DNA of 64,000 nucleotides, from contig OY761556.1 in NCBI GenBank assembly GCA_963664705.1, positions 6,814,785 to 6,878,784 of the forward strand. Reading direction: 5' to 3'. How positions within the stretch are numbered: the first letter of the stretch is position 1; each line of letters starts with the position of its first letter. This DNA is from Acidobacteriota bacterium (GTDB lineage Bacteria > Acidobacteriota > UBA6911). The notes beneath the pieces are model-generated. The model worked only from the letters and a program-made list of their open reading frames with translations. It was not told where the DNA came from and did not search any database. Made by a program: the position numbers and the translations under genes. Shown here piece after piece: positions 1-64,000 of this stretch.

Positions 1-664
1 GAAGCGCGTGCCGGTGCGCAAGCCGCAGGTGCCGGTTATTCCATTACCCCGGCAGCGAAAACTGGAGCCGCTGCCCGAGCCAGCTCCCCGGCCGGCCCCT
101 CAGCCATCCTCCAAACCGGCGGATGTGCAGGAAATCAGGAATCTGATCGATAGCGCCGTATCCAAGCAGGCTCCCACGGCTCCTGCCCGACCTGAGCTTG
201 TTTCGGTTATAGCAAGCGGACCCGCACCGGCGTCAGCGCCGGCGTTGGAACCCTCGGAAGGGAAGCTGATTTTCCTCTCACGGACCCTTGCGGGGCTGGT
301 GGATTTGATCGTGGTGGTGCTCTGCACGGGCGGATTCATTATCGCGGCCGATTATTTTTCCGGGATTATCGAGCTGGATCACCTGAGCCTGGCGCTGTTT
401 GCTGTCGTATTCCTCATGGTATTTTTTGTGTATTCGCTTTTCTTTCTTTCGGCCACAAACCAGACAATCGGCATGATGATTACCGATCTTCGGGTGGTTG
501 CAGGCAGTGAAACGCGTCCGTCGATCCGGCAACTCCTGGGCCGGTGCAGTGCTTTCCTCCTTTCTCTTCTTTGTGCCGGGATTGGGCTTTTCCTGGGACT
601 TTTTGACCGAGACAGCCTGTGTTTTCACGACCGTGTTTCGGGCACACATGTTGTGAGGATCTGA
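1..664 (+). CDS. RDD-family integral membrane protein with a Pro/Ala-rich N-terminal region; the 5' end may lie outside the window
   Basis: ORF 8..664, and the frame stays open to the window edge. C-terminal half has about 3 hydrophobic helices (LAGLVDLIVVVLCTGGFII, LALFAVVFLMVFFVYSLFFL, AFLLSLLCAGIGLFLGLF) and R/D-containing loops typical of RDD proteins. Confidence 0.55.
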   Translation, partial: KRVPVRKPQVPVIPLPRQRKLEPLPEPAPRPAPQPSSKPADVQEIRNLIDSAVSKQAPTAPARPELVSVIASGPAPASAPALEPSEGKLIFLSRTLAGLVDLIVVVLCTGGFIIAADYFSGIIELDHLSLALFAVVFLMVFFVYSLFFLSATNQTIGMMITDLRVVAGSETRPSIRQLLGRCSAFLLSLLCAGIGLFLGLFDRDSLCFHDRVSGTHVVRI

Positions 665-688
665 CCACCCTGCAGGCAAGACACACCG

Positions 689-1072
689 AGAGCGCCGCCG
701 TCCCGGCGAATGCCGCATGATATTTGCGCTAGGCCCTGCGACGCAACTGAAGCGACAGGCCCAGAGGGCCGAGAGATCGTAGCCGGGGGTGAAGCGCAGC
801 GAACCCCCGGTAGCGATAAGGGGGAGAGAGAGCCCCGGCCAGGGGCGAAAGATCAGCATTCTGCCGCCCCGTCAGGGCTTGATACAGGACTAATTCAATC
901 CGGGGGTTCGCAAAAAGCGCTCACCCCCGGCTGCGTTCTGGCCGCCCCGCTGGGGCTGGGAAGCCTCGTGCTTCCGGCTTCCTTGGGCAAATAATATGCG
1001 GCATTGGCCGTCCCGGCGGCAAAAGGCATAGCCGCTTGCATGGCGCCGATGCCGCCGGGACGGCCGCGCTCC
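689..1072. repeat. MITE-like GC-rich hairpin-module repeat, copy A (near complete, with terminal inverted repeats)
   Basis: Left end AGCGCCGCCGTCCCGGCGAATGCCGCATGATATTTGC (691-727) is inverted relative to the right end GGGCAAATAATATGCGGCATTGGCCGTCCCGGCGGC (985-1020). Internal modules GTAGCCGGGGGTGAAGCGCAGCGAACCCCCGG, GGCCCAGAGGGCCGAGAG and GGGGCGAAAGA...CTGCCGCCCCGTCAGGGCTTG recur at the other loci listed below. Confidence 0.7.
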
Positions 1073-1083
1073 CAATGTCTGAA

Positions 1084-2355
1084 TCAGAATCCCTTTACCT
1101 GGGGGGCGTAGGACGCCGGCAGGCCAAGGACAAATCGCACATTGGCACCCTCATGGCGGATCGCTTCAATGGCATTGTCGTGTTGCAGCGAAAACCCCGC
1201 GGGAGTTTCCTCGGATTTGGGAATATTCGGATATTTCAGCTGCAGCCAGACCTGCATGGCCTGGTAAAACTCTGCCGCTTCCTCGGGGTTGTCCCATACT
1301 GTATTCACCAGTACGGCATTCTTACCTTCTCCATTTTCGAGCAGCACAACCTGATCTCCGCCCCAGCCCGCGGCCGACCTTCGGGATCGCTCTTCGGACA
1401 GGTGCAGATTCAAAATGAGATTGAGCGAAAACTCGCCCAGCACGTTTTTGTAGGCGACTTTCCAGTCGCTGCCGAGCCTCGGTACGAGTGCTTCCGCGTC
1501 CACCTGCTTGGGTTCATCTTTGGAAACAAAATATTTCTCGGGGTGCAGGATTTGTTCAGTGGATGACGGCAGGTCCTTGTAAATCCCGTTAATAAATTCC
1601 CAGGAGCCATTGCGCGCCCAGGCTTTCTGCATAAAAGCGGCGCCATAGGCGTAGGGGAAGAACATTGATTCCTGCAGGAAAGGCGGGGCGGATTTAAATA
1701 CGGGGAACTGGGATTGCATGCCGGCCAGGAGGGTTCGCATGGCCAAGGCCAAGTCCGGCAATTGGGCGAAGGTCCTCTTAGCCGGCTCCAGTGTGTAGTT
1801 GAGCATCACGACCGTAGCATCGCCTTCCAGCAAGGCCTGGTGCGCCATGGATCTGTCGCCATTGTCAATCTTGCGGTCTTCCTTGAGAACCTTGGCTACC
1901 TCGAAGTACTGGTCTTGCAGTGCATGGTCCAGTTCATGCACCATGACGGGCTTCTGTTCCGCGGCTGAAAGCCAGGATGCGATAAAAAAGGTCTTCTTGT
2001 CCGCGTCGTAGAAGCCCGCGATCTGTTCCGAATACAGCTTCAAGACGAAACCTTTGTAATCGATGGTGGCCGGGATGGCTCCAAGGATTCGAAGCAGGGT
2101 GCCCTCCTTCTGCAACTCGCTTTCGTTGTAATTCTCCCGAACCTGCTCATTTAGGTATTGAGAGATCTCTTCCCGATTCTTGACGCCGCGTTCAATAGGA
2201 GCTTTCGGTTGCAGTCCGCGAATGCGCGCGGTGACCTGTACCATCTCGTCCGCCGTCTTAAGAAGGTCAGCCGGACTGATTTCCTGGACCAGGGCTAAAG
2301 CACTCCCGCTCAGCCCGATGATTATCGCCAAATACAGAGCCCATCGAATGCGCAT
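1084..2355 (-). CDS. secreted zinc metallopeptidase-like protein (HExxH)
   Basis: 423-aa ORF with N-terminal signal-like MRIRWALYLAIIIGLSGSALA and an HExxH motif (VMVHELDHALQDQ). No closer family assignment is possible by eye. Confidence 0.55.
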   Translation of the reverse strand: MRIRWALYLAIIIGLSGSALALVQEISPADLLKTADEMVQVTARIRGLQPKAPIERGVKNREEISQYLNEQVRENYNESELQKEGTLLRILGAIPATIDYKGFVLKLYSEQIAGFYDADKKTFFIASWLSAAEQKPVMVHELDHALQDQYFEVAKVLKEDRKIDNGDRSMAHQALLEGDATVVMLNYTLEPAKRTFAQLPDLALAMRTLLAGMQSQFPVFKSAPPFLQESMFFPYAYGAAFMQKAWARNGSWEFINGIYKDLPSSTEQILHPEKYFVSKDEPKQVDAEALVPRLGSDWKVAYKNVLGEFSLNLILNLHLSEERSRRSAAGWGGDQVVLLENGEGKNAVLVNTVWDNPEEAAEFYQAMQVWLQLKYPNIPKSEETPAGFSLQHDNAIEAIRHEGANVRFVLGLPASYAPQVKGF

Positions 2356-2521
2356 GTCGATCTCCCATCGATCAAGTTAAACGTCCGCATGATAATAGTC
2401 GAACCATCCGTTAATTGTCAGCATTTCAAAAACTGTTGCCTGGCCAGGAAACCGGGAGAACCGGCTTTTCGCGGGGTGGCAACCTCGAAAGATTGAAGCG
2501 ATTGATTTTCCAGGTCGGCCG

Positions 2522-2890
2522 ATGCTACAGTTAACCCATATGAATCCGCTTATCCCGTTGTGCGTCATGGCAGTTTTGGTCGGCTCTGTCGCCGTGATGT
2601 TTATTCTTGCGTCCATCTTCCTGGGCCCAAAGAAAAGACATCCGGTTAAAGACACGCCATTTGAGTGCGGCTTTCCGTCCGATGGATACAAGGGATCCAT
2701 GCCGGTGCGGTTCTACATCATCGCGATGCTTTTCATCATATTTGACGTAGAACTGGCGTTTTTGTTCCCATGGGCTGTCGTTTTCCGCTCTCTCGGGCTG
2801 TTTGGATTATTGGAAATGTTCATCTTCTTTATCGTCGTGGGCGTTGGCTTCGTCTACGCATGGAAGATCGGTGCACTGGAATGGGAATAG
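2522..2890 (+). CDS. nuoA: NADH-quinone oxidoreductase subunit A
   Basis: 122 aa with three TM helices and the conserved NuoA core ...PFECGF...RFYIIAMLFIIFDVELAFLFPWAV... Confidence 0.9.
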   Translation: MLQLTHMNPLIPLCVMAVLVGSVAVMFILASIFLGPKKRHPVKDTPFECGFPSDGYKGSMPVRFYIIAMLFIIFDVELAFLFPWAVVFRSLGLFGLLEMFIFFIVVGVGFVYAWKIGALEWE

Positions 2891-3387
2891 AAAATACCGC
2901 TGGCGATACTCCCGATTTCTGCCTCCGGCTTTTACAGGAAAATCTTCCGGATGCAGTCCTGGAGACGATGTTGCCTCAAGGGGATCCTACGGCAGTCATT
3001 CGTCCGGATTCTCTGTTGAAGGTCGTGGAATTCCTTAAAACCGATTCGCGGCTTTTATTCAACGTCCTGATCGACATCACGGCTGTTGACTACCTGGAAC
3101 GGAATCCCCGGTTCGATGTCGTTTACCAGTTCCTTTCGCTCCCCTTCAACCGCCGCGTGCGATTGAAGATTGCGGTGGGCGGGCCTCAACCGGTGCTGGA
3201 TTCCATAACCGCGCTATGGGGCGCCGCCAACTGGCTGGAACGTGAGGTCTGGGACATGTTTGGCATCCGGTTTGCCGGCCATCCGGACTTGAAGCGCATT
3301 CTCATGTATGAAGAGTTCGAGGGGCATCCCTTACGCAAAGATTATCCCATCAACCAACGGCAACCGCGAATTGGGCCGAAAGTCTGA
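2881..3387 (+). CDS. nuoC: NADH-quinone oxidoreductase subunit C (30-kDa subunit)
   Basis: Start chosen at ATG 2881, which overlaps the nuoA stop; the ORF-track start at 2770 lies inside nuoA. Conserved NuoC C-terminus: PRFDVVYQFLS...ANWLEREVWDMFGIRFAGHPDLKRILMYEEFEGHPLRKDYP. Confidence 0.88.
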   Translation: MGIENTAGDTPDFCLRLLQENLPDAVLETMLPQGDPTAVIRPDSLLKVVEFLKTDSRLLFNVLIDITAVDYLERNPRFDVVYQFLSLPFNRRVRLKIAVGGPQPVLDSITALWGAANWLEREVWDMFGIRFAGHPDLKRILMYEEFEGHPLRKDYPINQRQPRIGPKV

Positions 3388-3388
3388 G

Positions 3389-4996
3389 GTGACCGTGGCC
3401 GAAACTGTAGAGCTTACCATCGACGATCAGAAGGTTCAGGTGCCGAAAGGAACGCTGATTATTGAAGCGGCCAAAACGATCGGAATCCGGATCCCGCATT
3501 ATTGCTACCACCCGGGGCTTTCGGTTGTGGGCAGTTGCCGCATGTGCCTGGTCGAAATCGAGAAGAACCCCAAACCGCAGCCGTCGTGTGCAACGCCCGT
3601 GGCGCCGGGAATGGTTGTCCGGACCAAGACGCCGGAAACACTAAAAAATCGGCGCTATGTGCTGGAGTTTCTGCTCTCGAACCACCCGCTGGACTGTCCT
3701 GTGTGCGATCAGGCCGGCGAATGCGAACTTCAGAATTACTATATGGAGCATGGGCTGTACGATGCGCGGTTTGACGAAAATAAGACCAAGCGCAAGAAAG
3801 CCCGCCCCATCGGCCCCTATGTGATGCTGGACCAGGAGCGATGCGTCCTGTGCACCCGATGCGTCCGGTTTACACGAGAGATAACCAAGACGGGAGAATT
3901 GGGCGTTATCGACCGCGGGCATCGAAGCGAAATCGATGTGCTGCCCGGGTTTGAGCTGAACAATCCCTATTCCGCCAACGTGATCGATATATGCCCGGTG
4001 GGAGCTCTGACCTGCCGCGACTTCAGGTTCAAATGCAGAGTCTGGTTTCTGGGGAGCGCTCCCTCTATTTGCCCCGGCTGCAGCCGCGGCTGCAATATCG
4101 ACATCCACTTCAATGAGCGCTTCAACCCGCGCTATCACGACCAGAGAGTTCACCGCCTGAAGCCCCGGTTCAACCAAGAGGTCAACCAGTACTGGATCTG
4201 TGATGCCGGTCGCTACTCCTATCATTCCATTGATGCCGCAAACCGCCTTCGCGCACCTCGCGTCAAACAGGGAGATCAGTTTGTGGAAATCTCATGGACG
4301 GAGGCGATTAAAACCGCTGCCGACGCAATAAGACAGGCCGGATCCAAAAACATTGCATTGCTGGTTTCTCCTCAATTGAGCAATGAAGAATTGTTCCGCA
4401 TCCGACAGCTCTTCAAGGACGGTCTTGGCATCGAGACGATTGAAAGCCAGGTTCCCAATAAAGAGCCGGTCTATTCGGACGATTTCCTGATTACGGCAGA
4501 CAAGAATCCGAATTCCCGCGGCGCGGCGGTTCTTTTCGGCGCAGGGTCGGGCGTGGACCGGCTCCTTCAGCAATGCGCCGCCGGCCAGTTCCAGGTGCTT
4601 TTTGTTTTTCAGCACGACCTTATGGTCGGATACGATTCGGCTCGCGTGCGCGAAGCGCTGAGCAAAGTGAACTGCGTGATTTTTCAGGGTTCGTGGGATC
4701 AGCCGACCGCACAGCTTGCGAGCCTGCAACTCCCTTCGGCCGTTTATGCCGAAAAGGAGGGGACTTTTACTAACGTACAGGGAAGGGTGCAGCGGTTCCG
4801 TCCCGCCGTTCCTCCAATGGGCGAGTCTTTGCCGGATCTGGAAATTGTGGCAAAGCTGGCTGCCGAGCTCGGGATTCCTCTGTCAGGTGCGTCAGCGGAA
4901 GAGGTGTTCCTGGAAATCGGAAAAACGTACAGCGCCTTTGCTGGCATGACATGGCAGACGGTGGGCGCAAGTGGTCAGTTGTTGCAGGTCCTTTAA
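3389..4996 (+). CDS. nuoG: NADH-quinone oxidoreductase subunit G-like Fe-S protein (short, about 535 aa)
   Basis: GTG 3389 lies 1 nt after the nuoC stop. It has the 2Fe-2S ferredoxin motif CYHPGLSVVGSCRMCLVE, the His/Cys cluster HPLDCPVCDQAGECELQ, the 4Fe-4S motifs CVLCTRCVRF...CPVGAL, and then a truncated molybdopterin-oxidoreductase-like region. Confidence 0.85.
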   Translation: MTVAETVELTIDDQKVQVPKGTLIIEAAKTIGIRIPHYCYHPGLSVVGSCRMCLVEIEKNPKPQPSCATPVAPGMVVRTKTPETLKNRRYVLEFLLSNHPLDCPVCDQAGECELQNYYMEHGLYDARFDENKTKRKKARPIGPYVMLDQERCVLCTRCVRFTREITKTGELGVIDRGHRSEIDVLPGFELNNPYSANVIDICPVGALTCRDFRFKCRVWFLGSAPSICPGCSRGCNIDIHFNERFNPRYHDQRVHRLKPRFNQEVNQYWICDAGRYSYHSIDAANRLRAPRVKQGDQFVEISWTEAIKTAADAIRQAGSKNIALLVSPQLSNEELFRIRQLFKDGLGIETIESQVPNKEPVYSDDFLITADKNPNSRGAAVLFGAGSGVDRLLQQCAAGQFQVLFVFQHDLMVGYDSARVREALSKVNCVIFQGSWDQPTAQLASLQLPSAVYAEKEGTFTNVQGRVQRFRPAVPPMGESLPDLEIVAKLAAELGIPLSGASAEEVFLEIGKTYSAFAGMTWQTVGASGQLLQVL

Positions 4997-5041
4997 GTCG
5001 TGGAGCCGTAGCGGTTCTCACGAGGTGCCGGGGATAACGAT

Positions 5042-6127
5042 ATGTGGCTTGATGTGCTCATTGCGTTGATCAAAGCGCTCTTCTTCCTGTCCTGTGTGCT
5101 GACGCTGACCTCACTGCTGACATGGATGGAACGAAAGCAGTCTGCCGTCATGCAGGACCGGCTTGGTGCCAACCGCGCCAGGATACTGGGCATTCAAGGA
5201 TTCGGGTTGCCGCATATCGTGTCGGATGCCCTGAAGATGTTTTTTAAGGAAGACTATGTGCCGCCCGGCGGGGATCGGATTCTTCACACCGCCGCCCCGA
5301 TGGTTGCGCTTTTCTTCGCCCTCATGACTTTTGCCGCGATACCCTTCGGCGATACCCTTCAGATTGCCGGCCACCGAATTGATTTGCAGGTCCTTCCCTT
5401 GAATGTCGGCCTCCTGTTTGTTTTTGCCATGATGTCGCTCGGCATATACGGTACCTTCCTGGCCGGCTTCGCCTCGGACAATAAATATGCATTTCTCGGA
5501 GGACTGCGCGCTTCCAGCCAGATGATCAGCTACGAGATCACCATGGGAGCCACGCTGGTCGGACTCCTCATGATTTTTGGAAGTCTTGACCTGGCGGAAT
5601 TGAATCGGGCGCAAGGCGGCCTGCTCTGGGGCTGGCTTCCGAAATGGGGGATATTCCTGCAACCGGTCGGGTTCCTGCTGTTCGTCGCCGCCGGAATGGC
5701 CGAAACAAAGCGTATCCCTTTTGATCTGCCGGAAGGAGAATCGGAAATCATCGGGTATTTCGTCGAATACAGCAGTATGAAGTTCGGCGCGTTTTTCATG
5801 GCGGACTTTATCGAGACGATTCTCATTGCGGCGATGATCACCACGCTGTTTTTTGGCGGCTGGCAGATTCCCTATCTGCAGCCGGACGGTTTTCACCTGC
5901 CCTGGGGCTCATTCCACGCACTCCCGCATCTCCTGGTTGCGTTGCTTCAGATGGCAGCCTTTGGCCTCAAGGTTTTCTTCTTCTGCTGGTTCCTGCTGCT
6001 GATCCGGTGGACACTTCCGCGCTTCCGCTATGATCAGCTGATGCGGCTGGGATGGAAGTTCATGCTGCCGATTTCGGTTCTGAATATCTTCGTTACTGCC
6101 GTGATCCTTGTATTGATGAAGAAGTGA
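5042..6127 (+). CDS. nuoH: NADH-quinone oxidoreductase subunit H
   Basis: 361-aa polytopic membrane protein with NuoH/ND1 signatures (LLTWMERKQSAVMQDRLGANRA, MAETKRIPFDLPEGESEIIGYFVEYS). Confidence 0.9.
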   Translation: MWLDVLIALIKALFFLSCVLTLTSLLTWMERKQSAVMQDRLGANRARILGIQGFGLPHIVSDALKMFFKEDYVPPGGDRILHTAAPMVALFFALMTFAAIPFGDTLQIAGHRIDLQVLPLNVGLLFVFAMMSLGIYGTFLAGFASDNKYAFLGGLRASSQMISYEITMGATLVGLLMIFGSLDLAELNRAQGGLLWGWLPKWGIFLQPVGFLLFVAAGMAETKRIPFDLPEGESEIIGYFVEYSSMKFGAFFMADFIETILIAAMITTLFFGGWQIPYLQPDGFHLPWGSFHALPHLLVALLQMAAFGLKVFFFCWFLLLIRWTLPRFRYDQLMRLGWKFMLPISVLNIFVTAVILVLMKK

Positions 6128-6130
6128 TTT

Positions 6131-6164
6131 CGGATTCCAGATTTTAGATTCCGGATTCCAGATG
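6131..6164. repeat. degenerate 7-bp tandem array (GATTCCA-like), the left arm of an inverted pair
   Basis: cgGATTCCAGATTTTAGATTCCGGATTCCAGATGG begins 4 nt after the nuoH stop. Its reverse complement is repeated at 8106-8147. Confidence 0.75.
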
Positions 6165-6291
6165 GCATCTGACCTTGGGCCGGAGACCCGATAGGGAATA
6201 GACAGGGGCGAGCGCAGCGAATCCCCGGCCATTTTCTGGCGCGCCTATGATTGTGCAACATGGCCTGTTCAGGTAAAAAGGAAAAGAAAAA

Positions 6292-6364
6292 CTTGGAGTT
6301 TGGGTGTGGAAACCCGGAAGGAGCCCGGAGGGCGACCGAAGGGTTTCTACTCCCAAACTCCAAG
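6292..6364 (+). other. 73-nt extended hairpin in the 5' non-coding leader of the element
   Basis: CTTGGAGTTTGGG (6292-6304) pairs perfectly with CCCAAACTCCAAG (6352-6364). An inner stem GTGGAAACCC/GGGTTTCTAC has one G-U pair, and the apical part contains a GCCC-GGA-GGGC mini-hairpin. Confidence 0.7.
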
Positions 6365-6409
6365 CGCGGATGCACTCGGATAGCACAGTCCTACATATTG
6401 AAGGCGCCC

Positions 6410-7228
6410 ATGATCAATAACACCAACCTTTCTCACTGGAACAGACTCCAAGCGAAGAGCCTTGACGCTCAATTTGTTAATGAGATGATTACCGGCCTTA
6501 ACTGCTCTCCTTTCGAGGCGGAAGCTATTGTAGAGAAAGTTCATGAGGTTTACGTGCCGCTGTTTCAGACGGCGCAGGGACTTAAGCCGGGTCAGATTCA
6601 AGTGGCCGTGATCGATGCTTCGGTAGCGCCTAATGTGCCACTGGCAAAAGCCAAGCAGAGACTGGTAACCCTGACCCTTCATGCAGGTACCGAAGATATC
6701 GAGACTCGAAAAAGGGGATCCGTACCAGCTCTTCGTCAGAAACGATTGTGCCGCATGTGCCAAGAAGCATTTCAGCAAGGGGGATTGTTGACCTTGGAGG
6801 ATTTGGCCAATCTGTTCAATTGCGGCGTCCGCACTCTGGTGAACGACCTGGCGGCCTTGCGCAAACAGAGCATTGTGCCTCCTCTGCGCTCTACGACCAA
6901 GGATATGGGCCGCGCCATCACCCATCGCCAACTGATTATCACGCTCTGGATGCAAGGGCTTGAGTACTCCGAAATCGCCCGTAAGACCAATCACACCATC
7001 GACTCCGTAGCCAACTACGTGGATAAGTTTAAACGCTGTGCAGCCCTGTTTGTTTCTGGATTTGACGTGGATACAGTTGCTCTGATGGTAAAGCTTTCAA
7101 CGCCTCTGACCAAGGAATTTCAGCGTATCCACTCCGCTTGCCACGGGACTCCTCACCGTCTTCGGGAATTGGAAGATTTCCTCAAAAAAAACCGCATACC
7201 AAGCCTGCGCGGGAGGAAACGGTCATGA
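6410..7228 (+). CDS. element ORF-A: double helix-turn-helix protein, possibly DUF1670-like (from memory, unverified)
   Basis: ATG 6410 is preferred over the TTG 6251 start in the ORF track. HTH-like segments are LLTLEDLANLFNCGVRTLVNDLAALRKQ and GLEYSEIARKTNHTIDSVANYVDKFKR. It is a paralog of ORF-B. Confidence 0.7.
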   Translation: MINNTNLSHWNRLQAKSLDAQFVNEMITGLNCSPFEAEAIVEKVHEVYVPLFQTAQGLKPGQIQVAVIDASVAPNVPLAKAKQRLVTLTLHAGTEDIETRKRGSVPALRQKRLCRMCQEAFQQGGLLTLEDLANLFNCGVRTLVNDLAALRKQSIVPPLRSTTKDMGRAITHRQLIITLWMQGLEYSEIARKTNHTIDSVANYVDKFKRCAALFVSGFDVDTVALMVKLSTPLTKEFQRIHSACHGTPHRLRELEDFLKKNRIPSLRGRKRS

Positions 7229-8010
7229 TTGCCCAATCTGAGGCTCAAAAACAATTCGGCTCTGCGCGGAAGCGCTTCCTGCAGTCTTCTATTGAAAATT
7301 TTCTGGACCAGGAGTTCCCTCGCACCTTCGGACCAGTAATTCGCGAGAAAATGGCAGAAAAGATTGTGGCGCTTGTCGACCAACAACTACCTCCCAAGGA
7401 TCATCTGCGCCCTGGACAGTGTGTTTGGAATGCCGTATCCATTGCGACCCGGCCTGACAGCCCCAACTGTCGTCTTGTCCCCATAGTCTTGACGCTTGTG
7501 GATTCTTCGGATGCCGAGCAACTGGCTCGCGGAACACCCATGTCCAGAATCGCCCAAACGTCCATCGCTCGGATTTGCCGTGAAGCCTTTGAACAAGGAG
7601 CCTTGCTCTCGATGCGCGATATTGGCCTCTTAGTCTGGCGAGATAACGCCCACATCTCGCAGGTCCGGAAAAAGTGGGAGGCTGAACAGCAAACATCGTT
7701 GCCTCATGTCGGAACTATTCAAGATTTCGGCTCATGCATCACTCATAAGTCGGTCATTGTGCGCAAGGTTGTTTATGAAGGGAAAGATCCCCGTCGTGCT
7801 GCAGATGAAACCAAGCACTCGCAGAGAGCCGTCGATCGTTACCTAAAAGACTTTCATCGAGTAAGAACGTGCTTCGAACATATCCAAGATGTTGAATTCG
7901 TTATCAAAACAACAGGTCTATCCAGGCAGCTGGTAAACCAATATGTCAGAATCATCATGGAAAATGAGAAAACGTTTCCTAAAGAGAACTTGACAGGCAA
8001 GATTGCTTAA
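7225..8010 (+). CDS. element ORF-B: paralogous double helix-turn-helix protein
   Basis: GGAGG lies 7 nt upstream of ATG 7225, and an ATGA start/stop overlap with ORF-A suggests translational coupling. It aligns with ORF-A: RPGQ.., CREAFEQGALLSMRDIGLL vs CQEAFQQGGLLTLEDLANL; ITHKSVIV vs ITHRQLII; HSQRAVDRYLKDFHR vs HTIDSVANYVDKFKR. Confidence 0.72.
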   Translation: MIAQSEAQKQFGSARKRFLQSSIENFLDQEFPRTFGPVIREKMAEKIVALVDQQLPPKDHLRPGQCVWNAVSIATRPDSPNCRLVPIVLTLVDSSDAEQLARGTPMSRIAQTSIARICREAFEQGALLSMRDIGLLVWRDNAHISQVRKKWEAEQQTSLPHVGTIQDFGSCITHKSVIVRKVVYEGKDPRRAADETKHSQRAVDRYLKDFHRVRTCFEHIQDVEFVIKTTGLSRQLVNQYVRIIMENEKTFPKENLTGKIA

Positions 8011-8105
8011 ACTTCGGCGCTTTGCTCGCCGTTGGTTTGACTGGTTTGGGAAAAATACAATGCCAATTCCGGCAATGCCGGTAAATAGCGGATCCAGTCG
8101 TGGCA

Positions 8106-8147
8106 CATCCGAAAATCCGGAATCTGGAATCTGGAATCTGGAATTTT
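8106..8147. repeat. 7-bp tandem array (TGGAATC x3-4), the right arm inverted relative to 6131-6164
   Basis: catccgaaaatccGGAATCTGGAATCTGGAATCTGGAATttt abuts the stop codon (8146-8148) of the minus-strand acyl-ligase gene. Confidence 0.75.
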
Positions 8148-10860
8148 ACCTGACCATTTTTTCAATGGCTTCCCTGAGTCGCAGCGTATCCTGCAGATAG
8201 GGATCTGCCGCATCATCCGTCGATGGATGGATCGGTGGGCCGAAGGTAATCCTTACTTTGTGCGGCCGTATCCGCGCGCTGTCTCGCGGCCAGACATAAT
8301 GGGTGCCCTGGATCGCTGTTGGCACAAGAGGGACTGACAGTTCTCTCGACAGTATGGCCGCGCCCTTTTTGAATTCCTGCAAAGTTTCATCGTATGACCG
8401 CCCGCCTTCGGGGAAAATGCAGAGAATGCGTCCGCTTCTCAATCCATAGGCTCCTGCTTTCATGGCGCGCAGCAGATGCGCGTCCGGATCCACAGGAATG
8501 ATATTGGTGATGCGGGCCACCAGTTTCATAAGCCGGCTGGTGAACATGGCGCTATAGCCGACGAAAAACATGCTTCGAAACACCCGGAACGGGAGGACGG
8601 AGATCAATACGAATGCATCGAGGTAGCTTTGGTGATTAGGGCAAACCAGGTAAGGGCCTTTCGGCGGCAGTTGCGAAAGCCCGCGCACCTCGAGTCTCAG
8701 AAAGGTCTTGAACAGGAGGAAATAGAATAATCGTGCCAGCAGGTATTTGAACAGCGATACGAGCAGGCCGGAGGGCTGGAACGGTGCGGTCTCTGATTTG
8801 CCGAGCGAATCTTCGGACAGGATCTTTTTCCAGCTCTGTCGATCCTGGGATCCGCCGGGCGCGATGACGCCGGCCTGGCGTTCGAGTTTTGTGATCAAAT
8901 CCCTTATCGTGAGGATGTCTGCGCCAAAATCGTCCGACAGCTGAAAATTGAGTGTCTGCTCGAGACTGGCGAGGAGTTCCACTTTCTCCATGGAGTCAAA
9001 CCCCAGATCCAGTTCCAGGTTCATGTTCGGCTCGATCTGCACATCGCGATGATAGGTCTCGCGAATGCACTGAATGACTTCCTGTCCGACTGCGGAAGTC
9101 ATCCGTTCCATGTCCTGCCGGCTGGCTGATGTCGGGGGCGGGGCGATTCCCGAGGATGAAAGCTGACCACTCTCCACCAGTTTTTTCAGTTCGAGCCGTT
9201 TGATTTTTCGGGTCGTGGTGCGCAGCAGAGGATCGCTTTGAACCTGGTAGCTCATGAGGCGTTTGTATTTCGGGAGCTGATTCGACAGTCCCGCGATCTC
9301 GTCGCGAATTGCTTCCCGTGTATTGGCAATTTTCCTGGATTTCAAATAATCAAAATTGGGGACGACGATGGCGTGAAGCCGCTCTCCGCGCTCCTGGGCG
9401 CTGGATACGCCGATTACCGCAATCTCCTGAATGCAGGGGGATTGCGTATAATGCGCCTCGAGTTCGTCCGGGTAGATGTTTTTTCCGTTGGGGAGTACGA
9501 TCACTTCCTTTTTTCGGCCAGTGACGAAAATATTTCCCTTTGCGTCGATGCGTCCCAGGTCGCCAGAGTGAAACCATCCATCCTTCATTGCTTCGTTGGT
9601 AGCCGCCTGGTTTTTGTAATACCCTCGCATGACCATCGGACCGCGTATCACAATTTCGCCAGTCCCGGTTTCGTCGGGTGAGATGATTTTTACTTCGGTC
9701 CCGGGCAGTGCCGGCCCCACCGATCCCACCATGTTATTTTCCACTCGCGTGACGGCGCATGCCCCGGTGGTTTCGGTCAATCCGTAGCCCTGAAGAATTG
9801 TGAAGCCCATGTCATGGAAGTCCTGGGCAACCCGTGGGTCGAATGCGGACCCGCCGCTGACGAAAAGGCGGAGCCTGGGGCCGAAGCTGTGGTGGATTTT
9901 GGCAAACAGGAGCCGGCCCAGGTTGATTCGGAGAAAGCGCATGCTGAATCTGTTCAGGCGCAGCATGCCTTTGTAGAGTTTGCGAACCCGTGGAGGCTGT
10001 TTCGCAAGCTCCTCTTCAATCCTGTTGTGAAACAGGTAGAAGAATTGCGGGACGGTGGCCAGAATGCTGATGCCGGCTTCCTCGAGCGCCTGGAGAATCT
10101 CGGAACGCTTCAGCGTGTCCGCGAAAACAACCTGTCCGCCGTGGTAGAGCGGTACCAGCACGTTGATCACCGAGGCCAGTACGTGTTGAAGCGGGAGCAG
10201 GCAAAGCAGCGCATCGTGTTGATCCACGCGGATGGCCCGGAAGATGGACTGCAGTTCTCCCATGATGTTGGACTGCGTCAGCATCACGCCCTTCGGATTT
10301 CCGGTTGTTCCGGAGGTGTAAATAATGGTGACCGTGTCTGCGGGCTGGACTTCCGGGAGCGCGGGAGGGGCGTTGAGCCCGGATGCCCAGTCGATGAGTC
10401 CGGCGAGTTCTGATCGAGCGTCCCGGTCTCCGGCTACGGGATCAAAGGAAATAACGCGTCGCGGAGGACGGGAATCCTTCAGCGCTTCATGGAGCTTGGC
10501 CGCAAGGGATCCGCTGACAAAGACGACATGCGTTTCCGAATCATCCAGCAGACGCCTCCACTCCGCCGGGGAGATCTGGGTGTCAAGCGGAACGGCCACC
10601 ATGCCCGACAGATAGATTCCGAGGTAGGCAATTACCCATTCCGGGCGATTTTCGGACTGGATGGCCACGCGACTGCCGAGTTTCAGATCCAGTGCCAGCA
10701 ATCCCTGTGCGACCGACAGGGCTTGCCGGTGTGCTTCCTTGTAGGAGACCGTCGGATAGCCTTGTGGAGTTTTCAGCCGGAAGGCAATTCGGTCCGGAAA
10801 CTGCAGGACGATTTTCTCAAATTGCTCGTTAAAGGTTCGTGGAGCGTCTTGTGCCTTCAA
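8146..10860 (-). CDS. tri-domain fusion: AMP-dependent acyl-CoA/ACP synthetase, then a phosphopantetheine-binding carrier domain, then a PlsC-type 1-acylglycerol-3-phosphate acyltransferase
   Basis: 904 aa. AMP-binding motif IIYTSGTTGNPKGVML; carrier-domain serine motif LDLGFDSMEKVELLASLE; acyltransferase H(x)4D motif CPNHQSYLDAFV plus FPEGGRS. Confidence 0.85.
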   Translation of the reverse strand: MKAQDAPRTFNEQFEKIVLQFPDRIAFRLKTPQGYPTVSYKEAHRQALSVAQGLLALDLKLGSRVAIQSENRPEWVIAYLGIYLSGMVAVPLDTQISPAEWRRLLDDSETHVVFVSGSLAAKLHEALKDSRPPRRVISFDPVAGDRDARSELAGLIDWASGLNAPPALPEVQPADTVTIIYTSGTTGNPKGVMLTQSNIMGELQSIFRAIRVDQHDALLCLLPLQHVLASVINVLVPLYHGGQVVFADTLKRSEILQALEEAGISILATVPQFFYLFHNRIEEELAKQPPRVRKLYKGMLRLNRFSMRFLRINLGRLLFAKIHHSFGPRLRLFVSGGSAFDPRVAQDFHDMGFTILQGYGLTETTGACAVTRVENNMVGSVGPALPGTEVKIISPDETGTGEIVIRGPMVMRGYYKNQAATNEAMKDGWFHSGDLGRIDAKGNIFVTGRKKEVIVLPNGKNIYPDELEAHYTQSPCIQEIAVIGVSSAQERGERLHAIVVPNFDYLKSRKIANTREAIRDEIAGLSNQLPKYKRLMSYQVQSDPLLRTTTRKIKRLELKKLVESGQLSSSGIAPPPTSASRQDMERMTSAVGQEVIQCIRETYHRDVQIEPNMNLELDLGFDSMEKVELLASLEQTLNFQLSDDFGADILTIRDLITKLERQAGVIAPGGSQDRQSWKKILSEDSLGKSETAPFQPSGLLVSLFKYLLARLFYFLLFKTFLRLEVRGLSQLPPKGPYLVCPNHQSYLDAFVLISVLPFRVFRSMFFVGYSAMFTSRLMKLVARITNIIPVDPDAHLLRAMKAGAYGLRSGRILCIFPEGGRSYDETLQEFKKGAAILSRELSVPLVPTAIQGTHYVWPRDSARIRPHKVRITFGPPIHPSTDDAADPYLQDTLRLREAIEKMVR

Positions 10861-10910
10861 TTGAACTCACATTTTCTGCGGAAACCTGCCACGACTCTTG
10901 TGAATTGCCG

Positions 10911-11390
10911 CTACTCGTCGAGTTCCCGCAGTTCCTTTTCGATGATGTCATCATAGCGGGACTCCGGCCCTGGCAACGGCGCGGGGGCCGCCGGCGCGGG
11001 CGCCGGGGATTTTAATTTCTTCAAAAGCAGAAAGAGGATCCACAATCCTATCGGCAGTGCCGCCCAGGGAAGAAGGTAGACAAGCGTGTTGAAACCCTTG
11101 GCTCTCGGCGTTGCGAGGATGCGTTCGCCGTAGCGCGCCACGAAGACATTCAGAATTTCATCGCGGCTCTTACCGGAGGCGACCATGCTGGCCACTTCAG
11201 TGCGAATCTGCTGGGCAACTTCCGAATCGTGCTCCGAGACGGGCTGGGACCAGCAGCACGGGGCGATCAGTTGATCTTCGATGGCTCGTACCTCATCGAC
11301 AGCCTTTGCCATGCACGGAGCCAGGGCCAGCGCGAACATGGCCAAACCCCAAAATGTGACGATTCTTGGTAGACTGGTCTGATACTTCAT
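10911..11390 (-). CDS. CcmH/CycL-like cytochrome c maturation protein (membrane-anchored)
   Basis: 159 aa with a signal/anchor, a Cys pair in LIAPCCWSQPVSEHDSEVAQQIR, then ...GKSRDEILNVFVARYGERILATP and a TM helix. This resembles the CcmH layout, but the canonical CxxC is replaced by CC. Confidence 0.5.
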   Translation of the reverse strand: MKYQTSLPRIVTFWGLAMFALALAPCMAKAVDEVRAIEDQLIAPCCWSQPVSEHDSEVAQQIRTEVASMVASGKSRDEILNVFVARYGERILATPRAKGFNTLVYLLPWAALPIGLWILFLLLKKLKSPAPAPAAPAPLPGPESRYDDIIEKELRELDE

Positions 11391-11399
11391 TGCAACGTG

Positions 11400-11909
11400 T
11401 TACTCCTTTTTCGTGAAACGCCACCTGCAATAGCCATCCCCGACCGCATCGGGCGGACAAGCGAGGCATTCGGTTTCGATCGCCGGATCGATTGTTCTCG
11501 CGAATCCGGGAAAATGGATGATGGCAACCTGTTTGCAGGGGAAGTCCTGCAGTCCTTTGCGGCGCCGGGCGAGCTGAACCCTGCATTCAACCATGTGCAG
11601 TTCCAGCGTATCCTTGGCCGTCCAGACAACGGACTGTTTGTTGGCGAGGGCATACATCCTCAATTTCAGCGCTGATTCCAGAGCGGTAAGCCCGCCATTA
11701 TCCGGCAATCCGAATGCTTCCTTGATGCGGGATGCCTCGATGGGAGCAAAGCGCTCCCAGGCCGCGGCATCCAGCTGCATAGCCGTTTCAAGATCATACT
11801 TTTCTTCTGCCGCCAGGAACCAGCAACCATCATGGGCCGACCAGTTTTTAGCGTACACTTCCAACAGCTTCAGGAGTTCCTGGCGCGACAGGTCCGAAAT
11901 TTCCAGCAT
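11400..11909 (-). CDS. hypothetical cytosolic protein with a Cys-rich C-terminus (possibly DUF6125-like; unverified)
   Basis: 169-aa ORF that is co-oriented with and 9 nt upstream of the CcmH-like gene. Motifs WSAHDGCWFLAAEE and CLACPPDAVGDGYCRW. Confidence 0.5.
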   Translation of the reverse strand: MLEISDLSRQELLKLLEVYAKNWSAHDGCWFLAAEEKYDLETAMQLDAAAWERFAPIEASRIKEAFGLPDNGGLTALESALKLRMYALANKQSVVWTAKDTLELHMVECRVQLARRRKGLQDFPCKQVAIIHFPGFARTIDPAIETECLACPPDAVGDGYCRWRFTKKE

Positions 11910-12134
11910 GTATATAACCTCACCTCTACGAGTTTACCTTGAAAAGCGGGGGGAGTCACCCCTCTGCTGCAGACCGCAGCGCCAGTGTCCCGGCTGATTG
12001 CCGCATGGGTCGGGAGAAACGATCGGACCCTTTAGGCCGGTTGACGTACTCGCGCCACAAGCCTCGAACAAAAACGATGCGCCATCCGGCGCTCCCGGCA
12101 GACGTTCAGCCTCATCCGTGTAAAGCCCCTGCGT

Positions 12135-14720
12135 CTAGCTGATGGGCCAGAGTTCATCCGGAGTTCTCAGGCGCGGTACATTGGTGGCTGCGTCCGGAGA
12201 TGAAGGCTGGCCCGGGCGCGACGTCCAGACATCGGGCGTCTTGGGCAGGACCGGTTTTGCCTGGATAGCCTCTTTCGCTTCCTTTGGATTTGACCCGCCT
12301 CCCGAACCGGCGCTGCCGCCGCTATTGATATATACCATCGTGCCCGATATGGAGACGCCGGCGGAGCCGATGTCCACGAAGTTGCCGCCCACTTTAAGAC
12401 TGATCTGAGCCCCGGCCTCCAGAATGATTTTTGTGCCGGCCTTCAGGTGAATATCTCCCGCAGACAGTGCATGACTTCCGGTGACGCTTTCCTGCTGATT
12501 GCCTTTGATGATCAGGTTCTGGTCGAGCTTGATTCTCTCATAGCGGTCTCCTTCAACGACATGGTGGCAGTCTCCCCCCACCGTTTCCCGCTTATCGCCT
12601 GTGATTGATAAATCCAGGCTTCCTGGCCCAGGATCGTAGGGATCGGCGCCGCGAACATAATTCTGCCGGCTGCCTCCGATCAGGAGTTCCATTTTTCCGG
12701 CGACATGCTCAAAGTGATCCCGCAGAGTAACGGCATGCTTGTCTCTGCAGACTGCTTCGAACTGGTCGCCCTGCATCACCTTCTTGTCCGGATCGATCAT
12801 TCCCACCACGATGTGGCGCTCGTTGCCGATCCATTCCTTGTCGTCATGCCGGATCAGGCTGTCTCTATCGCGTTGGGCGTGCCAGAAGATCTGCTCTTTG
12901 TCCTTCCGGTCGTTGAAGCGGAGTTCGTTGAATCCCTCGCCATTCTGGGTGCTGCACGTCTTGATACCGCTCACAGTCGGGTCATGAGGCAGTTCATTAT
13001 CCGGCCCATCGCCGATATAGGGCGGCATTTGTTCGTAGTTGTACACGCTCCCGATAATGATCGGGCGATCAGGGTCGCCTTCCAGGAACGCAACCACGAC
13101 CTCTTGTCCAATGCGGGGCCAGAAGTAGGCTCCCCAGCGCTTGCCGGCCCATATTTGCGCCACGCGGATCCAGCAGCTTGCATTTTCCGGATGCGGGAGC
13201 GCGTCGCGGTCCCAGTGAAACTGCACTCTCACGCGACCGTATTTATCCACCCAGATTTCTTCTTTTTGTTTGCCGACAACGGTTGCGGTCTGGAGTCCAT
13301 GAATCACCGCCCTGGCGGTCTTGCGCGGCGGGCGATAGGTCCAGCTTGCCGGGATGCAGGTGAATTTGTTTTTATACGGGCCGCCCTTCTGGGCGACCGC
13401 TTCGTTTTCTTCGCTGGATCGATAGTTGGCGGCTTGAACGATGGAATGCTCTACGGAAGTCAGGATGTAGCGCCCATTTGTCGGCTTGTGCTTGTGTTCG
13501 GTCATATCGAAATAGAATCCGGCGGAAAACGCTCCTTCCCGGGAGATACCGCTAATGATCCAATGCGGCGTTTCTTCACTCTCCATATACACGCGAACCT
13601 GCTTCTTGCCTTCCTGTTCAACCTGGTCGAGCCTTGCGGCGGGCTTGTTGCAGAATTTTGCATAGTCGCCGGGGTAGTCGTAAATCTCCAACTTGTCTTT
13701 GTCGCCTACCGTAACGCGCGTCAGTTCGGAGACCTCCAGGGTTTTGCGGGGCATTTCAAAATGTCGATCGCGCAGAGTGACGCGGCCGGGCCGGATTTGC
13801 TGCAGCACCTGAAATACCTTGACGCCGTGTTGTTCAGGCATCTTACGCTGAATGGCTTTGATAAGCTGGGTAATGATGGTTTCCAGAATAAACTGTACGC
13901 CGCCAAAGAGCCCCGTCGTGAGTGTTTTCAGTACGCCATCCTTCAGTGTGGACAGGACGTCCGTCTCCGCTTGCTTGACCGTGCTTTTGCCTTCGTTCTG
14001 GAGCAGGCCGAGCCCCTTGGTGGCGGCCTTGATAACGAGGCTGTCCTCCGGCGGCTGCCATTGTTCTCCTTCGTCTCCGAAGAATGGAGCTTTGCTGTCG
14101 ATCGGGCAGGGAGCGTGAGCCGCGGCGGCGTCGCCGAAAATCAACGTATGCTTGCCCTGTTCATGTTTGAAATAATAAAAGATGCCTTCCTCTTCCATAA
14201 GGCGGGAGACGAAGGCAAGGTCTGTTTCGCGGTATTGGACGCAATAATCGCGGGTGCGGTACTGGCCGGCGCTGGTCTTATCGTGATAGGCGACAAATCC
14301 CGGGTATTCGCTTTTCCAGAAATCGAATATACGTTTGATGATGTCGACCGCTGTCAGATCCTGAAAGATGCGGCAATTGGCGCGGTGGGACAGCAGGGCC
14401 AGCCAGGGAACCAATTCGAGGCTGTAAAAAGCGTTGTCGCTCTCATGTTTTGTTTTGCCGAAACGATCGACGATGCCGTGGAAGTATCGAATATTGCGCT
14501 TTCCCTGGTCGCTGTCATCATACAGCTCCAGTCCGACCGTGACCCCTTTGCCGATGATGTTGTTCGGGTCGATCGCCTTATTTTCGGATCGCGCATCGAT
14601 TTGAAATCGGTAGATATCCGAAATGGTTTCCACCCCGGTGAACTCGTTGATCAGCAGCACGTTTTCGCCCAGGGGCGTTTCAAGTTCGAGAATTCGGTCC
14701 TTTTGCTTTGTGTCGTACAT
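12135..14720 (-). CDS. vgrG: type VI secretion system spike protein VgrG
   Basis: 861 aa. N-terminus MYDTKQKDRILELETPLGENVLL..F.G.E.IS..Y.F is typical of Vgr proteins. It has a gp27-like then gp5-like region, a C-terminal beta-helix-like repeat region (LIIKGNQQESVTGSHALSAGDIHLKAGTKIILEAGAQISLKVGGNFVDI), and then a Gly/Ser linker and a Pro-rich tail. Confidence 0.88.
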   Translation of the reverse strand: MYDTKQKDRILELETPLGENVLLINEFTGVETISDIYRFQIDARSENKAIDPNNIIGKGVTVGLELYDDSDQGKRNIRYFHGIVDRFGKTKHESDNAFYSLELVPWLALLSHRANCRIFQDLTAVDIIKRIFDFWKSEYPGFVAYHDKTSAGQYRTRDYCVQYRETDLAFVSRLMEEEGIFYYFKHEQGKHTLIFGDAAAAHAPCPIDSKAPFFGDEGEQWQPPEDSLVIKAATKGLGLLQNEGKSTVKQAETDVLSTLKDGVLKTLTTGLFGGVQFILETIITQLIKAIQRKMPEQHGVKVFQVLQQIRPGRVTLRDRHFEMPRKTLEVSELTRVTVGDKDKLEIYDYPGDYAKFCNKPAARLDQVEQEGKKQVRVYMESEETPHWIISGISREGAFSAGFYFDMTEHKHKPTNGRYILTSVEHSIVQAANYRSSEENEAVAQKGGPYKNKFTCIPASWTYRPPRKTARAVIHGLQTATVVGKQKEEIWVDKYGRVRVQFHWDRDALPHPENASCWIRVAQIWAGKRWGAYFWPRIGQEVVVAFLEGDPDRPIIIGSVYNYEQMPPYIGDGPDNELPHDPTVSGIKTCSTQNGEGFNELRFNDRKDKEQIFWHAQRDRDSLIRHDDKEWIGNERHIVVGMIDPDKKVMQGDQFEAVCRDKHAVTLRDHFEHVAGKMELLIGGSRQNYVRGADPYDPGPGSLDLSITGDKRETVGGDCHHVVEGDRYERIKLDQNLIIKGNQQESVTGSHALSAGDIHLKAGTKIILEAGAQISLKVGGNFVDIGSAGVSISGTMVYINSGGSAGSGGGSNPKEAKEAIQAKPVLPKTPDVWTSRPGQPSSPDAATNVPRLRTPDELWPIS

Positions 14721-15056
14721 GCGCGCCGCCTTTCCACCATATAGGACTGGGATGCCGACGATTAAGACACGGACCGGTCTTCCGCATCAAGCATAAATTG
14801 GACCTTCATCCCGCTCGAATGAAAATGGTGTGCAAACCGAATCATGCCTGGTCGTTTGGATAAGGAGATCATTCTCCTCCTGGTCATTTCCTACTCCTTG
14901 TTTTATTGATTTGGCCTGTTGGAGTTTTTCTAAAATCAAAATTGTTAACTGGTTCGTATAGAAAGTGGGTTTTCGGTGAAGCGTTGGCTGTTTTATGAAG
15001 AGAAGTTGACGAACATCCTTTTGGGATCGTAGATGACCGATAAGCGGAGATCGAGA

Positions 15057-15317
15057 ATGAAACGCAACCACATCGCCCCTCTGTTGCTTCTTTTGATTGC
15101 CGTACTGTTAGCCTCCAGCATCGTTATTTCTCTTTTACGACCGGTTGGAGCACGCGCCGAAACATATCAGTACAAAGTGGAGCCGATGATCGCTCCTTCC
15201 TCCGCAAGCGAGATGGAACTCCAAATAAGGAAACATGCCGAGAAGGGATGGGAGCTTCTGGCGGTCCATTCGCCTGCCAGTCACGGAGGGCAAATTTATA
15301 TGATTTTCAAGAAATAG
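15057..15317 (+). CDS. small membrane-anchored protein (DUF4177-like C-terminus)
   Basis: ATG 15057 has GGAG upstream. It has one TM helix (IAPLLLLLIAVLLASSIVISLL) followed by YQYKVE...EKGWELLAV....G.IYMIFKK. Confidence 0.45.
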   Translation: MKRNHIAPLLLLLIAVLLASSIVISLLRPVGARAETYQYKVEPMIAPSSASEMELQIRKHAEKGWELLAVHSPASHGGQIYMIFKK

Positions 15318-15428
15318 CTCGGGCTGTCCGGTAGACAAAACGAAACGGCTGCTGGTTTTGGAGGGTAGTTCATCTATGCCGATTTGCCTTTCCAGGACAC
15401 CGTTTCAGGGGAGCTTCGTGGAAATGCT

Positions 15429-16760
15429 TCACCTGTCCACAGAAGGCCCCCACGCCGGAGCGCTATTCTTTCCTCGATTGGTGATCATGCGAATCTCAGG
15501 GGAATCCGCTCCAACCTGCATGATGTAGATCTGGCTGCTGCCGGTTCGATCTGATTCGAAAGCGATATGACGGCTATCCGGAGCCCACGAGGGATTCACA
15601 TTATTTCCGGACAAGCTGGTTAACTGACTGATTCTGCCGCTGCTCACCTCCGCGAGGTAGATGTCAAACAGTCCTGTTCTTCGAGGTTTCCAGTGAAACG
15701 CGACCCACTTGCCGTCCGGAGCCCACGATGGTGAATCGGCTTCGCCACGCTCCTTCAACAAACGCCTGACATTTGTGCCATCGGCATCGCATATGTAGAG
15801 CTGGAGAGAATCGTCTTCACGTTTGGAAGCAAATGCAATCTGTCTGCCTGAAGGAGCCCAGGTTGGAGATGTGTCATCCGCGGGATTGTTTGTGATATTT
15901 GTTTGGTCTGATCCATCCAATTTCGAAACATAGATGTCCAAACCATGCTGCGGAGTTCTCAGTGCGAACGCAATGCGGGTTCCATCGGGTGAAAAAGACG
16001 GCGTTGATGCGGTGCTATTGAAAGTTGGAAATGGAAGGCGAGCCCCGTCTACAAAGGAATAAATATTAAGCTCCCATGGATGAGAACGATCGCTTATGAA
16101 TGCAATTTTCGAATTGTCCCAAGACCAGGCCGGGAACAAGTTCATCGCGCCATTGTTGATGAACGCCCTGGGGCCATGCCCATCATAATCCATTGTGTGA
16201 ATTTCCTTTTGGGCGCCGTGCTGAGACGTGAATGCTATTTTGGTCGATGCAATGCCACGGGAGGCTCCTGCGGTGAGAATGAAAACCAACTCGTCTGCCC
16301 AGCGGTGCGCAACAGCGCGAATGTCTCCGGATATTTCACGCTCGAATCCCAAAGCATGCCGCTTCATATCCACAAGCTGAAAATGGACCGATACAGTTTC
16401 CTTATTTATCTGCTTGAGGGTTCCCGCGCTGAGATAGCTGACCTTCAAATCGCGCCACGCATCGTAGCCCACATCTCGCCAATTTCCGATGATTTGTGGC
16501 GGATAAAAGCTCCTGCCCGGAAGCGCGAAATATCCTGAAAACTTGAGGTCGTCCCATAGCACCTGATTCAGCATTTCCGAGAGCGCTGCGGACTCCGTCG
16601 TTGGCGGAAGGCTCACAATATCGGGCAGTGCAAGCACAATATCTTCTTGCGGAGTAGGTCGGATGAGCACACGCGACTCTTGACCGGGCACTATGGATAC
16701 AATGCATAGCGTTAGCAGGGAGAGGCAGGTCAGTAATCTAATCAGCATGTGGTTTCTCAC
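15429..16760 (-). CDS. TolB-like periplasmic beta-propeller protein
   Basis: 443 aa with a signal peptide and repeated WD40-like/TolB motifs PSFSPDGTRIAF, PTWAPSGRQIAF, PSWAPDGKWVAF, PSWAPDSRHIAF. Confidence 0.8.
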   Translation of the reverse strand: MRNHMLIRLLTCLSLLTLCIVSIVPGQESRVLIRPTPQEDIVLALPDIVSLPPTTESAALSEMLNQVLWDDLKFSGYFALPGRSFYPPQIIGNWRDVGYDAWRDLKVSYLSAGTLKQINKETVSVHFQLVDMKRHALGFEREISGDIRAVAHRWADELVFILTAGASRGIASTKIAFTSQHGAQKEIHTMDYDGHGPRAFINNGAMNLFPAWSWDNSKIAFISDRSHPWELNIYSFVDGARLPFPTFNSTASTPSFSPDGTRIAFALRTPQHGLDIYVSKLDGSDQTNITNNPADDTSPTWAPSGRQIAFASKREDDSLQLYICDADGTNVRRLLKERGEADSPSWAPDGKWVAFHWKPRRTGLFDIYLAEVSSGRISQLTSLSGNNVNPSWAPDSRHIAFESDRTGSSQIYIMQVGADSPEIRMITNRGKNSAPAWGPSVDR

Positions 16761-16850
16761 GAGCAGGAGCCGGATTTATTCGCGCATTATATCCTCAACA
16801 GAAAACGACAGAGCTTGCTGGCGCACAAAGCAAGTTGCTGCCGGGGCCCT

Positions 16851-17366
16851 TCAGCGCATCAGGTCGAGGGGTTGGGGAAGCGTGGCCAGGAGTTCAAGCG
16901 AGAAATCCGCGTCGATGTGGAAGAAGACCATGCGTGTAAGCCTGTCGGATCTATTCTCCCAGGCATGATTGGTTCCACGCTGAACAACCAGGTCCCCCTG
17001 CTTGAGGACAACTTCGCTGTCCTCAAGAATGAGGACGATTTCGCCCTCAATGACCACGGCATAATCGAGCGTCTTGGTACGATGCATCGCCGTACGTTTG
17101 CCGCCGTCCTTGGCAGGGTAAACATCCAGGATCCGAATAAGGTGCCCCGTGGCCGGCATGATTGTGAATGCTTTTTCGGTCGGCTCAAGGTCCGGCACAG
17201 ACGTGAGCATTGGAACCGGATTGGAGTCTCCCCACATTTCAAAGAAATCGGTGCCGATCGCCGAAACTTTCATCTCATGGTTTTGCGGAGGCAGGCCATC
17301 GGATATGACAATTGACTTTCCATTTTCGTCATGACCCGTTACCACTCGTCTGGGGAAAACTTTCAT
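16851..17366 (-). CDS. cupin-domain protein
   Basis: Start trimmed to ATG 17366, which has AAGGAG upstream. Beta-barrel cupin-like core: MHRTKTLDYAVVIEGEIVLILEDSEVVLKQGDLVVQRGTNHAWEN. Confidence 0.65.
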   Translation of the reverse strand: MKVFPRRVVTGHDENGKSIVISDGLPPQNHEMKVSAIGTDFFEMWGDSNPVPMLTSVPDLEPTEKAFTIMPATGHLIRILDVYPAKDGGKRTAMHRTKTLDYAVVIEGEIVLILEDSEVVLKQGDLVVQRGTNHAWENRSDRLTRMVFFHIDADFSLELLATLPQPLDLMR

Positions 17367-17469
17367 CGAAATCTCCTTTTTGATTTTGTTTCTTTGGCAG
17401 CTAATGCCTTGCCTGGGATTCCGCCAACGCATTTGTTGGGACTGAGCCTTGGATAGCGAAGGTCAAACT

Positions 17470-18051
17470 CTATTCGGGACGCGGAGAGAGGTTTCGACTT
17501 CGCATTTCCTCGGAATAGGCGCGCTTCATGCGCGCTACCCGGTCAAGCAACCCGGCGCAGAAGACTCTCGGGTCGAGAACTTTTAACGCTTCATTCGACA
17601 AAATCGCCAGTTGGGCTCGCCATTCGGATTCGTATTCCTCGTTGACAACATCCCGGTCGAGGATGGCGGCAGCGTGCGGCCCATACATTGTAGGGACCAT
17701 TACTCCCACGAGTTCCTTCCCCGATTCCTCGTCTTCCGTCGTCTTCATTTCATTGGGAATACCGAAGACTTCCAGTGCGGCCCGCGATTTTGCGATCTTT
17801 TCCGCAGCCCCGCCTCCGGGTACGTCCACGAACGAGCAAATACAAATGCCTCCGTTCGACCAGTCCGGCTTTACATCGTAATCCGCTATGGGTCCAGCCG
17901 CGGGGGATGGCTCGTGCAATCCTCGATCGGCTACTTCGGTATCGTAGGCCCCCTGCGCTGCCCTGGTCAGCTCATCGCGATCAATAGCGAGCAGTTCATC
18001 GTCAGATAAAGAAGCGTAATGGCGCTTTAGTTCGCGGAAACTGATCTCCAT
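17470..18051 (-). CDS. hypothetical protein
   Basis: Start trimmed to ATG 18051, which has GGAGG upstream. 193 aa beginning MEISFRELKRHYASLSDDELLAI; no recognisable catalytic motif. Confidence 0.45.
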   Translation of the reverse strand: MEISFRELKRHYASLSDDELLAIDRDELTRAAQGAYDTEVADRGLHEPSPAAGPIADYDVKPDWSNGGICICSFVDVPGGGAAEKIAKSRAALEVFGIPNEMKTTEDEESGKELVGVMVPTMYGPHAAAILDRDVVNEEYESEWRAQLAILSNEALKVLDPRVFCAGLLDRVARMKRAYSEEMRSRNLSPRPE

Positions 18052-18298
18052 AGATCCTCCAGAAAGGCAAAACGGATTTGCGGATTCCAAACCAGTGGAA
18101 TTCGCGAAATTCGTGGCGCTTTGTGATTCCAATACTCTTCTGGAGTGACAGCCTAATACAAAACGGGTGCAAAAATGCAGAAATTTGCAGGAAGCTCTCG
18201 CTTCAAAATGATAGGGGGGCGATGTTCGGAAAAGGGCCGTCATGGATCGGGGCATTTGCCCGGAGCCATGACGGTCCTTGGTTGTATTGCAGATTTCC

Positions 18299-19393
18299 CT
18301 AACTTACCTTCTCCAGGACATAGTAGTGCGGCGGCAGATGAAAATAGATGGTGTCTCCCGACTTCCATTCGAAGAAGAGATATTTTGTGCCTTTCAATTC
18401 TCTGAGTATGTATTTACAGGCCGTATGGTCTCCGCCTTTATTCAATACGACCCCTTTGGTCCACGACAGCCACCGCCTCGGAGCATCGACATTTCGCCTC
18501 CCTTCGGGGTTGTCTAAGACCATTTTCATCTTTCCGGCATCCAGGAAGGTCATTTCTTCCAGAAATAAAGGGACGCTCATTGCGCGTTTGCCGGGAATAA
18601 ACTGTTCGGGACTTTTTACAAAATCCACAGATTTCCATCTGCCAATGAGATCCGGATCATTTTCGAACGGCAGGTTAATATTGTCGACTGTCCGGTTCTT
18701 CTCGAGAATGGTTACCGGCACGGCTATCAAAAGGGTCAACGCCAGGAGTGTGCAGAATGCGACGCAGTACAAACGTCGGTTCGACGATTCCGCCGTGACA
18801 GCGTCTTCCTTAGGCAACTTCGTCCTGGCATAGATTCTCAGAGTTGAACTGAAGACGATATTGTAAAGAAGCACTGCCATCAGGATAACTGCTATCTTGG
18901 CAAATTCGTTGAAATAGCCTGCAAATAGGACAAAAAGCAGACCGCTTACGATTAAGGAAAATACCAGGGTCCAATTGGCAACCCTTTGAAATTTCCTCCT
19001 CATGGAAGGAGTTTTGCGGCACACGGCAATGCTCAGAAAAATGGAAGCAGTGAAGGCAATAATTGAGATGGATCCCATGAAAGCCATGAACATGACCGGG
19101 CTCGAGCTCAAAATTCCAATCAATATCCCCGCGGCCAGCGCAATGGCGGCCAGAATGATCGTTTTTTCAAGAATGTTTTTCTTTATTCGATGAATCAATT
19201 GAACGGGTACGGTGTCAATCGGGCTTTCTCCTTTTCCGGAATTCGCGAATACCAGATTATTCTTCAGTCCGGCCAGGGTTTGTCTGCAGTCCTCGCAGTT
19301 TTCAATATGTTTTGCGACCAGGTCATTGCTGGGCTCGCTCGTTAATTGCTCGATGTACATCGGGATTAAATCCTTGATAACACGGCAGTCCAT
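18299..19393 (-). CDS. anti-sigma factor (zf-HC2) with a multi-TM region and an extracytoplasmic C-terminal domain
   Basis: Its start overlaps the sigma-factor stop by 1 nt (TAATG). N-terminal zinc-finger motif H-x3-C-x2-C (KHIENCEDCRQ), about 5 hydrophobic helices, and then a domain of about 150 aa. Confidence 0.75.
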   Translation of the reverse strand: MDCRVIKDLIPMYIEQLTSEPSNDLVAKHIENCEDCRQTLAGLKNNLVFANSGKGESPIDTVPVQLIHRIKKNILEKTIILAAIALAAGILIGILSSSPVMFMAFMGSISIIAFTASIFLSIAVCRKTPSMRRKFQRVANWTLVFSLIVSGLLFVLFAGYFNEFAKIAVILMAVLLYNIVFSSTLRIYARTKLPKEDAVTAESSNRRLYCVAFCTLLALTLLIAVPVTILEKNRTVDNINLPFENDPDLIGRWKSVDFVKSPEQFIPGKRAMSVPLFLEEMTFLDAGKMKMVLDNPEGRRNVDAPRRWLSWTKGVVLNKGGDHTACKYILRELKGTKYLFFEWKSGDTIYFHLPPHYYVLEKVS

Positions 19394-19896
19394 TATGGCA
19401 CCTCACTAAGATCGTCGGATAAGAAGGCCCGTAATTGCAGTTTTGCGCGATAAAAGGTGGTTCTTGCCCATCCTTCGCTTCGGCTGAACAGTTCTCCCAC
19501 TTCCTTGAAACTCAACTCATTGAAAACGTGCAAATAGATAATTTCCCTGGATGGCGTGCTTAATTTGCTGAGGGCCGCTGCCAAATTCGAATTTTGCTCC
19601 GCCTCAAGAATGGCTGCTTCCAATAGCTCCGGCGACGCCACATTTTCAAGGTCATCAAGAGAGGTCATCCGTCCCTTGCGGGATTTGGATACGTGTTTGA
19701 GATAAACGTTTTTTGCAATTTGGTACAACCACGTGGAGACCTTTGAATTCCCTTTGAACCGGAAAATGGAGTCGATCGCCTGATAGAAGGTTTCCTGCAG
19801 GAGTTCTTCCGCCAACTGTCTGTCTCCGCTCAGACAGACCAGATATCGAAACAGCCGTTTGGCATATTGACGGTACAGCTCCTCGAAATCCTCCAA
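19393..19896 (-). CDS. ECF-type RNA polymerase sigma-70 factor
   Basis: 167 aa with region 2 (LAEELLQETFYQAIDSIFRFKGNSKVSTWLYQIAKNVYL) and a region 4 HTH (REIIYLHVFNELSFKEVGELFSRSEGWARTTFYRAKLQL). Confidence 0.88.
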   Translation of the reverse strand: MEDFEELYRQYAKRLFRYLVCLSGDRQLAEELLQETFYQAIDSIFRFKGNSKVSTWLYQIAKNVYLKHVSKSRKGRMTSLDDLENVASPELLEAAILEAEQNSNLAAALSKLSTPSREIIYLHVFNELSFKEVGELFSRSEGWARTTFYRAKLQLRAFLSDDLSEVP

Positions 19897-20040
19897 ACAA
19901 TCACCCCCTGTCCGTTACATGAGTACTCGGCAAGGCTATTTCGTTACAAAAAAAGTAATGCGGCGCGATCGGTATCTTTAGCCTTTGTTGACATTACTAT
20001 GGGGACGAAACTATAGTCGAATTTTTGACTGGAAGCCCTG

Positions 20041-21429
20041 ATGAAAAAATCCAAAATGTTCGGTTTGTGTCTCGCGGTACTGGTAGGTGTTGCCATCTTG
20101 CTTTTGCCTGCTCCCTCCGGAATGTCCGACCCGGCAAAATCAATGCTGGCTGTTGCCGCCTTTACCATCATGCTCTGGTTGTTTCAGGTAATGAACAACG
20201 CGGTGGCTTCCATCCTGATGATGGGGTTTATGGTTTTGTTGGGCGCCAAACCGCAGCTCGTATTAAGCGGATTTGCCAGCCCCTCATTCTGGATCCTTCT
20301 GTGCGTGCTTTACTATGGATGCGCCATGGACCGAACCGGTCTGGCACATCGGCTGTCTTATTATGTCTTATCACTTTTTCCCGGGACGTACACCGGAATA
20401 CTCTCTGCCTTCTTTGTGATCGGCCTGGTGCTGGCATTCGGAATCCCGTCCATGACGGTACGTACCGCCATCATGGTGCCGATCGCCTGGGCACTGGTGC
20501 AATCGCTGGATATTCCGGCGCGCAGCCGGGGATCCGCCCTGATCATGCTGACTTCCATTGAAATGGCGGTCTTGCCAGGATGCGCTATTCTCTATGGTTC
20601 GCTGTTTGGTCCTGTGGTGGATTCCGTATTCCAGGCGAAGCATCTTCCTTTGAGCTGGCTTGGATATGCAAAGGTTTTGACAGTTCCTACTCTCATTCTT
20701 TGTGTATTTGTCCTGATCATCAACCCGCTCATAATGCGGCCTGAAAAGAGGCTTCAATCATCGCCAGCCTTTGCCAAAGAAAGGCTGAAGGCGCTTGGCT
20801 CCATCAAACGCGAAGAGCTTATCACGATGGCCATTGTTGCTGTCTCCATTGCCTATTGGGCGACGGATCGAATCCATCACATGCCCAGCTTCCTGATAGG
20901 CATGTTTGGCCTGGCGGTATTTGCCCTGACCGGAATCATTAAGGATCCGGATATAGGTGGGGGCGTTTCCTGGACGCTGCTCATTTTTATCGGCGGCGTT
21001 TTTGGCCTGGCGAATATCATCCAGGATTACAAAATTACCGAATGGCTCTCTGCGACTTTTCTGCCGATAGCGCAAAAACTGGCGTTCAGCCCCATCTTGC
21101 TGTTTATCGTAATGGCTTTGGCCTTTTTTCTGATGCGGTTTCTGGATCCGACCGGATTCATCGCAATTCCCGTGCTCTTTCTGCCGGTGTCGGACATGAT
21201 GATGGCTGCAGGAATACCACCGCTTGTCCTAACCGCGCCGCTGATTCTTTCGATAGGCCCCTTCTGGCTTTCGCACCAGAATTTTTGGATAGCCATGGGG
21301 GAGGGGATGACGTCCAATCAGGCCTTCAGCGCCGGACAGCGCGTCAGCCTCGCCAACGTGTATGGTCTTACCGTTTTGATCTCGATCGTTGTGAGTGTCG
21401 GCTATTGGAAGCTGATCGGCCTTCTGTAG
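20041..21429 (+). CDS. DASS/SLC13-type anion (di/tricarboxylate or sulfate) permease
   Basis: 462-aa polytopic membrane protein whose N-terminal pattern ...LLLPAP.GMS..A..MLAV.AF...LW and overall repeat layout are typical of the ArsB/NhaD-DASS superfamily. Confidence 0.65.
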   Translation: MKKSKMFGLCLAVLVGVAILLLPAPSGMSDPAKSMLAVAAFTIMLWLFQVMNNAVASILMMGFMVLLGAKPQLVLSGFASPSFWILLCVLYYGCAMDRTGLAHRLSYYVLSLFPGTYTGILSAFFVIGLVLAFGIPSMTVRTAIMVPIAWALVQSLDIPARSRGSALIMLTSIEMAVLPGCAILYGSLFGPVVDSVFQAKHLPLSWLGYAKVLTVPTLILCVFVLIINPLIMRPEKRLQSSPAFAKERLKALGSIKREELITMAIVAVSIAYWATDRIHHMPSFLIGMFGLAVFALTGIIKDPDIGGGVSWTLLIFIGGVFGLANIIQDYKITEWLSATFLPIAQKLAFSPILLFIVMALAFFLMRFLDPTGFIAIPVLFLPVSDMMMAAGIPPLVLTAPLILSIGPFWLSHQNFWIAMGEGMTSNQAFSAGQRVSLANVYGLTVLISIVVSVGYWKLIGLL

Positions 21430-21675
21430 GGAGTGCGCGGATCAAAGGTCAAGATGCACGGCGGCGCTAACGCGCATGTATTCTTCCTGAAGTTTATCCC
21501 GCAATGAACAATTCTTGTTTGGAGCGAGCAATACTTTCGCCCCTGTCTATTTCCTAACGGGCCTCCGGCCCTTTTAAATCGAAGCCAATTTAGACCGGCC
21601 TGACGTTCATAGCTCCAGAAGCCATTCTGCGTCGATTGACGCTTCCACAAAAAATGTGTTCAATACCTAGCCGTG

Positions 21676-21693
21676 CTATGTAATAATACATAG
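21676..21693. promoter_or_regulatory. candidate PadR operator palindrome
   Basis: Perfect 7-4-7 inverted repeat CTATGTA-ATAA-TACATAG about 30 nt upstream of the padR-like start. It contains an ATGT...ACAT core, and a further half-site CTATGTAAC follows at 21699-21707. Confidence 0.5.
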
Positions 21694-21724
21694 CGCATCT
21701 ATGTAACAATTCTGGAGGCTAGTC

Positions 21725-22063
21725 ATGATCTCGAAAGAACTGGTGGCCGCTTCAGCAAAGCCCTTGATCCTCTCAATCCTGGCTGGAGGTGAGAGCTATG
21801 GATATGAGCTCATACAGCGCGTGCGACTTCTTTCGGACGGAGAGGTGAATTGGAAGGATGGGATGCTCTATCCGGTCCTTCACCGTCTGGAAAACCAGGG
21901 ATTAATCCGTTCGGAATGGCGTTGCAGCGAGTCCGAGCGCAAACGCAAATACTATTTGATTACGCAGAAGGGCAAAAAGGTTCTTAAGGCGGAAAAGGCT
22001 CAATGGGAACGCGTCAATTCCACTCTGAATAAATCCTGGGAGGTGAAATTATGCCAATCGTAG
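21725..22063 (+). CDS. PadR-family transcriptional regulator
   Basis: 112 aa; winged-HTH signature LILSILAGGESYGYELIQRV...DGMLYPVLHRLENQGLIRSEW......RKYYLITQKG; GGAGG RBS. Confidence 0.9.
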   Translation: MISKELVAASAKPLILSILAGGESYGYELIQRVRLLSDGEVNWKDGMLYPVLHRLENQGLIRSEWRCSESERKRKYYLITQKGKKVLKAEKAQWERVNSTLNKSWEVKLCQS

Positions 22064-22773
22064 ACAAGCGCATTCAGGAATGGCGTTGGAGCTTGCAGCA
22101 GAGGGATGTATTTAAGCCTGAAGATCTGGACGAGCTGGAAAGCCACCTCAAGGATGAAATCGGTTTGCTGCAAAAGGCCGGATTAACGGAGGAGGAATCC
22201 TTTTGGGTAGCAGCCCGGAGAGTGGGGGAAGGGAAAGAGCTGGTCGAGGAATACCGGAAAATTAATCCGGGCATGATTTGGAAGCAGCGGATTTTCTGGA
22301 TGCTGGGTGGATATTTTCTGATCAATCTCTTCCTTTTGCTGAATGATATTGCTCAGACCGCTTATCTATTCCTGGTCCCCTGGGGTACCGTGCAATCGTT
22401 CTTTTGGGGGGCTGACCTGCGAATTCCCGTGATTCCCTGCATCCTGGGAATTCTGTTTTTCGGGATTGTTTATTTTTGGCTTACGAGAAGGCGTTCTCAA
22501 TTCAGCCACGGGTTGCAACCTATCCATGTAAACCGCAGGTGGAAAGCAATTGGCATAGTCATGCTTGTGGCTGCCCTTTCCGCCTCGATGGTTGCCTGCT
22601 GGGTTTGGTTGACATTATTCATCCGAACGATCTCTCCCCAATTGCTTGCTCAAATCAGCGCAACCAATAGCCTTTTTGCTCTGATTTTCAAGCTGCTGAT
22701 TGCCATGATTTTTGTACGCCTGGCAATAGGGTTTCTGCTACAAGGGGAAAAGGGAGAGACTGAATCGGAATAG
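22051..22773 (+). CDS. PadR-associated membrane protein
   Basis: Overlaps the padR stop by 13 nt. It has an N-terminal soluble helical segment (ELESHLKDEIGLLQKAGLTEEESFWVAARRVGE) and then about 5 TM helices. Confidence 0.6.
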   Translation: MPIVDKRIQEWRWSLQQRDVFKPEDLDELESHLKDEIGLLQKAGLTEEESFWVAARRVGEGKELVEEYRKINPGMIWKQRIFWMLGGYFLINLFLLLNDIAQTAYLFLVPWGTVQSFFWGADLRIPVIPCILGILFFGIVYFWLTRRRSQFSHGLQPIHVNRRWKAIGIVMLVAALSASMVACWVWLTLFIRTISPQLLAQISATNSLFALIFKLLIAMIFVRLAIGFLLQGEKGETESE

Positions 22774-22832
22774 GGAATAATGTTTTTGGGATGTAATGAA
22801 AGCTTCTCCGCAGCCAAGTTGCTGAGCCCCAC

Positions 22833-23205
22833 TGGGAGCACCGGCGCTCCAGGCTAATGTTGCATATTATTTGCCCGAGGAAGCTGGAAGCGCGATGCAT
22901 CTCAGCCCCAGCGGGGCGGTCAGAAAGTAGCCGGGGGTGAAGCGCAGCGAACCCCCGGCCAGCATGAAATTTAAAGGAGCCCCGGAGGGGGCGAAAGATA
23001 TTTCCGTTCATCCACATGATCTAAAGCTGAACATTGGAGAGGGGCTCACCGTTTCTGGCGCCCTGCCAGGGCTCTTTCTCGCGCTTATCTTTACCGGGGG
23101 TTCGCTGCGCTTCGCCCCCGGCTACGATCTTTCGGCCCTCCAGGCCTGGACAAAACCGAAGTTTGAGTTTTGAGACAGCCTCGCCGGCTCTCCCAGTGAA
23201 GAGCT
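22833..23205. repeat. MITE-like hairpin-module repeat, copy B
   Basis: Contains the TIR-like AATGTTGCATATTATTTGCCC, GTAGCCGGGGGTGAAGCGCAGCGAACCCCCGG and its inverse ACCGGGGGTTCGCTGCGCTTCGCCCCCGGCTAC, and GGGGGCGAAAGATATTTCCG. Confidence 0.7.
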
Positions 23206-23224
23206 TCGTCGCTTAACTCCGGAT

Positions 23225-23908
23225 CTATTCTTTACCGGGCAGCTTTAAGGCATCGAATTTTCGTTCGATCCGATCCAGGCGATCTCGATATTCTGCGGTA
23301 TCGTTGAAATAGGCTGCATTCCACCGCATCATTTGAATCGAAGAGTCCGGGACATAGTTGTCCGGCAAACAGCGTTCCAGCAGGGCTTCAGCAAGATAGT
23401 ATTCCCGCAAGGTGTCGTGGATATTCACAATTTCCTCAGCTACATTGATATTCGGAAATAATACATAGCCATCCGCATCCGCGTGAGGATGATCCGGGAC
23501 GTAGCGTTTGACTGGAGGTGCATTGTCGCTCACAACGGAGGCGTTCCCATTTTTGTCAATCAGGATATCTTTTTTTCGATAGGGCGCTACACCGGCGGGC
23601 CATGAGTTCCTGGCATTGACCACATTTCCCACGATCAGTTCCATCCGCATCTTCATAATATTAAGAAACTTGATAACCAGGGGGACGGTTTCCGGCGTGC
23701 CATGCACATATATGCGCAACAATCCGTTCGAATCTGTTTCCAGTTTTGCGCCGCGGCTTCGAAGAAACTCCAAAAACAAGGTATCCTTTACCTGACTTTC
23801 AATCATTGTGTAGTATCTGGAACGATCGCGTCCAAAAACATAATCCTGCCCTTGAAGAGCCAAAAACAGGAACATAAGCGACGTCAGCCAAAGCATAGTT
23901 CTCTTCAT
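23225..23908 (-). CDS. secreted hypothetical protein
   Basis: 227-aa ORF with signal peptide MKRTMLWLTSLMFLFLALQG; no recognisable domain. Confidence 0.5.
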   Translation of the reverse strand: MKRTMLWLTSLMFLFLALQGQDYVFGRDRSRYYTMIESQVKDTLFLEFLRSRGAKLETDSNGLLRIYVHGTPETVPLVIKFLNIMKMRMELIVGNVVNARNSWPAGVAPYRKKDILIDKNGNASVVSDNAPPVKRYVPDHPHADADGYVLFPNINVAEEIVNIHDTLREYYLAEALLERCLPDNYVPDSSIQMMRWNAAYFNDTAEYRDRLDRIERKFDALKLPGKE

Positions 23909-24125
23909 AGTCCCTCAATTGGTTTTATTGGCCCCCCCTAAAAGCGTGTGCCATCTGTCCGATGTGCAATCGCTGTGCCAGGGAGTAAGGGCAATTGTGC
24001 GACTAGATAAATTAAGTGATTTCAACCAGATACGGACCAAAAGGGCCCGCCTTCCGCTCTTGGCCCGGATAAACAACAGTCAATGTGTTGACAGTCAGGC
24101 GGCAAGCGTTTTGAAGTTTTTATAT

Positions 24126-24320
24126 TTGAACCGCGAAGACCGCGAAGATTTTTGGGCTCATTTTGCTGCTGGGCAATGAGATAGTGTGATGGATAGGAAA
24201 GAGGTTGCGAATCATATTGTCGATTCAGCGGTGGCAATCCATACAGCGAGAGAATTGCAGGAGTCCGTTTATCAGCGGCGCCTATTATATGAAGCAGCAA
24301 GGATGGAATCCAGCGTATGA
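24126..24320 (+). pseudogene. possible degraded GxxExxY-family (PD-(D/E)XK-like) gene remnant
   Basis: The reading LNREDREDF...(stop)...DRKEVANHIVDSAVAIH..RELQESVYQRRLLYE resembles the N-terminus of GxxExxY proteins (IV.AAIEVHRELGPGLLESVYE), but it is interrupted by a stop, carries a deletion and is truncated. Confidence 0.3.
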
Positions 24321-24661
24321 TCTGGCGAAAACGATAACCATAAAACCTGCAAAAATATTTTCCTTGCGGTCTTCGAGGTCTTTGCGGTTAATGGGGTTAC
24401 TATTTCGGTCAAGCCAGGTAAAAGCTATTTTTTGCTTTTTCCCCAGCGCGCTATGGCTGCCTTTAGGGTTATTGCTCTCCCTCTTCTTTGCAGGAGCTTC
24501 TCGTTTCCTTTTTTCCAGCCTTTAAGATCGGTAAGCCTGCCTACCACCAGATTCCTGGAATGGTTCCCGGCTGAGGAAGTCGGCGGCTCATCCAAATCGT
24601 CTTCGCGTCTTTCCATTTTCTTGCCGTTTGAGAGAGATGCGCCTGGCTTGGCTATCCCTAT

Positions 24662-24991
24662 CTATTGTGATGGCTCGCGTCCGAGTCCGAAAATGGTTTG
24701 CGCGGCTGCCGGCTGCTTCCTGTAAAGCAATGCAGCCAGGAACGATCCAAATGTAAAACCAATCGCCATCCTGATGAGGATCTCGCACAGCATCGATATC
24801 GCATCGGTGCTCGATCGCCAGAAACTCGAAGTGCCGACCAGATTGACCGCGCTAATGGCCAGGCAAAGCCCCACACAAATCGAACTGATCCAGATCTTCC
24901 TGGATCCGCGCCCGTGAGCACCGGCAACAGCCGGGATGTAACACGCGAGAAGACCAAGCACAAAGCCGAATGCTTTCATGAATCCTGCCAT
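24662..24991 (-). CDS. small integral membrane protein
   Basis: 109-aa ORF with 3 hydrophobic helices; no motif recognised. Confidence 0.4.
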   Translation of the reverse strand: MAGFMKAFGFVLGLLACYIPAVAGAHGRGSRKIWISSICVGLCLAISAVNLVGTSSFWRSSTDAISMLCEILIRMAIGFTFGSFLAALLYRKQPAAAQTIFGLGREPSQ

Positions 24992-25267
24992 GAGCCCTCC
25001 GTGAGCATGCTGGTGTGAATAAACCTTATCGTTTTAATATGGCAAATTGTTATAATATATATTGCAAAAGGTTATAGGTGTCAACTGAAATATGCTTTCT
25101 GGAGTTCATGATCGGCAGGATAGGTTTGCGGAATCCTCCGGCCTCCCAGACTCAATGGCCAAACAGCCGGTTTTCCCTTGACAGGGTAGAGCCTCCGGTT
25201 GCCTTATAATGCCAGTCCCAAAAATCTCAACCGAATGTTTTCTTATCCAATATGAAAGGGTATCGGA

Positions 25268-26314
25268 ATGAAATTCAGACAATTGAGCATTACACTCATA
25301 CTGCTTGCATCCCTTATCCTGCTGGGAGCCTGTGGTCCTCAGGCGAAACAGGAATCTGCGCCGAACGCTCCGGCAAAGCCGGCCATTACCCTGGATCGAC
25401 AGGCCCTTGTCGACATGATGGGCAAATATCTGGCTGCATTGGTGAAACATGACCCCGCGGCCGTGCCATTTGCGGAGAAGGTGAAGTTTACGGAGAACAC
25501 CGCGGAGATACCTGTAGGCAAAGGGCTGTGGGTCACCACAACCAGCGGTCCCCTGGAGTTCCAGATCTATGCCGCCGATCCTGTCGCGCAACAGGTGGCC
25601 GGCCTGGTAATGATGAAGGAAGTCAACAAGGACATCCTGTTGGGCGTGCGGCTTAAATTGGTGGACGGCAAGATTACCGAAGCCGAACACCATGCAATTC
25701 GTGATCTGGGCACGAGTCCCATGGGTGCCAGTGCCCTGAAAAACCTGAAGACCGCACGGCCCGGTCTGATTGAGGATGTGCCGGCGGCGGAACGGAGCCC
25801 TCGCGATCTGCTGATCAAGAACGGGCTTGCCTATTATGATGCGCTCACCGGAGAAGACGGCAAGCTGGTACCTTTTGCGGATGAATGTGAGCGTCACGAG
25901 AACGGCGCTTTGACCGCAGGCGGAAAACCTGAGGCCAGTTCAGCGACTGCCCCGGCCGATCCCCAATTTGCGGAAATGATGAAGGCTATGGCGGCAGCAG
26001 GCCCGGTTCCCAATACCTGTGAAGCACAAATGAGCACCGGCCAGTTTTCCTACATTACGGAAATCCGGAACCGCCGCGTGCTGATCGGCGATGAACAGAA
26101 GGGCCTCGCCGTTGGATTTTCAATGTTCTATCACGACAGCTCTCTGAAGGAGTACAAGTACAAAGGCTCCAAAGGGGAGAAGATGCTTCCTTCCTGGCAG
26201 GGAACCTTTAACATGGCCGGCATGCACGTCTTCAAGATCAAAAACGGTAAGATGTACGATATCGAAGCAACCGGCATCGTTCTGCCCTACGGCAACAAAT
26301 CCGGGTGGGAATAG
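25268..26314 (+). CDS. lipoprotein, member 1 of a three-member paralog family in this window
   Basis: Lipobox LILLGAC. It shares the core L..Y..A.V..D...(F/L)....(F/R).TEN......G.GLW.T.......Y..D and the C-terminal half with 32323-33231 and 45067-46044. Confidence 0.7.
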   Translation: MKFRQLSITLILLASLILLGACGPQAKQESAPNAPAKPAITLDRQALVDMMGKYLAALVKHDPAAVPFAEKVKFTENTAEIPVGKGLWVTTTSGPLEFQIYAADPVAQQVAGLVMMKEVNKDILLGVRLKLVDGKITEAEHHAIRDLGTSPMGASALKNLKTARPGLIEDVPAAERSPRDLLIKNGLAYYDALTGEDGKLVPFADECERHENGALTAGGKPEASSATAPADPQFAEMMKAMAAAGPVPNTCEAQMSTGQFSYITEIRNRRVLIGDEQKGLAVGFSMFYHDSSLKEYKYKGSKGEKMLPSWQGTFNMAGMHVFKIKNGKMYDIEATGIVLPYGNKSGWE

Positions 26315-26494
26315 ATCGTCGCATTTGGCCGCCGTCAGCGGGCTAATGACGGATTGCTTTTCTGCGGACAACGATAAAGGGCGGCGGTTGGCCCGGTTGC
26401 AATGGGCCGGCCGCAGGCAAGGCCAGGCGGCCTTGCCTGCGGCCGCAATTCCATCCTTCATCAGATAGACTGCTGTCGACGCGGAGGTTCGCTC

Positions 26495-28072
26495 ATGATT
26501 GCCAATACGGTTGGCCTGTCCGCAGGATTCAATCTGGGTTGTATCTTTATCTTTCTCCTCTTCTCTTTGGTATCGGGATTGCCGGATTCTGTTTCTGCCC
26601 AGGTCAGCGCGGAAAAGGAAACGGCTGCCGCCCTTGCCAGGATTGAGAAGCTCAACCCTCTTCTCCATGCCGTAATCGCAGTAGACCCGGAAGCACTGGA
26701 ACAGGCCCGCGCGCTGGACCGGGCCAGCAAAGTACCTGGGCCCTTGTTCGGTGTTACCATTTTAGTTAAGGACAACATCGAGACGAAGGGCAAGCTGCCT
26801 ACTACCGCAGGGAGCCTCGCGCTGCAGCACAATGTCACTGGACGTGATGCGCCAGTCGTAGGACGCCTGCGCTCGGCGGATGCCATTATTTTGGGGAAGA
26901 CCAACCTTTCTGAATGGGCGAATATTCGGTCGAATGCATCGATTTCAGGTTGGAGTGCAGTGGGAGGGCAGACACGCAATCCACATGCCCTCGATCGCAA
27001 TCCCTGTGGCTCTTCGTCCGGCTCGGCGGTGGCTGTCGCATCTGGAATGGTCGCGGCGGCTATTGGCACGGAAACGGATGGATCGATCACCTGTCCGGCG
27101 GCCATCAATGGAATCGTCGGATTGAAGCCTACGGTTGGCCTTGTCAGCCGCTCGCATATTGTTCCGATCAGCCACAGCCAGGACACCGCGGGCCCCATGA
27201 CCAAGGATGTCAGGACGGCGGCTCGTGTGCTTGCGGCGATGGCTGGAGGCGACTCGGATGATGCTGCAACAAAGGATGCGGATGTCCGCAAGGAAAACTA
27301 TGTCGCGGCGCTGGATGTGGATGCGCCAAAGGGTAAGCGGATTGGAGTGCTTCGCTTTGCGGCTGGTTGGTCGGCGCCGGTGGACGTGTTGTTCGAGAAG
27401 GCCCTGGAAGTTTTGAAAGCCAAGGGCGCTACGCTTGTGGACATTAAGGAATTTGGAGATCGGCAGCGCATCATGGATGAGGAGCTTAAGGTGCTCCTTA
27501 CCGAGTTCAAGGCGGATCTGAACTCCTATTTGGCCACAACTCCGCCTGCGGTAAAGGCGCGGACTCTGGCTCAAATCATTGCCTTCAACAGAGAAAATGC
27601 ACACGCGGAAATGACTCTCTTCGGGCAGGAAATGTTTGAGCAGGCGGATGCGACGAAGGGGCTCAATGACCCGAATTATAAAGCGGCGCGTGCCCTGTCC
27701 TACCAGCTTGCGGGTCCCGGCGGCATCGATCGCATGCTTGCGGCCAATGATGTCGTTGCATTGGTTTTTCCCACGATGCCTCCGGCATGGAAGATCGATG
27801 CGGCAAATGGCGACAATGTACCCAATGCTCCGATAGCAGGCTATCTCGCGGCTGTTGCCGGCTATCCGCATCTGACCGTGCCGATGGGTGAGGTCAGGCA
27901 CCTGCCCGTTGGGCTCTCGTTTGTTGGCCCGGCTTGGAGCGAGGCACGCCTTTTGGGACTGGGCTATGCCTACGAACAGGCGGCCAGGATTAGTTTGATC
28001 CCGACCTTCATGCCGTCGATTGAAGATTCCTCCGAGATTTCAAAGCATCTCCAGCCGGCGGCAAAGCACTGA
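26495..28072 (+). CDS. exported amidase (amidase-signature family)
   Basis: ATG 26495 has GGAGG upstream. It has a signal peptide and the AS signature ...GKTNLSEWAN...NPCGSSSGSAVAVASGMVAAAIGTETDGSI. Confidence 0.85.
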   Translation: MIANTVGLSAGFNLGCIFIFLLFSLVSGLPDSVSAQVSAEKETAAALARIEKLNPLLHAVIAVDPEALEQARALDRASKVPGPLFGVTILVKDNIETKGKLPTTAGSLALQHNVTGRDAPVVGRLRSADAIILGKTNLSEWANIRSNASISGWSAVGGQTRNPHALDRNPCGSSSGSAVAVASGMVAAAIGTETDGSITCPAAINGIVGLKPTVGLVSRSHIVPISHSQDTAGPMTKDVRTAARVLAAMAGGDSDDAATKDADVRKENYVAALDVDAPKGKRIGVLRFAAGWSAPVDVLFEKALEVLKAKGATLVDIKEFGDRQRIMDEELKVLLTEFKADLNSYLATTPPAVKARTLAQIIAFNRENAHAEMTLFGQEMFEQADATKGLNDPNYKAARALSYQLAGPGGIDRMLAANDVVALVFPTMPPAWKIDAANGDNVPNAPIAGYLAAVAGYPHLTVPMGEVRHLPVGLSFVGPAWSEARLLGLGYAYEQAARISLIPTFMPSIEDSSEISKHLQPAAKH

Positions 28073-28177
28073 TAGAAGCGGCTATTCGGGCCAACGCCGC
28101 CAATTATTTGCGGAATTGGCCCTAGGGAAGCGGCTAAGCTCTTGCCGGCGAGACGGCGCTCCCGGTGCGCTCCGGCT

Positions 28178-28513
28178 TCAGTCTGCGGCATTCGCCGGAA
28201 CGCTCATTTCCTCTTTCAACTCGTAATGCTGCGATCGCAGGTCAAAATGGGACAGCAATGCTCTCGCTTTTTCCGGTACGACTGCAGCTTCGTAATCCGC
28301 GCCGGCAAACGCCTGAATTGCATCGAGTGAGTCAAAATACATGATGGTTATGAATTCCACCTCGTCGCCAATGGGGCGACGCAGCAGTTGTATGTTTTTA
28401 AAGCCTCGGATTTGTCGATTGTTAATGCCGACAAAAATTTCCGCCTTGAGTAACCGCTCATATCCATCTGCATTGTCGAAGCTGGTCCATCCGTGCCAGA
28501 TCCGCACTATCAT
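28178..28513 (-). CDS. ABM/dimeric alpha-beta-barrel family protein
   Basis: Trimmed to ATG 28513, which has AGGAG upstream; the long form would overlap the methyltransferase gene. 111 aa, MIVRIWHGWTSFDNADGYERLL... Confidence 0.55.
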   Translation of the reverse strand: MIVRIWHGWTSFDNADGYERLLKAEIFVGINNRQIRGFKNIQLLRRPIGDEVEFITIMYFDSLDAIQAFAGADYEAAVVPEKARALLSHFDLRSQHYELKEEMSVPANAAD

Positions 28514-28670
28514 ACCGGTATACTCCTTTCTCATCTTTCCGCTGCTCGTTATTGAGTGGTGAATGGAGGACACTCTATGCCGGGGAACTATCGTCCGGCA
28601 AGGAGAACCTGCCGGATGGAAGCTGCACGGGCATTGCCTCAGCGGTTTCGGATTGGGATGCAGCCCGCGT

Positions 28671-29531
28671 TCATGAGATGACGTTTGTCCCCATTGGACC
28701 AAAGCCGCGTGTTGCTTGAATTTGCAGCATCTCCGGCGAGTACTGGCCGTCCGGGCCATGAATAATCAAGGCCGGTTCCTCAACGGAGGGTCCGGAGCCA
28801 TGAAGGCTGGCGCAATAGAGTGAAAACAGGGGTGGTTTTGATCGCGTAGGAACGACGTCCCGATAGGAATCGATATGAAATCCTTCCCGAGTCACGAGGT
28901 CGAGCCCGCGTTGCTTTTGGCGATGCGGAAAACAGTAAATGAAAAGGCCATCGTCTTGCAGGCACCGCCTGACTGTCCGCGCATAGTCTCCCACATGCCC
29001 CCGCAGCTCAAATCGCGCACAGGCCTTTTGAGTATCTTCGGGAAGTTGACCGGCGTGACGAGGAAAATAGGGAGGACTTCCGGTGACAAGATGGAAGAGC
29101 GTATCGGCGGCGAACTCGCGCAAATCGCCATGAATTGCAGTTGCACGGGAAGTCAGACGGTTGCATTCAAGATTCGCCTGCAGCAATGCATAACTGGCAT
29201 CGTAGGCTTCAATGCATGTCAGCGTCGCCTGCTCGGAAAGGCCCCACAGGACGATCATTCCCACCGTGCCGACGCCGGATCCCAGGTCGAGATAGCGCGT
29301 GGCGCCGGGACATTTTTGCAGCGCGTACCAAGCGGTCAGCGCATCGTCGATGGAGTGACGATGTCCGCGCAGCCGCTGAAATATGCGCAGGGGCCCGGTC
29401 AGTCCGCTGATGGTCAGCGGTTCCCCCAGGTGTTTTTCCAGGGCGGCTTGTTGCGCGAGAAAGGTCTGCTGAATTGCCGTGACATCGGCAGTCGGCAAGG
29501 TTTTCGATTCGGCAATCCGGCTCATCTGCAT
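28671..29531 (-). CDS. class I SAM-dependent methyltransferase with an (S/N/D)PPY motif (N6-adenine/amino-MTase type)
   Basis: Motif I YLDLGSGVGTVGMIV and motif IV LVTGSPPYF. Confidence 0.75.
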   Translation of the reverse strand: MQMSRIAESKTLPTADVTAIQQTFLAQQAALEKHLGEPLTISGLTGPLRIFQRLRGHRHSIDDALTAWYALQKCPGATRYLDLGSGVGTVGMIVLWGLSEQATLTCIEAYDASYALLQANLECNRLTSRATAIHGDLREFAADTLFHLVTGSPPYFPRHAGQLPEDTQKACARFELRGHVGDYARTVRRCLQDDGLFIYCFPHRQKQRGLDLVTREGFHIDSYRDVVPTRSKPPLFSLYCASLHGSGPSVEEPALIIHGPDGQYSPEMLQIQATRGFGPMGTNVIS

Positions 29532-29941
29532 TTTGAGGTGTCCTGCAGACCTTGTATCGCTTTTGGAAGTCCGAAGGATTTTTCGAGGCTGCGATAGACA
29601 TGGCCTGCATCAATCAACTTCTTACGACCTGCACAGTTCATTAACGATGGATGTTCATTTTAGGTGCGTAAATTGCCAAAACCCAGAAATCCAGCCGCCA
29701 GTATAGCAAAATGAGGGGGCGCTCTGTGCAAGGCTATTTGACTGGCTGGAGGGTTCTGATGTCGCAATGAGAGCAATCTTCCTGTTGCCAGGGCATTGTT
29801 TTGGTGTATTGACAGCCCGGATGATGTAGCGATATTTATAAGGACGGGTTGCGAACCTGTCACTCATGGGATAGGGAAGTCCATGCAGGCTCACAGCGAA
29901 TCGTTGGCAAAGCATCGAACCAAACAACATGAGGTATCGTT

Positions 29942-30313
29942 ATGATCCCGGAAAAACTGCTGGAAATCATGAAACAGGATGGTGTTGTTGCTATCGCGAC
30001 CTTAGGAGAGGATGGTCCGCATCTGGTCAACACCTGGAATAGCTACATCCGAATATCGACGGATGGGCGATTGTTTATTCCCGCAGGCTACATGCATAAA
30101 ACAGAGGCTAACATTGCCTATAATCCCAATTTGCTGATTACCATGGGAAGCAGCAAGGTCAAGGGCTTGCATGGGGCAGGCGCCGGCTTTTTGATCAAAG
30201 GCAAAGGGAGCTTCATTACCTCCGGACCTGATTTCGATTTCATGAAAGAAAAATTCAATTGGCTGCGAGCCACCCTGGCCGTGACTATCGATTCCGCCAC
30301 TCAGACCTGGTGA
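29942..30313 (+). CDS. pyridoxamine 5'-phosphate oxidase-like FMN-binding split-barrel protein
   Basis: 123 aa; ...QDGVVAIATLGEDGPHLVNTW...RLFIPAGYMHKTEANIAYNPNLLITMGS is typical of small PNPOx-like proteins. Confidence 0.65.
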   Translation: MIPEKLLEIMKQDGVVAIATLGEDGPHLVNTWNSYIRISTDGRLFIPAGYMHKTEANIAYNPNLLITMGSSKVKGLHGAGAGFLIKGKGSFITSGPDFDFMKEKFNWLRATLAVTIDSATQTW

Positions 30314-30330
30314 GAGATGTCGTGATCACT

Positions 30331-30990
30331 CTATTTGATGATCAGGCCCAGCAGTCGTGCCAAATCTATCGCTTGCGCTGCATTGACAATGGCTCCTCGT
30401 AGATCCTCCGGCCGGACGGAAGCACCCTCGATCTCGGCTCCCCGCAGGTCCGTTCCTTTGAGTTTGGCTCGACTAAGGTCCGCACGACGAAGCATGGCGT
30501 TCGTGAACAATGCGCCCTCAAGATCGGCTCCGCGGAGATCGGCGTCCCCCAGGTTGCACGATTTGAATTCAGAATTGCGGACTTGCCCATCGATGAATTG
30601 TGCATAACGCAAATCGCTGTTTTCCACCAATACGTCTTCCCAGCGACATTCAATGGCTCTCATCCCTGTCATACGGCAGTCGATGAGTTCAACTCGAGCC
30701 GCTTCAAAGCCCTGCAAAATGGAATTGGATAGATCGCACTTAACCAGCCGGACATCATGCAGCCGGGATTTGATAATCCGGCAGTTTGCGAAGGAGACAT
30801 GCTCGAAAACCGAACTCAAGGCTATCAAAGAGGGGATTTTTCTGCCGGAACAGTCCAACTCCTGAAGGAGGCATTCCTCAATCAGTTCGCCGGCAAACAG
30901 CCTTTCGGTCTCGACGGTCGCCAAATCATCTCTCTCGGGGATGTTCTTGGGTGCGGTCCGGTGAAACGATTCCTCTTTTCGATGTTTCAT
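30331..30990 (-). CDS. pentapeptide-repeat protein
   Basis: Consecutive A(D/N)LxX pentads: CNLGDADLRGADLEGALFTNAMLRRADLSRAKLKGTDLRGAEIEGA. Confidence 0.85.
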   Translation of the reverse strand: MKHRKEESFHRTAPKNIPERDDLATVETERLFAGELIEECLLQELDCSGRKIPSLIALSSVFEHVSFANCRIIKSRLHDVRLVKCDLSNSILQGFEAARVELIDCRMTGMRAIECRWEDVLVENSDLRYAQFIDGQVRNSEFKSCNLGDADLRGADLEGALFTNAMLRRADLSRAKLKGTDLRGAEIEGASVRPEDLRGAIVNAAQAIDLARLLGLIIK

Positions 30991-31098
30991 AAAACTCGAT
31001 TATATTCTGGAATTTTGCAATTTACCTATCGTGTTTATCGGAGGCAGGACGATTGATCGCCGCCGTTGCCGAACAGGAAGAGACCGCATTGAGCCCGC

Positions 31099-31653
31099 TT
31101 AGTCATAAGGGTTGAGCAACTGTTCGATCGACACCGGCTTTTGATTCTGGCGCATCCCCTCCTCGATCATCTTTCGGGTTGCGTCGTCCAGATTGAAGAA
31201 GTTGACCAGCTGCAGTGTCAGATCAACCGGTTCAATCTCAGCGCCGGCGCATTGGATCTCCCATTTGGAGACCACCAGGGTTACTCCCGCTTTTTGCGCC
31301 ACCGGTGAAAGTTTGTCCTTCAAAGCCTCCAGGACATTCGGGATCGAGAGGTTTCCGAAAACCTGCTGGTGCATGAGATTTTGGAAGGCCGGTCCCATGG
31401 CTTCGAGGGCTTTCAGCTTTTTTTCATCATTGGCCTCGCGGGCCTTCTGCTGTTCGAGATTCAGATTTCCCATGAAATCCCGGACCTTTTTCATGTTGTC
31501 CGCCCGGTAGTATGCCAGCGCGACGAATCGTGAATCGTAGGTTCCGATGCGAATCTTGGATTGAGCCTCCGCCGCATTCACTCTCTTCTCCGATATTGCG
31601 GCGAACATTAAACCAATCATCAGCATTGCCACGAGCTGCCTGTTTCTTTTCAT
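31099..31653 (-). CDS. secreted hypothetical protein
   Basis: 184 aa with signal peptide MKRNRQLVAMLMIGLMFAAISEKRVNA; no domain recognised. Confidence 0.5.
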   Translation of the reverse strand: MKRNRQLVAMLMIGLMFAAISEKRVNAAEAQSKIRIGTYDSRFVALAYYRADNMKKVRDFMGNLNLEQQKAREANDEKKLKALEAMGPAFQNLMHQQVFGNLSIPNVLEALKDKLSPVAQKAGVTLVVSKWEIQCAGAEIEPVDLTLQLVNFFNLDDATRKMIEEGMRQNQKPVSIEQLLNPYD

Positions 31654-32322
31654 CCGGTTTCTCCTTTTCGCGTTTCATTCCCAGCCGCCAACCTGGCCAG
31701 GGAATGTCTGCAGCACAATAAGCCCTCGGGCCTTTCTATCGCCTGCCCGCCCCCACCAAATTAGCAAGATATGTGCCAACGCGCTTTTTGTTGAGAACAA
31801 TGAGGTTGGCCCGATTTGGTCGCGGGGCTTTGGTGACGCCTGTGCAATATGTGTCCGGGCCTGTGCATTTAGTGTACATGCTGCTTTGGAATTCCTCGAT
31901 CCGCAGGAACGCCGGGAGTCCTATGCAGCACATATAAAGATAATACCAATTGGCAAAGGTCCGTTGGGTGGCTAAAGGGCAAAGCCCCGCCTATTTTTGT
32001 TGTCATTTGACCGTCCTCTGCCAATTACATTTGTCACCCCAGGGCTTGCAACAAGCGCAACCGTTCCTGGCGAGGCTCGTGTACCGATCCGCAGAGAGAT
32101 ATATGTGAAGATAGGCTGCATTGATAAGAATTTCCTATCGAATAGATGGATGGAGCACTCTGCAAGCTCGGCATATCATGGATCGTGAGTAACCATGCAA
32201 ATGGCGCTCCTAAAAGCTGGTTATGGAAATCAGATAAACAGAGGCATTATCTCTTCTCTGTTTCACATACTTGCAACGCCTTGTTGCGTGAGTGCCTTCG
32301 ATATGAGTTTTGGTTCCGGTCT

Positions 32323-33231
32323 TTACTTTGGGAGAGGATCAGATGATGGCCAAAACCGCGCGGTTGATATCGGCAGGGGATGAAAGAAAGCGTTAATGGA
32401 ATGAATCTGTCCCCCCCATACTTTAAAAGCTTCATAGGTTACAAGTGAATTTCCTTGCCCGTAGGCGTCACCAGTGTGCCCAAAGTTCATCCACAAAAGT
32501 ACTACTCCGTTTTGTTCATCCACGGATGCAACGCTGGCAATAATGCCCGGATGCAGAGTGATTCTCTGGGAATACATGCCGCAATCGGGACGGCCGCATC
32601 CCACGCCCGCTGTAATCACGCCGTTTTCAACGCGATAGATTTCCGGAGCAAAGGGAGTTCCGGCATCTGAGAAATTACCGATGCGCAGGCCTTCGGTATA
32701 GGTCAGCGCAGTTTTGATCATCGATTCTCTTGACTGTCTTTTGGCAGGAGGCACGGGATCATTCATTCCCATGATAGGTTTTCCCAACTCCCTCGGGGGG
32801 AATTTTGAGTCGGGCGTGATTCGCTGAACCAATGTCTCAATGCCGGCGATCCTCTTTCCTTTGAGATAAAGCAGCACAGAATAAAGAACCTGGTTTTTGT
32901 CTTCGTAGACTAATATGTGCGTGGCAGCGATCTGCCTTTTTGCATCCAAATAATCCTGCCGGAATTGCCCTTTTGCAGTCACTGTTTTCCAAAGACCCTC
33001 ACCCAAATCAATTTCCTTTCCATCCTCGGTAAAGCGAAATTTGTCGGTCAATAGGAACTTTGAATGATCGTGTGCCACAAGCGCATCAATATACAGTGTT
33101 ATCATGCCAGTCATACAGGTGCGATTGCAGGATTCCACCGCGGCCGATGTCTGCGACACGCCTGCCGGAATTGCTATAACGAACATGGCAGCAACGATTA
33201 TTGATATAGAAAAATTACGTCGACGAATCAT
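32323..33231 (-). CDS. secreted protein, member 2 of the paralog family
   Basis: Start trimmed to ATG 33231. It has a signal peptide, and SCNRTCMTGMITLYIDALVAHD...FRFTEDGKEIDLGEGLWKTV aligns with the other two members. Confidence 0.65.
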   Translation of the reverse strand: MIRRRNFSISIIVAAMFVIAIPAGVSQTSAAVESCNRTCMTGMITLYIDALVAHDHSKFLLTDKFRFTEDGKEIDLGEGLWKTVTAKGQFRQDYLDAKRQIAATHILVYEDKNQVLYSVLLYLKGKRIAGIETLVQRITPDSKFPPRELGKPIMGMNDPVPPAKRQSRESMIKTALTYTEGLRIGNFSDAGTPFAPEIYRVENGVITAGVGCGRPDCGMYSQRITLHPGIIASVASVDEQNGVVLLWMNFGHTGDAYGQGNSLVTYEAFKVWGGQIHSINAFFHPLPISTARFWPSSDPLPK

Positions 33232-34030
33232 AGTCCTCTTTATCATGGGTGTTATGCAAAGAAAACAGCAAGCGATGGCTCCGCAAATCCCCAGGCGCCT
33301 GGGGATTTGCAAATGCATACGCCGGAATGAGCAGATGCCAGATATCCGCGATACTGTGCCCTGTGAAACCGTCAGTATGGTCAAACATTAGGCGCAACTC
33401 GCAAGCCATAATATCACTCTTAGTTATTTTCCCCGCCAGCCAGATTCCAACACAGGCTTCGAGCCTGATTATCAGGTGCATAGCCGGCAAAATACACAAT
33501 CGACCGCGGACTGCTAAGGACCGAGGCGCGGCGCCAGGCCTCGATCTGAATAGATCGGAGAGCCCTGCATATTATTTGGATAATAATTTCATAGCAATTT
33601 CATCGGCCGTCGCTGAGAAAGAATGTCTAATTGCCCCCTATTCAATGTCAATTCTCTGGGTCTCAATTTCTATTCGCAAGCAGAGATTTGAACAAAAGCG
33701 TTATCACAAACCGCTGTTTGATTTTGCTGTGGGGGATTGCATGTACCTAAAGTAACGATTGAGTTTCTGCCATCATGCGCAGAGATGATATCACGCCAAC
33801 AAGGCTAATCGACTATAGCGGAGACCCCAGCTGATGTCTCCCCAAGTACGAATCCTGGACAATTGTTGTCGAGCAAACGCTGGATGAGCACTCCAGGATT
33901 TGGCGTCCGATGCATTGGCTGTTGATGGAGGAGCAGATACGAACGAGTTCGCCTGCTTCGGCGGTTGCCTGCATGGTTTATTCGTCTTTGGATCAGGTAT
34001 GGATGTTTCTAATCGAGGTCGATAAAGCGT

Positions 34031-37000
34031 ATGCCCAAAAAAGTAGTTTTATACAAATGGTTTGCTTTGGTCGCTGTGCTCCTGCCATGCTTTTTGGTTT
34101 CCGTGCAGGCTTTTGGCCAGACCCTCAGTTCTCTGAGTGGAACCGTTCAGGATGCCACTAAGGGGGTGTTGCCAGGTGCAACAGTGACAGCTACGAATAC
34201 GGCAACCGGCGTTGCCACAACGACAATAACGAACAATGCTGGAGTCTATAATATGCCGGCGCTTCAGCCGGGAACATATCGGGTATCTGCCCAAATGAAC
34301 GGCTTCCAGACCAACATCGTAACTGGCGTCAAGCTGGACGTCGCCAGCCAGGTGCGTTTCAACTTTGAGCTTGCGATTGCCGGAGTATCATCACAGGTCG
34401 AAATTTCTACGAGCGCTGATAACCTCCTTCTTGAATCGAGCTCTACAACCGGGGCCGTTTTGACGCAGGATAATGTTGCGAAATTGCCTCTGCTCGGCAA
34501 TAACATTATGGAACTATCCAACATCATGGGCGGAGTGGTCAGACAGGAAGATTCAATTTTCTATAATGATCAACAAAGTTTTGCCGGGGTTAAAGGCGGG
34601 AATATCAATATCCAACGCGATGGTGTTACCGTCAGTGATGCACGTTATTCCTCGGGCATCGTGTCGCCAAGCCGGCTTAATCCGGAAATGGTCAGCGAGT
34701 TTAAAATGGTCCTGACGCCGGTGGATGCCGAGATGGGGCGCGGAGCCGGTCAGGTTCAAGTCCTAACAAAATCAGGAACGAATACTTTTCACGGATCCGG
34801 TGTATGGAGCAACCTGAATACAGGCATCGATGCTAATGAATGGGATAATAACAGGACTGGCACCGGAATAGACTATAGCAATGTTAACGAGTACACCATC
34901 ACCGTCGGCGGACCACTCATCAAAAACAAAACTTTCTTCTTCGGCAGCTGGAATCAAAACATCGTGAGGATGAGGTCGACAGTGCGAACGCCCGTACTCA
35001 CCAATTGTGCGCGGAAAGGAATCTTCCGATATTTTGACGGATGGATCGGTGCGAATACGCAGACGAGTATATCTCGTACAGCAAACGCACAGACACGGCC
35101 TGTGACCGATAGCCAGGGGAATCCGCTGGTCCCGACGGATAATGTGAACGGCACCCCCTATTCGGGAGTTGGCACGGTCCCCAGCTACCAGGGGTTGAAT
35201 TATTTTAGCGTACTGGGCCAGCTTACCCCCTCTGCCAGGCAGCAGGTTCTCGCGGACCCGGTTAATTGTTCGGCCTACGCGCCAAATGGACTTTCCTATG
35301 ATGCAAGTCTGGCAACCCAGCAAGGCTTCAATGGCATTGTTGCAGGATCAAGCTGGGATACTCATCGGTTGGGATATGATTCCTCGGGCTATATTTCGCG
35401 ATTCTCTGCATTGATGCCCGTGGCGAATGACTTCTATGGAGGTGGTTCTGCCAGCTGGGGCGATGGCCTAAATGTTGCGGACCACAAGTGGACGCGCACG
35501 ACGCCTGGCAAGGATACTGTGTATGGAACGGGCTACGATAATCAACGGCGATCGCTCAATTTCAAGATTGACCACAACATTAGTTCAAATCACAAACTTA
35601 GCGGGGCGTATTCCTATGAGGCTGATGATGCGACTGCTGCAGATCAAACCTGGCCCATGCCCAACGGTTTTCCCGGATCCACTCTCCGGAATCCACAAAC
35701 TTTTTCTTTAAACTATACAGCCACGCTGCGACCGACTCTCCTCAATGAATTTCGTTTTGGACTTGCCTATAACTGGATGCACAGCGAAGATCCCATGACA
35801 GGGATCTATGGCACGCAGATGAAGGAACTATTGCAAAAGCTGCTTCCAACAAGCGACTGGCCGGATTGGAAGAGTATGCCTGTGGTTGTGGGGCCTGGTG
35901 CCTACAGGACCCTTTTCTCGCCGGACACCTACATCGCCCAAACGCCATCGGAGACGGCAGTCATTGCAACCCCTATTGCCGCTAGTAATCCCTATGGCAG
36001 CCGCAACTGGTATCAGATTACCTGGGGCGGAGAGGACAAACGCTGGACTTGGGGCGATACAATGACATGGGTGAAGGGCTCTCATTCTTTCCGGTTTGGC
36101 GGTGAATACCGCTGGACACGGATAGGACAGCAGGGCAATGGAACTCAAGGCGCCACCTGGCGATCAAGTGGTACGACACCGTTTGTACTAGGTGGAGATG
36201 GAGGCATCGACACGGCCGCGGCTGCTGGTTTTCAAAACATATCCGGGCTGGTGGGCACGACAAAACAGGGGCTGAATCCCACAGGGAGCTATCAGCAGGC
36301 ATACAACCTTCTGAGCTATTTGTCCGGTTCAGTCGGAGAATTGCGCCAATGGTATTTTGTAAACTCGGCCAAAAATCTGTCCTGGAATGATCCCGCGAAG
36401 GGAGAGCTGAATCAAGATCTTCCTATTCTTCAAAGGGAATTCAGCTTCTTCTTTAAGGATGATTGGAAGATTGCCAACAATCTGACCCTGAATCTGGGCA
36501 TCCGATATGATTACTACGGAGTCCCGTGGGTGGATAGAGGAATGACTGTGGGATTGGAGGGAGGCAGCCAAAGCCTTTTTGGAGGTTCTCAAGGAGGCTT
36601 TAGCAACTGGCTTCAAAACAATGCCTCCTATGATGCCTCCAAGGAAACGGTTCTGCAGTTTATCGGGCCGGATTCACCGCATCCCGATCAAAGCGCCTAC
36701 AACAAAGATTTAAATAACTTTGGTCCAGCGATAGGTTTTGCCTGGCAACTTCCGTGGCTTGGAAAAGGGAAAACCACAGTGCGAGGAGGCTATCAGGCTA
36801 GCTTCGTTCCCGTTGCCGCAGGAGCCTCGTTTGCCGGTATTATCGGCGGCGCGACCGGAACCGTGTATCAAGCCATTTATCATGGGGATGCCAACGTCAG
36901 GGATGGGTACATGGATATGTCCATGGTCCGAGATATGATTCCCATTACGAAGGTTCCCGCAATCCAAGCACAAAATATCCAGCCGTTGCAGAAACGAACA

Positions 37001-38398
37001 CCGTCTTCCCGAGTCGGGTCAGTGGCTCTTTCTGTTTTCGATCCCAACGTCCGGAGCCCGTACATCCAGAGCCTGACGCTGGCAGTTACTCGCAACATAG
37101 GATCCTTCCTTACTGCGGATGTCCGCTATATAGGAACGCTGAGCCGGAAACAGCTGGGGGGCACAAATCTAAATTCCGTCAATTTTGTTAACAACGGATT
37201 GCGGGATGCTTTTGACTTGGCGCGAGCCGGACTGGAATCCCCGTTGCTGGATAAGCTAATTCTACCCAAAACGCTCACGGCCACGGGTATGACCGGAGCC
37301 AGCCAATTGCGCGCTTCCACCACGACCCTGAGGGCGCTGGCAATAGGCGATTACGCTTCATTGGCATCCGCTCTGGCGGCGACCAACGGTGTCCTCAAGC
37401 TGCCCTCCACTGTGAGCGGTGGTGTTCTCCGAAACAGTGGGACGCCAGAAAATTTCATTCTGACAAACCCCCAATATTCTTCCGCCAACTGGAATGCCAA
37501 TCTCGACAATTCAAACTACCACTCAATGCAGACGCAGATTACTCTGCGGCCGACCCATGGGCTCAGTTTCCAGGCCTCATATACCTGGAGCAAAAACCTT
37601 GGATATATGGGAACTGTAACGGACCCGCTCAATCGTGCCCTGGATTATGGAATCCTCAGCACCAACCGTCCGCACAACTTCTCAACGTACGGCCAATACA
37701 CTCTGCCGTTCGGTCCGAATGGATATCTATTCCGTAATTCTACCGGGCTGAAACAGAAGTTCGTGGAGGGCTGGAATTTGAGCTGGATTTCCTACCTATA
37801 CAGTGGAGTGCCTTCTTCCATTACAACAACCAACTCCATGTGGGCTAACGGGCAACCGGATCTTGTCCGGGCAGAACTGTTTTCCCGTGATAGCGGTCAT
37901 GTGGTATGGCCTGACGGCGCCCGGTATGGTCAATATTATGCGCGCCAAGATGGAACGCCGCTGTACACACGAGTCGCAGATCCTCAGTGTGATTCGGTGG
38001 CTTCCAGTCTGAAGGCCACTTGCCAGACAAGCCTATATGCTCTCGCCTATGTAAATCCAGATGGATCAACCGGGCCGGTTGTCTTCCAGCATCCGCAGCC
38101 GGGCGTCCGGGGTAACTTTGCGGCCAACCAGCTCCAAGCGCAGGGTAGATGGGGGATGGATATGTCTGCCAGCAAAAGTGTTCAATTCATGGAAGGCAAG
38201 AGCTTTACCCTGCGTTTCGATATCAAGAATGTGTTCAATCACGCAACCCCTTCAAATGGCAACACCACGTATAACTCACGAGATTATAACGTGAGTGGGC
38301 CTTCACTGGGGAATACCAGCAATACCAGCCCGTTCGGAAGCCTTTATTACAAGACCGGGCATAGAGTCTTCTCTGCGAAACTCCAAGTGAATTTCTAA
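34031..38398 (+). CDS. giant TonB-dependent outer-membrane receptor with an N-terminal carboxypeptidase-regulatory-like domain
   Basis: 1455 aa with a signal peptide, a CarboxypepD_reg-like beta-sandwich (LSGTVQDATKGVLPGATVTATNTATG..TTITNNAGVYNMPALQPGTYRV), a plug region, and a long beta-barrel ending in an aromatic residue (LQVNF). Confidence 0.85.
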   Translation: MPKKVVLYKWFALVAVLLPCFLVSVQAFGQTLSSLSGTVQDATKGVLPGATVTATNTATGVATTTITNNAGVYNMPALQPGTYRVSAQMNGFQTNIVTGVKLDVASQVRFNFELAIAGVSSQVEISTSADNLLLESSSTTGAVLTQDNVAKLPLLGNNIMELSNIMGGVVRQEDSIFYNDQQSFAGVKGGNINIQRDGVTVSDARYSSGIVSPSRLNPEMVSEFKMVLTPVDAEMGRGAGQVQVLTKSGTNTFHGSGVWSNLNTGIDANEWDNNRTGTGIDYSNVNEYTITVGGPLIKNKTFFFGSWNQNIVRMRSTVRTPVLTNCARKGIFRYFDGWIGANTQTSISRTANAQTRPVTDSQGNPLVPTDNVNGTPYSGVGTVPSYQGLNYFSVLGQLTPSARQQVLADPVNCSAYAPNGLSYDASLATQQGFNGIVAGSSWDTHRLGYDSSGYISRFSALMPVANDFYGGGSASWGDGLNVADHKWTRTTPGKDTVYGTGYDNQRRSLNFKIDHNISSNHKLSGAYSYEADDATAADQTWPMPNGFPGSTLRNPQTFSLNYTATLRPTLLNEFRFGLAYNWMHSEDPMTGIYGTQMKELLQKLLPTSDWPDWKSMPVVVGPGAYRTLFSPDTYIAQTPSETAVIATPIAASNPYGSRNWYQITWGGEDKRWTWGDTMTWVKGSHSFRFGGEYRWTRIGQQGNGTQGATWRSSGTTPFVLGGDGGIDTAAAAGFQNISGLVGTTKQGLNPTGSYQQAYNLLSYLSGSVGELRQWYFVNSAKNLSWNDPAKGELNQDLPILQREFSFFFKDDWKIANNLTLNLGIRYDYYGVPWVDRGMTVGLEGGSQSLFGGSQGGFSNWLQNNASYDASKETVLQFIGPDSPHPDQSAYNKDLNNFGPAIGFAWQLPWLGKGKTTVRGGYQASFVPVAAGASFAGIIGGATGTVYQAIYHGDANVRDGYMDMSMVRDMIPITKVPAIQAQNIQPLQKRTPSSRVGSVALSVFDPNVRSPYIQSLTLAVTRNIGSFLTADVRYIGTLSRKQLGGTNLNSVNFVNNGLRDAFDLARAGLESPLLDKLILPKTLTATGMTGASQLRASTTTLRALAIGDYASLASALAATNGVLKLPSTVSGGVLRNSGTPENFILTNPQYSSANWNANLDNSNYHSMQTQITLRPTHGLSFQASYTWSKNLGYMGTVTDPLNRALDYGILSTNRPHNFSTYGQYTLPFGPNGYLFRNSTGLKQKFVEGWNLSWISYLYSGVPSSITTTNSMWANGQPDLVRAELFSRDSGHVVWPDGARYGQYYARQDGTPLYTRVADPQCDSVASSLKATCQTSLYALAYVNPDGSTGPVVFQHPQPGVRGNFAANQLQAQGRWGMDMSASKSVQFMEGKSFTLRFDIKNVFNHATPSNGNTTYNSRDYNVSGPSLGNTSNTSPFGSLYYKTGHRVFSAKLQVNF

Positions 38399-38490
38399 GG
38401 GGTAGGTTATTTCCTCCAATCGCGGGAATTGTGACAAAGATGTCATGGTTCCCGCGAATCCTTAACAGACTGTGTGGGTAAGAGGTAGAT

Positions 38491-40263
38491 ATGAAATTTC
38501 GGGCATTATTTATGCCATCAATAATTCTTTTAACATCATTCATCTCATCCATGGGAATGGCAGCCGATGAAGGGAAAATTGTGGTTATGAATCCCCGAGG
38601 GATCATGCCGGAGATCCGGAAGATACCCATGGCTCCGCGATTCGACACGCTGGACGGAAAAACGGTTTACATGGTCGATACCAAATATCCGAATACCAAG
38701 CCGTTTGTCCAAGAACTATTCGCTGGGTTGCAGGCAAAATATCCCAAGACAACATGGATATTGCGCGACAAACTCGGAAGCTACATGGATGACGATCCCA
38801 ATTTATGGAAGGAAATCAAATCAAAGAACGCCGGGGCTGTGGTTCTCCTGGGCCATTGAAGCAGCTGTTCGCCGTCGGTCGTCGGCCATGCAATTACTCT
38901 GGAAAGAATGGGTGTGCCCACCGTCCCAATGGTCACGCAGCGATTTAAGGAACTCGTCACGTCGATTTCCTACAAGAAGGGGATTCCCAATATGCGGCTC
39001 ACGTATACCCCCCATCCCATCACCGATAGACCAGCGGATGTCTGTCGCAAATATGTGGCGGGGAGCGATCCGCTGAGCGGAAAACCTATGCTGGAGCAGA
39101 TATACAGCTCGTTAACCGCTCCCCTCTCGCAGGAAGATAGAAAAGCAGGTTTTCTAAAGAGGGATACCCGCGTACGGTTGCTTCCCCCGGATAATCCCAA
39201 AAGACTCATGGATTATTTCCACGAACAGGGTTTCACGGACGGAAACCCTGTTGTTCTTCCGACGGAAGAGCTGGTTACGGAAATGCTGAAAGCAACAAGT
39301 CACAAGGGTGATGAGTGGGTCGGCAGCATGCGGGCTGCTCCTCCGCATGAAGCCTGGTATTACACGGTTGAAATGGTTGCAATCAATGCGGTCATGGCCG
39401 GTGCTAAGCCTGAGTATTTCCCAACGCTTCTCGCGCTTGCATCCAAAGGAACCACTTCATTATTCAGTTCCACTTCCTCCTTTGCCAGGATGGTTGTACT
39501 GAACGGTCCTGCGGCAAAGGAAGTTGAAATGAACACAGGAATCGGAGCCCTTGGACCGCTGAGCCGCGCCAATTCTACGATCGGAAGATGTTGGACCCTG
39601 ATATCCAAAAATCTCGGTGCATCGGGGAAACCTGGAGAGACCTACCTGGGCAGCATGGGAAATCCCATCAACTACAACAATCTCTGTTTTGCGGAGAACG
39701 AAGAGGGATTGCCCGCTGGATGGAACCCGTTGCACGTGCAAAAAGGATTTAAGAAAAGCGATAGCGTTGTCAGCATTTTCAGTGGCTGGTCGATGAGCAA
39801 CATTGCAACGTACATGTCCATACCGATGCACGAACTTGTCCGTGGATGGCTGGAGCATTTCTTCTCATTCGGCCTGAATAACGCAACGCTGATATTAGAT
39901 CCGATTGTTGCAGCTGACATCGCTGCCAAAGGATATGGATCGAAAGAGGCTTTTGCAAAATACCTGGCTGAAAACACCGGAACTCCGGACTGGGTGTACT
40001 GGGGGAATCATCCCAAAGAACTCCAGCAAGCCAAGGAAGGCGTTGAGCCCTATGCCGCATGGCTGAGCAAGGGACCGGGCAATACTATTCCAGTCTCACG
40101 CTATAGAGCTCCCACGGGCTCATTGGGCTTTATTTCATCTAAAGGCGACTATAATTCGCGCACTTCGATTGAAGTTGTTGTAACCGGCGGAGGGACGAAC
40201 ACTTTCTGGGCTGGAGGCGATTTCAGTTATGTGGGGAGCGCGTCCGTGGATTACTGGAGATAG
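38491..40263 (+). CDS. exported U-x-x-C protein, a predicted selenoprotein (TGA 38857-38859 read as Sec); it merges ORFs 38491-38859 and 38908-40263
   Basis: The two ORFs are in the same frame with a single TGA between them. The read-through peptide is LLGH-U-SSC-SPSVVGHAITLERMGVPTVPMVTQRF. The segment between the TGA and the downstream ATG is conserved with the paralog at 54038-55843. N-terminal signal peptide. Confidence 0.7.
38871..38886 (+). other. SECIS-like hairpin 11 nt downstream of the UGA
   Basis: GCCGTC-GGTC-GTCGGC (5 Watson-Crick pairs plus one T:T mismatch, GGUC loop) starts exactly 11 nt after TGA 38857-38859. Confidence 0.5.
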
Positions 40264-40276
40264 GAGGCGGGAAAGC

Positions 40277-40846
40277 ATGAAATGCAGATTAACCCTTTTG
40301 GCAGCGTTCATGATGGCAGCGATTGCCTCATATGCACAGCAAATGGGAATTATAGAAAATAATTCCCCGTCGAATCCTGCAGCTGTCAACACGGCAGTTC
40401 GATCAATGGTCGAGCTTGGGTCGTCATATGCCAACATTTATGACATAACGATTGCAGTGATGGAGACTGTTCGTGGAAATGCTGCCATGGAACGCCTGAA
40501 GGCAGCCGATCCTAATGTCAAAACGCCTGCTGCTGGGTTCGAGTATGTGCTGGCACGCGTTAAGTTCGAGTTTAAGGGCAGGTATGTAAACGACAACCTG
40601 GCGTTTGATTTGGGAGATGAACCACTTCAATGGGTTGCGCTATCCGGAACAGACCTGACGGAATATGACAGAGTATCGATCTCCATCCCCAAACCTGCAC
40701 TGACGGGGAGAATCAAGCCTGGAAGTTATATGGAAGGCTGGGTTGGGTTTGCTGTCTCGCAGCAGGATAACAAACCGGTGATGGTGTTTGATCCGGATGC
40801 GGGCGGCGCCACAGGGCGCGGACGGACATTATTCTTTAGGCTGTAG
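40277..40846 (+). CDS. secreted beta-sandwich-like protein (DUF4352-like; unverified)
   Basis: AGGAGG lies upstream of ATG 40277. It has signal peptide MKCRLTLLAAFMMAAIASYAQ and begins 14 nt after the U-x-x-C protein gene. Confidence 0.55.
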   Translation: MKCRLTLLAAFMMAAIASYAQQMGIIENNSPSNPAAVNTAVRSMVELGSSYANIYDITIAVMETVRGNAAMERLKAADPNVKTPAAGFEYVLARVKFEFKGRYVNDNLAFDLGDEPLQWVALSGTDLTEYDRVSISIPKPALTGRIKPGSYMEGWVGFAVSQQDNKPVMVFDPDAGGATGRGRTLFFRL

Positions 40847-40863
40847 TAATCCCCAAAAAACTT

Positions 40864-40901
40864 GTGAAATCCGCGGCAACCGTTTTCCCCGCGGGTTTCA
40901 C
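40864..40901. terminator. candidate bidirectional terminator hairpin between convergent genes
   Basis: GTGAAATCCGCGG-(11 nt)-CCGCGGGTTTCAC has 12 of 13 positions complementary. It lies between the stop at 40846 (+) and the stop at 40951 (-). Confidence 0.5.
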
Positions 40902-40950
40902 GAGTTCTTCCGCCTTTTCGCCTATCAATTTCCAATTGAAGGTAGGTCTG

Positions 40951-43908
40951 CTACCTTAGTTTTTGAAGAAGAATATGAGCTTCTCGGAAATCAGCGGTCT
41001 CATGTCCTTCTTTGAACCACGAATATATTTGTTTGAGGCGTCTGTGGGCTTCTTTGGACCGGCCCAATTTCTGAAGGCATTTTGCAAGGCTGATGGTGGC
41101 GCGAAGCTCTAGGCTTTTGGTCCCCTGCTTCCGGGCAATAAGAATTGCGGTTTCCAAATAATACGTCATTTCTGCGAGTTGCAGATCTTTCGAATCCTGA
41201 GTCTTCTCCAGGGACATTTTCTGGAGAAGGCACTCTCCGTGGAGTCGATGCAGTTCGGCATCCATATGGTTTATTCCAGTACTGCCGGCCACATCGAGTG
41301 CCTCGCCCACCGCCTTCAGTCCTTCATCAATCTGGCCGCCATTTAGCAAAAGATCGGAATACAGAGTTAGCACCAGGGGTTTCAACCCGGACGCGCCATA
41401 GGATCGAATCACCTCCAGGGCGCAGCGTATCTGCTCAAACCCGTTCTCTGTCTGCCCTTTTTTGGCCAGCGCCCACCCATAAAGGCTGCGAATATGTGCC
41501 AGCCATGGCTCTCCAAAATTGTGTTCTACCGCAAGGTCGAATGCAGTTTTGGCATGCTCAAATGTCTTTTGGATATCCCTTCGTTCCAGATGGACTCTGG
41601 CTTTGAGCAGTCGGGCAAAGAGGCTGTTTTTCAAATCCTCAGCCTCACAGTCACGCAGAAGTATCTTCTCAAGACTGGCCAGGGCTCTATCTGGATAGCC
41701 GATATACCATAGAGCCAGCGCGGCCAGGGAATGGCTATATGCATTATTGCTTCTTCTGAAGTGTTTGAGTGCAGGTGCAAATTCACCATGATCCATGAGG
41801 AGCCATCCAAGAGCATAATGGGCATGATCAAGCATGGCAGGATTGCGGTCCATTTCAGCTACATGCATCATCCGTTCCGCAAAATCCAGGGCTGCCGCGT
41901 ATTCGGCATGAATCCAATGATAGCTCCACAATCCATATAGAGCCCGGTACAATATCGATCTTTTGGCGGATTGTTTCCGTGCACTCAGTTTCCGAAAGAG
42001 AAACCTTGCCGTACTGAACGCCAGCTTGGCCTCTTTATCGCCCATTCCGCGAGACAAAATTACAGCGTTGCCCAGGCAATTTTGCAATTGCACTTCGAGC
42101 TCGATACGGTCGGCGCTCTCGGGCATATTCGAGATCAACTGTAACCCCTGGCCAGCCAGTTCCAGAGCATCGTGGCCGGCATATCTGGAGATGGCCTTTT
42201 CTGCAGCGTTCAGATAATACTGCACTGCCTTCGACGGATTTCCTCCGCGATCCATGTGCATCGCCAGCAGGGAGGCCAAATCATCCTGATCGCTTTTTGT
42301 TCTTCGAAGGTATTCGGCTATCTTCCGGTGGTACTGCACCCGGACTTTTTCGGACAGAAGCTGGTAGAATGTCTGCTGATATAAAGAATGGACGAATTTA
42401 TAGCTGATAGTCCTTGCGCCGCCATAGATCGCAACCTGGATGAACTGGTTTTGTCCCGCAAGTGATTGAAAGGCCGCCGCCACAACTCCCGGTTTGCCTC
42501 CGATAATCGAGGCAACCCCCGTAGCGGAGAATTCCACCCCTTCAACGCTTGCAGCCTTCAAAAGTTCTTGTTCTTCAACGGTACATCTTAGGAGTTGTCT
42601 CTCAATGATCTGCTGAATGGTCGGAGGCACAAGCTTCGCGGCTGTCTTGAGATTATCCTCCAATACCCAACGACTATTGCGGAGCACCAAAATGTTTTGA
42701 GCCATCAGCTGGCTCAAAACATTTATCATAAAAAGCGGATTGCCGCTTGTCCTCTCGCGTATCCATGCGGCAAAGTGATTTGGTAATTTGTGGCTCGGAT
42801 AGCAAGACCGCAAGTATTCCGCTACCTCTGATTCATCAAGCGGAGGTATCGGCAGATCTTTGCAAAGTTGTCGCGCCTGCAATTCCTCCTTCATGCTTTT
42901 TAGGCGATCGTTGGAAGAAGTTTCCTGCGGGCGACAGGTGGCAATCAGCAGAAGTTTGGATAGGCCCTTTCTTTGCGTCCAATAGGATATGAACTCGAGA
43001 GTGGAGTAATCGCTCCAATGTAAATCCTCCAGAATCAATATCATGGGTTTTTCGCAAGTCAGGACTTCAAGTGCCTCGGCTATTTCCCTCATCATGTGTT
43101 CTTGGTTGGAACCAGTGGCAGACCAGGAAGTCGGCTTTTTTGCGGCTTGCGTCAACTTAGGCATCAGGGGCAACCAGAGTGGGGCGTGACGCCTTAAAAC
43201 ACTGGCAGTGCGATTCCTGTTGCCACTGCCGCTGATCCCGATGATAGCTTCTATAAGGGGCATATAGGATTCATTCGGTCCATGCGATATAACGCATTGT
43301 CCCCGGGCAATCAGGCCGTTCTGATACTTTTCGTTGGATTTGTCTTTCAAACTCTCTATGAATGCATCGACCAGCCGGGTTTTTCCGACACCCTCATTTC
43401 CAGAGATAAAGATTGTCTGCCGAGTACCGGCGGCTGCTTCCTTAAGTCCATTCTGTAACTGTGCCAGTTCAGTGGCCCTTCCTACCAGCTGTTGGTTGAG
43501 AACACCAGGCTTTCTGGCAGACGTTTCTATTAAAGCTTTAGGGCCGAATTCCTCAAAATACTGCTCATCGGTTTCCGCAATAAAACAAAACCCACGGCAG
43601 CTAACGGTCTCGATGAACTTGGGATATTTCGCACTGTCGTTGAGAGCTTGTCTTATCTCGGCTACACAATGATTCAAGGCTTCTTCACCAACATGGCTGC
43701 CCTTCCAAATCTCGCTAAGTAATTCGCGTTTTGTCATCAATCGCTTTGGCTGCTTGGCAAGCATCAGAAGAAGGGCATAGGTTTTTGGACGCAAGCGGAT
43801 TCTCTCAGGTCCTTTCCAGAGTAGCTCGCTCTCCACATCCAGAGAAAATTCTCCAAAACAAATATGGCGATGGGTGGTCACAGATTTTCCTAGGTTGTCC
43901 AAGTGCAC
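40951..43908 (-). CDS. large transcriptional regulator: OmpR/CadC-type winged-helix DNA-binding domain, P-loop ATPase and TPR repeats
   Basis: 985 aa. N-terminal trans_reg_C-like region (FGEFSLDVESELLWKG..RIRLRPKTYALLLMLAKQPKRLMTKRELLSEIW), Walker A FISGNEGVGKTRLV, Walker B ILILEDLHWSD, and a C-terminal half of about 450 aa of TPR-like helices. Confidence 0.8.
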   Translation of the reverse strand: MHLDNLGKSVTTHRHICFGEFSLDVESELLWKGPERIRLRPKTYALLLMLAKQPKRLMTKRELLSEIWKGSHVGEEALNHCVAEIRQALNDSAKYPKFIETVSCRGFCFIAETDEQYFEEFGPKALIETSARKPGVLNQQLVGRATELAQLQNGLKEAAAGTRQTIFISGNEGVGKTRLVDAFIESLKDKSNEKYQNGLIARGQCVISHGPNESYMPLIEAIIGISGSGNRNRTASVLRRHAPLWLPLMPKLTQAAKKPTSWSATGSNQEHMMREIAEALEVLTCEKPMILILEDLHWSDYSTLEFISYWTQRKGLSKLLLIATCRPQETSSNDRLKSMKEELQARQLCKDLPIPPLDESEVAEYLRSCYPSHKLPNHFAAWIRERTSGNPLFMINVLSQLMAQNILVLRNSRWVLEDNLKTAAKLVPPTIQQIIERQLLRCTVEEQELLKAASVEGVEFSATGVASIIGGKPGVVAAAFQSLAGQNQFIQVAIYGGARTISYKFVHSLYQQTFYQLLSEKVRVQYHRKIAEYLRRTKSDQDDLASLLAMHMDRGGNPSKAVQYYLNAAEKAISRYAGHDALELAGQGLQLISNMPESADRIELEVQLQNCLGNAVILSRGMGDKEAKLAFSTARFLFRKLSARKQSAKRSILYRALYGLWSYHWIHAEYAAALDFAERMMHVAEMDRNPAMLDHAHYALGWLLMDHGEFAPALKHFRRSNNAYSHSLAALALWYIGYPDRALASLEKILLRDCEAEDLKNSLFARLLKARVHLERRDIQKTFEHAKTAFDLAVEHNFGEPWLAHIRSLYGWALAKKGQTENGFEQIRCALEVIRSYGASGLKPLVLTLYSDLLLNGGQIDEGLKAVGEALDVAGSTGINHMDAELHRLHGECLLQKMSLEKTQDSKDLQLAEMTYYLETAILIARKQGTKSLELRATISLAKCLQKLGRSKEAHRRLKQIYSWFKEGHETADFREAHILLQKLR

Positions 43909-44260
43909 TGAGAATGCTGGGCAGAAAGGCCCATGACTCGGTTGTCGCTAAAACCCTTATTATCCCGTATTATTCCTTTATCAGCAATAACCTACAATAT
44001 TTGTTGATGCGCGGAACAGGAATAGACCAATTGATATAGGCTAACAGTTTCTTGCGGTTTCGTTCACATCACATTTCTTTTAGTTGCCAAAAAGCGTATC
44101 TTCCCTCCGGAATATGCAATAGCCATGGCTGGTAAGCGACGCTGGCCCGAGTACGGTACCCGGAATTGCTATTTGATGCATCTTAGAGGCGATTCTTGGT
44201 TTCGGGAAAATCTGGGGTAAGTAAGAAATTGATGTATAAGTGTTCATTTACTAAAAAGAG

Positions 44261-44347
44261 CGGAGGAAGTAGGATTCGAACCCACGAGGGGGTTACCCCC
44301 CTAACGGTTTTCAAGACCGCCGCCATCGACCACTCGGCCATTCCTCC
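44261..44347 (-). tRNA. tRNA-Ser (anticodon UGA)
   Basis: The reverse complement GGAGGAATGGCCGAGTGGTCGATGGCGGCGGTCTTGAAAACCGTTAGGGGGGTAACCCCCTCGTGGGTTCGAATCCTACTTCCTCCG has a 7-bp acceptor stem (GGAGGAA/TTCCTCC), anticodon loop CTTGAAA, a long variable arm, and a GGTTCGAATCC T-arm. CCA is not encoded. Confidence 0.9.
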
Positions 44348-44443
44348 GCAGTCTTAAATCGTGGGGAAAATTATACTTTCACTGCTGCATTTTGCAAGAT
44401 GAAACGCCGGTTGAGAACTCGGAAAGAATCGGATGCCCCCGAT

Positions 44444-44941
44444 TTACCGGGCCCGATAGACCAATTCGCTGCGAGGAGATGGATGATGAGCGAGCGATAT
44501 TGCCGCCGCCGCCCCTCCGAATACGGCGCCCATCACCGCCCCTACCTGAGCGCGTTCTCCGGCCGGCATGCTGTTCTGGTCCGCGATGGTGGCTGCGGAC
44601 GCATATCCCAGGCCAAACCCGATTCCGAAGAGAATGCCGCCCGCAATCCCGGCCACTTTAGCCTTCGAGCCCGGCCTCATCCATTGGACCCGCGCAACCA
44701 GATCCTTGAGATAGGTTCGTTCCGTGCCATCTTCCTGCAACAGGATCGAGTCTTCCGTCAGGCGCACGAATTCGCCGCTGATGGTGCCTCCGCGCTTCAA
44801 TTCAACCGTGATATCCGCCCGGGCGGGCAGGGACTGAACCTTATTCCAATTGCCGCCGGGCGGTTGAATCTCAACACTGCCAGCCCAGGCATTGGAGAGC
44901 ATTACAAATACTAACAATATAGATGTGAGTGATTTTCGCAT
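44444..44941 (-). CDS. secreted protein with a C-terminal glycine-zipper membrane segment
   Basis: 165 aa with signal peptide MRKSLTSILLVFVMLSNAWA and the Gly-zipper VAGIAGGILFGIGFGLGYA...AVMGAVFGGAAAA. Confidence 0.55.
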   Translation of the reverse strand: MRKSLTSILLVFVMLSNAWAGSVEIQPPGGNWNKVQSLPARADITVELKRGGTISGEFVRLTEDSILLQEDGTERTYLKDLVARVQWMRPGSKAKVAGIAGGILFGIGFGLGYASAATIADQNSMPAGERAQVGAVMGAVFGGAAAAISLAHHPSPRSELVYRAR

Positions 44942-45066
44942 TTTGATCTCCCGGATTTTTGAAGCTTTTTCCTGCGATCAATAGGTAATGCGAAAAACAG
45001 CGAAAAAACGGATCAGCCCGCCGCCGTGCTGCCCTCTGCTTCCTGCCACATCAGGCCTGGCAAACC

Positions 45067-46044
45067 CTATTTGGGAGCAGGGGGTAAGGGCCAGTTGCCG
45101 TCATAGGGTGGCCAATTGGGCACCAGCGCATCATCCTCCGGATAAAACATTGATGAGTAGACAGACCGAATCTTGCCCTGTTCAATCACGAACCACTCGC
45201 TGAATACGTTGCGGCGCATTGCAACGCCAGGTTTGCGGAGAAATACTCCCAATCCCAGCACGACGCCGGCCTCTTCATCGACAATGGGGAAGCGCCGGGC
45301 TACCACGGCAAAAATATTCCGCATGGCGGCTTCGTTCATACAGTCCGTCTGGCCTTTAAAAACCCCCACTGAATCCTGCGGCGTATCTTTCGCAACCTCG
45401 CGCTGCGTGGTGGAAAAGCCGTTCTCCAAGCGCACACACCCGGGGTGTGCCATCATGACTTTGCCGTTCTTTGCTGACAGCGAGTCGAAATAGCTGTTTG
45501 TGATGGCGATCAGATCATTGCGTGAGACCGAATCTGTCTTGGGCCGGACATTCTCCGGCGGCGGATTCTTCGTCAATTGTTCCGGGTCCCAGAACGAAGC
45601 ATTGGTTTGCGGGCCCGCGCCGACGCCCATGCCCGGGTCCCCCTTTCGTGACAGGTACCACTCGGCCTCCGATACCTTGCGATTTTCTATCTTCAGCCGC
45701 AAAGTCACGATAGCCGCTTCGCCCGATTTCTCCACGAGCGTTCCGAAGTAACCGGCGTTGCCTGTCACCGTGTCGAGGTATCGCCGCTGCACCTTGCCCA
45801 ACGCTTTTGCCGTTTTCCAGATCCCCTGTCCCGGGCGGCTTACCACCGAGTTTTCGGTTTGCCGATAACCGGGAGCCAATGGCACCGCCCCATGGTTGTT
45901 CTGTACCACCGCATTCAGATATTGATCGAGCAACCCCTTCAGACATGCCCGATCACAATTCTGGGCGAACGCGTTCGACATTCCCAGGCCAACGATGAGT
46001 GCCAATAAACAGCTTACTGAACGGATTTGCCTTGCCCGCGCCAT
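45067..46044 (-). CDS. secreted protein, member 3 of the paralog family
   Basis: The start is probably ATG 46044 (the ORF track extends to 46134). It has a signal peptide, and NCDRACLKGLLDQYLNAVVQNN...YRQTENSVVSRPGQGIWKTA aligns with members 1 and 2. Confidence 0.65.
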   Translation of the reverse strand: MARARQIRSVSCLLALIVGLGMSNAFAQNCDRACLKGLLDQYLNAVVQNNHGAVPLAPGYRQTENSVVSRPGQGIWKTAKALGKVQRRYLDTVTGNAGYFGTLVEKSGEAAIVTLRLKIENRKVSEAEWYLSRKGDPGMGVGAGPQTNASFWDPEQLTKNPPPENVRPKTDSVSRNDLIAITNSYFDSLSAKNGKVMMAHPGCVRLENGFSTTQREVAKDTPQDSVGVFKGQTDCMNEAAMRNIFAVVARRFPIVDEEAGVVLGLGVFLRKPGVAMRRNVFSEWFVIEQGKIRSVYSSMFYPEDDALVPNWPPYDGNWPLPPAPK

Positions 46045-46389
46045 GTTTGCCGCGCCGGCAGGTTGTCTTCCGATGAATCCGGCTGCAGTGTCTTTTGCCA
46101 TCCCATGGCTCTTTAATCGAAAATCTCTTTTCATAGGTTTTTTCCGATCCGTTTGAGGGCCGATCCGGAAACCATTCCCTGCCCGGCCGCCGGTGCAATT
46201 CGATTGGACAGCGCTCTGAAAATAGCTCCATTGTAATGAAATTGCCTATCGTCCGGAAGTAAAGATGCGGACCGAAAACCTCCCCTCCGACCCGGTCCCA
46301 TTTGATAGCGGGCCGACATAAACGCATTGTGTCGTGACCGGATTTATCCAATAATCGGCTGGTAAAACGAGACCATCCTGGGAGGACTT

Positions 46390-47751
46390 ATGAATACATG
46401 CCTGCGCCGTAGAGATTTGTTGATGGGATTCGCCGCCATGATCCCGCTGCGTTCACTGCTGGCCGATACGTGGCCTCAGTTTCGGGGCGCGGAGGCTCGG
46501 GGCATAGGCCCGGACGATCCACGACTTCCGGAAATATGGAGCAGCAGCGAAAACGTCCTTTGGTGCGCGGACGTTCCTGGAACCGGATGGGCTTCGCCTG
46601 CTGTCTGGAACAACAGCATCTTCATCCACACGAACGTGAGTGCCGCGGGTGAGCGCGGTGCTCAAAAGGGTATGTCCGGTGGACGCGTGCAATATTTTCC
46701 TCCGACCGAAGAGCACCGCACAATGGCGCTCTGTCTTGACTTCAAAACCGGCAAGACCCGGTGGGCGACCGAGCTTCATCGAGGTGTGCCGCTAAGCTCA
46801 CGCCACCCCAAGAACAGCTATGCCTCGGAAACGCCGGTTACGGACGGCCAACGCGTCATCTTTCATATTGGCGATCTGGCGACCTATTGTCTCGATATGA
46901 AGGGAAAAATTCTGTGGACGAAGGAGTGGCCATTACAGGCTACGCGATACGGATACGGCACCGCTTCCTCGCCGATACTCTATGGAGATCGATTGTACCT
47001 TCTGAAGGATAACGAGGTGGAGTCGTATCTTTTTGCTCTGGATAAGAGCACGGGACGCGAAATCTGGAAGGTCCGGCGCGAAGAGCCGAGTACATGGTCG
47101 ACTCCTTATATATGGCGGAACAAACTCCGGACCGAGATTGTCACCTCGGGATCCAAAAAAATCCGCTCCTATGACCTGAACGGGAAGCCGCTTTGGGAAA
47201 TAACCAGGCTGGCAACTCTTGCCGTGCCGTCTCCCTATTCGGATGGCGACCTGCTTTATGTCACCTCCGGGTATCCTACCGATCCGACCAGTCCGATCTA
47301 CGCCATACGTCCCGGTGCGAGCGGCGATATTACGCCCAAGAACGGGGAGACGAGCAATGAGTACATCGTATGGAGCGTGTTGCAGGGAGGCCCCATCGAT
47401 CCTTCATCCATTGTCTACAAAGGCAAGTATTACAGCCTGACCGATGCCGGATTCCTGATCTGCCTCGATGCAAAAACAGGGAAGGAATTTTATGGGAAGC
47501 AGCGGCTCGATCCGGCCAGCGGAACCTTCACAACCTCTCCATGGGCATACAATGATCGCATCTTCTGTCTGAGCGAAGATGGAGACACCTATGTGGTGCA
47601 GGCCGGCCCGGAATTCAAGCTGCTGCGCAAGAACAGCCTCGGCGAAGCGTGCATGGCATCGCCGGCTATTGCGAATGGAAGCCTGATTCTGAGGACGTAC
47701 ACAAAGCTTTATCGCATCGAAACAAAGGGAAAGGCCGGGAAGAAAGGATAA
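46390..47751 (+). CDS. PQQ-like/BamB-like beta-propeller repeat protein with a Tat-type signal
   Basis: 453 aa. It has a twin-arginine motif (CLRRRDLLMGFAAM), the motif WPQFRG typical of this family, and repeated propeller blades. Confidence 0.7.
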   Translation: MNTCLRRRDLLMGFAAMIPLRSLLADTWPQFRGAEARGIGPDDPRLPEIWSSSENVLWCADVPGTGWASPAVWNNSIFIHTNVSAAGERGAQKGMSGGRVQYFPPTEEHRTMALCLDFKTGKTRWATELHRGVPLSSRHPKNSYASETPVTDGQRVIFHIGDLATYCLDMKGKILWTKEWPLQATRYGYGTASSPILYGDRLYLLKDNEVESYLFALDKSTGREIWKVRREEPSTWSTPYIWRNKLRTEIVTSGSKKIRSYDLNGKPLWEITRLATLAVPSPYSDGDLLYVTSGYPTDPTSPIYAIRPGASGDITPKNGETSNEYIVWSVLQGGPIDPSSIVYKGKYYSLTDAGFLICLDAKTGKEFYGKQRLDPASGTFTTSPWAYNDRIFCLSEDGDTYVVQAGPEFKLLRKNSLGEACMASPAIANGSLILRTYTKLYRIETKGKAGKKG

Positions 47752-47767
47752 CCTCAACCATCGCGCC

Positions 47768-48066
47768 ACTGGGAGCGAAAGATATTTCCGCTCCTCCCCA
47801 TGACCTAAAGTTGAACATTGGAGAGGGGTTCACCGTTTCTATCGCCCCGCCAGGGCTCTTTCCCGCGCTTATCTCTACCGGGGGTTCGCTTCGCTTCACC
47901 CCCGGCTACTTTCTGACCGCCCCTTCGGGGCTGATTTGATGGAGATTCCAAGTTCCTCGGGCAAATAGTATGCGGCATCAGCCGGGACGGCGGTGCTCCC
48001 AGCGCTCTCGTCAAGCCACAGGTTTTTCCACTCGGCTTTGCTGGTGGAGAAGCTCACTCCCGGCTG
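47768..48066. repeat. MITE-like hairpin-module repeat, copy C (left flank of element copy 2)
   Basis: Contains GGGAGCGAAAGATATTTCCG, ACCGGGGGTTCGCTTCGCTTCACCCCCGGCTAC and the TIR-like CGGGCAAATAGTATGCGGCATCAGCCGGGACGGCGG. Confidence 0.7.
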
Positions 48067-48244
48067 TTTTCTGGCGCGCCTATGATTGTGCAACATGGCC
48101 TGTTCAGGTAAAAAGGAAAAGAAAAACTTGGAGTTTGGGTGTGGAAACCCGGAAGGAGCCCGGAGGGCGACCGAAGGGTTTCTACTCCCAAACTCCAAGC
48201 GCGGATGCACTCGGATAGCACAGTCCTACATATTGAAGGCGCCC

Positions 48245-49063
48245 ATGATCAATAACACCAACCTTTCTCACTGGAACAGACTCCAAGCGAAGAGCCTTGA
48301 CGCTCAATTTGTTAATGAGATGATTACCGGCCTTAACTGCTCTCCTTTCGAGGCGGAAGCTATTGTAGAGAAAGTTCATGAGGTTTACGTGCCGCTGTTT
48401 CAGACGGCGCAGGGACTTAAGCCGGGTCAGATTCAAGTGGCCGTGATCGATGCTTCGGTAGCGCCTAATGTGCCACTGGCAAAAGCCAAGCAGAGACTGG
48501 TAACCCTGACCCTTCATGCAGGTACCGAAGATATCGAGACTCGAAAAAGGGGATCCGTACCAGCTCTTCGTCAGAAACGATTGTGCCGCATGTGCCAAGA
48601 AGCATTTCAGCAAGGGGGATTGTTGACCTTGGAGGATTTGGCCAATCTGTTCAATTGCGGCGTCCGCACTCTGGTGAACGACCTGGCGGCCTTGCGCAAA
48701 CAGAGCATTGTGCCTCCTCTGCGCTCTACGACCAAGGATATGGGCCGCGCCATCACCCATCGCCAACTGATTATCACGCTCTGGATGCAAGGGCTTGAGT
48801 ACTCCGAAATCGCCCGTAAGACCAATCACACCATCGACTCCGTAGCCAACTACGTGGATAAGTTTAAACGCTGTGCAGCCCTGTTTGTTTCTGGATTTGA
48901 CGTGGATACAGTTGCTCTGATGGTAAAGCTTTCAACGCCTCTGACCAAGGAATTTCAGCGTATCCACTCCGCTTGCCACGGGACTCCTCACCGTCTTCGG
49001 GAATTGGAAGATTTCCTCAAAAAAAACCGCATACCAAGCCTGCGCGGGAGGAAACGGTCATGA
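48245..49063 (+). CDS. element ORF-A (copy 2)
   Basis: Translation is identical to 6410-7228. Confidence 0.7.
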   Translation: MINNTNLSHWNRLQAKSLDAQFVNEMITGLNCSPFEAEAIVEKVHEVYVPLFQTAQGLKPGQIQVAVIDASVAPNVPLAKAKQRLVTLTLHAGTEDIETRKRGSVPALRQKRLCRMCQEAFQQGGLLTLEDLANLFNCGVRTLVNDLAALRKQSIVPPLRSTTKDMGRAITHRQLIITLWMQGLEYSEIARKTNHTIDSVANYVDKFKRCAALFVSGFDVDTVALMVKLSTPLTKEFQRIHSACHGTPHRLRELEDFLKKNRIPSLRGRKRS

Positions 49064-49845
49064 TTGCCCAATCTGAGGCTCAAAAACAATTCGGCTCTGC
49101 GCGGAAGCGCTTCCTGCAGTCTTCTATTGAAAATTTTCTGGACCAGGAGTTCCCTCGCACCTTCGGACCAGTAATTCGCGAGAAAATGGCAGAAAAGATT
49201 GTGGCGCTTGTCGACCAACAACTACCTCCCAAGGATCATCTGCGCCCTGGACAGTGTGTTTGGAATGCCGTATCCATTGCGACCCGGCCTGACAGCCCCA
49301 ACTGTCGTCTTGTCCCCATAGTCTTGACGCTTGTGGATTCTTCGGATGCCGAGCAACTGGCTCGCGGAACACCCATGTCCAGAATCGCCCAAACGTCCAT
49401 CGCTCGGATTTGCCGTGAAGCCTTTGAACAAGGAGCCTTGCTCTCGATGCGCGATATTGGCCTCTTAGTCTGGCGAGATAACGCCCACATCTCGCAGGTC
49501 CGGAAAAAGTGGGAGGCTGAACAGCAAACATCGTTGCCTCATGTCGGAACTATTCAAGATTTCGGCTCATGCATCACTCATAAGTCGGTCATTGTGCGCA
49601 AGGTTGTTTATGAAGGGAAAGATCCCCGTCGTGCTGCAGATGAAACCAAGCACTCGCAGAGAGCCGTCGATCGTTACCTAAAAGACTTTCATCGAGTAAG
49701 AACGTGCTTCGAACATATCCAAGATGTTGAATTCGTTATCAAAACAACAGGTCTATCCAGGCAGCTGGTAAACCAATATGTCAGAATCATCATGGAAAAT
49801 GAGAAAACGTTTCCTAAAGAGAACTTGACAGGCAAGATTGCTTAA
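49060..49845 (+). CDS. element ORF-B (copy 2)
   Basis: Translation is identical to 7225-8010. Confidence 0.72.
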   Translation: MIAQSEAQKQFGSARKRFLQSSIENFLDQEFPRTFGPVIREKMAEKIVALVDQQLPPKDHLRPGQCVWNAVSIATRPDSPNCRLVPIVLTLVDSSDAEQLARGTPMSRIAQTSIARICREAFEQGALLSMRDIGLLVWRDNAHISQVRKKWEAEQQTSLPHVGTIQDFGSCITHKSVIVRKVVYEGKDPRRAADETKHSQRAVDRYLKDFHRVRTCFEHIQDVEFVIKTTGLSRQLVNQYVRIIMENEKTFPKENLTGKIA

Positions 49846-49857
49846 ACTCCGGCGCTT

Positions 49858-50028
49858 AGTGCAGATGGAACAAAGATCCAGCGCCGGAGGCGCGAAAGAT
49901 AGTAGCCCCGGGCGAGCTTGCGAGCCCGGGGTTAAATTAGGGGTTCAAAGAGCCCTGCAAGGGCGAAAGAACGGCCATGGCAAAAAGGTAAATGGCCTTG
50001 GGAGCGACGACGGCGCCCCCAGTGGTGC
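49858..50028. repeat. MITE-like hairpin-module repeat, copy D (right flank of element copy 2)
   Basis: GGAACAAAGATCCAGCGCCGGAGGCGCGAAAGATAGTAGCC...AGCCCTGCAAGGGCGAAAGAACGG is colinear with 59280-59400. Confidence 0.7.
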
Positions 50029-50033
50029 GGGTT

Positions 50034-50537
50034 TCACGACAGGTGGTGTGCAACGCGCGCCATCATCAGCGTGTCCATGTAGCGCCCCTCTCGAAACGCA
50101 CTGCATATCTGTGTGCCTTCCACGCGAAAACCAAATTTCTTATACAACCGGATTGCCGGCTCATTATCGGGATACACCTCGAGTTCAAGCCGCGAGAGAT
50201 TCAGCCACATGTCCGCCAGATCCACGACGGCCTGCATCATTTGCGTGCCGATTCCCTTGTGCTGCCAGTCATCGCGCACGATCATCCCGAGATGCCCCAC
50301 GTGTCGCCGGCGCGGTCGAGTCGGAAAGGTCATCAGCGAAATCTCACCGATGACCTCGCGCTCCGCGCATGCGACCAGGCTGTACAAACCCTCCTGGGGA
50401 TCCGCCAGCTTTCTGCGCCATTGCTCGACGGAAGGGTAGGGGGTCTGGAGCGTGCCCCAGATTACCCTGGGGTAAGTGAGAATATTGGCGATCGCCTCGT
50501 AATCACCGGGTTCTGCCCGTCGAATAGTTATGACCAT
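50034..50537 (-). CDS. GNAT-family N-acetyltransferase
   Basis: Trimmed to ATG 50537, which has AAGGAG upstream. 167 aa with acetyl-CoA motif WQHKGIGTQMM and NEPAIRLYKKFGF. Confidence 0.85.
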   Translation of the reverse strand: MVITIRRAEPGDYEAIANILTYPRVIWGTLQTPYPSVEQWRRKLADPQEGLYSLVACAEREVIGEISLMTFPTRPRRRHVGHLGMIVRDDWQHKGIGTQMMQAVVDLADMWLNLSRLELEVYPDNEPAIRLYKKFGFRVEGTQICSAFREGRYMDTLMMARVAHHLS

Positions 50538-50634
50538 GGCTTTCTCCTTTTCTCCAGTACAATCCTGCTTCTGATTCAACTGCGCACCCGATTCGGCGGA
50601 TGCGAACCGTTGCCCGGTTTTTCCGGAGTACCTT

Positions 50635-51480
50635 TCAGGCCTCCGATACGGGCCGTGCGGTGAGGTTTTTCCACCACTTGCGCAGATCCTCGAGTGCCGC
50701 ATCGAACACCGGTTTCTGCATGGCGGTTCGTTCAAAAAATGCCGCTGCATCTGAGATGGTGGTTCCCATCATTCCAGGGAGAGAGACGAACTCGTGTATC
50801 AAGCCCGAATAGAGCCGAAGATCGGCGACTCCTCCGGCCTCGCGGATGGCGCGATAGAGACTGGTAGAGAGTTCCGGCGGCGTCATGATGTCCTCGTCTC
50901 CGCAGAAGATGATGGTCGGCGGGTAGCGGGCGGCGTGGGTGATCGGGCTGATGGCAGCCAGCATGGCGGGATCCAAAACTCCCAGCATCGCGCCGACCTG
51001 GGGCTCGATGCGCGTGGGCGGGAAAAAGACCGCGACTCCGGCGACCGCTTCGGACTGATCGGGATAAGGCTCTTCTGCACGCGCTGGGCCCGCAAATCCG
51101 CTTGCTGCGATCAGTGCCAGGTGTGCTCCCGCCGAATAGCCGGTCAGAAAAATCCGATCGGGCAGGATTCCCAGCGATTCTGCCTTTGCGCGAACAGCCC
51201 GGATCGAAGTCCGGGTGTCGCTGAGTGGTGCCGGCCAGGGCGCCTCGCCAAGCAGTCGGTATTCCGGCGCGATTGCCACGTAGCCGAGTTTGGCGAAGGC
51301 TGTGCCGGCGGCGGTCATGGCTGCACGGTCGCCCACACGCCAGCCGCCGCCGTGGTATAGCAGTACCGCGGGAGCTTTGCCCATGCCGGCGGCAGGACGG
51401 AAGATGTTCCATCGCAGCGGACGCGCATTTCCTGCATAGATTGCATCAAGTTCGACGATAACACCGGCGTTCTCGGCCAT
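50635..51480 (-). CDS. alpha/beta-hydrolase esterase/lipase (HSL-like)
   Basis: Trimmed to ATG 51480, which has AGGAG upstream. Oxyanion motif LLYHGGGW and nucleophile elbow GYSAGAH. Confidence 0.8.
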   Translation of the reverse strand: MAENAGVIVELDAIYAGNARPLRWNIFRPAAGMGKAPAVLLYHGGGWRVGDRAAMTAAGTAFAKLGYVAIAPEYRLLGEAPWPAPLSDTRTSIRAVRAKAESLGILPDRIFLTGYSAGAHLALIAASGFAGPARAEEPYPDQSEAVAGVAVFFPPTRIEPQVGAMLGVLDPAMLAAISPITHAARYPPTIIFCGDEDIMTPPELSTSLYRAIREAGGVADLRLYSGLIHEFVSLPGMMGTTISDAAAFFERTAMQKPVFDAALEDLRKWWKNLTARPVSEA

Positions 51481-51580
51481 GGTAAATCTCCTGTTCAGGG
51501 TGGAATGATCCGGAAGACCCAATGATGTTAACCCGAATTTGACGACTGAAGGAATTTGAATCTGTGTTTTTGCGAACAGC

Positions 51581-52066
51581 TCACGGACTGCGTCGGATTC
51601 CACGAGCTGCTTTCAGCCGGGGAATCCATCGATTCACTTGTGTGCGGTATTGCATCCAGTCATTGCTGAATTTTCGGGACAGCGTCGGCTCCTCATACAG
51701 GATGATGCGCAGATGGAAGCAGACGGCGAGAAAGCAGACATATGTCGCCAGGACAGGGGATCCGGAGATAAGGCTCCAGCCCGCTACGCATCCCAGGACC
51801 CCCACGTACATGGGATTCCGCATAAACCGATAGAGTCCAACGATCACCAGTTTCTTCGGAGGATCCCACGGGGCCAGGGTGCCTTTGCCGACAACATAAA
51901 AATCACGAACGCACCAAAGCAGGAGAGAAAGGCCAATGAAAAATACCGGCCAGCCGAGAATCGTCCCGCGGATCCGCCAGCGGTCTATCCCGAGCAGCAG
52001 CCAGGGACAGAAACCGCCAACGACAGCCGGCAAGGCCATGAATGCCAGGAGAGCGCGAAAAAGCAT
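51581..52066 (-). CDS. isoprenylcysteine carboxyl methyltransferase (ICMT)/phospholipid methyltransferase-family membrane protein
   Basis: 161 aa with 4 TM helices and the conserved segment LVIVGLYRFMRNPMYVGVL...EEP.L...F...W..Y...V.RWIP. Confidence 0.75.
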   Translation of the reverse strand: MLFRALLAFMALPAVVGGFCPWLLLGIDRWRIRGTILGWPVFFIGLSLLLWCVRDFYVVGKGTLAPWDPPKKLVIVGLYRFMRNPMYVGVLGCVAGWSLISGSPVLATYVCFLAVCFHLRIILYEEPTLSRKFSNDWMQYRTQVNRWIPRLKAARGIRRSP

Positions 52067-52251
52067 GAATTATTTTACTTTCTTGCGATAGGGTTTTCGA
52101 GAGAGATTCCTGAAGACGGAGGGTGGATGCACTATGCTACTATCCTATCTATCACGTGATTACCACTGGATGATTGGGATTCCCAAGGGCCATCGATTTC
52201 GGGAATTGGCATAAGCCGCCTGGCAAATTCTCTGATGTGAGAGCGACTGAA

Positions 52252-53946
52252 ATGATCCGGAACTTGTGTGTTCTCGTTTTGATCGGAGCTATGCTTCACC
52301 CCTTGTTTCGAGTTATGGCGAAGGATGCAGGTTTTGACCGGACAATCCGGGGTATCGTTCGCGATGATGAAGGGATTGTTCCAGACGCGGTGGTCAGAGT
52401 TCAGACCACTGTGCATAGCGCGGTAACCGGTGCAGGCGGAGAGTTCGAGTTGACTGTGCCCGAATCCCTTGGCAACTCGGTCAAACTTACGGCATGGGCT
52501 AAAGGGTACTTCATCAGCGGCCCGGTAAAGGCATCGCCTGGAGCGAAAGATGTAACGATTGCGCTGCACCGGCATAGCCAATGGGATAATCGCGAATATG
52601 CCTGGACGCCCGCCTCCCGGTCGACGGGATCCGGTGAAAATCAGGGGTGTTCCGAGTGCCATCTTCGCGGCAACGCCGCGGGTTCCGCTCTTCCGGTGGA
52701 CGAGTGGCTCCAGGACGCTCACGCTCAATCTGCGGTTAACCCGCGTTTTCTTTCGATGCATTCCGGGACAGATGTGTCCGGTCGCCGGAGCCCGTCAACA
52801 CGGTTCAGGCGCAACAATGAATCCAAATTGGTTCCGCTTCCTCCAAATCCTGAAGCGCCCTATTACGGGCCGGGATATCGACTCGATAATCCAGACCACA
52901 CAGGGGATTGTGCGGCCTGCCATGTCCCTGCGGCGGCAGTCAATGAGCCCTATAACACCGATCCTCTTTCGGCCCGGGGCGTGGGAGCGGAGGGGGTCAC
53001 CTGCGATTTCTGCCACAAAATCTGGGATGTCCGCCTTGACTCTCGCACCGGGCTGCCTGTTCCGGAAAAGGCCGGAGTGCAGTCCTTCGAGTTTCGGCGG
53101 CCTTTCAGCGGGCATCAGTTTTTCGCCGGTCCGCTGGACGATATTGCTCCCGGCGAAGACACATATTCCAAAATCCAGAAAAGCAGCCAGTTCTGCGCCC
53201 CGTGTCATTTCGGAGTATTTGAGGATACGGTTGTTTACGATTCCTTCGGGGAGTGGCTGCGGAGCCCTTACAGCCGAAAGGAAACCGGGAAAACCTGCCA
53301 GGACTGCCATATGCCAATCTCGGGGGCGGAGTTCTTTGCTCACCCTGAAAAAGGCGGATTGAAACGAGACCCGAATACCATCGTGAGCCATCGGATGCCT
53401 GGAGCCAGGGACGTCGATCTGCTCCAGAATGCTGTGTCGCTAACCCTTGAGGCGGAAAAAGTGTCCGAAGGGATTCGCGTTCGAGCGAGAGTTGTAAACG
53501 ATCGCACGGGGCACCATGTCCCTACGGACTCTCCGTTACGACATTTGATCCTGCTGGTTCGAGCCTATGGTTATGATGCCGCTCCGCTATCGCTGCAGCA
53601 TGGACCGGTTCTTCCGGAGTGGTGTGGTTCCGGGAAACCATCGGACGGCTATTATGCCGGGCTCCCGGGCAAGGTGTTTGCGAAGGTGCTTGAAGAGAAA
53701 TGGACGGGCGTCTCTCCGACAGCCGCATATTGGAATCCCACCCGCATCGTGATGGATACCCGGCTCGCCGCATTCCAGTCCGATGTCAGTGAATATCTGT
53801 TTGCCGCTCCTGAGGCCGGGAATGTGCGAATCGAGGCGGTGCTTCTTTATCGAAGGGCGTACAAGAATCTCATGAATCTCAAGGGCTGGACCGACCCGGA
53901 TATCCTGATGGAATCGTCAACCGCTTTGGTCGTGCAGGGTCGCTGA
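52252..53946 (+). CDS. exported pentaheme c-type cytochrome with an N-terminal CarboxypepD_reg-like domain
   Basis: Start at ATG 52252 followed by a signal peptide. It has five CxxCH motifs (CSECH, CAACH, CDFCH, CAPCH, CQDCH) and an N-terminal beta-sandwich-like IRGIVRDDEGIVPDAVVRVQ...TGAGGEFELTVPE. Confidence 0.8.
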   Translation: MIRNLCVLVLIGAMLHPLFRVMAKDAGFDRTIRGIVRDDEGIVPDAVVRVQTTVHSAVTGAGGEFELTVPESLGNSVKLTAWAKGYFISGPVKASPGAKDVTIALHRHSQWDNREYAWTPASRSTGSGENQGCSECHLRGNAAGSALPVDEWLQDAHAQSAVNPRFLSMHSGTDVSGRRSPSTRFRRNNESKLVPLPPNPEAPYYGPGYRLDNPDHTGDCAACHVPAAAVNEPYNTDPLSARGVGAEGVTCDFCHKIWDVRLDSRTGLPVPEKAGVQSFEFRRPFSGHQFFAGPLDDIAPGEDTYSKIQKSSQFCAPCHFGVFEDTVVYDSFGEWLRSPYSRKETGKTCQDCHMPISGAEFFAHPEKGGLKRDPNTIVSHRMPGARDVDLLQNAVSLTLEAEKVSEGIRVRARVVNDRTGHHVPTDSPLRHLILLVRAYGYDAAPLSLQHGPVLPEWCGSGKPSDGYYAGLPGKVFAKVLEEKWTGVSPTAAYWNPTRIVMDTRLAAFQSDVSEYLFAAPEAGNVRIEAVLLYRRAYKNLMNLKGWTDPDILMESSTALVVQGR

Positions 53947-54037
53947 ATTTGCCGCGCCATTCGTGGTAAGGGCTGCCAAATCACCACGAATGGCATGCGA
54001 CAAAAAATCATCAACACTAATACGTTTTAAAAACAGG

Positions 54038-55843
54038 TCAGACCGTCTTCTTCTGCTGCCCGAGAATGCACAATCCATCCTCACATTCATGATAGGCGGG
54101 CATGCGGAGAGGTTTTTTATCCAGTTTGATTCCGGCCTTGGGTATCCACTTATCCACGGATGCGGTCTTGTAATAGACATAGTCGGTTGCGTGGAAGATT
54201 GGATTGGTCTCGCCTCCTACCACCACAAAATTGATCCCCTCCGGTTTCAGGAAAGGGGAATTGGATTTTTCAGCCAGATGCTTGCTCAGCTTGTCCGGGT
54301 CATCCCAGCCTTCGGCTTTCAAGGCCTTGACCGCGAGCGGGTCCACCACGAAAGTGTAGGTGCCCATCGATTCAAAGGCCTTCATGCGCTGAAGCATTCC
54401 CGCGGTAGTGCCGATCCCCAGGGTCACCACGTTCCAGCCGCGGAAAATGCTGACAGTGCTTTCCGATGCTTTGAATCCCTTGCGTACGTGAAATGGCTTC
54501 CAGGGGCTCTTTCCTTCATTTTCGGCGCAGCACTGGTTGGTAAAGCTCAGACCATTGCCGATCGTCGCCATGAAGGTATCGCCGGCGCGGGCATCTCCAA
54601 AATTGATGCTCATGAGCGTCCAGGTTCTGCCAATGACCGAATTGGCATAATTGAACGGGCCCATAGCGCCTACGCCGCTGTTCATGCCGATGGTTTTGGA
54701 CGCCGGACCGTTGACTACTACCATGCTGCCGTAGGATCCGGTGGAACTCGGCATTGCGGGGTGCTGAGTCGAGGCGATTGCCAGAATGACCGGCAGATGC
54801 TCCGGCCTGGCACCGGCCATGACCGCGTTGATGGCAACCTTTTCAACCGTATATTCCTTCATTTCCTCGTGAGTGGTGACGGACATCATCCCGACTACTT
54901 CCTGCGGGTCATGATCCGTGCCCGCTAGCATTTCGGCGACTCTTTCCTCGGTCGGGAGCACGATCGGCAGACCGTCAGTCCAGCCGTTTCTCAGGAACAG
55001 GTGCTGAAGGTTCTCCTCGGTGTCCGCTTCCAGCACGCGCGGCCGTCGGGGCTTCTTGGGAATCTCCGGATTCTTTTCTGCCTCGGTCAGCGGTTTTGTC
55101 AGCGCATCGATTATTTCAGTGGTTAACTTCACACCGGTGACAGGATCGTCGCCCTGTACGTATTGGCGCAGCGTTTCTCTTGAAACCCACGCGACCGGAT
55201 ATGGGGGGAAGGCCCAGCGCAGATTCATGCCGTGAGAGTTGCCGTCGCGGATGACATAATCCGCAAACCGCGCGGTGACGATGGGCGCCGTGGGAAGACC
55301 ATACTCTCCTTCGATGGTTCGCGAAAATTCGGCGAGACTCGCCGAACAGCCGTCTCAGCCACCAACGCCGAAGATCACGCCATCCGCTTTTTTCTTGAGC
55401 ACTGCCCAAAGGTCCGGGCTGTCGGAGAATGGAGTGCCCCCTTTGGTGACCAGCACTGTCTTGACGGCGGGCATGTTTTTGGTGAACCACGTCTGCAATT
55501 CCTCGAGAAACTCTTTGGCTCCTGCGAACCCTGTATCCACCAGGTAGATGGTTTTATTGTCCAGGCTTGCCAGCCGTGGCGCCATTCGCAGTGCAACCAG
55601 TTCGTCCCGGGTAATGGTGGGATGCGTGTCCGGGTTGAAAATGGCCATCATATGGGAATCCGGAGCCCCGCGTCGGCCGAATTTCCCGGACGGCTGCCCC
55701 CGGGGATCAAGCACCGTTACCTTTTTTGCTTCGGAATTGGCTGATCCGGACAGGTACCTGCAACCGCTGCAAGAGGCCAGAATGATCGTGCCGACAAAAA
55801 GCAAACTCCAATACCGGCTGACGCTGTATTGTGATGAACTCAT
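54038..55843 (-). CDS. lipoprotein-type U-x-x-C protein, a predicted selenoprotein (TGA 55357-55355 read as Sec); it merges ORFs 55355-55948 and 54038-55228
   Basis: The two ORFs are in the same frame. The read-through peptide is IFGVGG-U-DGC-SASLAEFSRTIEGEYGLPTAPIVTARF. It is a paralog of 38491-40263 along its whole length (for example EYTVEKVAINAVMAGARPEHLPVILAIAS vs YYTVEMVAINAVMAGAKPEYFPTLLALAS). The start is probably ATG 55843, followed by lipobox ILASC. Confidence 0.7.
55328..55346 (-). other. SECIS-like hairpin downstream of the UGA
   Basis: On the minus strand, TTCGGCGA-GTC-TCGCCGAA forms an 8-bp perfect stem. The extended stem begins 8 nt after the TGA, and the GGCGA/TCGCC core begins 11 nt after it. 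Confidence 0.5.
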
Positions 55844-55971
55844 GTTTTTCCTCTGCCTGACGCCCATGAAAATAGCGTCAATAGATCTTGGACTTCTTGG
55901 ATATACCGCATGGATACTGATGGCGCGAGTGTAGCATCGAAGGACCATTCGCGGGTAAGCATTTTACTGCA

Positions 55972-56210
55972 GAGCGCCGCCGTCCCGGCTAATGCTGCAT
56001 GATAATTGTTCTGAGCTCTGCGATGCCAGCGAGGCAACAGGCCCGGAGGGCCGAAAGCGAGTAGCCAGGGGTGAAGCGCAGCGAACCCCTGGGAAGATAA
56101 GTGCGAAAAAGAGCCCTGAAAGGGCGAAAGATCGGAATTCTGCCGCCCCTTCAGGGCTTGTTACTGATTTAATCCAATCCAGGGGTTCGCTACTCTCACC
56201 CCTGGCTGAT
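55972..56210. repeat. MITE-like hairpin-module repeat, copy E (left flank of the IS110-type element)
   Basis: Colinear with copy A: GAGCGCCGCCGTCCCGGCTAATGCTGCATGATAATTG..., GGCCCGGAGGGCCGAAAGCGAGTAGCCAGGGGTGAAGCGCAGCGAACCCCTGG, AGCCCTGAAAGGGCGAAAGA...CTGCCGCCCCTTCAGGGCTTG. Confidence 0.75.
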
Positions 56211-57742
56211 ATGGAGTGATCGGTCAAGTACAATCAATCCGTTCCTTGTTCGTTCATTTTGGTTTTCTTCGGTTCATAAATAAATCAGCCAGTAAAAAGA
56301 ACAGGGGATCGAGTTGGCAACAGCGACGATAATCAATCTGATATTCGCGGGTCGATAAGCACGCATGACAACTGATTCATCGGGAGCGGCCTCACTCTAC
56401 TTCCGTGGATTCTGGTTTCCCATACCAACATAGCCAGGTCGAGGTTTCTCCTTTCGAAGCCTGGAACTCGATCTCCTGTTCCGTTCACTAACCGAATGTT
56501 TCCGTTATTAATCCATTGAAGAACAAAATAGCTGCAAGAGCTGGTGCCTTATGTCATGCAACACGACCGATAGCCCAGATAAATCCTGCCAATTCTCGAC
56601 TTACCGCAACCGCGATCTTTTGTCTTTCTTTCCCTCGGTTGAGCATGCGTCGGAATTTTTGATTCAATCGCTTATCGCAACGTTGTGCAATCTCGATAAC
56701 TTCTGCCGGCAAACACTCTCGTCGTTTCTTGAGAGTTTTGCCAGCTACTGAAGAATGACGGTAGTGCCAGGCGCTTTCGATCAGCACCCTACGTAGGTGG
56801 CTGTTTCCCGTTTTGGTTATCCTTCCCCGTCTTTCAAGTTCACCTGAGCTGCTTTCCGAAGGCACCACCCCAATAGCGGCCATAAACGAAGGCGCATCAA
56901 CGAACCGTCTTAAATCGAGCGCTTCTGCGATAATCGTCATCGCCGTCAGAACCTGAACACCTTTTAGCGCCATCAAATAGCTGACTCGCTTTTGATAGTT
57001 CGGCTGTTTTGCAACTTCCTCGATTTTTTCCTGGAATTTTTTCAACCGCTCCGTCTGTTGCTCAAGCGCCTGTCGATATTCCTCCAGTACTGTTTGATCC
57101 CCATCATCCTCAAACACAAGGCTCTTAATCCATTTTAGGTGCCCAAGCGACCAGTTCTTGCCCTGCGGATATTTCAATCCACGTCGCATCAGAAACCGTG
57201 CTAATCGATGCCGTGCTCGCTGCTGGTCTTCCAATGCGTCTTCTCGCGCGCGCACTAGATCTCGCAGACTTTCCTGTTCTTTTTGCGGGATCACAATACA
57301 TGTTAGTTCTCCCGCTCGGTACAATTTGCCCAGGGCTTTCGCATCCAGCTTATCCGTTTTTACTTTTTTCCCCGCTCGTCTCGGGGTCAACGAAGGGGCC
57401 GCAACCTCACAAGAAATCCCATGTTTGGCCAAATAGCGCTGCAAATAGTATCCATTAACGCCCGCTTCGTAGACGCACCGTACATCATCTTCAAATGCCC
57501 TTAGCTTTTTCGCTAATCGCCCCAGCCCCGTACTGTCGTTTGATACAACAAGTTCTTCTCGTGGGTTACTTTCCTGCCCGCGAAAAACTGCGACGTTTAT
57601 CTTTTTTGCTGAATCATCCATCCCTACCCAAGTGATACAATCTGCCATGATCGGTCTCCTCATGTTTTATGGCTCTGCAGCTTTGTCACCACGACTTCAG
57701 CTGTAACCCACGATATTACATGCTAGAGACCGATCACTCCAT
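56211..57742 (-). mobile_element. IS110-family (IS1111-like) insertion sequence, about 1.53 kb
   Basis: Bounded by a 15-bp perfect inverted repeat, ATGGAGTGATCGGTC (56211-56225) and GACCGATCACTCCAT (57728-57742). It contains a single DEDD-type transposase gene and interrupts a MITE-like repeat. Confidence 0.8.
56554..57663 (-). CDS. IS110-family DEDD transposase/recombinase
   Basis: 369 aa. N-terminal RuvC-like region (WVGMDDSAKKINVAVF...VYEAGVNGY...VKTDKLDAKAL) and a C-terminal Transposase_20-type region (LKGVQVLTAMTIIAEA..RF...SFMAAIGVVPSESSSGE..RRGRITKTGNSHLRRVLIESAW). Confidence 0.9.
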   Translation of the reverse strand: MRRPIMADCITWVGMDDSAKKINVAVFRGQESNPREELVVSNDSTGLGRLAKKLRAFEDDVRCVYEAGVNGYYLQRYLAKHGISCEVAAPSLTPRRAGKKVKTDKLDAKALGKLYRAGELTCIVIPQKEQESLRDLVRAREDALEDQQRARHRLARFLMRRGLKYPQGKNWSLGHLKWIKSLVFEDDGDQTVLEEYRQALEQQTERLKKFQEKIEEVAKQPNYQKRVSYLMALKGVQVLTAMTIIAEALDLRRFVDAPSFMAAIGVVPSESSSGELERRGRITKTGNSHLRRVLIESAWHYRHSSVAGKTLKKRRECLPAEVIEIAQRCDKRLNQKFRRMLNRGKERQKIAVAVSRELAGFIWAIGRVA

Positions 57743-57845
57743 TATGTCTACTTGCTTTCGGCCCTCCGGGCCTGTTGCTCCACTCGCGTCGCAAGGCTCA
57801 GAACAATTCATTGGCGGCATTAACCGTCCCGGTGGGCACCCGCGA
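57743..57845. repeat. MITE-like hairpin-module repeat, copy F (right flank of the IS110-type element, inverted orientation)
   Basis: Its reverse complement reads ...CCGGGACGGTTAATGCCGCCAATGAATTGTTCTGAGCC...CAACAGGCCCGGAGGGCCGAAAGCAAGTAG, which matches the start of copies A and E. Confidence 0.7.
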
Positions 57846-57894
57846 CGTTGAGGCGGCTGCGCCTTGACGGCGAGACGCCGGCGGTCACGGTGCT

Positions 57895-59019
57895 CTAGCG
57901 TATGATCGCGCCGGATGAAACTACCTCGAAAGCATTGCCCGGAACCGCTTTGAGCTGGTTCAAATCAGTGTCATTCCAGCGCGGATCGGTTGCGCCGGTG
58001 AAGAACCAATCGGATCCATTGTCTGCGAGGATCAGTCCATATTTCTTCATCGCGACCAGGAGGACTTTTGCCGTCCCGGTGAATCCTGAAATATCGTAGC
58101 CGGCCTTCAGCCGAACTCTCAATCCCATGGGAGGTGCGTTCGGATCCGTGTTGCTGCTGGCATAGTGCGTGGCGGGGTGAATGAAAGCCTTCTGCGTGGA
58201 TTGCACGGTAAACCTTATGGCATGGTTGATCTGGCCGGCGACAGCTTCGTCATAGCGCACGAGTCCAGGCAATATCGGCAATCCGGCGGCATCTGCAGAG
58301 GTCCAGTAATCAGGGCGCAGCCCATTGGATTTCAGATCGAATACTGCGCCTGATCCACATTGCCATCCGGGAGACTGGTAATGCGAGTCATACATTTCAT
58401 AGAGAAGACAGGAATCCTTTTCCAGGACTAGCACGTGCCGGTCTCCGGTTGAGGAAGCTCCGCCCTCGATCGGGGCATCCGCGGGTATTGGGTAAGGACC
58501 GGGATCGCTTTCATCCGAGTAATCAAAGCTCACTGGCACTTTGGGTTGCGTTCCTGGCACCACGGTGAAAGGGATGCCGTAGGACGGATTGGAGCCGAAA
58601 TCGGGATGAAGGTATTTTGTGTTTCCGTTCATGTGTGCGATGTAGTTGGCGGAATTCGGGTCCAAAGGCGCATTGGAAATGTCCTGGTTCCAGGGATTGT
58701 CGGCAGGAAAAATCTGGCATCCGGAGATCATGGGGAGGCCGGGGCCATGGTCGGACAAAATGTAGTTTGTCAGCAACTGAAGGTCGATGACATTGACACT
58801 GCCATCTCCATTCAGGTCTCCCGTATTCGATGAGGATCCCGATAAAATTCTGTTTACCAGGTTCTGGATATCAAGGGCGTTGACGGCTCCGTCCCCATTG
58901 ATGTCATAGCCCTGTGCGGCGGCTCGGACCGGCAGTATCGCGAAAACATAGAATAGGCAAAGAGCGGCAGCCAGGGGCCACCGCGGCTGGGATCGCTGTT
59001 CATTGCTTTGGCAATTCAC
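57895..59019 (-). CDS. secreted protein with N-terminal dockerin-type repeats and an uncharacterised C-terminal domain
   Basis: It has a signal peptide and two EF-hand-like dockerin repeats, DINGDGAVNALDIQNLVNRIL and DLNGDGSVNVIDLQLLTNYIL. Confidence 0.7.
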   Translation of the reverse strand: MNCQSNEQRSQPRWPLAAALCLFYVFAILPVRAAAQGYDINGDGAVNALDIQNLVNRILSGSSSNTGDLNGDGSVNVIDLQLLTNYILSDHGPGLPMISGCQIFPADNPWNQDISNAPLDPNSANYIAHMNGNTKYLHPDFGSNPSYGIPFTVVPGTQPKVPVSFDYSDESDPGPYPIPADAPIEGGASSTGDRHVLVLEKDSCLLYEMYDSHYQSPGWQCGSGAVFDLKSNGLRPDYWTSADAAGLPILPGLVRYDEAVAGQINHAIRFTVQSTQKAFIHPATHYASSNTDPNAPPMGLRVRLKAGYDISGFTGTAKVLLVAMKKYGLILADNGSDWFFTGATDPRWNDTDLNQLKAVPGNAFEVVSSGAIIR

Positions 59020-59086
59020 ATTCGGGCTCCTGGAGTAGAGCGAACAGCTTACTACGGAGCCGAAAAGGGAAATGTGACTGAGCTCA

Positions 59087-59450
59087 CCTATGCGGCAACC
59101 AGAAGGGGCAAGTGAATTTGGGAGCGCTGCGCTGTGGAAGCGGCTGCGCTCTTGCCGGCGTCTTGCCCGCTTTTTTTTCGGCGTTTTTCTTTCGGTCCTT
59201 CAGGGCTCTTTGAGCTCCGAATGCAACCCCGGGCTCACAAGCTCGCCCAGGGCTGCTAGCTTTTGCGCCTTCGGCGCTTGGTTTAGGTGGAACAAAAATC
59301 CAGGCCCGGAGGGCCGAAAGCAAGTAGCCAGGGGTGAGCGGAGCGAACCCCTGGTAGAATAGTTGGAAAAACAGGAGCCCTGAAGGGGCGAAAGAACGGC
59401 AATTGCAAAAAAGTAAATTGCATTGTGCCAGACGGCTGCGCTCCCAGTGC
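59087..59450. repeat. MITE-like hairpin-module repeat, copy G (the uninterrupted 'empty-site' homolog of the copy-2 insertion locus)
   Basis: Contains the intact hairpin GCGCC-TTC-GGCGC (59265-59277), followed by GGAACAAAAATCCAGGCCCGGAGGGCCGAAAGCAAGTAGCCAGGGGTGAGCGGAGCGAACCCCTGG and AGCCCTGAAGGGGCGAAAGAACGG. Confidence 0.75.
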
Positions 59451-60284
59451 TTACTTCTTTCCTCGCTTCTTATACACGCCGAGCCCGGGCTTATAGGACT
59501 TTTCATCGAGGAATTGTTTGAATCCCTCTTCGCGGGCGTGACCTGCAAAGAACAGCATCTGTTCCTGTTTGGATACGAGATAATCCTCCGAGGTGTCCCA
59601 TGGAAGCCCTTGAATTCTCTTGAAGGCGTCCTTTGCTGCCTTCACCACGGCAGGATCTTTTGCCAGTAGAACGTCGCAAAGTTCGCGCGTTGCCTGGCGC
59701 AACTGGGCCAGCGGCACGGATTTGTTGACCAGGCCCATTTCAGCGGCTTGCTTTCCGTCGAAAAGTTCACCGGTCAGGATGTAGTAAAGACCGTCGCGGG
59801 TATTCATGGTTTCGGCGACTGCCCGGCTCACGTTGCCAGCCGGCAGGATTCCCCAGTTTATTTCCGAAAGCCCAAATTTGGCTTCGTCGGCGGCGATGGC
59901 AAGATCGCAGGAAACGACCGGCAGGAATGCTCCGCCAAAGCACCAACCATTTACCATCGCGATGGTAGCTTTCTCAAAATAGCGAAGCCGCCGCCATTGC
60001 CATTCCCAATTCATCCGGCGTGCCTTGATGGTTGCAATGCGCGGCTGGTTTTTCAGATCTCTGAAGTATTCCTTGATGTCCATGCCCGACGAGAAAGCGG
60101 TCCCTTCCCCGGTCAGTACCAAAACCCCGACATCGTCGCGTGCCTCAACTTCGTCCAGGATTTCGAGCATGCGCATGCTGGTGTCCGGGTTCATGGCATT
60201 TCGTTTTTCCGGCCTGTTGAGCGTGACCCACGCAACACCACTGTCATATTCAAGCTTTACCAAATTATTTATCTCTTTAGCCAT
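59451..60284 (-). CDS. crotonase-superfamily enzyme resembling hydroxycinnamoyl-CoA hydratase-lyase (HCHL/feruloyl-CoA hydratase-lyase)
   Basis: 277 aa. The similarity I recall to Pseudomonas HCHL extends end to end: VTLNRPEKRNAM, GMDIKEYFR, IAMVNGWCFGG, CDLAIAADEAKFGLSEINWGI, AAEMGLVNKSVPLAQLR, FLDEKSYKPGL. Confidence 0.75.
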   Translation of the reverse strand: MAKEINNLVKLEYDSGVAWVTLNRPEKRNAMNPDTSMRMLEILDEVEARDDVGVLVLTGEGTAFSSGMDIKEYFRDLKNQPRIATIKARRMNWEWQWRRLRYFEKATIAMVNGWCFGGAFLPVVSCDLAIAADEAKFGLSEINWGILPAGNVSRAVAETMNTRDGLYYILTGELFDGKQAAEMGLVNKSVPLAQLRQATRELCDVLLAKDPAVVKAAKDAFKRIQGLPWDTSEDYLVSKQEQMLFFAGHAREEGFKQFLDEKSYKPGLGVYKKRGKK

Positions 60285-60407
60285 AGTCGTTCAGTCTTTT
60301 CGGAAGGAATGTATTTGTGGAATTTGAGAAATACGCGGCGGATACATTGCTGAAGCCGGGGATTACCAGGCAATTTGCCCGGCACTCCCCGGCAATTGCA
60401 GTCTGGC

Positions 60408-62411
60408 TTAAGCCTTGCCCAGTTTTCCTTTGGCTGCCATTTTGTCGGCGACGCTCTTCAGGCCGAAATCCTCCAGGGTTTTTCGCGTGGGCCAACCATG
60501 TTCATTATCCCAGCCTTCCAGTGCGTAGAAGTGGTTTTTGAAGTCGTCCACGCCCTTCCGATCGAGATACATGTCGGGGGCGTTGTCGGATCGCCACTTG
60601 CCGTTTTCATAGATGGGCACGCCACCGTAGATCGCCATGCCTGACGCTCCCGGCTTGTACATATATGGGAAGAAATCTTCTGTCTGTCGGCTTCTTCCAT
60701 GCATCACGCGGATGGCTCGTTCCAGCGTCCAGATCTTCTGGCCCATCCGCATGGTATCGGCAAACGAATCATTCTTACCGGTGACGGCCTTGTAGTACTT
60801 CATTTCGATTTCCGGGCTGTCGCCGGTCAGTTCCGGGAGGAACATTTCGCAGAAGCCCATCGATTCGTTCCAGAACCCTGTAAAATGGCGGCTCCACGCC
60901 ACCTGCTTTGCCTTGTGAGGCGAATAGATGCCGGTTTTCCAGGCTTCATCGCCCTTCCACGCGTAGTTGAACATGAAGATATCGTCGGTGTAGGGAATGG
61001 TCTTCTTGGCGAGTTTCCCGAGCGATACCTCCAAGGTGGATCCATCGCGAGGAGTGCCTACGGGGGCCATGAACCCGTGCCATGTTTGATCTCCCGCTCC
61101 GAGGATGTAGCCATAGGCCCAGTCTACCCAAGGCATTGTCCAGTGGCTTGTCGCGCCCCAGGAGGGAAGACGGAGGGCGCAGCTTTCCTTGTCTATTTCC
61201 AGGCGTCCCCATTTCTCTGCCGCGCGGCAGCATCCTTCGGCCAGCGCATCGCCGATTCCTACGCGCCGTGCGATGGCATCCATCAGGGCCAGCCGGAAAC
61301 TCAACTGTCCCCATTGATCCATGGGCAGTGGCGCCGAGTCGATCTGCTTTCCGGGGCCCAGCACTCCCTGATCATAGAGGCATTGGAGATACCAGCCGAG
61401 GCCGGAATCCGTCGGCACCTGTCCATGGTAAATCGGGGGCACTCCGTCGACCTTCATTGTAAAGGCATGGAAATGAGCCGACCAACTGCTGAGGCCGTAT
61501 CGTATCAATGCTTCCGCGGCGTGATCCGAATCCTTGCCGCTGAGCCAACCCTGGCAGGCGCACATGGTCTCGCCCCCGTTGTAGTTGCTTCTGCGGCGAT
61601 CGCCGCGCAGGCAGGGTGAGCAGGAAGCCGCCCCCGGCTGGATTGCGGCGGGATTTGCCGTTTGCATCTGGTGCAGTCTCGCCTCCACAACCGCTTTCGG
61701 ATCGGAAACCTTTACACTGCCGGTCCCTGTGACGCTGATCGCCTTCAAATTCTTGGCCCCGAAAACCGCGCCAAAACCGCCGATGCGTGCACTGATGCCG
61801 CTGCCGGATATCAGCGCAGCGAGCCTGGATTTGGCTTCACCGATTGGGCCAATGCAAACGATCTGAGGGCGGCCTGTGGTGTAAGCGCTTTCGATCTGCT
61901 GCCATTCTTCACCGAAGCGGGTTCGCCCGCCGACCATCGATGTAATGCGGGCTTGGGTCTCATACGTGTCCAGACCCCATAGTTCTTTGGCGTCTTCGAT
62001 CTTTACCTGATCGTTGACAATATTGATCCACACCGGTTTTTCGGCTTTGCCTTCCACCACAACGCCGTCCCAGCCGGCCAGCTTCATTGTGGTTCCAAAG
62101 CGGCCGCCGAAATTGCCTCGCCAGAACTCGCTGGTAGGGAAAGTCTCGGGGGACATTCCGCAAACGCTGGTTCTTCCGGCTCCAGGGACACCGGTGCCGG
62201 CGAGAGGACTGACAATGAGAGGCAGGACATTGCGCGGGTCATAGGGATCCTTCAGATCCCATTCGCCCGGAGCCACCGCCAGATCCCAGAAGATGGCAGT
62301 CCCGATTCCATAGCCACCTCCAAATTCCTCGTACCTGGCTGTGTCCAGGGTGCTGATTTGCTTGGTTGTCAGATTGACTCTCAATATCTTTCCGATGTTT
62401 CCGTTTGGCAT
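60408..62411 (-). CDS. aldehyde:ferredoxin oxidoreductase (AOR) family tungsten/molybdopterin enzyme
   Basis: 667 aa with the AOR N-terminal domain signature GKILRVNLTTKQIS......Y.EFGGG.G....IFWD and a C-terminal AOR domain 2/3-like region. Confidence 0.8.
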   Translation of the reverse strand: MPNGNIGKILRVNLTTKQISTLDTARYEEFGGGYGIGTAIFWDLAVAPGEWDLKDPYDPRNVLPLIVSPLAGTGVPGAGRTSVCGMSPETFPTSEFWRGNFGGRFGTTMKLAGWDGVVVEGKAEKPVWINIVNDQVKIEDAKELWGLDTYETQARITSMVGGRTRFGEEWQQIESAYTTGRPQIVCIGPIGEAKSRLAALISGSGISARIGGFGAVFGAKNLKAISVTGTGSVKVSDPKAVVEARLHQMQTANPAAIQPGAASCSPCLRGDRRRSNYNGGETMCACQGWLSGKDSDHAAEALIRYGLSSWSAHFHAFTMKVDGVPPIYHGQVPTDSGLGWYLQCLYDQGVLGPGKQIDSAPLPMDQWGQLSFRLALMDAIARRVGIGDALAEGCCRAAEKWGRLEIDKESCALRLPSWGATSHWTMPWVDWAYGYILGAGDQTWHGFMAPVGTPRDGSTLEVSLGKLAKKTIPYTDDIFMFNYAWKGDEAWKTGIYSPHKAKQVAWSRHFTGFWNESMGFCEMFLPELTGDSPEIEMKYYKAVTGKNDSFADTMRMGQKIWTLERAIRVMHGRSRQTEDFFPYMYKPGASGMAIYGGVPIYENGKWRSDNAPDMYLDRKGVDDFKNHFYALEGWDNEHGWPTRKTLEDFGLKSVADKMAAKGKLGKA

Positions 62412-62586
62412 CGTCCCTCTCCTTCCCGATGCTTATCGATGGCTTTGCTGGTTTGTGGAGTTAGCGAAGGTGATTTTACTACAGATCGGCAAAAAAGCGG
62501 GAAATTTAGAAGCGGCTCGGGCTGACCGGGATTCCGCGGGATTTGCGAAATTCGCTGCGGAAGTACCACTCTTCATCCTCCGAATT

Positions 62587-63753
62587 TCACAAATCGGAAG
62601 AACGGTAAATATACTTCTTTGGAGCGGAGCCCTTTATCCTGCGCCAAAGCCGGGAAGGCCAGTCTGGATTCATGCAGGGACGCTCGACCGTCAGAAAGAA
62701 GATTGCAGAGGCAACGGCAATGACAGGAAAGCTGAACAGAAGCTCTGCGGTGAAGCTGCTCGAATAGCCGGAGACATTGACTGCCTTGCGAACGGCCCAG
62801 CCCGTTACCCAGATGATGCAGAAATGGACGAGGTAGATGGAATAACACATGCCCCCGATTGTGACGGGGAGCCGTCGGCTGAAAATCCAGTGGGAAACAC
62901 GTCCGCGAAAAGCCCCCATATACGCGCAAAAAATGATAAGCGGAAGTGCAATGGATTTCGGATTTGCCATTACTGTGATGACGAGCGCCGGCCATGCAAT
63001 CAGTGATGCCAGATCCCAGGCCATGGAATGAGGGGGGGCTTCATTCAGGTCGGCAACAAAGATGTCTGCCAAAAGAAATCCCGCCAGGAAGTAATTGAGA
63101 TGCCACAGCAGGCAATTGTGGCGGGCTACGAGCCCGGGAGAGGAAATGGCCGTGAGCAGTCCGGTTCCCAATATCGCTGCCGTCAGCAGACCGCGCCGCA
63201 GTTTCGGATTCGGAAGGGAGAAGACAATCGCCAGGAGTGGTGCGAGCAGATAGAACTGGACCTCGATTTCCAAAGACCATGCCACGCCGTTGATAACACT
63301 GGGTTCGCCATAGATCAGGTTATGTTGATAGAGGAGGCTGGCATATAGATTGTTTAGTTTGGCCAGGTGGCCACCTCCATAGGCCGCGAGGCCGGCAACA
63401 AACAGCACCACCATCGCCACCACATAGGGAGGTTCGATGCGGGTGAGACGCCGCATGTAATAGGCCTTGAGAGAGGGGCGAGGGGCACGGCCCAGTCTCC
63501 ATCTTGCGAAAGGGAGGGCAAGAAGAAATCCGCTCAGGACGAAGAAGAGCGGAACGCCAAAGGTTCCGGTCTCAAAAAGATTGGCGACCCGCCGTTCCAG
63601 TGGGCCCCATTCCACTCCCTCCATATGCCGCGAAACAGTGAAAATATGGATGTGGTAAATGACCACGGCGGCGATGGCAACAAAGCGGAGTCCATCCACC
63701 TCGGGGACAAACCGGCGGTTGGACGAGAGGATGCGGTTGAATGAAAAACGCAC
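62587..63753 (-). CDS. acyltransferase family 3 (membrane O-acyltransferase)
   Basis: 388 aa with about 10 TM helices and the N-terminal motif VDGLRFVAIAAVVIYHI. Confidence 0.85.
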   Translation of the reverse strand: MRFSFNRILSSNRRFVPEVDGLRFVAIAAVVIYHIHIFTVSRHMEGVEWGPLERRVANLFETGTFGVPLFFVLSGFLLALPFARWRLGRAPRPSLKAYYMRRLTRIEPPYVVAMVVLFVAGLAAYGGGHLAKLNNLYASLLYQHNLIYGEPSVINGVAWSLEIEVQFYLLAPLLAIVFSLPNPKLRRGLLTAAILGTGLLTAISSPGLVARHNCLLWHLNYFLAGFLLADIFVADLNEAPPHSMAWDLASLIAWPALVITVMANPKSIALPLIIFCAYMGAFRGRVSHWIFSRRLPVTIGGMCYSIYLVHFCIIWVTGWAVRKAVNVSGYSSSFTAELLFSFPVIAVASAIFFLTVERPCMNPDWPSRLWRRIKGSAPKKYIYRSSDL

Positions 63754-63783
63754 TCGGAGTGCTCCCGGTTTCGGTGGATTTCA

Positions 63784-64000
63784 CTAGCGCTGATTCCGCA
63801 TGCTCCAGAGGACTTCGCCAATCTTTCGATCCAGTATGTTCTGGCGGGTATCGTCGGGAGCATTTCCAGCCGGCGGAACGGTATAAAACCCGGTCAATGC
63901 ATTGGCATAATATTCCGGGCCCTTCGGGAATTTGACGGCCTGGCTGGTTTGAGGCATCAATGCATTCAGGTACCCTTCCACGAATCCAAGCCGCTTTTTG
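63784..64000 (-). CDS. hypothetical protein, C-terminal fragment (the gene continues beyond the window)
   Basis: The frame is open to the window edge. It ends 30 nt upstream of the acyltransferase gene on the same strand. Confidence 0.35.
   Translation of the reverse strand, partial: KKRLGFVEGYLNALMPQTSQAVKFPKGPEYYANALTGFYTVPPAGNAPDDTRQNILDRKIGEVLWSMRNQR

Follow-up and report, generated by a model that had tools for sequence, protein, structure and literature searches.

A repeated two-gene DUF1670 unit in the hairpin loop of Acido-Lenti-1 repeats, probably an insertion sequence of an undescribed family

A compact repeat found twice in the 64-kb stretch of DNA analyzed here (the window) can be considered, with a probability of roughly 60%, to be an autonomous insertion sequence of an undescribed family. 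It has the generic marks of an insertion sequence, namely conserved ends, two genes and nothing else, multiple sites that are occupied or empty, and a short direct repeat, and the family appears to be both genuine and undescribed. We infer that its two DUF1670 genes serve mobility and, judged from the sequence, catalysis would presumably lie with the DUF1670 pair itself.

The blocks 6232-8022 and 48067-49857, separated by an offset of +41835, agree at 1790 of their 1791 positions, so the base-for-base match claimed in a sequence-only reading of the window holds with a single exception, a T/C difference at 8014 inside the target part. The same reading rightly noted that similarity drops at once outside the blocks; ungapped identity directly beyond both is ∼25%. 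It had, however, taken the whole of 6232-8022 as the unit, and this has to be redefined. When the ends are set where conservation stops across ∼110 related loci (10 genome loci, 80 metagenome loci, and 19 further loci), the element proper comprises the core 6247-8011 and one copy of the dinucleotide CT. By this comparison the outer segments 6232-6246 and 8014-8022 are target sequence and not element, and they are alike at both sites because both sites are units of one repeat family. The subterminal inverted repeats described earlier are real and align at the ends of the redefined element as imperfect terminal inverted repeats of ∼25 bp (Table 1). No further copies, solo ends or miniature derivatives were present in the 64-kb window, and the two window copies, taken alone, fit either recent transposition or gene conversion.

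Table 1. Coordinates of the element, its target units, and internal features in the window
Feature	Position	Strand	Remarks
Left part of disrupted Acido-Lenti-1/REP-like unit, copy 1	6205..6246	+	Layout as in unoccupied window units and RF01687 consensus; hairpin 1 (GGGGC...CCCC), linker CGGCCATTTTCTGGC, left arm GCGCC 6241-6245, T 6246
2-nt direct repeat CT, left copy	6245..6246	.	Same dinucleotide at both junctions
Element copy 1, core, 1765 bp	6247..8011	+	ATGATTGTGCAA...GCTTAAA; conservation limits in ∼110 related loci
Left terminal inverted repeat	6247..6273	+	ATGATTGTGCAACATGGCCTGTTCAGG; aligned with right repeat
Long leader hairpin	6292..6364	+	Covarying stem; fold z-score -5.2
Apical motif, near-invariant	6320..6336	+	GGAGCCCGGAGGGCGAC; contains mini-hairpin GCCC-GNA-GGGC
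Segment just upstream of ORF-A ribosome-binding site	6382..6407	+	Complementary to left element tip
ORF-A, DUF1670, 272 aa	6410..7228	+	Pfam PF07900, E 4.4e-40; dN/dS 0.074
ORF-B, DUF1670, 261 aa	7225..8010	+	Pfam PF07900, E 1.2e-43; dN/dS 0.094
Right terminal inverted repeat	7989..8011	+	CTTGACAGGCAAGATTGCTTAAA; holds TTGACA 7990-7995 and GCAA..TTGC palindrome
2-nt direct repeat CT, right copy	8012..8013	.	Same dinucleotide at both junctions
Remainder of target hairpin	8014..8021	+	Loop TC 8014-8015, right arm GGCGC 8016-8020, T
Unoccupied Acido-Lenti-1 unit, empty-target example	47878..47932	+	GCCCC-TTC-GGGGC; RF01687 32.8 bits, E 0.0012
Copy 2 target arms	48076-48080 and 49851-49855		Loop remainder CC
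Copy 2 direct repeats CT	48080-48081 and 49847-49848		
Element copy 2, core	48082..49846	+	100% identical to copy 1
Unoccupied inverted Acido-Lenti-1 unit, 25 nt right of copy 2	49880..49931	-	GCGCC-TCC-GGCGC; RF01687 44.8 bits

The insertion point is the 3-nt loop of a 5-bp GC hairpin (GCGCC/GGCGC), the second stem-loop of a REP-like repeat. This repeat is Acido-Lenti-1 of Rfam (RF01687), laid out as an 8-bp stem, a linker, and a 5-bp stem with a 3-nt loop. A motif scan located six unoccupied units with an intact hairpin in the window; the unit at 49880-49931 lies above the RF01687 gathering score of 37, and three others lie below it at 24-33 bits. Insertion occurs in a single orientation into the consensus target GCCC-CT^NC-GGGGC (caret, insertion point), typically the second stem-loop of Acido-Lenti-1 in intergenic DNA, after which the element is bordered on either side by the dinucleotide NT. 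In 43 of 49 loci, among them all eight cases other than CT (seven TT, one GT), the two junctions carry the same 2-nt repeat, which represents either a shared core of recombination or a duplication of target sequence. In 30/45 loci the two flanks are reverse complements of each other for 5 or more consecutive bp, with many compensatory variants; 15/49 loci have the repeat motif upstream of their left junction, whereas only 1/65 has it mirrored on the right. The empty sites are predicted to read GGCGCGCCTTCGGCGC at locus 1 and GGCGCGCCTCCGGCGC at locus 2. Here Acido-Lenti-1, listed in Rfam as a candidate sRNA, behaves like a genomic repeat of the REP type that offers an insertion sequence its landing site.

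Other genomes and metagenomes provided 55 distinct left and 84 distinct right flanks. Identical ORF-B proteins occur with at least three left and at least five right flanks, and identical proteins occupy several sites within single populations. Most homologs are found on contigs of 1-2.6 kb, a size close to that of the element itself, and relatives on hundreds of such element-sized metagenome contigs have many different flanks; the presence of DUF1670 genes on thousands of metagenome contigs of this size is explained if they belong to an element. The element, with its two genes and nothing else, is also found in MAGs assigned to several phyla. At the copy-1 locus, three syntenic relatives whose NuoH shows 90% identity or more have the same gene order without the element and a spacer of 267-307 nt, where the window has 2018 nt (249 + 1769). 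A base-level empty site was not recovered from these three because their intergenic DNA has diverged, and no close relatives of the genes beside copy 2 are on record. Searches of PLSDB and IMG/VR gave no match that would indicate a plasmid or phage origin.

The two genes are paralogs of 272 and 261 aa with 27% identity, and the ATG of ORF-B overlaps the stop codon of ORF-A (ATGA), much as the sequence-only reading had described them (two coupled genes of about 270 aa). Its suggestion that they resemble DUF1670 proved correct in the HMM searches it had proposed: ORF-A covers positions 15-220 of the 220 in the PF07900 model with 137.8 bits and ORF-B positions 4-220 with 149.5 bits (gathering threshold 25 bits), so that both are clear members of a family with no assigned function. 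This family comprises 730 clusters at 50% identity, its archaeal founders included. Both proteins also match HTH models of Pfam weakly; such matches were to HTH_23, HTH_28, and HTH_29. Judging by dN/dS values of 0.07 for ORF-A and 0.09 for ORF-B, measured at dS ∼1.1, both ORFs are under strong purifying selection. Both are intact in 48 of 50 complete elements, and the two-gene plan persists in subfamilies with 62-35% ORF-B identity to the window. Natural fusions of two to four DUF1670 modules exist, implying that the modules work together. The other reading frames yielded zero Pfam matches to a hidden gene; long antisense open frames, present in 46/48 elements, arise because TTA, CTA, and TCA codons are normally rare (1.1% per codon, as in host genes).

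No transposase or recombinase family was matched by either protein in Pfam, NCBIfam (including its IS-family models), PHROGs, or PADLOC, nor was one found in the PDB by sequence or by family profile. Pfam and NCBIfam detected neither a DDE RNase-H-like domain nor DEDD_Tnp_IS110, Transposase_20, or a Y1_Tnp HUH domain, and neither these databases nor PDB sequences gave a match to a serine or tyrosine recombinase catalytic domain. The AlphaFold2 model of ORF-B (pLDDT 83.7) is all-helical with one beta-hairpin. Foldseek comparison of the full-length model and of its N-terminal domain with the PDB and BFVD returned no known catalytic fold, including no RNase-H fold and nothing of the DEDD or Transposase_20 kind: the best matches were HTH repressors (E 0.27), the best recombinase match reached only E 1.1, and every match of the N-terminal domain had E >1. 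The earlier failure to see a known transposase motif extends to protein families and, for ORF-B, to the search for a hidden nuclease or recombinase fold. Family-invariant His and Tyr residues are present, but their arrangement is unlike that of any known recombinase. Conservation points to H174, H198, and Y206 (ORF-B numbering), invariant across the family, as candidate catalytic residues, and to the nearly invariant D167, K175, and R116 as further candidates. A literature search using DUF1670, PF07900, IPR012872, the terminal sequence, and descriptive terms gave no mention, and the link between DUF1670 and a mobile element is apparently new as far as we could find.

The ends of the element contain the two predicted halves of a promoter. 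The left end together with the preceding T forms the -10-like TATGAT in 36/36 readable distinct left ends, and the -35-like TTGACA is present in 40/50 distinct right ends, lying 17 nt before the terminal T in 49/50. Abutted ends would yield TTGACA-17-TATGAT, a sigma-70 promoter, which suggests a circular intermediate with the predicted junction ...GATTGCTTAAA-CT-ATGATTGTGCAAC... A TTGACT-16-TATAGT junction can likewise be read in the subfamily with 35% identity, though its termini differ. In the integrated copy we found no strong promoter upstream of ORF-A. A circle or tandem junction sequence was not encountered in 117 loci or in viral contigs.

ORF-A is preceded by a structured leader of ∼160 nt, and the element gave no match to a known RNA in Rfam at E up to 1. 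Within its long hairpin 98% of cells are paired, only 8 of 787 stem cells are G-U, and compensatory changes occur in 14/14 stem pairs; the covariation score is 0.574, compared with 0.136 for shuffled and at most 0.126 for slid alignments. The apical motif is flanked in most relatives by two direct CTGGAAGG repeats, and the motif GAGCCCGNAGGGCGA occurs in 51 loci, including two (L088 and L089) whose ORF-B is 59-62% identical to that of the window. Just before ORF-A, GGCGC at 6403-6407 is complementary to the left target arm GCGCC, and the minimum-free-energy fold pairs segment 6382..6407 with the left tip and target arm.

Three alternatives to an autonomous insertion sequence deserve consideration. 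That the unit is not mobile, its DUF1670 genes being ordinary cellular regulators and its two copies the product of a segmental duplication, an assembly artefact, or a gene-conversion tract, is scarcely credible. The window does hold only two identical copies, which gene conversion could produce. Their flanks, however, are unrelated beyond the short target repeat, both interrupt the same position of the same repeat family with a 2-nt flanking repeat, and the unit recurs with identical ends at dozens of sites in other genomes and metagenomes and is missing from syntenic relatives. Segmental duplication and assembly artefact, which the sequence-only reading had named as what would overturn it, are excluded, since the two copies have different flanks and cease to be identical where element gives way to target; its proposed comparison of insertion sites in related genomes, with many distinct flanks and syntenic loci lacking the element, bears out its view of a discrete mobile unit. 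Mobility is well supported by this comparative sequence evidence, which effectively refutes the nonmobile reading. A more substantial alternative, although an unlikely one, is that the element moves while the DUF1670 proteins act only as DNA-binding specificity or architectural factors, cleavage and joining being left to a host enzyme or a transposase acting in trans. That role could fall to a structure-specific nuclease or recombinase that processes hairpins or cruciforms, or else to a REP-associated Y1 transposase. The HTH modules of ORF-A and ORF-B and their lack of a recognizable catalytic fold are compatible with such a division of labor, as is the REP-like nature of the target hairpin; according to passages in two papers, REP-type repeats of other bacteria have their own dedicated transposases (PMC3333891, PMC2817692), and one could be encoded elsewhere in the 6.9-Mb genome, beyond the 64-kb window. 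Against this, the same two genes occur alone in MAGs assigned to several phyla, so that a common trans partner would be needed in all of them, and the ends of the element are not REP-like hairpins of the Y1-transposase kind. Intact ORFs in nearly all complete elements and dN/dS <0.1 are also unlike typical nonautonomous derivatives, and the junction promoter is placed to drive exactly ORF-A and ORF-B. Purifying selection, constant architecture, and the junction promoter favor the DUF1670 pair as the transposase over the pair as cargo.

It is also conceivable, but improbable, that the leader, as RNA or single-stranded DNA, helps to choose the target by base pairing. The segment before ORF-A would then be comparable with the guides of IS200/IS605 or the bridge RNAs of IS110, being complementary to both the left tip and the left target arm. 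The left-tip complement is conserved in position (∼130-145 in most elements), and the leader hairpin shows strong structure and conservation. Within the 22 nt before the ORF-A ATG, 18/50 elements contain the reverse complement of their 5-nt left flank, compared with 8.1 ± 2.2 in permutations (0/5000 reached 18), as do 11/26 elements with nonconsensus flanks against a background of 10%. This link between the pre-ATG segment and the target arm is nevertheless statistically weak, and the match fails in most elements; the P0093 lineage, for instance, always sits in GCCCT/AGGGC without AGGGC before the ATG. The right tip has no complementary counterpart in the elements compared, the leader hairpin lacks variable guide loops in its interior, its apical motif stays the same whatever the target, and the hairpin itself is missing from the 49%- and 35%-identical subfamilies. 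The segment doubles as a G-rich Shine-Dalgarno sequence, and inhibition of translation of read-through transcripts by fold-back would explain the pairing equally well.

For the autonomous insertion sequence that we prefer, we propose the following mechanism. DUF1670 A and B would be arrays of HTH modules joined to a novel N-terminal domain with a long beta-hairpin. An A/B hetero-oligomer would bind the GCAA..TTGC boxes in both ends and recognize the target hairpin, possibly as extruded or single-stranded DNA, a form suggested by the free variation of stem sequence with pairing kept and by the near absence of G-T/G-U pairs. The ends would be joined, probably as an excised or copied-out circle, assembling the sigma-70 promoter (TTGACA, 17 nt, TATGAT) that reads into the leader and allows A/B expression, and recombination between the junction and the target loop would follow, using a 2-nt stagger or core. 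The integrated copy would then be without the junction promoter, and in read-in transcripts the target arm and left tip may pair near the ORF-A ribosome-binding site, keeping expression low. Beyond this, we suggest tentatively, and at somewhat less than even odds, that the A/B pair constitutes an unrecognized class of transposase or recombinase, built from HTH modules and a new N-terminal beta-arm domain and unrelated to DDE, DEDD, HUH, serine, tyrosine, and Cas1 enzymes. Such an enzyme would be guided by the structure of the hairpin and place the element in the loop to the exact nucleotide, perhaps acting on single-stranded DNA; PF07900 as a whole would in that case denote a large superfamily of mobile elements that has been overlooked.

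New classes of transposase seldom come to light, and every one of them has led to new biology as well as new tools. The compact and widespread element described here encodes two proteins without a known catalytic fold, yet inserts into hairpin loops with base-pair precision and in a fixed orientation. If the A/B pair is sufficient for this, it would represent new recombination chemistry together with a structure-guided choice of safe intergenic sites, and a domain of unknown function, DUF1670, gains a testable role.

Among known systems, the IS110/IS1111 family offers several parallels. Its members generate no long target duplication and only a short shared core dinucleotide (CT in IS621), their circular transposition intermediate has a junction that forms a promoter, and a structured noncoding region adjoins the transposase gene. 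IS621, ISPpu9, ISPpu10, and ISPa11 insert site- and orientation-specifically into REP-type palindromes (PMC1525189), and the element described here likewise has a fixed site and orientation in a REP-type palindrome. In contrast, IS110 transposases combine a DEDD (RuvC-like) domain with Transposase_20, neither of which is detectable here, and IS110 members mostly lack the terminal inverted repeats that this element has. A programmable guide resembling a bridge RNA is also unsupported in the present case.

Circles of the IS3 family carry junction promoters as well. The REP hunters of that family (IS1397, ISKpn1, and ISPsy8) insert at a fixed point of the REP palindrome with a short direct repeat (PMC1525189). 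They share with our element terminal inverted repeats and a pair of ORFs that partly overlap, ORF 2 being in phase -1, but IS3 OrfB is a DDE (rve) transposase and the IS3 repeat measures 3-4 bp, whereas here DUF1670 HTH proteins accompany a repeat of 2 nt, and the genes overlap through a stop/start ATGA instead of a frameshift site. A 2-bp flanking repeat and tandem HTH modules, to which the weak HTH matches correspond, recall IS630/Tc1-mariner; IS630, however, has a single ORF with a DDE/D domain and duplicates TA, whereas this element has no DDE domain and duplicates or shares NT in a hairpin loop. DNA hairpins are central to IS200/IS605 and REP-associated Y1 elements too, and here an internal segment may pair with the left flank and the scarcity of G-T pairs hints at single-stranded DNA. 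Unlike those systems, our element encodes no HUH/Y1 protein and combines inverted-repeat ends with a 2-nt repeat, and its hairpin is the target of insertion rather than an end of the element.

The element carried twice in the window is a genuine insertion sequence that looks active and belongs to an apparently undescribed family. The sequence-only reading had found 6232-8022 and 48067-49857 to agree base for base wherever it compared them, which holds for 1790 of 1791 positions at the offset of +41835 but not at position 8014 (T vs. C); its observation that similarity drops sharply at the block edges was borne out, ungapped identity being ~25% right outside. These block limits are not the ends of the element, however. 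Nucleotide comparison of related loci (10 from genomes or MAGs, 80 from metagenomes and 19 further ones) shows conservation starting after a T with ATGATTGTGCAAT and stopping with TTGCCTAAA before CT, which defines a shorter core (see table). The extra identical bases at 6232-6246 and 8015-8022 belong to the target repeat, whose copies at the two sites are similar; the mismatch at 8014 is a loop base of that target, outside the core. The element ends are imperfect inverted repeats (left ATGATTGT-GCAATATGGCGTGTTCAGG, right CTTGACAGGCAAAATTGC-CTAAA), each with a palindromic GCAA..TTGC box.

Features of the element, its relatives and the surrounding window (window positions unless a locus is named)
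Feature	Position	Strand	Remarks
Element core, copy 1	6247-8011		
Element core, copy 2	48082-49846		
Leader hairpin	6292-6364		strong covariation
ORF-A	6410-7228		272 aa; Pfam DUF1670, E 4e-40
ORF-B	7225-8010		261 aa; Pfam DUF1670, E 1e-43
Antisense open frame	6347-6994	minus	
Antisense open frames in loci L013, L015, L024 and others	~2-860 and ~820-1670	minus	
Acido-Lenti-1 (RF01687) unit	49880-49931		Rfam 44.8 bits, above gathering score 37
Acido-Lenti-1 (RF01687) unit	47878-47932		Rfam 32.8 bits, below gathering score 37
REP/BIME-like repeats	689-1078, 22848-23150, 47771-47998, 49880-50024, 55971-56207, 57745-57835, 59187-59449		
tRNA-Ser (anticodon TGA)	44260-44347	minus	sole tRNA in window
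Inverted repeat pairs, 15 kb apart	39361-39443 / 54771-54853; 39721-39789 / 54434-54502		69-83 nt, 72-76% complementarity; probably oppositely oriented paralogs that have diverged

The 5 nt left of the element are the reverse complement of the 5 nt starting 2 nt past its right end. These arms differ compensatorily between loci (GCCCC/GGGGC, GCGCC/GGCGC, GTCCC/GGGAC, CACCC/GGGTG, TCCCC/GGGGA, GCTCC/GGAGC, GCTCT/AGAGC, GCCCT/AGGGC, GCCCG/CGGGC, CCTCC/GGAGG) and are therefore target sequence. The element occupies the loop of a 5-bp hairpin, which may be recognized as a structure. In 43 of 49 loci, the dinucleotide immediately left of ATGATT is repeated immediately right of TAAA, including all eight with a dinucleotide other than CT (TT in seven, GT in one); the repeat represents a target duplication of 2 bp or else a crossover core of 2 nt common to both partners. 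The target consensus, rebuilt with 55 different left flanks and 84 different right ones, is (C)GCCC-CT/NC-GGGGC(T), with the slash marking the insertion point. In many loci the target hairpin follows, at a fixed distance, a larger hairpin and the sequence CCGGCT or CGGGCT; this motif lies upstream of the left junction in 15/49 loci as against a mirrored position at the right in 1/65, and insertion is therefore oriented.

On the Rfam model of Acido-Lenti-1, a motif described in the literature as an sRNA candidate from Acidobacteria and Lentisphaerae (PMC2864571), the insertion point is the second hairpin's triloop. Besides the two units in the table, three Rfam matches score lower than 32.8 bits, and six unoccupied repeat units in the window have an intact small hairpin (e.g., GCCCC-TTC-GGGGC at ~47920). 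Acido-Lenti-1 behaves here as a REP-like repeat. REP/BIME-like repeats form both direct and inverted pairs in the window, and several of their units match Acido-Lenti-1 (one above the gathering score); the motif therefore seems to be a repeat dispersed over the genome rather than, or besides, an sRNA gene.

The two copies have unrelated flanks, each lying between convergent genes, and ORF-B has hundreds of homologs at 70-88% identity, nearly all on 1-2.6-kb contigs, close to the size of the element, which is the signature of an assembly-breaking repeat. In each of two protein lineages (P0093 and P0020) the same ORF-B protein occurs with at least three left and at least five right flanks. Among the metagenomic loci L095-L113, one left flank is joined to differing right flanks and vice versa, which indicates chimeric assembly across near-identical copies, so that flank pairs on short contigs do not always represent single sites. 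By MAG title, close relatives belong to Syntrophobacteraceae, Thiobacillaceae, Acidimicrobiia, Acidobacteria and others, assignments that need care where contigs are short; searches of plasmids and of viral contigs gave no match. Three contigs with NuoH at least 90% identical to that of the window (L114, L116 and L117) share nuoG-nuoH followed by an opposite-strand AMP-binding/acyltransferase gene and ccmH, with spacers of 307, 267 and 267 nt, respectively, that lack a DUF1670 element; the window spacer at copy 1 measures 2018 nt (249 + 1769). A base-level empty site was not recoverable from these spacers, the sequences being too diverged. Tandemly repeated 7-nt units form an array on either side of the copy-1 intergenic region, the two arrays being inverted relative to each other (GGAATCT/AGATTCC, 6127-6157 and 8114-8144), and analogous arrays (GATTCGA/TCGAATC) occur at matching places in the syntenic L114 (6081-6387); they may form a conserved long-range hairpin between convergent genes. 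L114 also carries a DDE_Tnp_1 transposase gene (10999-11080), unrelated to the DUF1670 element, ~5 kb from the copy-1-equivalent locus.

The layout is the same in all 50 complete elements: a leader of ~160 nt, a 272-aa ORF-A, a 4-nt overlap, an ORF-B of ~255 aa and ~20 nt to the right end. As the sequence-only reading had proposed, the genes are paralogs coupled by an ATGA overlap; their identity is 27%. Its tentative assignment to DUF1670 (PF07900) is confirmed by confident Pfam membership of both; further Pfam matches are weak and to HTH models only. Of the 50 elements, 48 have the two genes intact, and the genes are under selection (pairwise dN/dS 0.074 for ORF-A and 0.094 for ORF-B, dS ~1.1). 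Two overlapping DUF1670 genes between inverted repeats recur in distant elements with ORF-B identities to that of the window of 62-58% (L088-L090), 49% (L007, L009) and 35% (L091-L093). Most elements have antisense stop-free frames of ~280 codons opposite ORF-A and ORF-B, the former extending across the leader as far as the left end. We treat these as probable shadow ORFs because TTA, CTA and TCA codon use (1.1%) is the same as in host genes and none has a Pfam match, which would only partly account for openness through the non-coding leader.

Searches of Pfam, NCBIfam, PHROGs and PADLOC matched neither protein to any family of transposases, recombinases or nucleases, in line with the earlier failure to recognize a transposase, and PDB searches by sequence and family profile returned only a designed HTH repeat protein. 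ORF-A was compared with known families by sequence, and structure was modeled for ORF-B. The AlphaFold2 model (52 sequences, pLDDT 83.7) consists of helices and a single long beta-hairpin (residues 65-90); Foldseek against PDB and BFVD gave nothing with E <0.001, the best hits being DtxR/MntR-type HTH repressors, and the N-terminal domain modeled alone (pLDDT 84.2) had no PDB neighbor (every E >1). Folds typical of DDE, DEDD, HUH, serine-recombinase and PD-(D/E)XK enzymes are not visible in the predicted ORF-B structure. In 77 diverse DUF1670 members G169, H174, H198 and Y206 are invariant and G64, L89, R116, A121, Q124, L128, P160, D167, K175 and Y240 nearly so (ORF-B numbering), with further residues invariant within single lineages. 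The family comprises 730 clusters at 50% identity and includes natural single-chain fusions of two to four modules with no other catalytic domain. One DUF1670 protein has a C-terminal DnaG-type CHC2 zinc finger. The proteins concerned are P0172, P0175 and P0192 (930-952 aa), P0187 and P0218 (532-544 aa) and P0165 (400 aa).

Abutting the ends with one dinucleotide copy places TTGACA (right end) 17 nt from TATGAT (left end). Of 50 distinct right ends, 40 contain TTGACA, and the spacing is 17 nt in 49/50; TATGAT is present in all 36 left ends, and no comparable promoter lies upstream of ORF-A in the integrated copy. The 35%-identity subfamily has different termini, with a TTGACT-16-TATAGT junction readable in L091 and L093, where the ends are set by two or three sequences. 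A junction-assembled promoter is a classic mark of elements whose movement passes via a circle or an end-to-end junction (IS3, IS30, IS256 and IS110 elements), and we infer a circular intermediate.

The leader hairpin has 98% of cells paired, double changes in all 14 stem pairs and a covariation score of 0.574 (vs. 0.136 shuffled and ≤0.126 slid). The scarcity of G-U cells (8/787) argues for a structure that is read at the DNA level, or in both strands, and not in RNA alone. Its tip is a near-invariant motif, GAGCCCGNAGGGCGA (51 loci), holding a mini-hairpin that resembles the target. A variant in L003 (3064-3188) and L051 lacks the apical 22 nt, invariant motif included, as well as the complementary arm in the right flank, and has both ORFs intact. 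In most elements the ORF-A ribosome-binding site is directly preceded by TGCACAATCA, which is complementary to the left tip TGATTGTGCA; the right tip has no such counterpart. The adjacent pentamer complements the left target arm in 18/50 elements (permutations 8.1 ± 2.2, 0/5000 reaching 18). We read this complementarity as fold-back inhibition of translation from read-through transcripts. That the pentamer or leader instead guides target choice is a weaker reading, as in most elements the pentamer does not match the target, nor does the invariant apical motif follow it.

The comparisons show the unit with its ends, target and 2-nt repeat, its multiplicity and the selection acting on its genes. 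We assign a probability of roughly 0.6 to a fully autonomous element, moved by its own DUF1670 pair, catalysis by that pair being the most conditional part. The stronger proposal, that DUF1670 constitutes a new class of transposase, is tentative and somewhat short of even odds. The element gives DUF1670 a testable role; the literature searched makes no mention of DUF1670, PF07900 or the terminal sequence of the element. Insertion sequences that target REP repeats are known from the IS3, IS110, IS4, IS256 and IS5 families (PMC1525189), all with recognized transposases. Nearest in behavior are the IS110/IS1111 family and IS3-type REP hunters such as IS1397, which taken together resemble the element in inserting with a set orientation at a fixed point of a palindrome, in leaving a repeat of very few nucleotides, in forming a promoter at the junction and in having two ORFs that overlap, whereas the defining protein features of each of these groups are absent from the DUF1670 pair.

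Follow-up and report, generated by a model that had tools for sequence, protein, structure and literature searches.

A conserved hairpin in the leader of a two-gene DUF1670 element, a possible mimic of the element's own hairpin-loop target

Positions 6246 to 8012 on the plus strand of the 64,000-nucleotide stretch of DNA analyzed here (the window) are occupied by a 1,767-bp element, TATGATTG...GCTTAAAC. Its sole genes encode multi-HTH paralogs: ORF-A (6410-7228, plus strand) specifies a protein of 272 aa that matches DUF1670 (Pfam PF07900, E 4e-40), and ORF-B (7225-8010, plus strand), the start of which overlaps the ORF-A stop, specifies a DUF1670 paralog of 261 aa (Pfam, E 1e-43) that shares 27% identity with the first. 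A second copy of the element lies at 48081-49847 on the plus strand, and a third lies at a distance of about 220 kb in this genome, a single contig of 6.89 Mb; the three copies are 100% identical over exactly the span given above. All of them are on the same strand, within 264 kb (window 6246, window 48081, and genome position 6,600,672). GC skew puts the replication terminus near 2.0 Mb and, together with DnaA boxes, the origin near 5.29 Mb, so that in each copy the top strand is the template of the lagging strand.

Searches of ORF-A and ORF-B against Pfam, NCBIfam, PHROGs, and PADLOC returned DUF1670 or weak HTH-like matches only, and a PDB sequence profile search with the element proteins gave no match. 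The AlphaFold model of ORF-B (pLDDT 80) contains a beta hairpin plus helical HTH-type modules; a fold search of the PDB with this model yielded no significant match (best E 0.056). When DUF1670 is fused to something else, the partners are only further DUF1670/HTH units, plus one DnaG-type zinc finger, and none of the fusion proteins of the representative library was seen to carry a known nuclease or recombinase domain. The element proteins have nucleic-acid-binding modules only, with no recognizable catalytic domain. The library proteins P0152, P0159, P0179, and P0174 include one in which DUF1670 is joined to the zinc finger (DnaG-type CHC2), as well as multi-unit forms, with three DUF1670 units in 930-950 aa or two units in 530 aa.

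ORF-B has 798 homologs at E <= 0.001, the majority of which are found on metagenome contigs of 1-2.5 kb, as expected because a repeat breaks assemblies. The DUF1670 element family is present in 3 of 60 relatives and in 1 of 300 sampled genomes of the phylum, and close relatives of the element are assigned by their genome records to very different phyla. Since relatives occur in distant phyla and are yet sparse within its own, the distribution is that of a mobile, horizontally spread element. No relatives were found in a plasmid collection, and the search of the host genome for solo ends or MITE derivatives, including deletion derivatives that keep the ends and the leader hairpin described below, was equally negative. 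A full-text literature search for DUF1670 or PF07900 found no paper, a result that by itself does not prove absence; we regard the two-gene element as an undescribed family of jumping genes.

The ends of the element are imperfect inverted repeats and are conserved across 47 homologous loci. The left one (6246-6278, plus strand), the conservation of which is visible in the alignment, starts with TATGAT (6246-6251). The right end (7990-8012, plus strand) consists of TTGACA (7990-7995) and a 17-nt spacer with a small 5-bp palindrome, GGCAA..TTGC, and has no long hairpin. TTGACA is found in 54 of 67 distinct right ends, the 17-nt spacer in 63 of these 67, and TATGAT in 48 of 50 distinct left ends. 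When abutted, the two ends give a predicted near-consensus sigma-70 promoter (TTGACA-N17-TATGAT), the right end supplying its -35 half and the left end its -10 half, an arrangement that would imply a circular or tandem intermediate in which ORF-A and ORF-B are switched on. A transcript from this junction promoter would start near nt 13.

The element inserts into small hairpins. In the 47 homologous insertions, the 5-9 nt located 5' of TATGATTG pair with the sequence past the right end, after a 3-nt loop. At copy 1, the insertion has split the 5' arm GCGCC (6241-6245, plus strand) from the loop TTC and the 3' arm GGCGC (8013-8020, plus strand), with pairing between 6241-6245 and 8016-8020. The arms differ by site (GCGCC, GCCCC, GTCCC, GCCCT, CACCC, CCCCCACCC, ATTCAGCTCT, and others) and the loops are mostly TCC, TTC, or TAC; because the flanking stems vary between sites, they belong to the target DNA and not to the element ends. 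Uninterrupted paralogous sites are present in the same genome, e.g. ...CTATTTTCTGGCGCGCC-TTA-GGCGCTTTGC and ...GCGCC-TCC-GGCGCTTAGTG, with the pattern GCGCC-TNN-GGCGC. Given that the flanks pair around a loop and that uninterrupted sites exist, each insertion separates the 5' arm of a small G+C hairpin from its loop, in a specific orientation and with no target duplication. Identical elements are found in different targets (L042/L043).

The repeat module that bears the target matches the Rfam family Acido-Lenti-1 (RF01687; 49880-49931, minus strand, 44.8 bits), of which the genome contains 36 matches. The target hairpin corresponds to the 3' hairpin of Acido-Lenti-1, the insertion sites having been assigned to the module by sequence inspection. 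The left flank of copy 1 (about 6200-6245) also belongs to the target-bearing MITE module. Acido-Lenti-1 has been listed as a probable small RNA (PMC2864571); its behavior in this genome suggests a REP-like repeated DNA element. For this 'abundant family of unknown function', we suggest a reading, in this genome at least, as repeated DNA whose 3' hairpin serves as a landing site.

The leader that separates the left end (6246) from the ORF-A start codon (6410) contains a 73-nt hairpin at 6292-6364 (plus strand), defined by its fold and by covariation among homologs, with a family-defined motif at 6294-6362. A preliminary description, made from the sequence of this DNA, had placed the hairpin in this interval, as we do, and had given the leader as 165 nt; its length is 164 nt. 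The hairpin starts 46 nt inside the left element end. RNAfold predicts a single dominant fold, with stems of 13 bp, 10 bp (including one G.U), 2 bp, and 4 bp and an energy of -50 kcal/mol, which was reached by none of 200 dinucleotide shuffles (mean -23.9, z -8.35). Folding with DNA parameters gave z -7.8 for the top strand and z -7.2 for the bottom strand. The very stable structure that had been described at these positions is therefore borne out, both as RNA and as single-stranded DNA, and so is its recurrence in copy 2 (48127-48199, plus strand), where the sequence is identical; a third identical copy is also found in the genome.

In order to compare this structure within the family, we extracted the leaders of homologs from metagenomes and MAGs and aligned 46 distinct hairpins, gap-free and anchored on the tip; these homologs are of metagenomic origin and, being related, do not count as independent. 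Hairpins of similar size (67-73 nt) occupy the matching leader position in these 46 distinct homologous elements, and they are palindromic over their whole length, down to a 3-nt center. Scored as 21 bp, a 3x3 loop, 2 bp, a 2x2 loop, 4 bp, and a triloop, the alignment has 93.2% of its cells paired, versus 67.8% after column shuffles and 30-49% with slid partners. Compensatory changes are found in all 21 pairs of the lower stem, the covariation score of 0.64 (versus 0.17) was reached in 0 of 500 shuffles, and RNAalifold, applied to the alignment, independently returned the same structure. The outermost stem pair lies 27-30 positions from the tip in most members. Consensus folding of the whole leader recovered the main hairpin and nothing further. 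The preliminary description had made its reading depend on conservation or covariation of the stem in homologous elements, and this is what the family displays, every position covarying and the apex being near-invariant. Because the stem covaries throughout and the apex hardly changes, comparative evidence marks the hairpin as a functional structure of the two-gene element.

The hairpin is built from two unlike parts. The lower stem has variable arms (5' arm, 6292-6313; 3' arm, 6343-6364; both on the plus strand), which pair with each other according to the alignment and its covariation, and they carry a conserved, purine-rich apex of 29 nt (6314-6342, plus strand; CCGGAAGGA-GCCC-GGA-GGGC-GACCGAAGG, core at 6323-6333). 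From the tip outward, the apex comprises GCCC-GNA-GGGC, a tandem G.A/A.G, 2 bp, and a 3x3 GGA/GGA loop, which is followed by the long stem. The GCCC-GNA-GGGC core is invariant in 46 of 46 hairpins, all of which close the GNA triloop with C-G; only the middle loop base is free (T in 36, A in 5, G in 4, and C in 1). In the two-pair step, an A-U pair covaries to G-C (pair -4/+4), and the middle position of the GGA/GGA loop has A-U, C-G, and G.U variants. In one member (L100), the whole GGA/GGA loop is turned into three Watson-Crick pairs, which places the apex in a symmetric register. The pairing scheme of the preliminary description is reproduced when the single sequence is folded, but the family comparison shifts its inner part to this symmetric register. 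A kink-turn apex, which a CUGG/CUGG register would give, was considered and is ruled out by the L100 pairs, by the middle-position variants, and by the -4/+4 covariation. Typical RNA tetraloops are absent from the tip.

Rates of change also differ between the two parts. Pairwise divergences in the 5' arm of the lower stem are 0.15, 0.31, and 0.46 for the three bands of highest protein identity, and those at synonymous third positions are 0.16, 0.31, and 0.38 (overall range 0.16-0.52). The apex diverges by 0.05-0.10 and the terminal repeat by 0.04-0.26. The lower stem is thus constrained in pairing and length only, its arms drifting at about the synonymous rate, and the apex is the most constrained non-coding part of the element, under strong purifying selection. 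Within the stem, G.U combinations are about as frequent as A.C combinations (25 vs 20), i.e. without asymmetry, although these counts are low. The distance from the hairpin to the left end (sd 4.7) is steadier than that to the start codon (sd 7.8).

A covariance model derived from the hairpin alignment (R1) scored 45-93 bits on the plus strand of the elements and at most 39 bits on the minus strand, with one match per element, always in the leader. The hairpin of copy 1 scored 72.5 bits, and across its own genome the model matched the three element copies only. None of the Rfam 15 covariance models matched window positions 5500-9000 or the leaders of five homologous loci at E <= 1, and the hairpin represents a new, strongly supported structured leader motif absent from Rfam. 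Elsewhere in the window, at 44261-44347 on the minus strand, an unremarkable tRNA gene whose variable arm is long matches the Rfam tRNA model (56.9 bits).

The tip of the hairpin is related to the insertion target. Its loops GTA, GGA, GAA, and GCA are complementary to TAC, TCC, TTC, and TGC, the set of target loops, and GCCC-GNA-GGGC as a whole reads as an antisense image of the target (stem, TNC loop, stem). A likeness between the apex and the MITE module had been noticed earlier; it is real and more specific than had been stated, the resemblance being to the antisense of the target hairpin loop.

The structure is not universal. Some apparently intact relatives lack the apex (L020/L068 and L107), and more distant ones lack the hairpin altogether (L024/L026 and L111); for this reason, not every DUF1670 element needs it. 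At the same leader position, sister lineages have either a plain perfect hairpin lacking the apex or a different, longer hairpin (L020/L068, 2111-2157; L107; L064, 183-402; L075, 501-737). The loop that remains in L020 is the inverted complement of a CTGGAA repeat.

Being placed between the junction promoter and the RBS, the hairpin would lie inside the 5' UTR of the junction-promoter transcript. Just 5' of the Shine-Dalgarno sequence GAAGG (6400-6404), the leader also contains an internal inverted copy of the left terminus (6381-6390, plus strand; consensus TTGCACAATCA): the terminus is TGATTGTGCAA, its inverted copy is TTGCACAATCA, and the full-leader fold pairs the two and covers the RBS region. 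One compensatory change in this pairing (L019/L066) was read by eye from the alignment. Positions 6246-6258, together with the flanking target arm, are complementary to 6381-6407, before and over the Shine-Dalgarno sequence. Fold-back protection against read-through is classical in IS10 and IS50, and by analogy the pairing of the left terminus with the pre-RBS segment looks like a fold-back silencing of read-through transcripts, as the 5' arm of the fold-back would be present only in transcripts that come in from beyond the element. The 5 nt before the start codon complement the 5' arm of the target in 17 of 50 elements versus 8.0 +/- 2.3 in permuted sets, a difference confounded by kinship and by the likeness of the Shine-Dalgarno sequence to the complement of a C-rich arm.

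A simple promoter/terminator scan found nothing at the hairpin, and neither the internal nor the antisense position considered below showed a sigma-70-like site. On the plus strand, the 10 nt that follow the stem contain 10% T; no T tract directly follows the stem, and an intrinsic plus-strand terminator was rejected. The transcriptional insulator proposed in the preliminary description is therefore not supported in the form of intrinsic termination on the plus strand. In this copy, TTTTTCTTTT comes after the stem on the minus strand and looks terminator-like; family-wide, the 5' side of the hairpin is 44% A and the tract is interrupted in many members.

We tentatively favor a reading in which the hairpin is the sense-strand recognition structure of one DUF1670 clade, a target mimic that the element's own proteins would bind as part of their mRNA leader and that would play a role in feedback. 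The tip mirrors the target, so proteins that find the tips of hairpins with any stem would be its natural readers, and the hairpin is probably a docking site for them. The stem of about 21 bp, arbitrary in sequence, would hold up the invariant purine-rich tip, and the multi-HTH proteins, which would need to recognize the tips of target hairpins, would also bind this built-in mimic. We infer such binding, its occurrence on RNA, and its effect; the relevant complex would form on the leader of the junction-promoter transcript, giving feedback control of ORF-A and ORF-B synthesis or loading the nascent protein in cis. Ribosomal-protein and ThrRS operators offer precedents for feedback by way of a look-alike of the natural ligand, and proteins that bind RNA classically do so at internal loops that are rich in purines and contain G.A and G.G pairs. 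The purine-rich loops of the apex and the position of the hairpin in the 5' UTR, on the sense strand, speak for action in the leader RNA. Against it stand the lack of an RNA-specific signature, G.U not being enriched over A.C, the steadier spacing to the left end, the apparently intact relatives without apex or hairpin, and the fact that HTH proteins usually bind DNA. In addition, the best-known examples of C-GNA-G triloops with adjoining sheared G.A pairs are DNA mini-hairpins of unusual stability (PMC3201870, PMC13037366). In a more general form, which we consider somewhat doubtful, an element that finds its sites by the shape of a small hairpin would carry an internal copy of that shape on a stalk, acting as RNA or as extruded DNA, and through it HTH-only proteins would sense or control their own activity.

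Several of these points bear on the idea that the target-like hairpin acts as DNA, its top strand being extruded so as to enhance transposition or serve synapsis, to act as an immunity decoy, or to offer a site for nicking or priming, a role that is doubtful but nearly as likely as action in the leader RNA. Extrusion would occur either as single-stranded DNA, from the template of the lagging strand, or as a cruciform in a small supercoiled circle, and would be favored by a palindrome that extends over all 67-73 nt. Covariation is of the Watson-Crick type only, the tip has the hallmark of the DNA mini-hairpins just mentioned, the proteins consist of HTH arrays, and their target is itself recognized as a DNA hairpin, with any stem sequence. 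Arms that are neutral yet remain paired would fit arm-to-arm templated correction, and a position set more tightly relative to the left end than to the ATG would also suit a DNA site, as would the lagging-strand orientation of the copies, which is weak evidence since three copies are too few to establish a bias. On the other hand, the junction promoter implies a double-stranded circle and not a single-stranded intermediate, the genome gives no sign of a need for the hairpin in cis, as it holds no deletion derivatives or MITEs with ends and hairpin, and no nested insertions into the hairpin apex were found in it. Moreover, the hairpin lies inside a transcribed leader, so that an RNA role comes free. 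Such a role may not call for a dedicated element protein at all: as a 5' stabilizer, an RNase III site, a fold-back clamp, or an antisense or outward terminator, the hairpin would be a structure only. Leader structures of IS200, IS10, and IS50 work in such ways; the stem sequence is free and its length is near two helical turns; in the fold of the full leader, a long-range helix over the RBS region surrounds the hairpin; and some relatives have plain perfect or other long hairpins at the same place. By our reading, a weak internal promoter (TTGTGC-N17-TAAAAA, 6251-6279) would start an RNA 4-6 nt before the stem, and the A-rich 5' side, with TTTTTCTTTT after the minus-strand stem of this copy, may offer an antisense terminator. 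The promoter scan nevertheless recognized no sigma-70-like site at these positions, the A-rich tract is interrupted in many members, the plus strand has no U tract, and such a role would leave unexplained why the apex is conserved beyond the terminal repeats and keeps to the sense strand. We consider a purely structural role unlikely.

A guide function, which the preliminary description had listed among its options, would make the leader RNA pair with target and donor DNA in the manner of a bridge RNA, with the hairpin as a scaffold. The layout would fit: a junction promoter precedes about 150 nt of structured non-coding left end and then the genes, and insertion into REP-like hairpins is orientation-specific. 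The segment ahead of the RBS shows complementarity to the left terminus, and the complement of the target arm recurs in the last 5 nt upstream of the ATG more often than in permutations. Nonetheless, target arms vary but the internal loops of the hairpin do not, copies of an identical element occupy different targets, the complementary stretch overlaps the Shine-Dalgarno sequence and the elements compared are not independent, and neither a DEDD recombinase nor an Rfam match was found, which makes this option very improbable. Still less probable is a palindromic passenger without function, i.e. a small mobile palindrome that landed in the leader and was kept perfect by DNA-level correction. The neutral drift of the arms and the distant DUF1670 elements without a hairpin would agree with such an origin; the strong purifying selection on the apex, the maintained size and position, the orientation that is fixed in all members even though the arms could invert it, and the confinement of the motif to the element argue against it.

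Among known mobile elements, the IS200/IS605 family shares orientation-specific, hairpin-related insertion without target duplication and a hairpin of conserved shape near the left end, and the leader stem-loops of IS200 block read-through and hide the RBS, as the leader structure here may likewise do. These elements nevertheless encode a Y1 HUH transposase (TnpA), whereas the proteins studied here give DUF1670 or weak HTH matches only; they have short imperfect hairpins near both ends and no terminal inverted repeats, whereas the present element has one hairpin and ends that are imperfect inverted repeats and that form a junction promoter. With no HUH transposase and a single hairpin of 67-73 nt located 46 nt inside the end, the structure is not a subterminal hairpin of the IS200/IS605 type, as had been considered earlier. 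The IS110/IS1111 family, for which Durrant et al. 2024 reportedly described the bridge RNA of IS621, is similar in that its promoter exists only on abutted ends, its left end includes about 150 nt of structured non-coding sequence, and insertion is orientation-specific, into REP-like hairpins, with little or no target duplication. IS110 elements differ by their recombinase, which has a DEDD (RuvC-like) and a Tnp domain, and by bridge loops that are programmable and covary with target and donor; here, the loops change little or not at all among 46 sequences, a target is recognized by its structure, with any stem, and not by its sequence, and Rfam gives no match. Structured leader elements are central to the control or guidance of several IS families (IS10, IS200, and the IS110 bridge RNA).

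Other hairpins offer partial parallels. Integron attC sites are strand-specific hairpins with a free stem sequence and a conserved structure, and they are recognized as folded DNA; they differ in having boxes (R''/L'' and L'/R') at the base and extrahelical bases, whereas the base is variable and the apex conserved here, and the element has no integron integrase and carries its hairpin internally rather than at a cassette boundary. Ribosomal-protein and ThrRS operators resemble the proposed device in that a protein controls its own mRNA via a copy of the structure that it normally recognizes; in the present case, an RNA would imitate a DNA hairpin as the natural ligand, and its binding is putative. 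The fold-back of IS10/IS50 has its counterpart in the left terminus and its pre-RBS inverted copy, which would pair only in transcripts arriving from outside, and this parallel concerns the helix that encloses the hairpin, not the hairpin itself. The tip, with its free middle base and adjacent sheared-type G.A, shows exactly the pattern of the d(GCGNAGC)/d(GNA) triloops of mini-hairpin DNA (PMC13037366, PMC3201870); those are physico-chemical models, whereas the tip described here caps a 21-bp stem in a mobile element, and the likeness is one of sequence pattern.

As the most conserved non-coding feature of the element, and one that resembles the target, the hairpin is its most accessible experimental entry point. 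If the more general reading, with the mimic acting as RNA or as extruded DNA, is true, the hairpin would be a 'target mimic' control device, described for no transposon, and would provide a handle on how proteins without a known catalytic domain move DNA. With regard to these proteins, the alignment of both paralog groups shows invariant residues at R17, G64-Q65 (in a PGQ motif), T90, R116, E120, and Q124 (ORF-B numbering), and also at D167, G169, and H174 (in a D.G...TH motif), H198, Y206, F210, and R212. If the proteins are catalytic, the residues that are invariant across the DUF1670 paralogs would be candidates for mutagenesis.

Follow-up and report, generated by a model that had tools for sequence, protein, structure and literature searches.

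The window, by which we mean the whole stretch of 64,000 nucleotides (64 kb) analysed here, contained 2 genes in which a single in-frame TGA codon separates the parts of a longer coding sequence (Table 1). The first of these, here called gene 1, is at present called as 2 open reading frames (ORFs) at positions 38491-38859 and 38908-40263. As noted in a preliminary description of this DNA, both share one frame on the plus strand, and translation confirmed that the TGA at 38857-38859 is the sole internal stop in 590 codons. The read-through product is ...AVVLLGH-U-SSC-SPSVVGHAITLERMGVPTVPMVTQRFKEL..., and the stretch over the UGA reads NAGAVVLLGH-U-SSCSPSVVGHAITLER, where U is selenocysteine (Sec). 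Public gene calls divide the gene into halves of 122 and 453 amino acids, and the record of the source contig holds only a truncated product of 451 amino acids. The same gene structure was found in orthologs at 19 genome loci. The best 120 database homologs were about 424 to 460 amino acids long, with the exception of 4 fragments of 378 to 423 amino acids; the start was located 3' of the TGA in all 120, and none covered the N-terminal part. These close relatives and the source genome are thus represented only by a truncated "hypothetical protein", and the family is routinely cut in two by gene callers at the UGA codon.

Table 1. Features of gene 1, its downstream neighbour and the paralog, in positions of the window.
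Feature	Position	Strand	Basis and remarks
Gene 1, probable complete selenoprotein gene	38491..40263	+	590 codons and TAG stop; single frame, one internal TGA
Predicted Sec-type signal peptide (MKFRALFMPSIILLTSFISSMGMA/AD)	38491..38562	+	Sequence inspection, hydropathy; orthologs
UGSC-family domain, residues 32-189, holds the redox motif	38584..39057	+	Pfam PF24696, NCBIfam NF041046, hhalign
Putative U123-S-S-C126 motif	38857..38868	+	UGA 38857-38859 read as Sec; TGA/TGC column comparison
Putative bacterial SECIS within the coding sequence	38864..38894	+	Core hairpin 38871-38886; GGUC apical loop 38877-38880
C-terminal domain, about 365-400 aa, function unassigned	39163..40260	+	Conserved motifs, AlphaFold
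Downstream partner gene, predicted secreted protein of 189 aa	40277..40846	+	Starts 13 nt after the stop; GGAGG upstream
Paralog, probable selenoprotein gene of the UDGC clade, 601 codons, lipoprotein-type signal (...IILAS-C)	54038..55843	-	Translation, Pfam
Paralog UGA (putative Sec), motif GG-U-DGC	55355..55357	-	Translation; clade comparison
Putative paralog SECIS hairpin UUCGGCGA-GUC-UCGCCGAA	55328..55346	-	8-9 bp, RNAfold centroid structure

The second gene, a paralog with the motif GG-U-DGC, was present at the position given for it earlier, but the strand had been left unstated and is the minus strand, with the gene running from 55843 to 54038. Its product reads ...GVGG-U-DGC-SAS...GLPTAPIVTARF and was 39% identical to that of gene 1; its record contains only a truncated product of 396 amino acids. 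The UDGC clade, to which it belongs, had a TGA in the same column in 10 further loci. In a crude scan of the window for ORF pairs joined by a TGA, gene 1 and the paralog were the only 2 credible cases.

All 19 orthologous genome loci retained the TGA, as did approximately 59 of 68 diverse metagenome loci, the other 9 of which contained Cys (TGC). The same TGA was identified in about 80 distinct sequences that spanned protein identities of 34% to 80%. Both Sec and Cys therefore occur at this column, and the Cys versions included full-length homologs encoded by uninterrupted single ORFs with the motifs CSTC (P0137, P0145 and P0147), CPGC (P0138) and CGSC (P0241 and P0253). The proposed U-x-x-C motif was likewise borne out, since all Sec forms in a listing made with no filter on the motif had a Cys at position +3; variants in the family were USTC, UGGC, UAGC, UPGC, UHGC, USLC and USVC. 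Neither Cys nor Sec was found at the motif of many family members (MDTL, TVTS and SSTV are examples), from which it follows that the C-terminal domain has to be able to work, or at any rate to be maintained, when the redox pair is absent.

A hairpin that might serve as a selenocysteine insertion element (SECIS) had been described immediately downstream of the UGA. Its start, exactly 11 nt after the UGA, and its GGUC loop, at nucleotides 21 to 24, were as described, but the arms given as GCCGTC and GTCGGC are not fully complementary: there is a U·U mismatch at pair 19-26. A C·A mismatch was also noted in the possible lower stem, in which nucleotides 8 to 12 pair with nucleotides 34 to 38 after the UGA. 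Folded alone, the window copy was no better than shuffled sequences (minimum free energy, MFE, -7.9 kcal/mol; z = +0.99), and a significant hairpin signal was obtained only across homologs. There, GGUC occupied nucleotides 21 to 24 in all 44 distinct class-I sequences, and the 4 core pairs were kept in 43, 42, 43 and 43 of them. The covariation score was 0.263, compared to 0.140 in shuffles, and was reached by none of 500 shuffles. Compensatory changes were identified in 3 of the 4 core pairs, with counts of GC36/CG5/UA1 at pair 18-27, GC19/AU13/GU11 at pair 19-26 and CG42/AU1 at pair 20-25, and the same helix was recovered independently by RNAalifold. The entropy at third codon positions was 0 at nucleotides 21 and 24, and it stayed low as far as codon 10. 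The hairpin was absent from the Cys forms, and the median local MFE was -14.2 kcal/mol for the Sec forms versus -5.8 kcal/mol for the Cys forms (p = 1.8e-6). These comparisons indicate that the SECIS is under selection and specific to the TGA forms. Rfam yielded no match to either SECIS (whole window at the gathering threshold; 38700-39100 at E <= 10), which is uninformative because Rfam appears to be without a general bacterial SECIS model.

The likeness to the Escherichia coli fdhF element also held, and the sequence used for fdhF was an exact match in E. coli. In fdhF, too, the hairpin follows the UGA directly within the ORF and has a GGUC apical loop, and in the USTC subclade the 4 pairs stand above a single 5' bulged nucleotide, comparable to U17 in fdhF. 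However, the loop is shifted by 1 nt (nucleotides 21-24 here, 22-25 in fdhF) and the stem sequences are unrelated. The other clades depart further from fdhF, with a 3-nt GUN loop at nucleotides 20 to 22 in the paralog clade and a GUC loop at nucleotides 25 to 27 in a third clade. The stem of the paralog hairpin, wobble positions included, was invariant in 11 clade members, and only loop position 22 varied. With its 3 loop registers, compensatory pairs via non-synonymous changes and hairpin loss in the Cys forms, the family provides a natural series of SECIS variants that should be useful for defining SelB recognition outside Enterobacteria.

The window copy was the sole class-I sequence of the 44 with a non-pair at 19-26, and its MFE would be ordinary for a Cys form (-3.5 to -9.9 kcal/mol). 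It could accordingly be asked whether gene 1 is a true selenoprotein gene of which this copy is partly impaired, such that a G19 to U substitution (Ala to Ser) weakens the SECIS and most ribosomes stop at the UGA. We consider this unlikely: its GGUC loop is intact, as are the closing C-G pair and 4 further pairs, no frameshift or additional stop occurs elsewhere in the ORF, and U·U mismatches within helices are often tolerated. The SECIS is nevertheless the weakest of its class, which makes the read-through efficiency of this copy uncertain.

The annotation by the gene callers would be correct if the TGA were a true stop that separates a secreted UGSC fragment of 122 amino acids from an independent protein of 451 amino acids starting at the ATG at 38908, just upstream of which there is a purine-rich GGAAAGA. 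Such an arrangement, which would leave the longer piece without the signal peptide carried by its partner domain and is at odds with the uninterrupted ORFs of the Cys homologs, is in our view highly improbable. It would halve the Pfam domain UGSC (PF24696). Matched to gene 1 across the TGA at 97.7 bits (gathering threshold 25), over positions 2-159 of its 172, this profile upheld both the suspected UGSC likeness and the joining of the 2 ORFs into one gene. In the paralog, the same domain was matched across the TGA with 66.9 bits (threshold 25). Moreover, the 48 nt between the TGA and the ATG, rightly regarded as coding in the preliminary description, comprise 16 codons that were better conserved than any other part of the protein in comparisons to the 19 orthologs. 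Here, the identity was 0.87 for amino acids, 0.92 for codon positions 1+2 and 0.77 for position 3, with corresponding values of 0.79, 0.86 and 0.47 for the N-terminal part and 0.76, 0.82 and 0.40 for the C-terminal part. This pattern is typical of coding sequence on either side of the TGA.

No selA, selB, selC, selD or tRNA-Sec gene was seen within the 64-kb window, nor was Sec machinery or tRNA-Sec found in 31 related loci, as expected for such short stretches; Acidobacteria is a phylum with known Sec users (PMC1794560). The absence of this machinery from the window would also fit decoding of the UGA by other means, that is by near-cognate Trp or Cys read-through or a lineage-specific reassignment. 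Very little probability attaches to that explanation, given that TGA is an ordinary terminator that ends 9 of the 28 large ORFs in the window, the paralog included, that the column alternates with Cys only, and that the fdhF-like hairpin appears to be under selection in the TGA forms only. A pseudogene or sequencing error, in which a former Cys codon has acquired a nonsense mutation, would agree with the single substitution that separates TGA from TGC or TGT and with the additional hairpin-weakening substitution in the window copy, but is effectively refuted by the comparative sequence data, in which the TGA is shared by so many divergent sequences and by a second paralog in the window, and the signature of purifying selection persists downstream of it.

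The 2 ORFs thus very probably represent one gene for a Sec-containing protein of 2 domains, the secretion of which we infer from its N-terminus. A signal peptide had been proposed, and a K/R n-region, a hydrophobic core and a GWA/AD-type site were kept in all orthologs (L001-L022 and L055), as assessed heuristically by eye and hydropathy. The scores against the NCBIfam model NF041046 were 68.1 bits for gene 1 and 46.1 bits for the paralog, both below the equivalog cut-off of 125 bits, and other full-length family members scored 27 to 52 bits; this identifies a related subfamily and no equivalog. The literal U-G-S-C motif was replaced by USSC in gene 1 and by UDGC in the paralog.

Structures were modelled for the C-terminal ORF of the window and for a full-length Cys homolog that stands in for the whole protein. 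The redox motif had been likened to that of a thioredoxin fold, a comparison that we regard as overstated. The AlphaFold model of the homolog is parallel beta-alpha-beta with the order beta-alpha-beta-alpha-beta-(CxxC)-alpha-beta-alpha-beta, compared to beta-alpha-beta-alpha-beta-beta-alpha in a thioredoxin fold, and no thioredoxin was present among the 50 Foldseek matches listed, which contained generic alpha/beta proteins (e.g. flavodoxin-like and phosphosugar-isomerase). The model provisionally suggests a flavodoxin/Rossmann-like UGSC domain, the fold class being provisional because TM-scores were low.

The C-terminal domain of about 400 amino acids, noted previously as being of unassigned function, folded confidently (pLDDT 92.1, pTM 0.90), as did the full-length homolog (pTM 0.90), in the model of which the 2 domains appear to pack as a compact unit. 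Conserved motifs were (G)WTDGxP-x3-PTE, E-x2-A-x-NAVMAG, NGP, AN-x2-IGR, GN and ENE, along with D-x-WR at the C-terminal end. T258, E259, E294, R366, N391 and E402 were among the invariant residues. The domain had no match in Pfam or NCBIfam, a profile search of PDB sequences returned 0 matches, and no Foldseek match in the PDB had E <= 1e-3 (best TM-scores 0.13 to 0.22). Weak matches to the "Toblerone-fold" cyclic amide hydrolases, with a TM-score of about 0.2, were rejected as noise. The fusion of this domain to UGSC had been thought unusual, but is the rule for the family: it was found in 3,558 representative clusters, which comprised cytoplasmic, Sec-exported, Tat-exported and lipoprotein clades.

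The closest detectable relative of the Sec module was identified by hhalign in the Sec region of GrdB/PrdB-like proteins (92.5%, E = 4.8e-7, 75 columns); the Sec positions of the two coincide, and 8 of the 9 members of the comparison set matched PF07355. PF07355 itself, which ends just before the Sec residue, gave no match in gene 1 or the paralog even at E <= 1. On this alignment the module is distantly related to the selenoproteins of the GrdB/PrdB reductases. A hydrophobic strand, U-x-x-C, a helix and an "LE..G(I/V)PTV" strand surround the Sec residue in both, whereas the module stands at the N-terminus here and at the C-terminus in GrdB/PrdB, and the remainder of the proteins is unrelated. 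By analogy, the shared architecture suggests a chemistry based on a selenol nucleophile and a resolving Cys.

The 189-aa partner gene directly followed the family gene in 22 related loci, with tblastn identities of 33% to 71% in 21 of them; its only domain match was a weak one to DUF4352 (E = 0.006). The neighbours of gene 1 were genes for a TonB-type outer-membrane protein, a small secreted protein and a regulator. The upstream CarboxypepD_reg/OMP gene was not syntenic in relatives and was therefore dropped as a candidate functional partner, and partner genes of the grdA, grdE or prdA reductase type were not found among the neighbours. Recurrent neighbours of the family were genes for a thioredoxin-reductase-like flavoprotein, which adjoins the family gene in 10 loci of the cytoplasmic type, a short-chain dehydrogenase/reductase (SDR) and a PQQ dehydrogenase, and these point to redox metabolism. 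LarA and tannase genes also occurred as neighbours.

Taken as a whole, we hold with high confidence that gene 1 encodes a two-domain protein with Sec at UGA-123, which is predicted to be exported and to have a redox role. In the proposed mechanism, SelB with Sec-tRNA(Sec) would recognise the hairpin 11 nt after UGA-123 by its GGUC loop at nucleotides 21 to 24, and insertion of Sec would yield a precursor of 590 residues that the predicted signal peptide would direct across the inner membrane. According to the model, the U-S-S-C motif would be placed at a strand-to-helix junction of the N-terminal alpha/beta domain. The selenol would act as nucleophile or reductant in a site shared with polar residues that are conserved in the C-terminal domain, to which a catalytic part is ascribed here by inference. 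Cys126 would resolve the intermediate to a selenenylsulfide, and for redox cycling an external reductant would have to re-reduce it. The paralog, a predicted lipoprotein, would work in the same manner.

More tentatively, and with the balance of probability against it, these proteins might constitute a new class of selenium-dependent enzymes in which a UxxC module of the GrdB/PrdB type is hard-wired to a catalytic domain of unseen fold, with an extracytoplasmic reductive role in the acidobacterial clade and with cytoplasmic relatives recharged by the dedicated thioredoxin-reductase-like flavoprotein. If this is true, gene 1 would encode an extracytoplasmic reductive selenoenzyme, for example one that cleaves C-N, C-S or C-O bonds.

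Once the UGA is read as Sec, the proteins of a family of thousands regain the signal peptide and the redox motif, and their actual domain arrangement becomes visible. The selenoprotein family is already known. A "UGSC/Unknown_1 fusion" was mentioned by Zhang & Gladyshev 2008 in the GOS selenoproteome (Fig. S1A; PMC2398784) and, by its description there, likewise joins a UGSC selenoprotein domain to a conserved domain that also occurs elsewhere; the GOS reads are marine and short, whereas the present clade is acidobacterial and predicted to be exported. The UGSC selenoproteins have long been known but are uncharacterised, and the fused family is a clearly delimited target through which a function could be given to them for the first time. 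Canonical members (PF24696; NF041046) have a homologous alpha/beta domain with Sec as the first residue of UxxC in the same column, and both Sec and Cys forms occur, but they are stand-alone proteins of about 150 amino acids, whereas the proteins examined here have the USSC or UDGC motif, a signal peptide and the extra C-terminal domain of about 400 amino acids. In locus L023, the fused gene and a stand-alone UGSC member (ADUGSCTGW) are 3.4 kb apart.

The selenoprotein gene examined here, called gene 1, consisted of 590 codons in one frame with a single TGA as its sole interruption, and translation through this codon reproduced the peptide …AVVLLGH-U-SSC-SPSVVGH… proposed in the preliminary description. 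The paralog cited there was recovered as well, and was located on the minus strand, which had not been stated. TGA is an ordinary terminator within the window, ending 9 of 28 large ORFs, the paralog included. The read-through product of gene 1 matched the Pfam UGSC family (PF24696, threshold 25 bits) over residues 32 to 189, spanning the selenocysteine (Sec) at residue 123, with 97.7 bits, and the paralog scored 66.9 bits. The same TGA was found within GH*SSC[SA]PAVVGH in 19 of 20 related loci from Acidobacteriota MAGs, and the N-terminal domain and the signal peptide upstream of the TGA were likewise conserved in all 19. Identities to the orthologs 5' and 3' of the TGA were 0.79 and 0.76 for amino acids, 0.86 and 0.82 for codon positions 1+2, and 0.47 and 0.40 for position 3, such that both sides behave as coding sequence. 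Between the TGA and the annotated ATG, the 16 codons previously claimed to be coding showed the highest amino acid identity of all regions (0.87). The best 120 database homologs all started just past the TGA, with none covering the N-terminal part, and nearly all were 424 to 460 aa long, four being shorter fragments of 378 to 423 aa. The locus was annotated as 122 aa + 453 aa in closed 7.4-Mb assemblies, and records for the source contig (6.89 Mb) show only truncated products of 451 aa (gene 1) and 396 aa (paralog).

The hairpin GCCGUC-GGUC-GUCGGC noted earlier was present, albeit with a U·U mismatch in its arms, and when folded alone it was no better than shuffled sequence. We compared 44 distinct Sec sequences sharing this type of hairpin (class I), counting the U of UGA as nt 1. 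GGUC at nt 21 to 24 was invariant in all 44, with GUC as the only triplet used for the four-fold-degenerate Val codon and G as the only base at the wobble position before it. Pairs 17-28, 18-27, 19-26, and 20-25 were formed in 42 to 43 sequences, with compensatory pair types at 18-27 (GC36/CG5/UA1), 19-26 (GC19/AU13/GU11), and 20-25 (CG42/AU1). The covariation score of 0.263, compared with 0.140 in shuffles, was reached by 0 of 500 shuffles, and an unguided RNAalifold run found the identical helix. The third-position entropy was 0 at codons 7 and 8, low to codon 10, and 1.4 to 1.9 further on. The compensatory changes were non-synonymous (e.g., Ala-GCG...Ala-GCC, Thr-ACG...Val-GUC, Ala-GCG...Val-GUC), and the non-pairing combination Thr...Ala was absent among the class I sequences. 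The 3' arm was lost in Cys-form homologs (GCCACC), and the median local MFE was −14.2 kcal/mol in 79 Sec forms versus −5.8 in 9 Cys forms (p = 1.8e-6). Overall, the comparative evidence for the predicted SECIS is strong. Gene 1 was the only class I sequence unpaired at 19-26 (G->U, Ala->Ser); its putative lower stem also contained a mismatch and its MFE was −7.9 kcal/mol, so that its read-through may be inefficient.

The 43-nt SECIS sequence of E. coli fdhF, which matched fdhF exactly in 5,413 E. coli genome records, confirmed the GGUC loop cited in the preliminary description and has it at nt 22 to 25, 1 nt farther from the UGA than in class I. Like fdhF, where the bulge is U17, the USTC subclade has four pairs over a single 5' bulge. 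An invariant hairpin, UCGGCGA-GUN-UCGCCGA with the loop at nt 20 to 22, was found in the paralog clade (11 sequences), and GACC-GUC-GGUC in a third, predicted Tat-exported clade.

A scan of metagenome contigs with a profile of the C-terminal domain identified 80 loci with 34% to 78% identity. Among those with a readable upstream region, the motif column was TGA in about 59 and TGC in 9, with Cys at +3 without exception; the motifs were USSC, USTC, UDGC, UGGC, UAGC, UPGC, UHGC, USLC, and USVC in Sec forms and CSTC, CSNC, and CSMC in Cys forms. When 1.84 billion representatives were searched exhaustively with HMMER, 3,558 members of the fused family (UGSC domain plus C-terminal domain) were recovered. 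Single-ORF Cys homologs, which the earlier description had left to be checked, were found as uninterrupted proteins of 535 to 622 aa with CSTC, CPGC, or CGSC aligned. Some members had no Cys in the aligned motif (MDTL, TVTS, SSTV, and others), which argues for a role of the C-terminal domain without strict need for the redox pair. The data show one gene, in which the predicted SECIS-directed insertion of Sec would produce one UxxC-containing protein of two domains.

The predicted structures of the 451-aa C-terminal piece of gene 1 (pLDDT 92.1, pTM 0.90) and a full-length CSTC homolog (pLDDT 91.0, pTM 0.90) were obtained, and the latter scores imply a fixed mutual arrangement of the two modeled domains. 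The UGSC domain was predicted to be a parallel beta-alpha-beta sandwich in which the motif opens the third helix. The suggested thioredoxin-fold likeness was not borne out, as the 50 Foldseek matches listed for the full-length model contained generic flavodoxin/Rossmann-like folds and no thioredoxin. The C-terminal domain matched no Pfam or NCBIfam family, no relative among PDB sequences, and gave no significant Foldseek match in PDB; its conserved residues were grouped in the motifs PTE, E-x2-A-x-NAVMAG, NGP, AN-x2-IGR, GN, and ENE.

The pattern 'strand-UxxC-helix-LE..GIPTV' was common to the fused family and PrdB-like selenoproteins (GOS supplement). A profile-profile comparison with nine PrdB-like sequences, eight of which match Pfam GRDB, aligned the Sec columns (probability 92.5%, E = 4.8e-7, 75 columns), and the homology to GrdB/PrdB is local and restricted to the Sec module. 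GRDB itself (PF07355) did not match and, unlike in the GrdB/PrdB systems, no grd or prd partner genes were located near gene 1. It was also noted that positions 214 to 344 of the 347 in PF07355 match residues 34 to 160 of a PrdB-like protein with Sec at residue 164, the profile thus stopping 3 to 4 residues short of Sec in such proteins, which suggests that the model was built from UGA-truncated sequences and misses the conserved Sec module.

The claimed signal peptide of gene 1, MKFRALFMPSIILLTSFISSMGMA|AD, was predicted to be of the Sec-type and was kept in all orthologs, and the paralog carried a lipobox (ILAS-C). Since the family contained cytoplasmic, Sec-exported, and lipoprotein clades and one clear twin-arginine clade (NRRxLLSLLG), predicted export is a trait of clades and not of the whole family. 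The Tat clade (L027, L029, L031, L043, L046, L078, L081, L097) included both Sec and Cys forms, and its signal hints at possible cytoplasmic folding or cofactor loading.

The partner gene, encoding a 189-aa secreted protein with a weak DUF4352 match, started 13 nt 3' of the gene 1 stop and was kept directly 3' of the selenoprotein gene in 22 loci; the large CarboxypepD_reg/OMP gene upstream of gene 1 showed no synteny among relatives. The recurrent neighbors in other clades are redox enzymes: a thioredoxin-reductase-like flavoprotein at 10 cytoplasmic-type loci (TIGR01292, 256 bits), a short-chain dehydrogenase/reductase (SDR) immediately 3' in the UDGC clade, and an adjoining PQQ-dehydrogenase/cupredoxin gene in the Tat clade. 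A tentative mechanism, which we consider somewhat less than an even bet, is that the selenol would act jointly with the conserved polar pocket of the C-terminal domain in a reductive or thiol-exchange reaction, after which Cys126 would form a selenenylsulfide to be re-reduced by a partner, possibly the TrxR-like protein in cytoplasmic relatives.

UGSC selenoproteins have been recognized as a family since 2007 to 2008, with no function assigned (PMC2398784, PMC9312934, PMC13188914). A 'UGSC/Unknown_1' fusion is already mentioned in the 2008 paper (PMC2398784), and its Unknown_1 is a candidate counterpart of the present C-terminal domain. Acidobacteria are documented Sec users (PMC1794560). Gene 1 and its paralog are no categorically new system; the correct re-annotation is useful and adds family-scale SECIS evidence, the GrdB/PrdB link, and an orphan putative catalytic domain.

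Coordinates of gene 1, its paralog, and other features in the window
Feature	Position	Strand	Remark
Gene 1	38491-40263	+	
TGA of gene 1	38857-38859	+	
Hairpin of gene 1	38871-38886	+	
Partner gene	40277-40846	+	
Trans_reg_C + AAA_16 + TPR regulator	40951-43908	-	985 aa; convergent to selenoprotein operon
Paralog	55843-54038	-	
TGA of paralog	55357-55355	-	GG-U-DGC-SAS
nuoH	5042-6127		
1.8-kb direct repeat	6224-8022, 48059-49857		
Acido-Lenti-1 sRNA (Rfam)	49880-49931	-	44.8 bits; gathering threshold 37
Dispersed repeats	689-911, 55971-56190, 59301-59404, 23061-23148		
Dispersed repeats	22832-22958, 47878-48002		
IS110 transposase gene	56554-57663		
VgrG-like type VI spike protein (Phage_GPD + Gp5_C)	12135-14720	-	
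TolB	15429-16760	-	
Tungsten-type aldehyde:ferredoxin oxidoreductase	60408-62411	-	

In two closed 7.4-Mb genomes (L101/L102), the selenoprotein gene was immediately preceded by a co-oriented LarA-family homolog of the nickel-pincer cofactor 2-hydroxyacid racemase type (4128-5420), and the partner gene was followed by one for an MFS transporter, an arrangement absent from the window. One contig (L028) contained tandem UDGC-clade paralogs at 733 and 3804 (UDGC, UDNC) with an SDR gene between them. Another (L023, metagenome contig ERZ795049 NODE-378) encoded from position 5870 a canonical stand-alone UGSC selenoprotein, …ADUGSCTGWLVVDQLNIEKQGIPTV…, 3.4 kb downstream of a fused USTC gene and with its own hairpin, GCUGGUC-GUU-GACCAGC. 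Within the window, both copies of the 1.8-kb repeat (99.8% identity) contained two overlapping DUF1670 ORFs (325 + 290 aa), which looks like a recent duplication or mobile element. The first copy was located directly after nuoH with no equivalent Acido-Lenti-1 match beside it; the sRNA match, 23 nt past the right end of the second copy, supports an acidobacterial origin of the window. The dispersed repeats (90 to 220 bp, 81% to 88% identity, both orientations) may be MITE-like elements, and one copy was located immediately 5' of the paralog start codon, beside the IS110 transposase gene.
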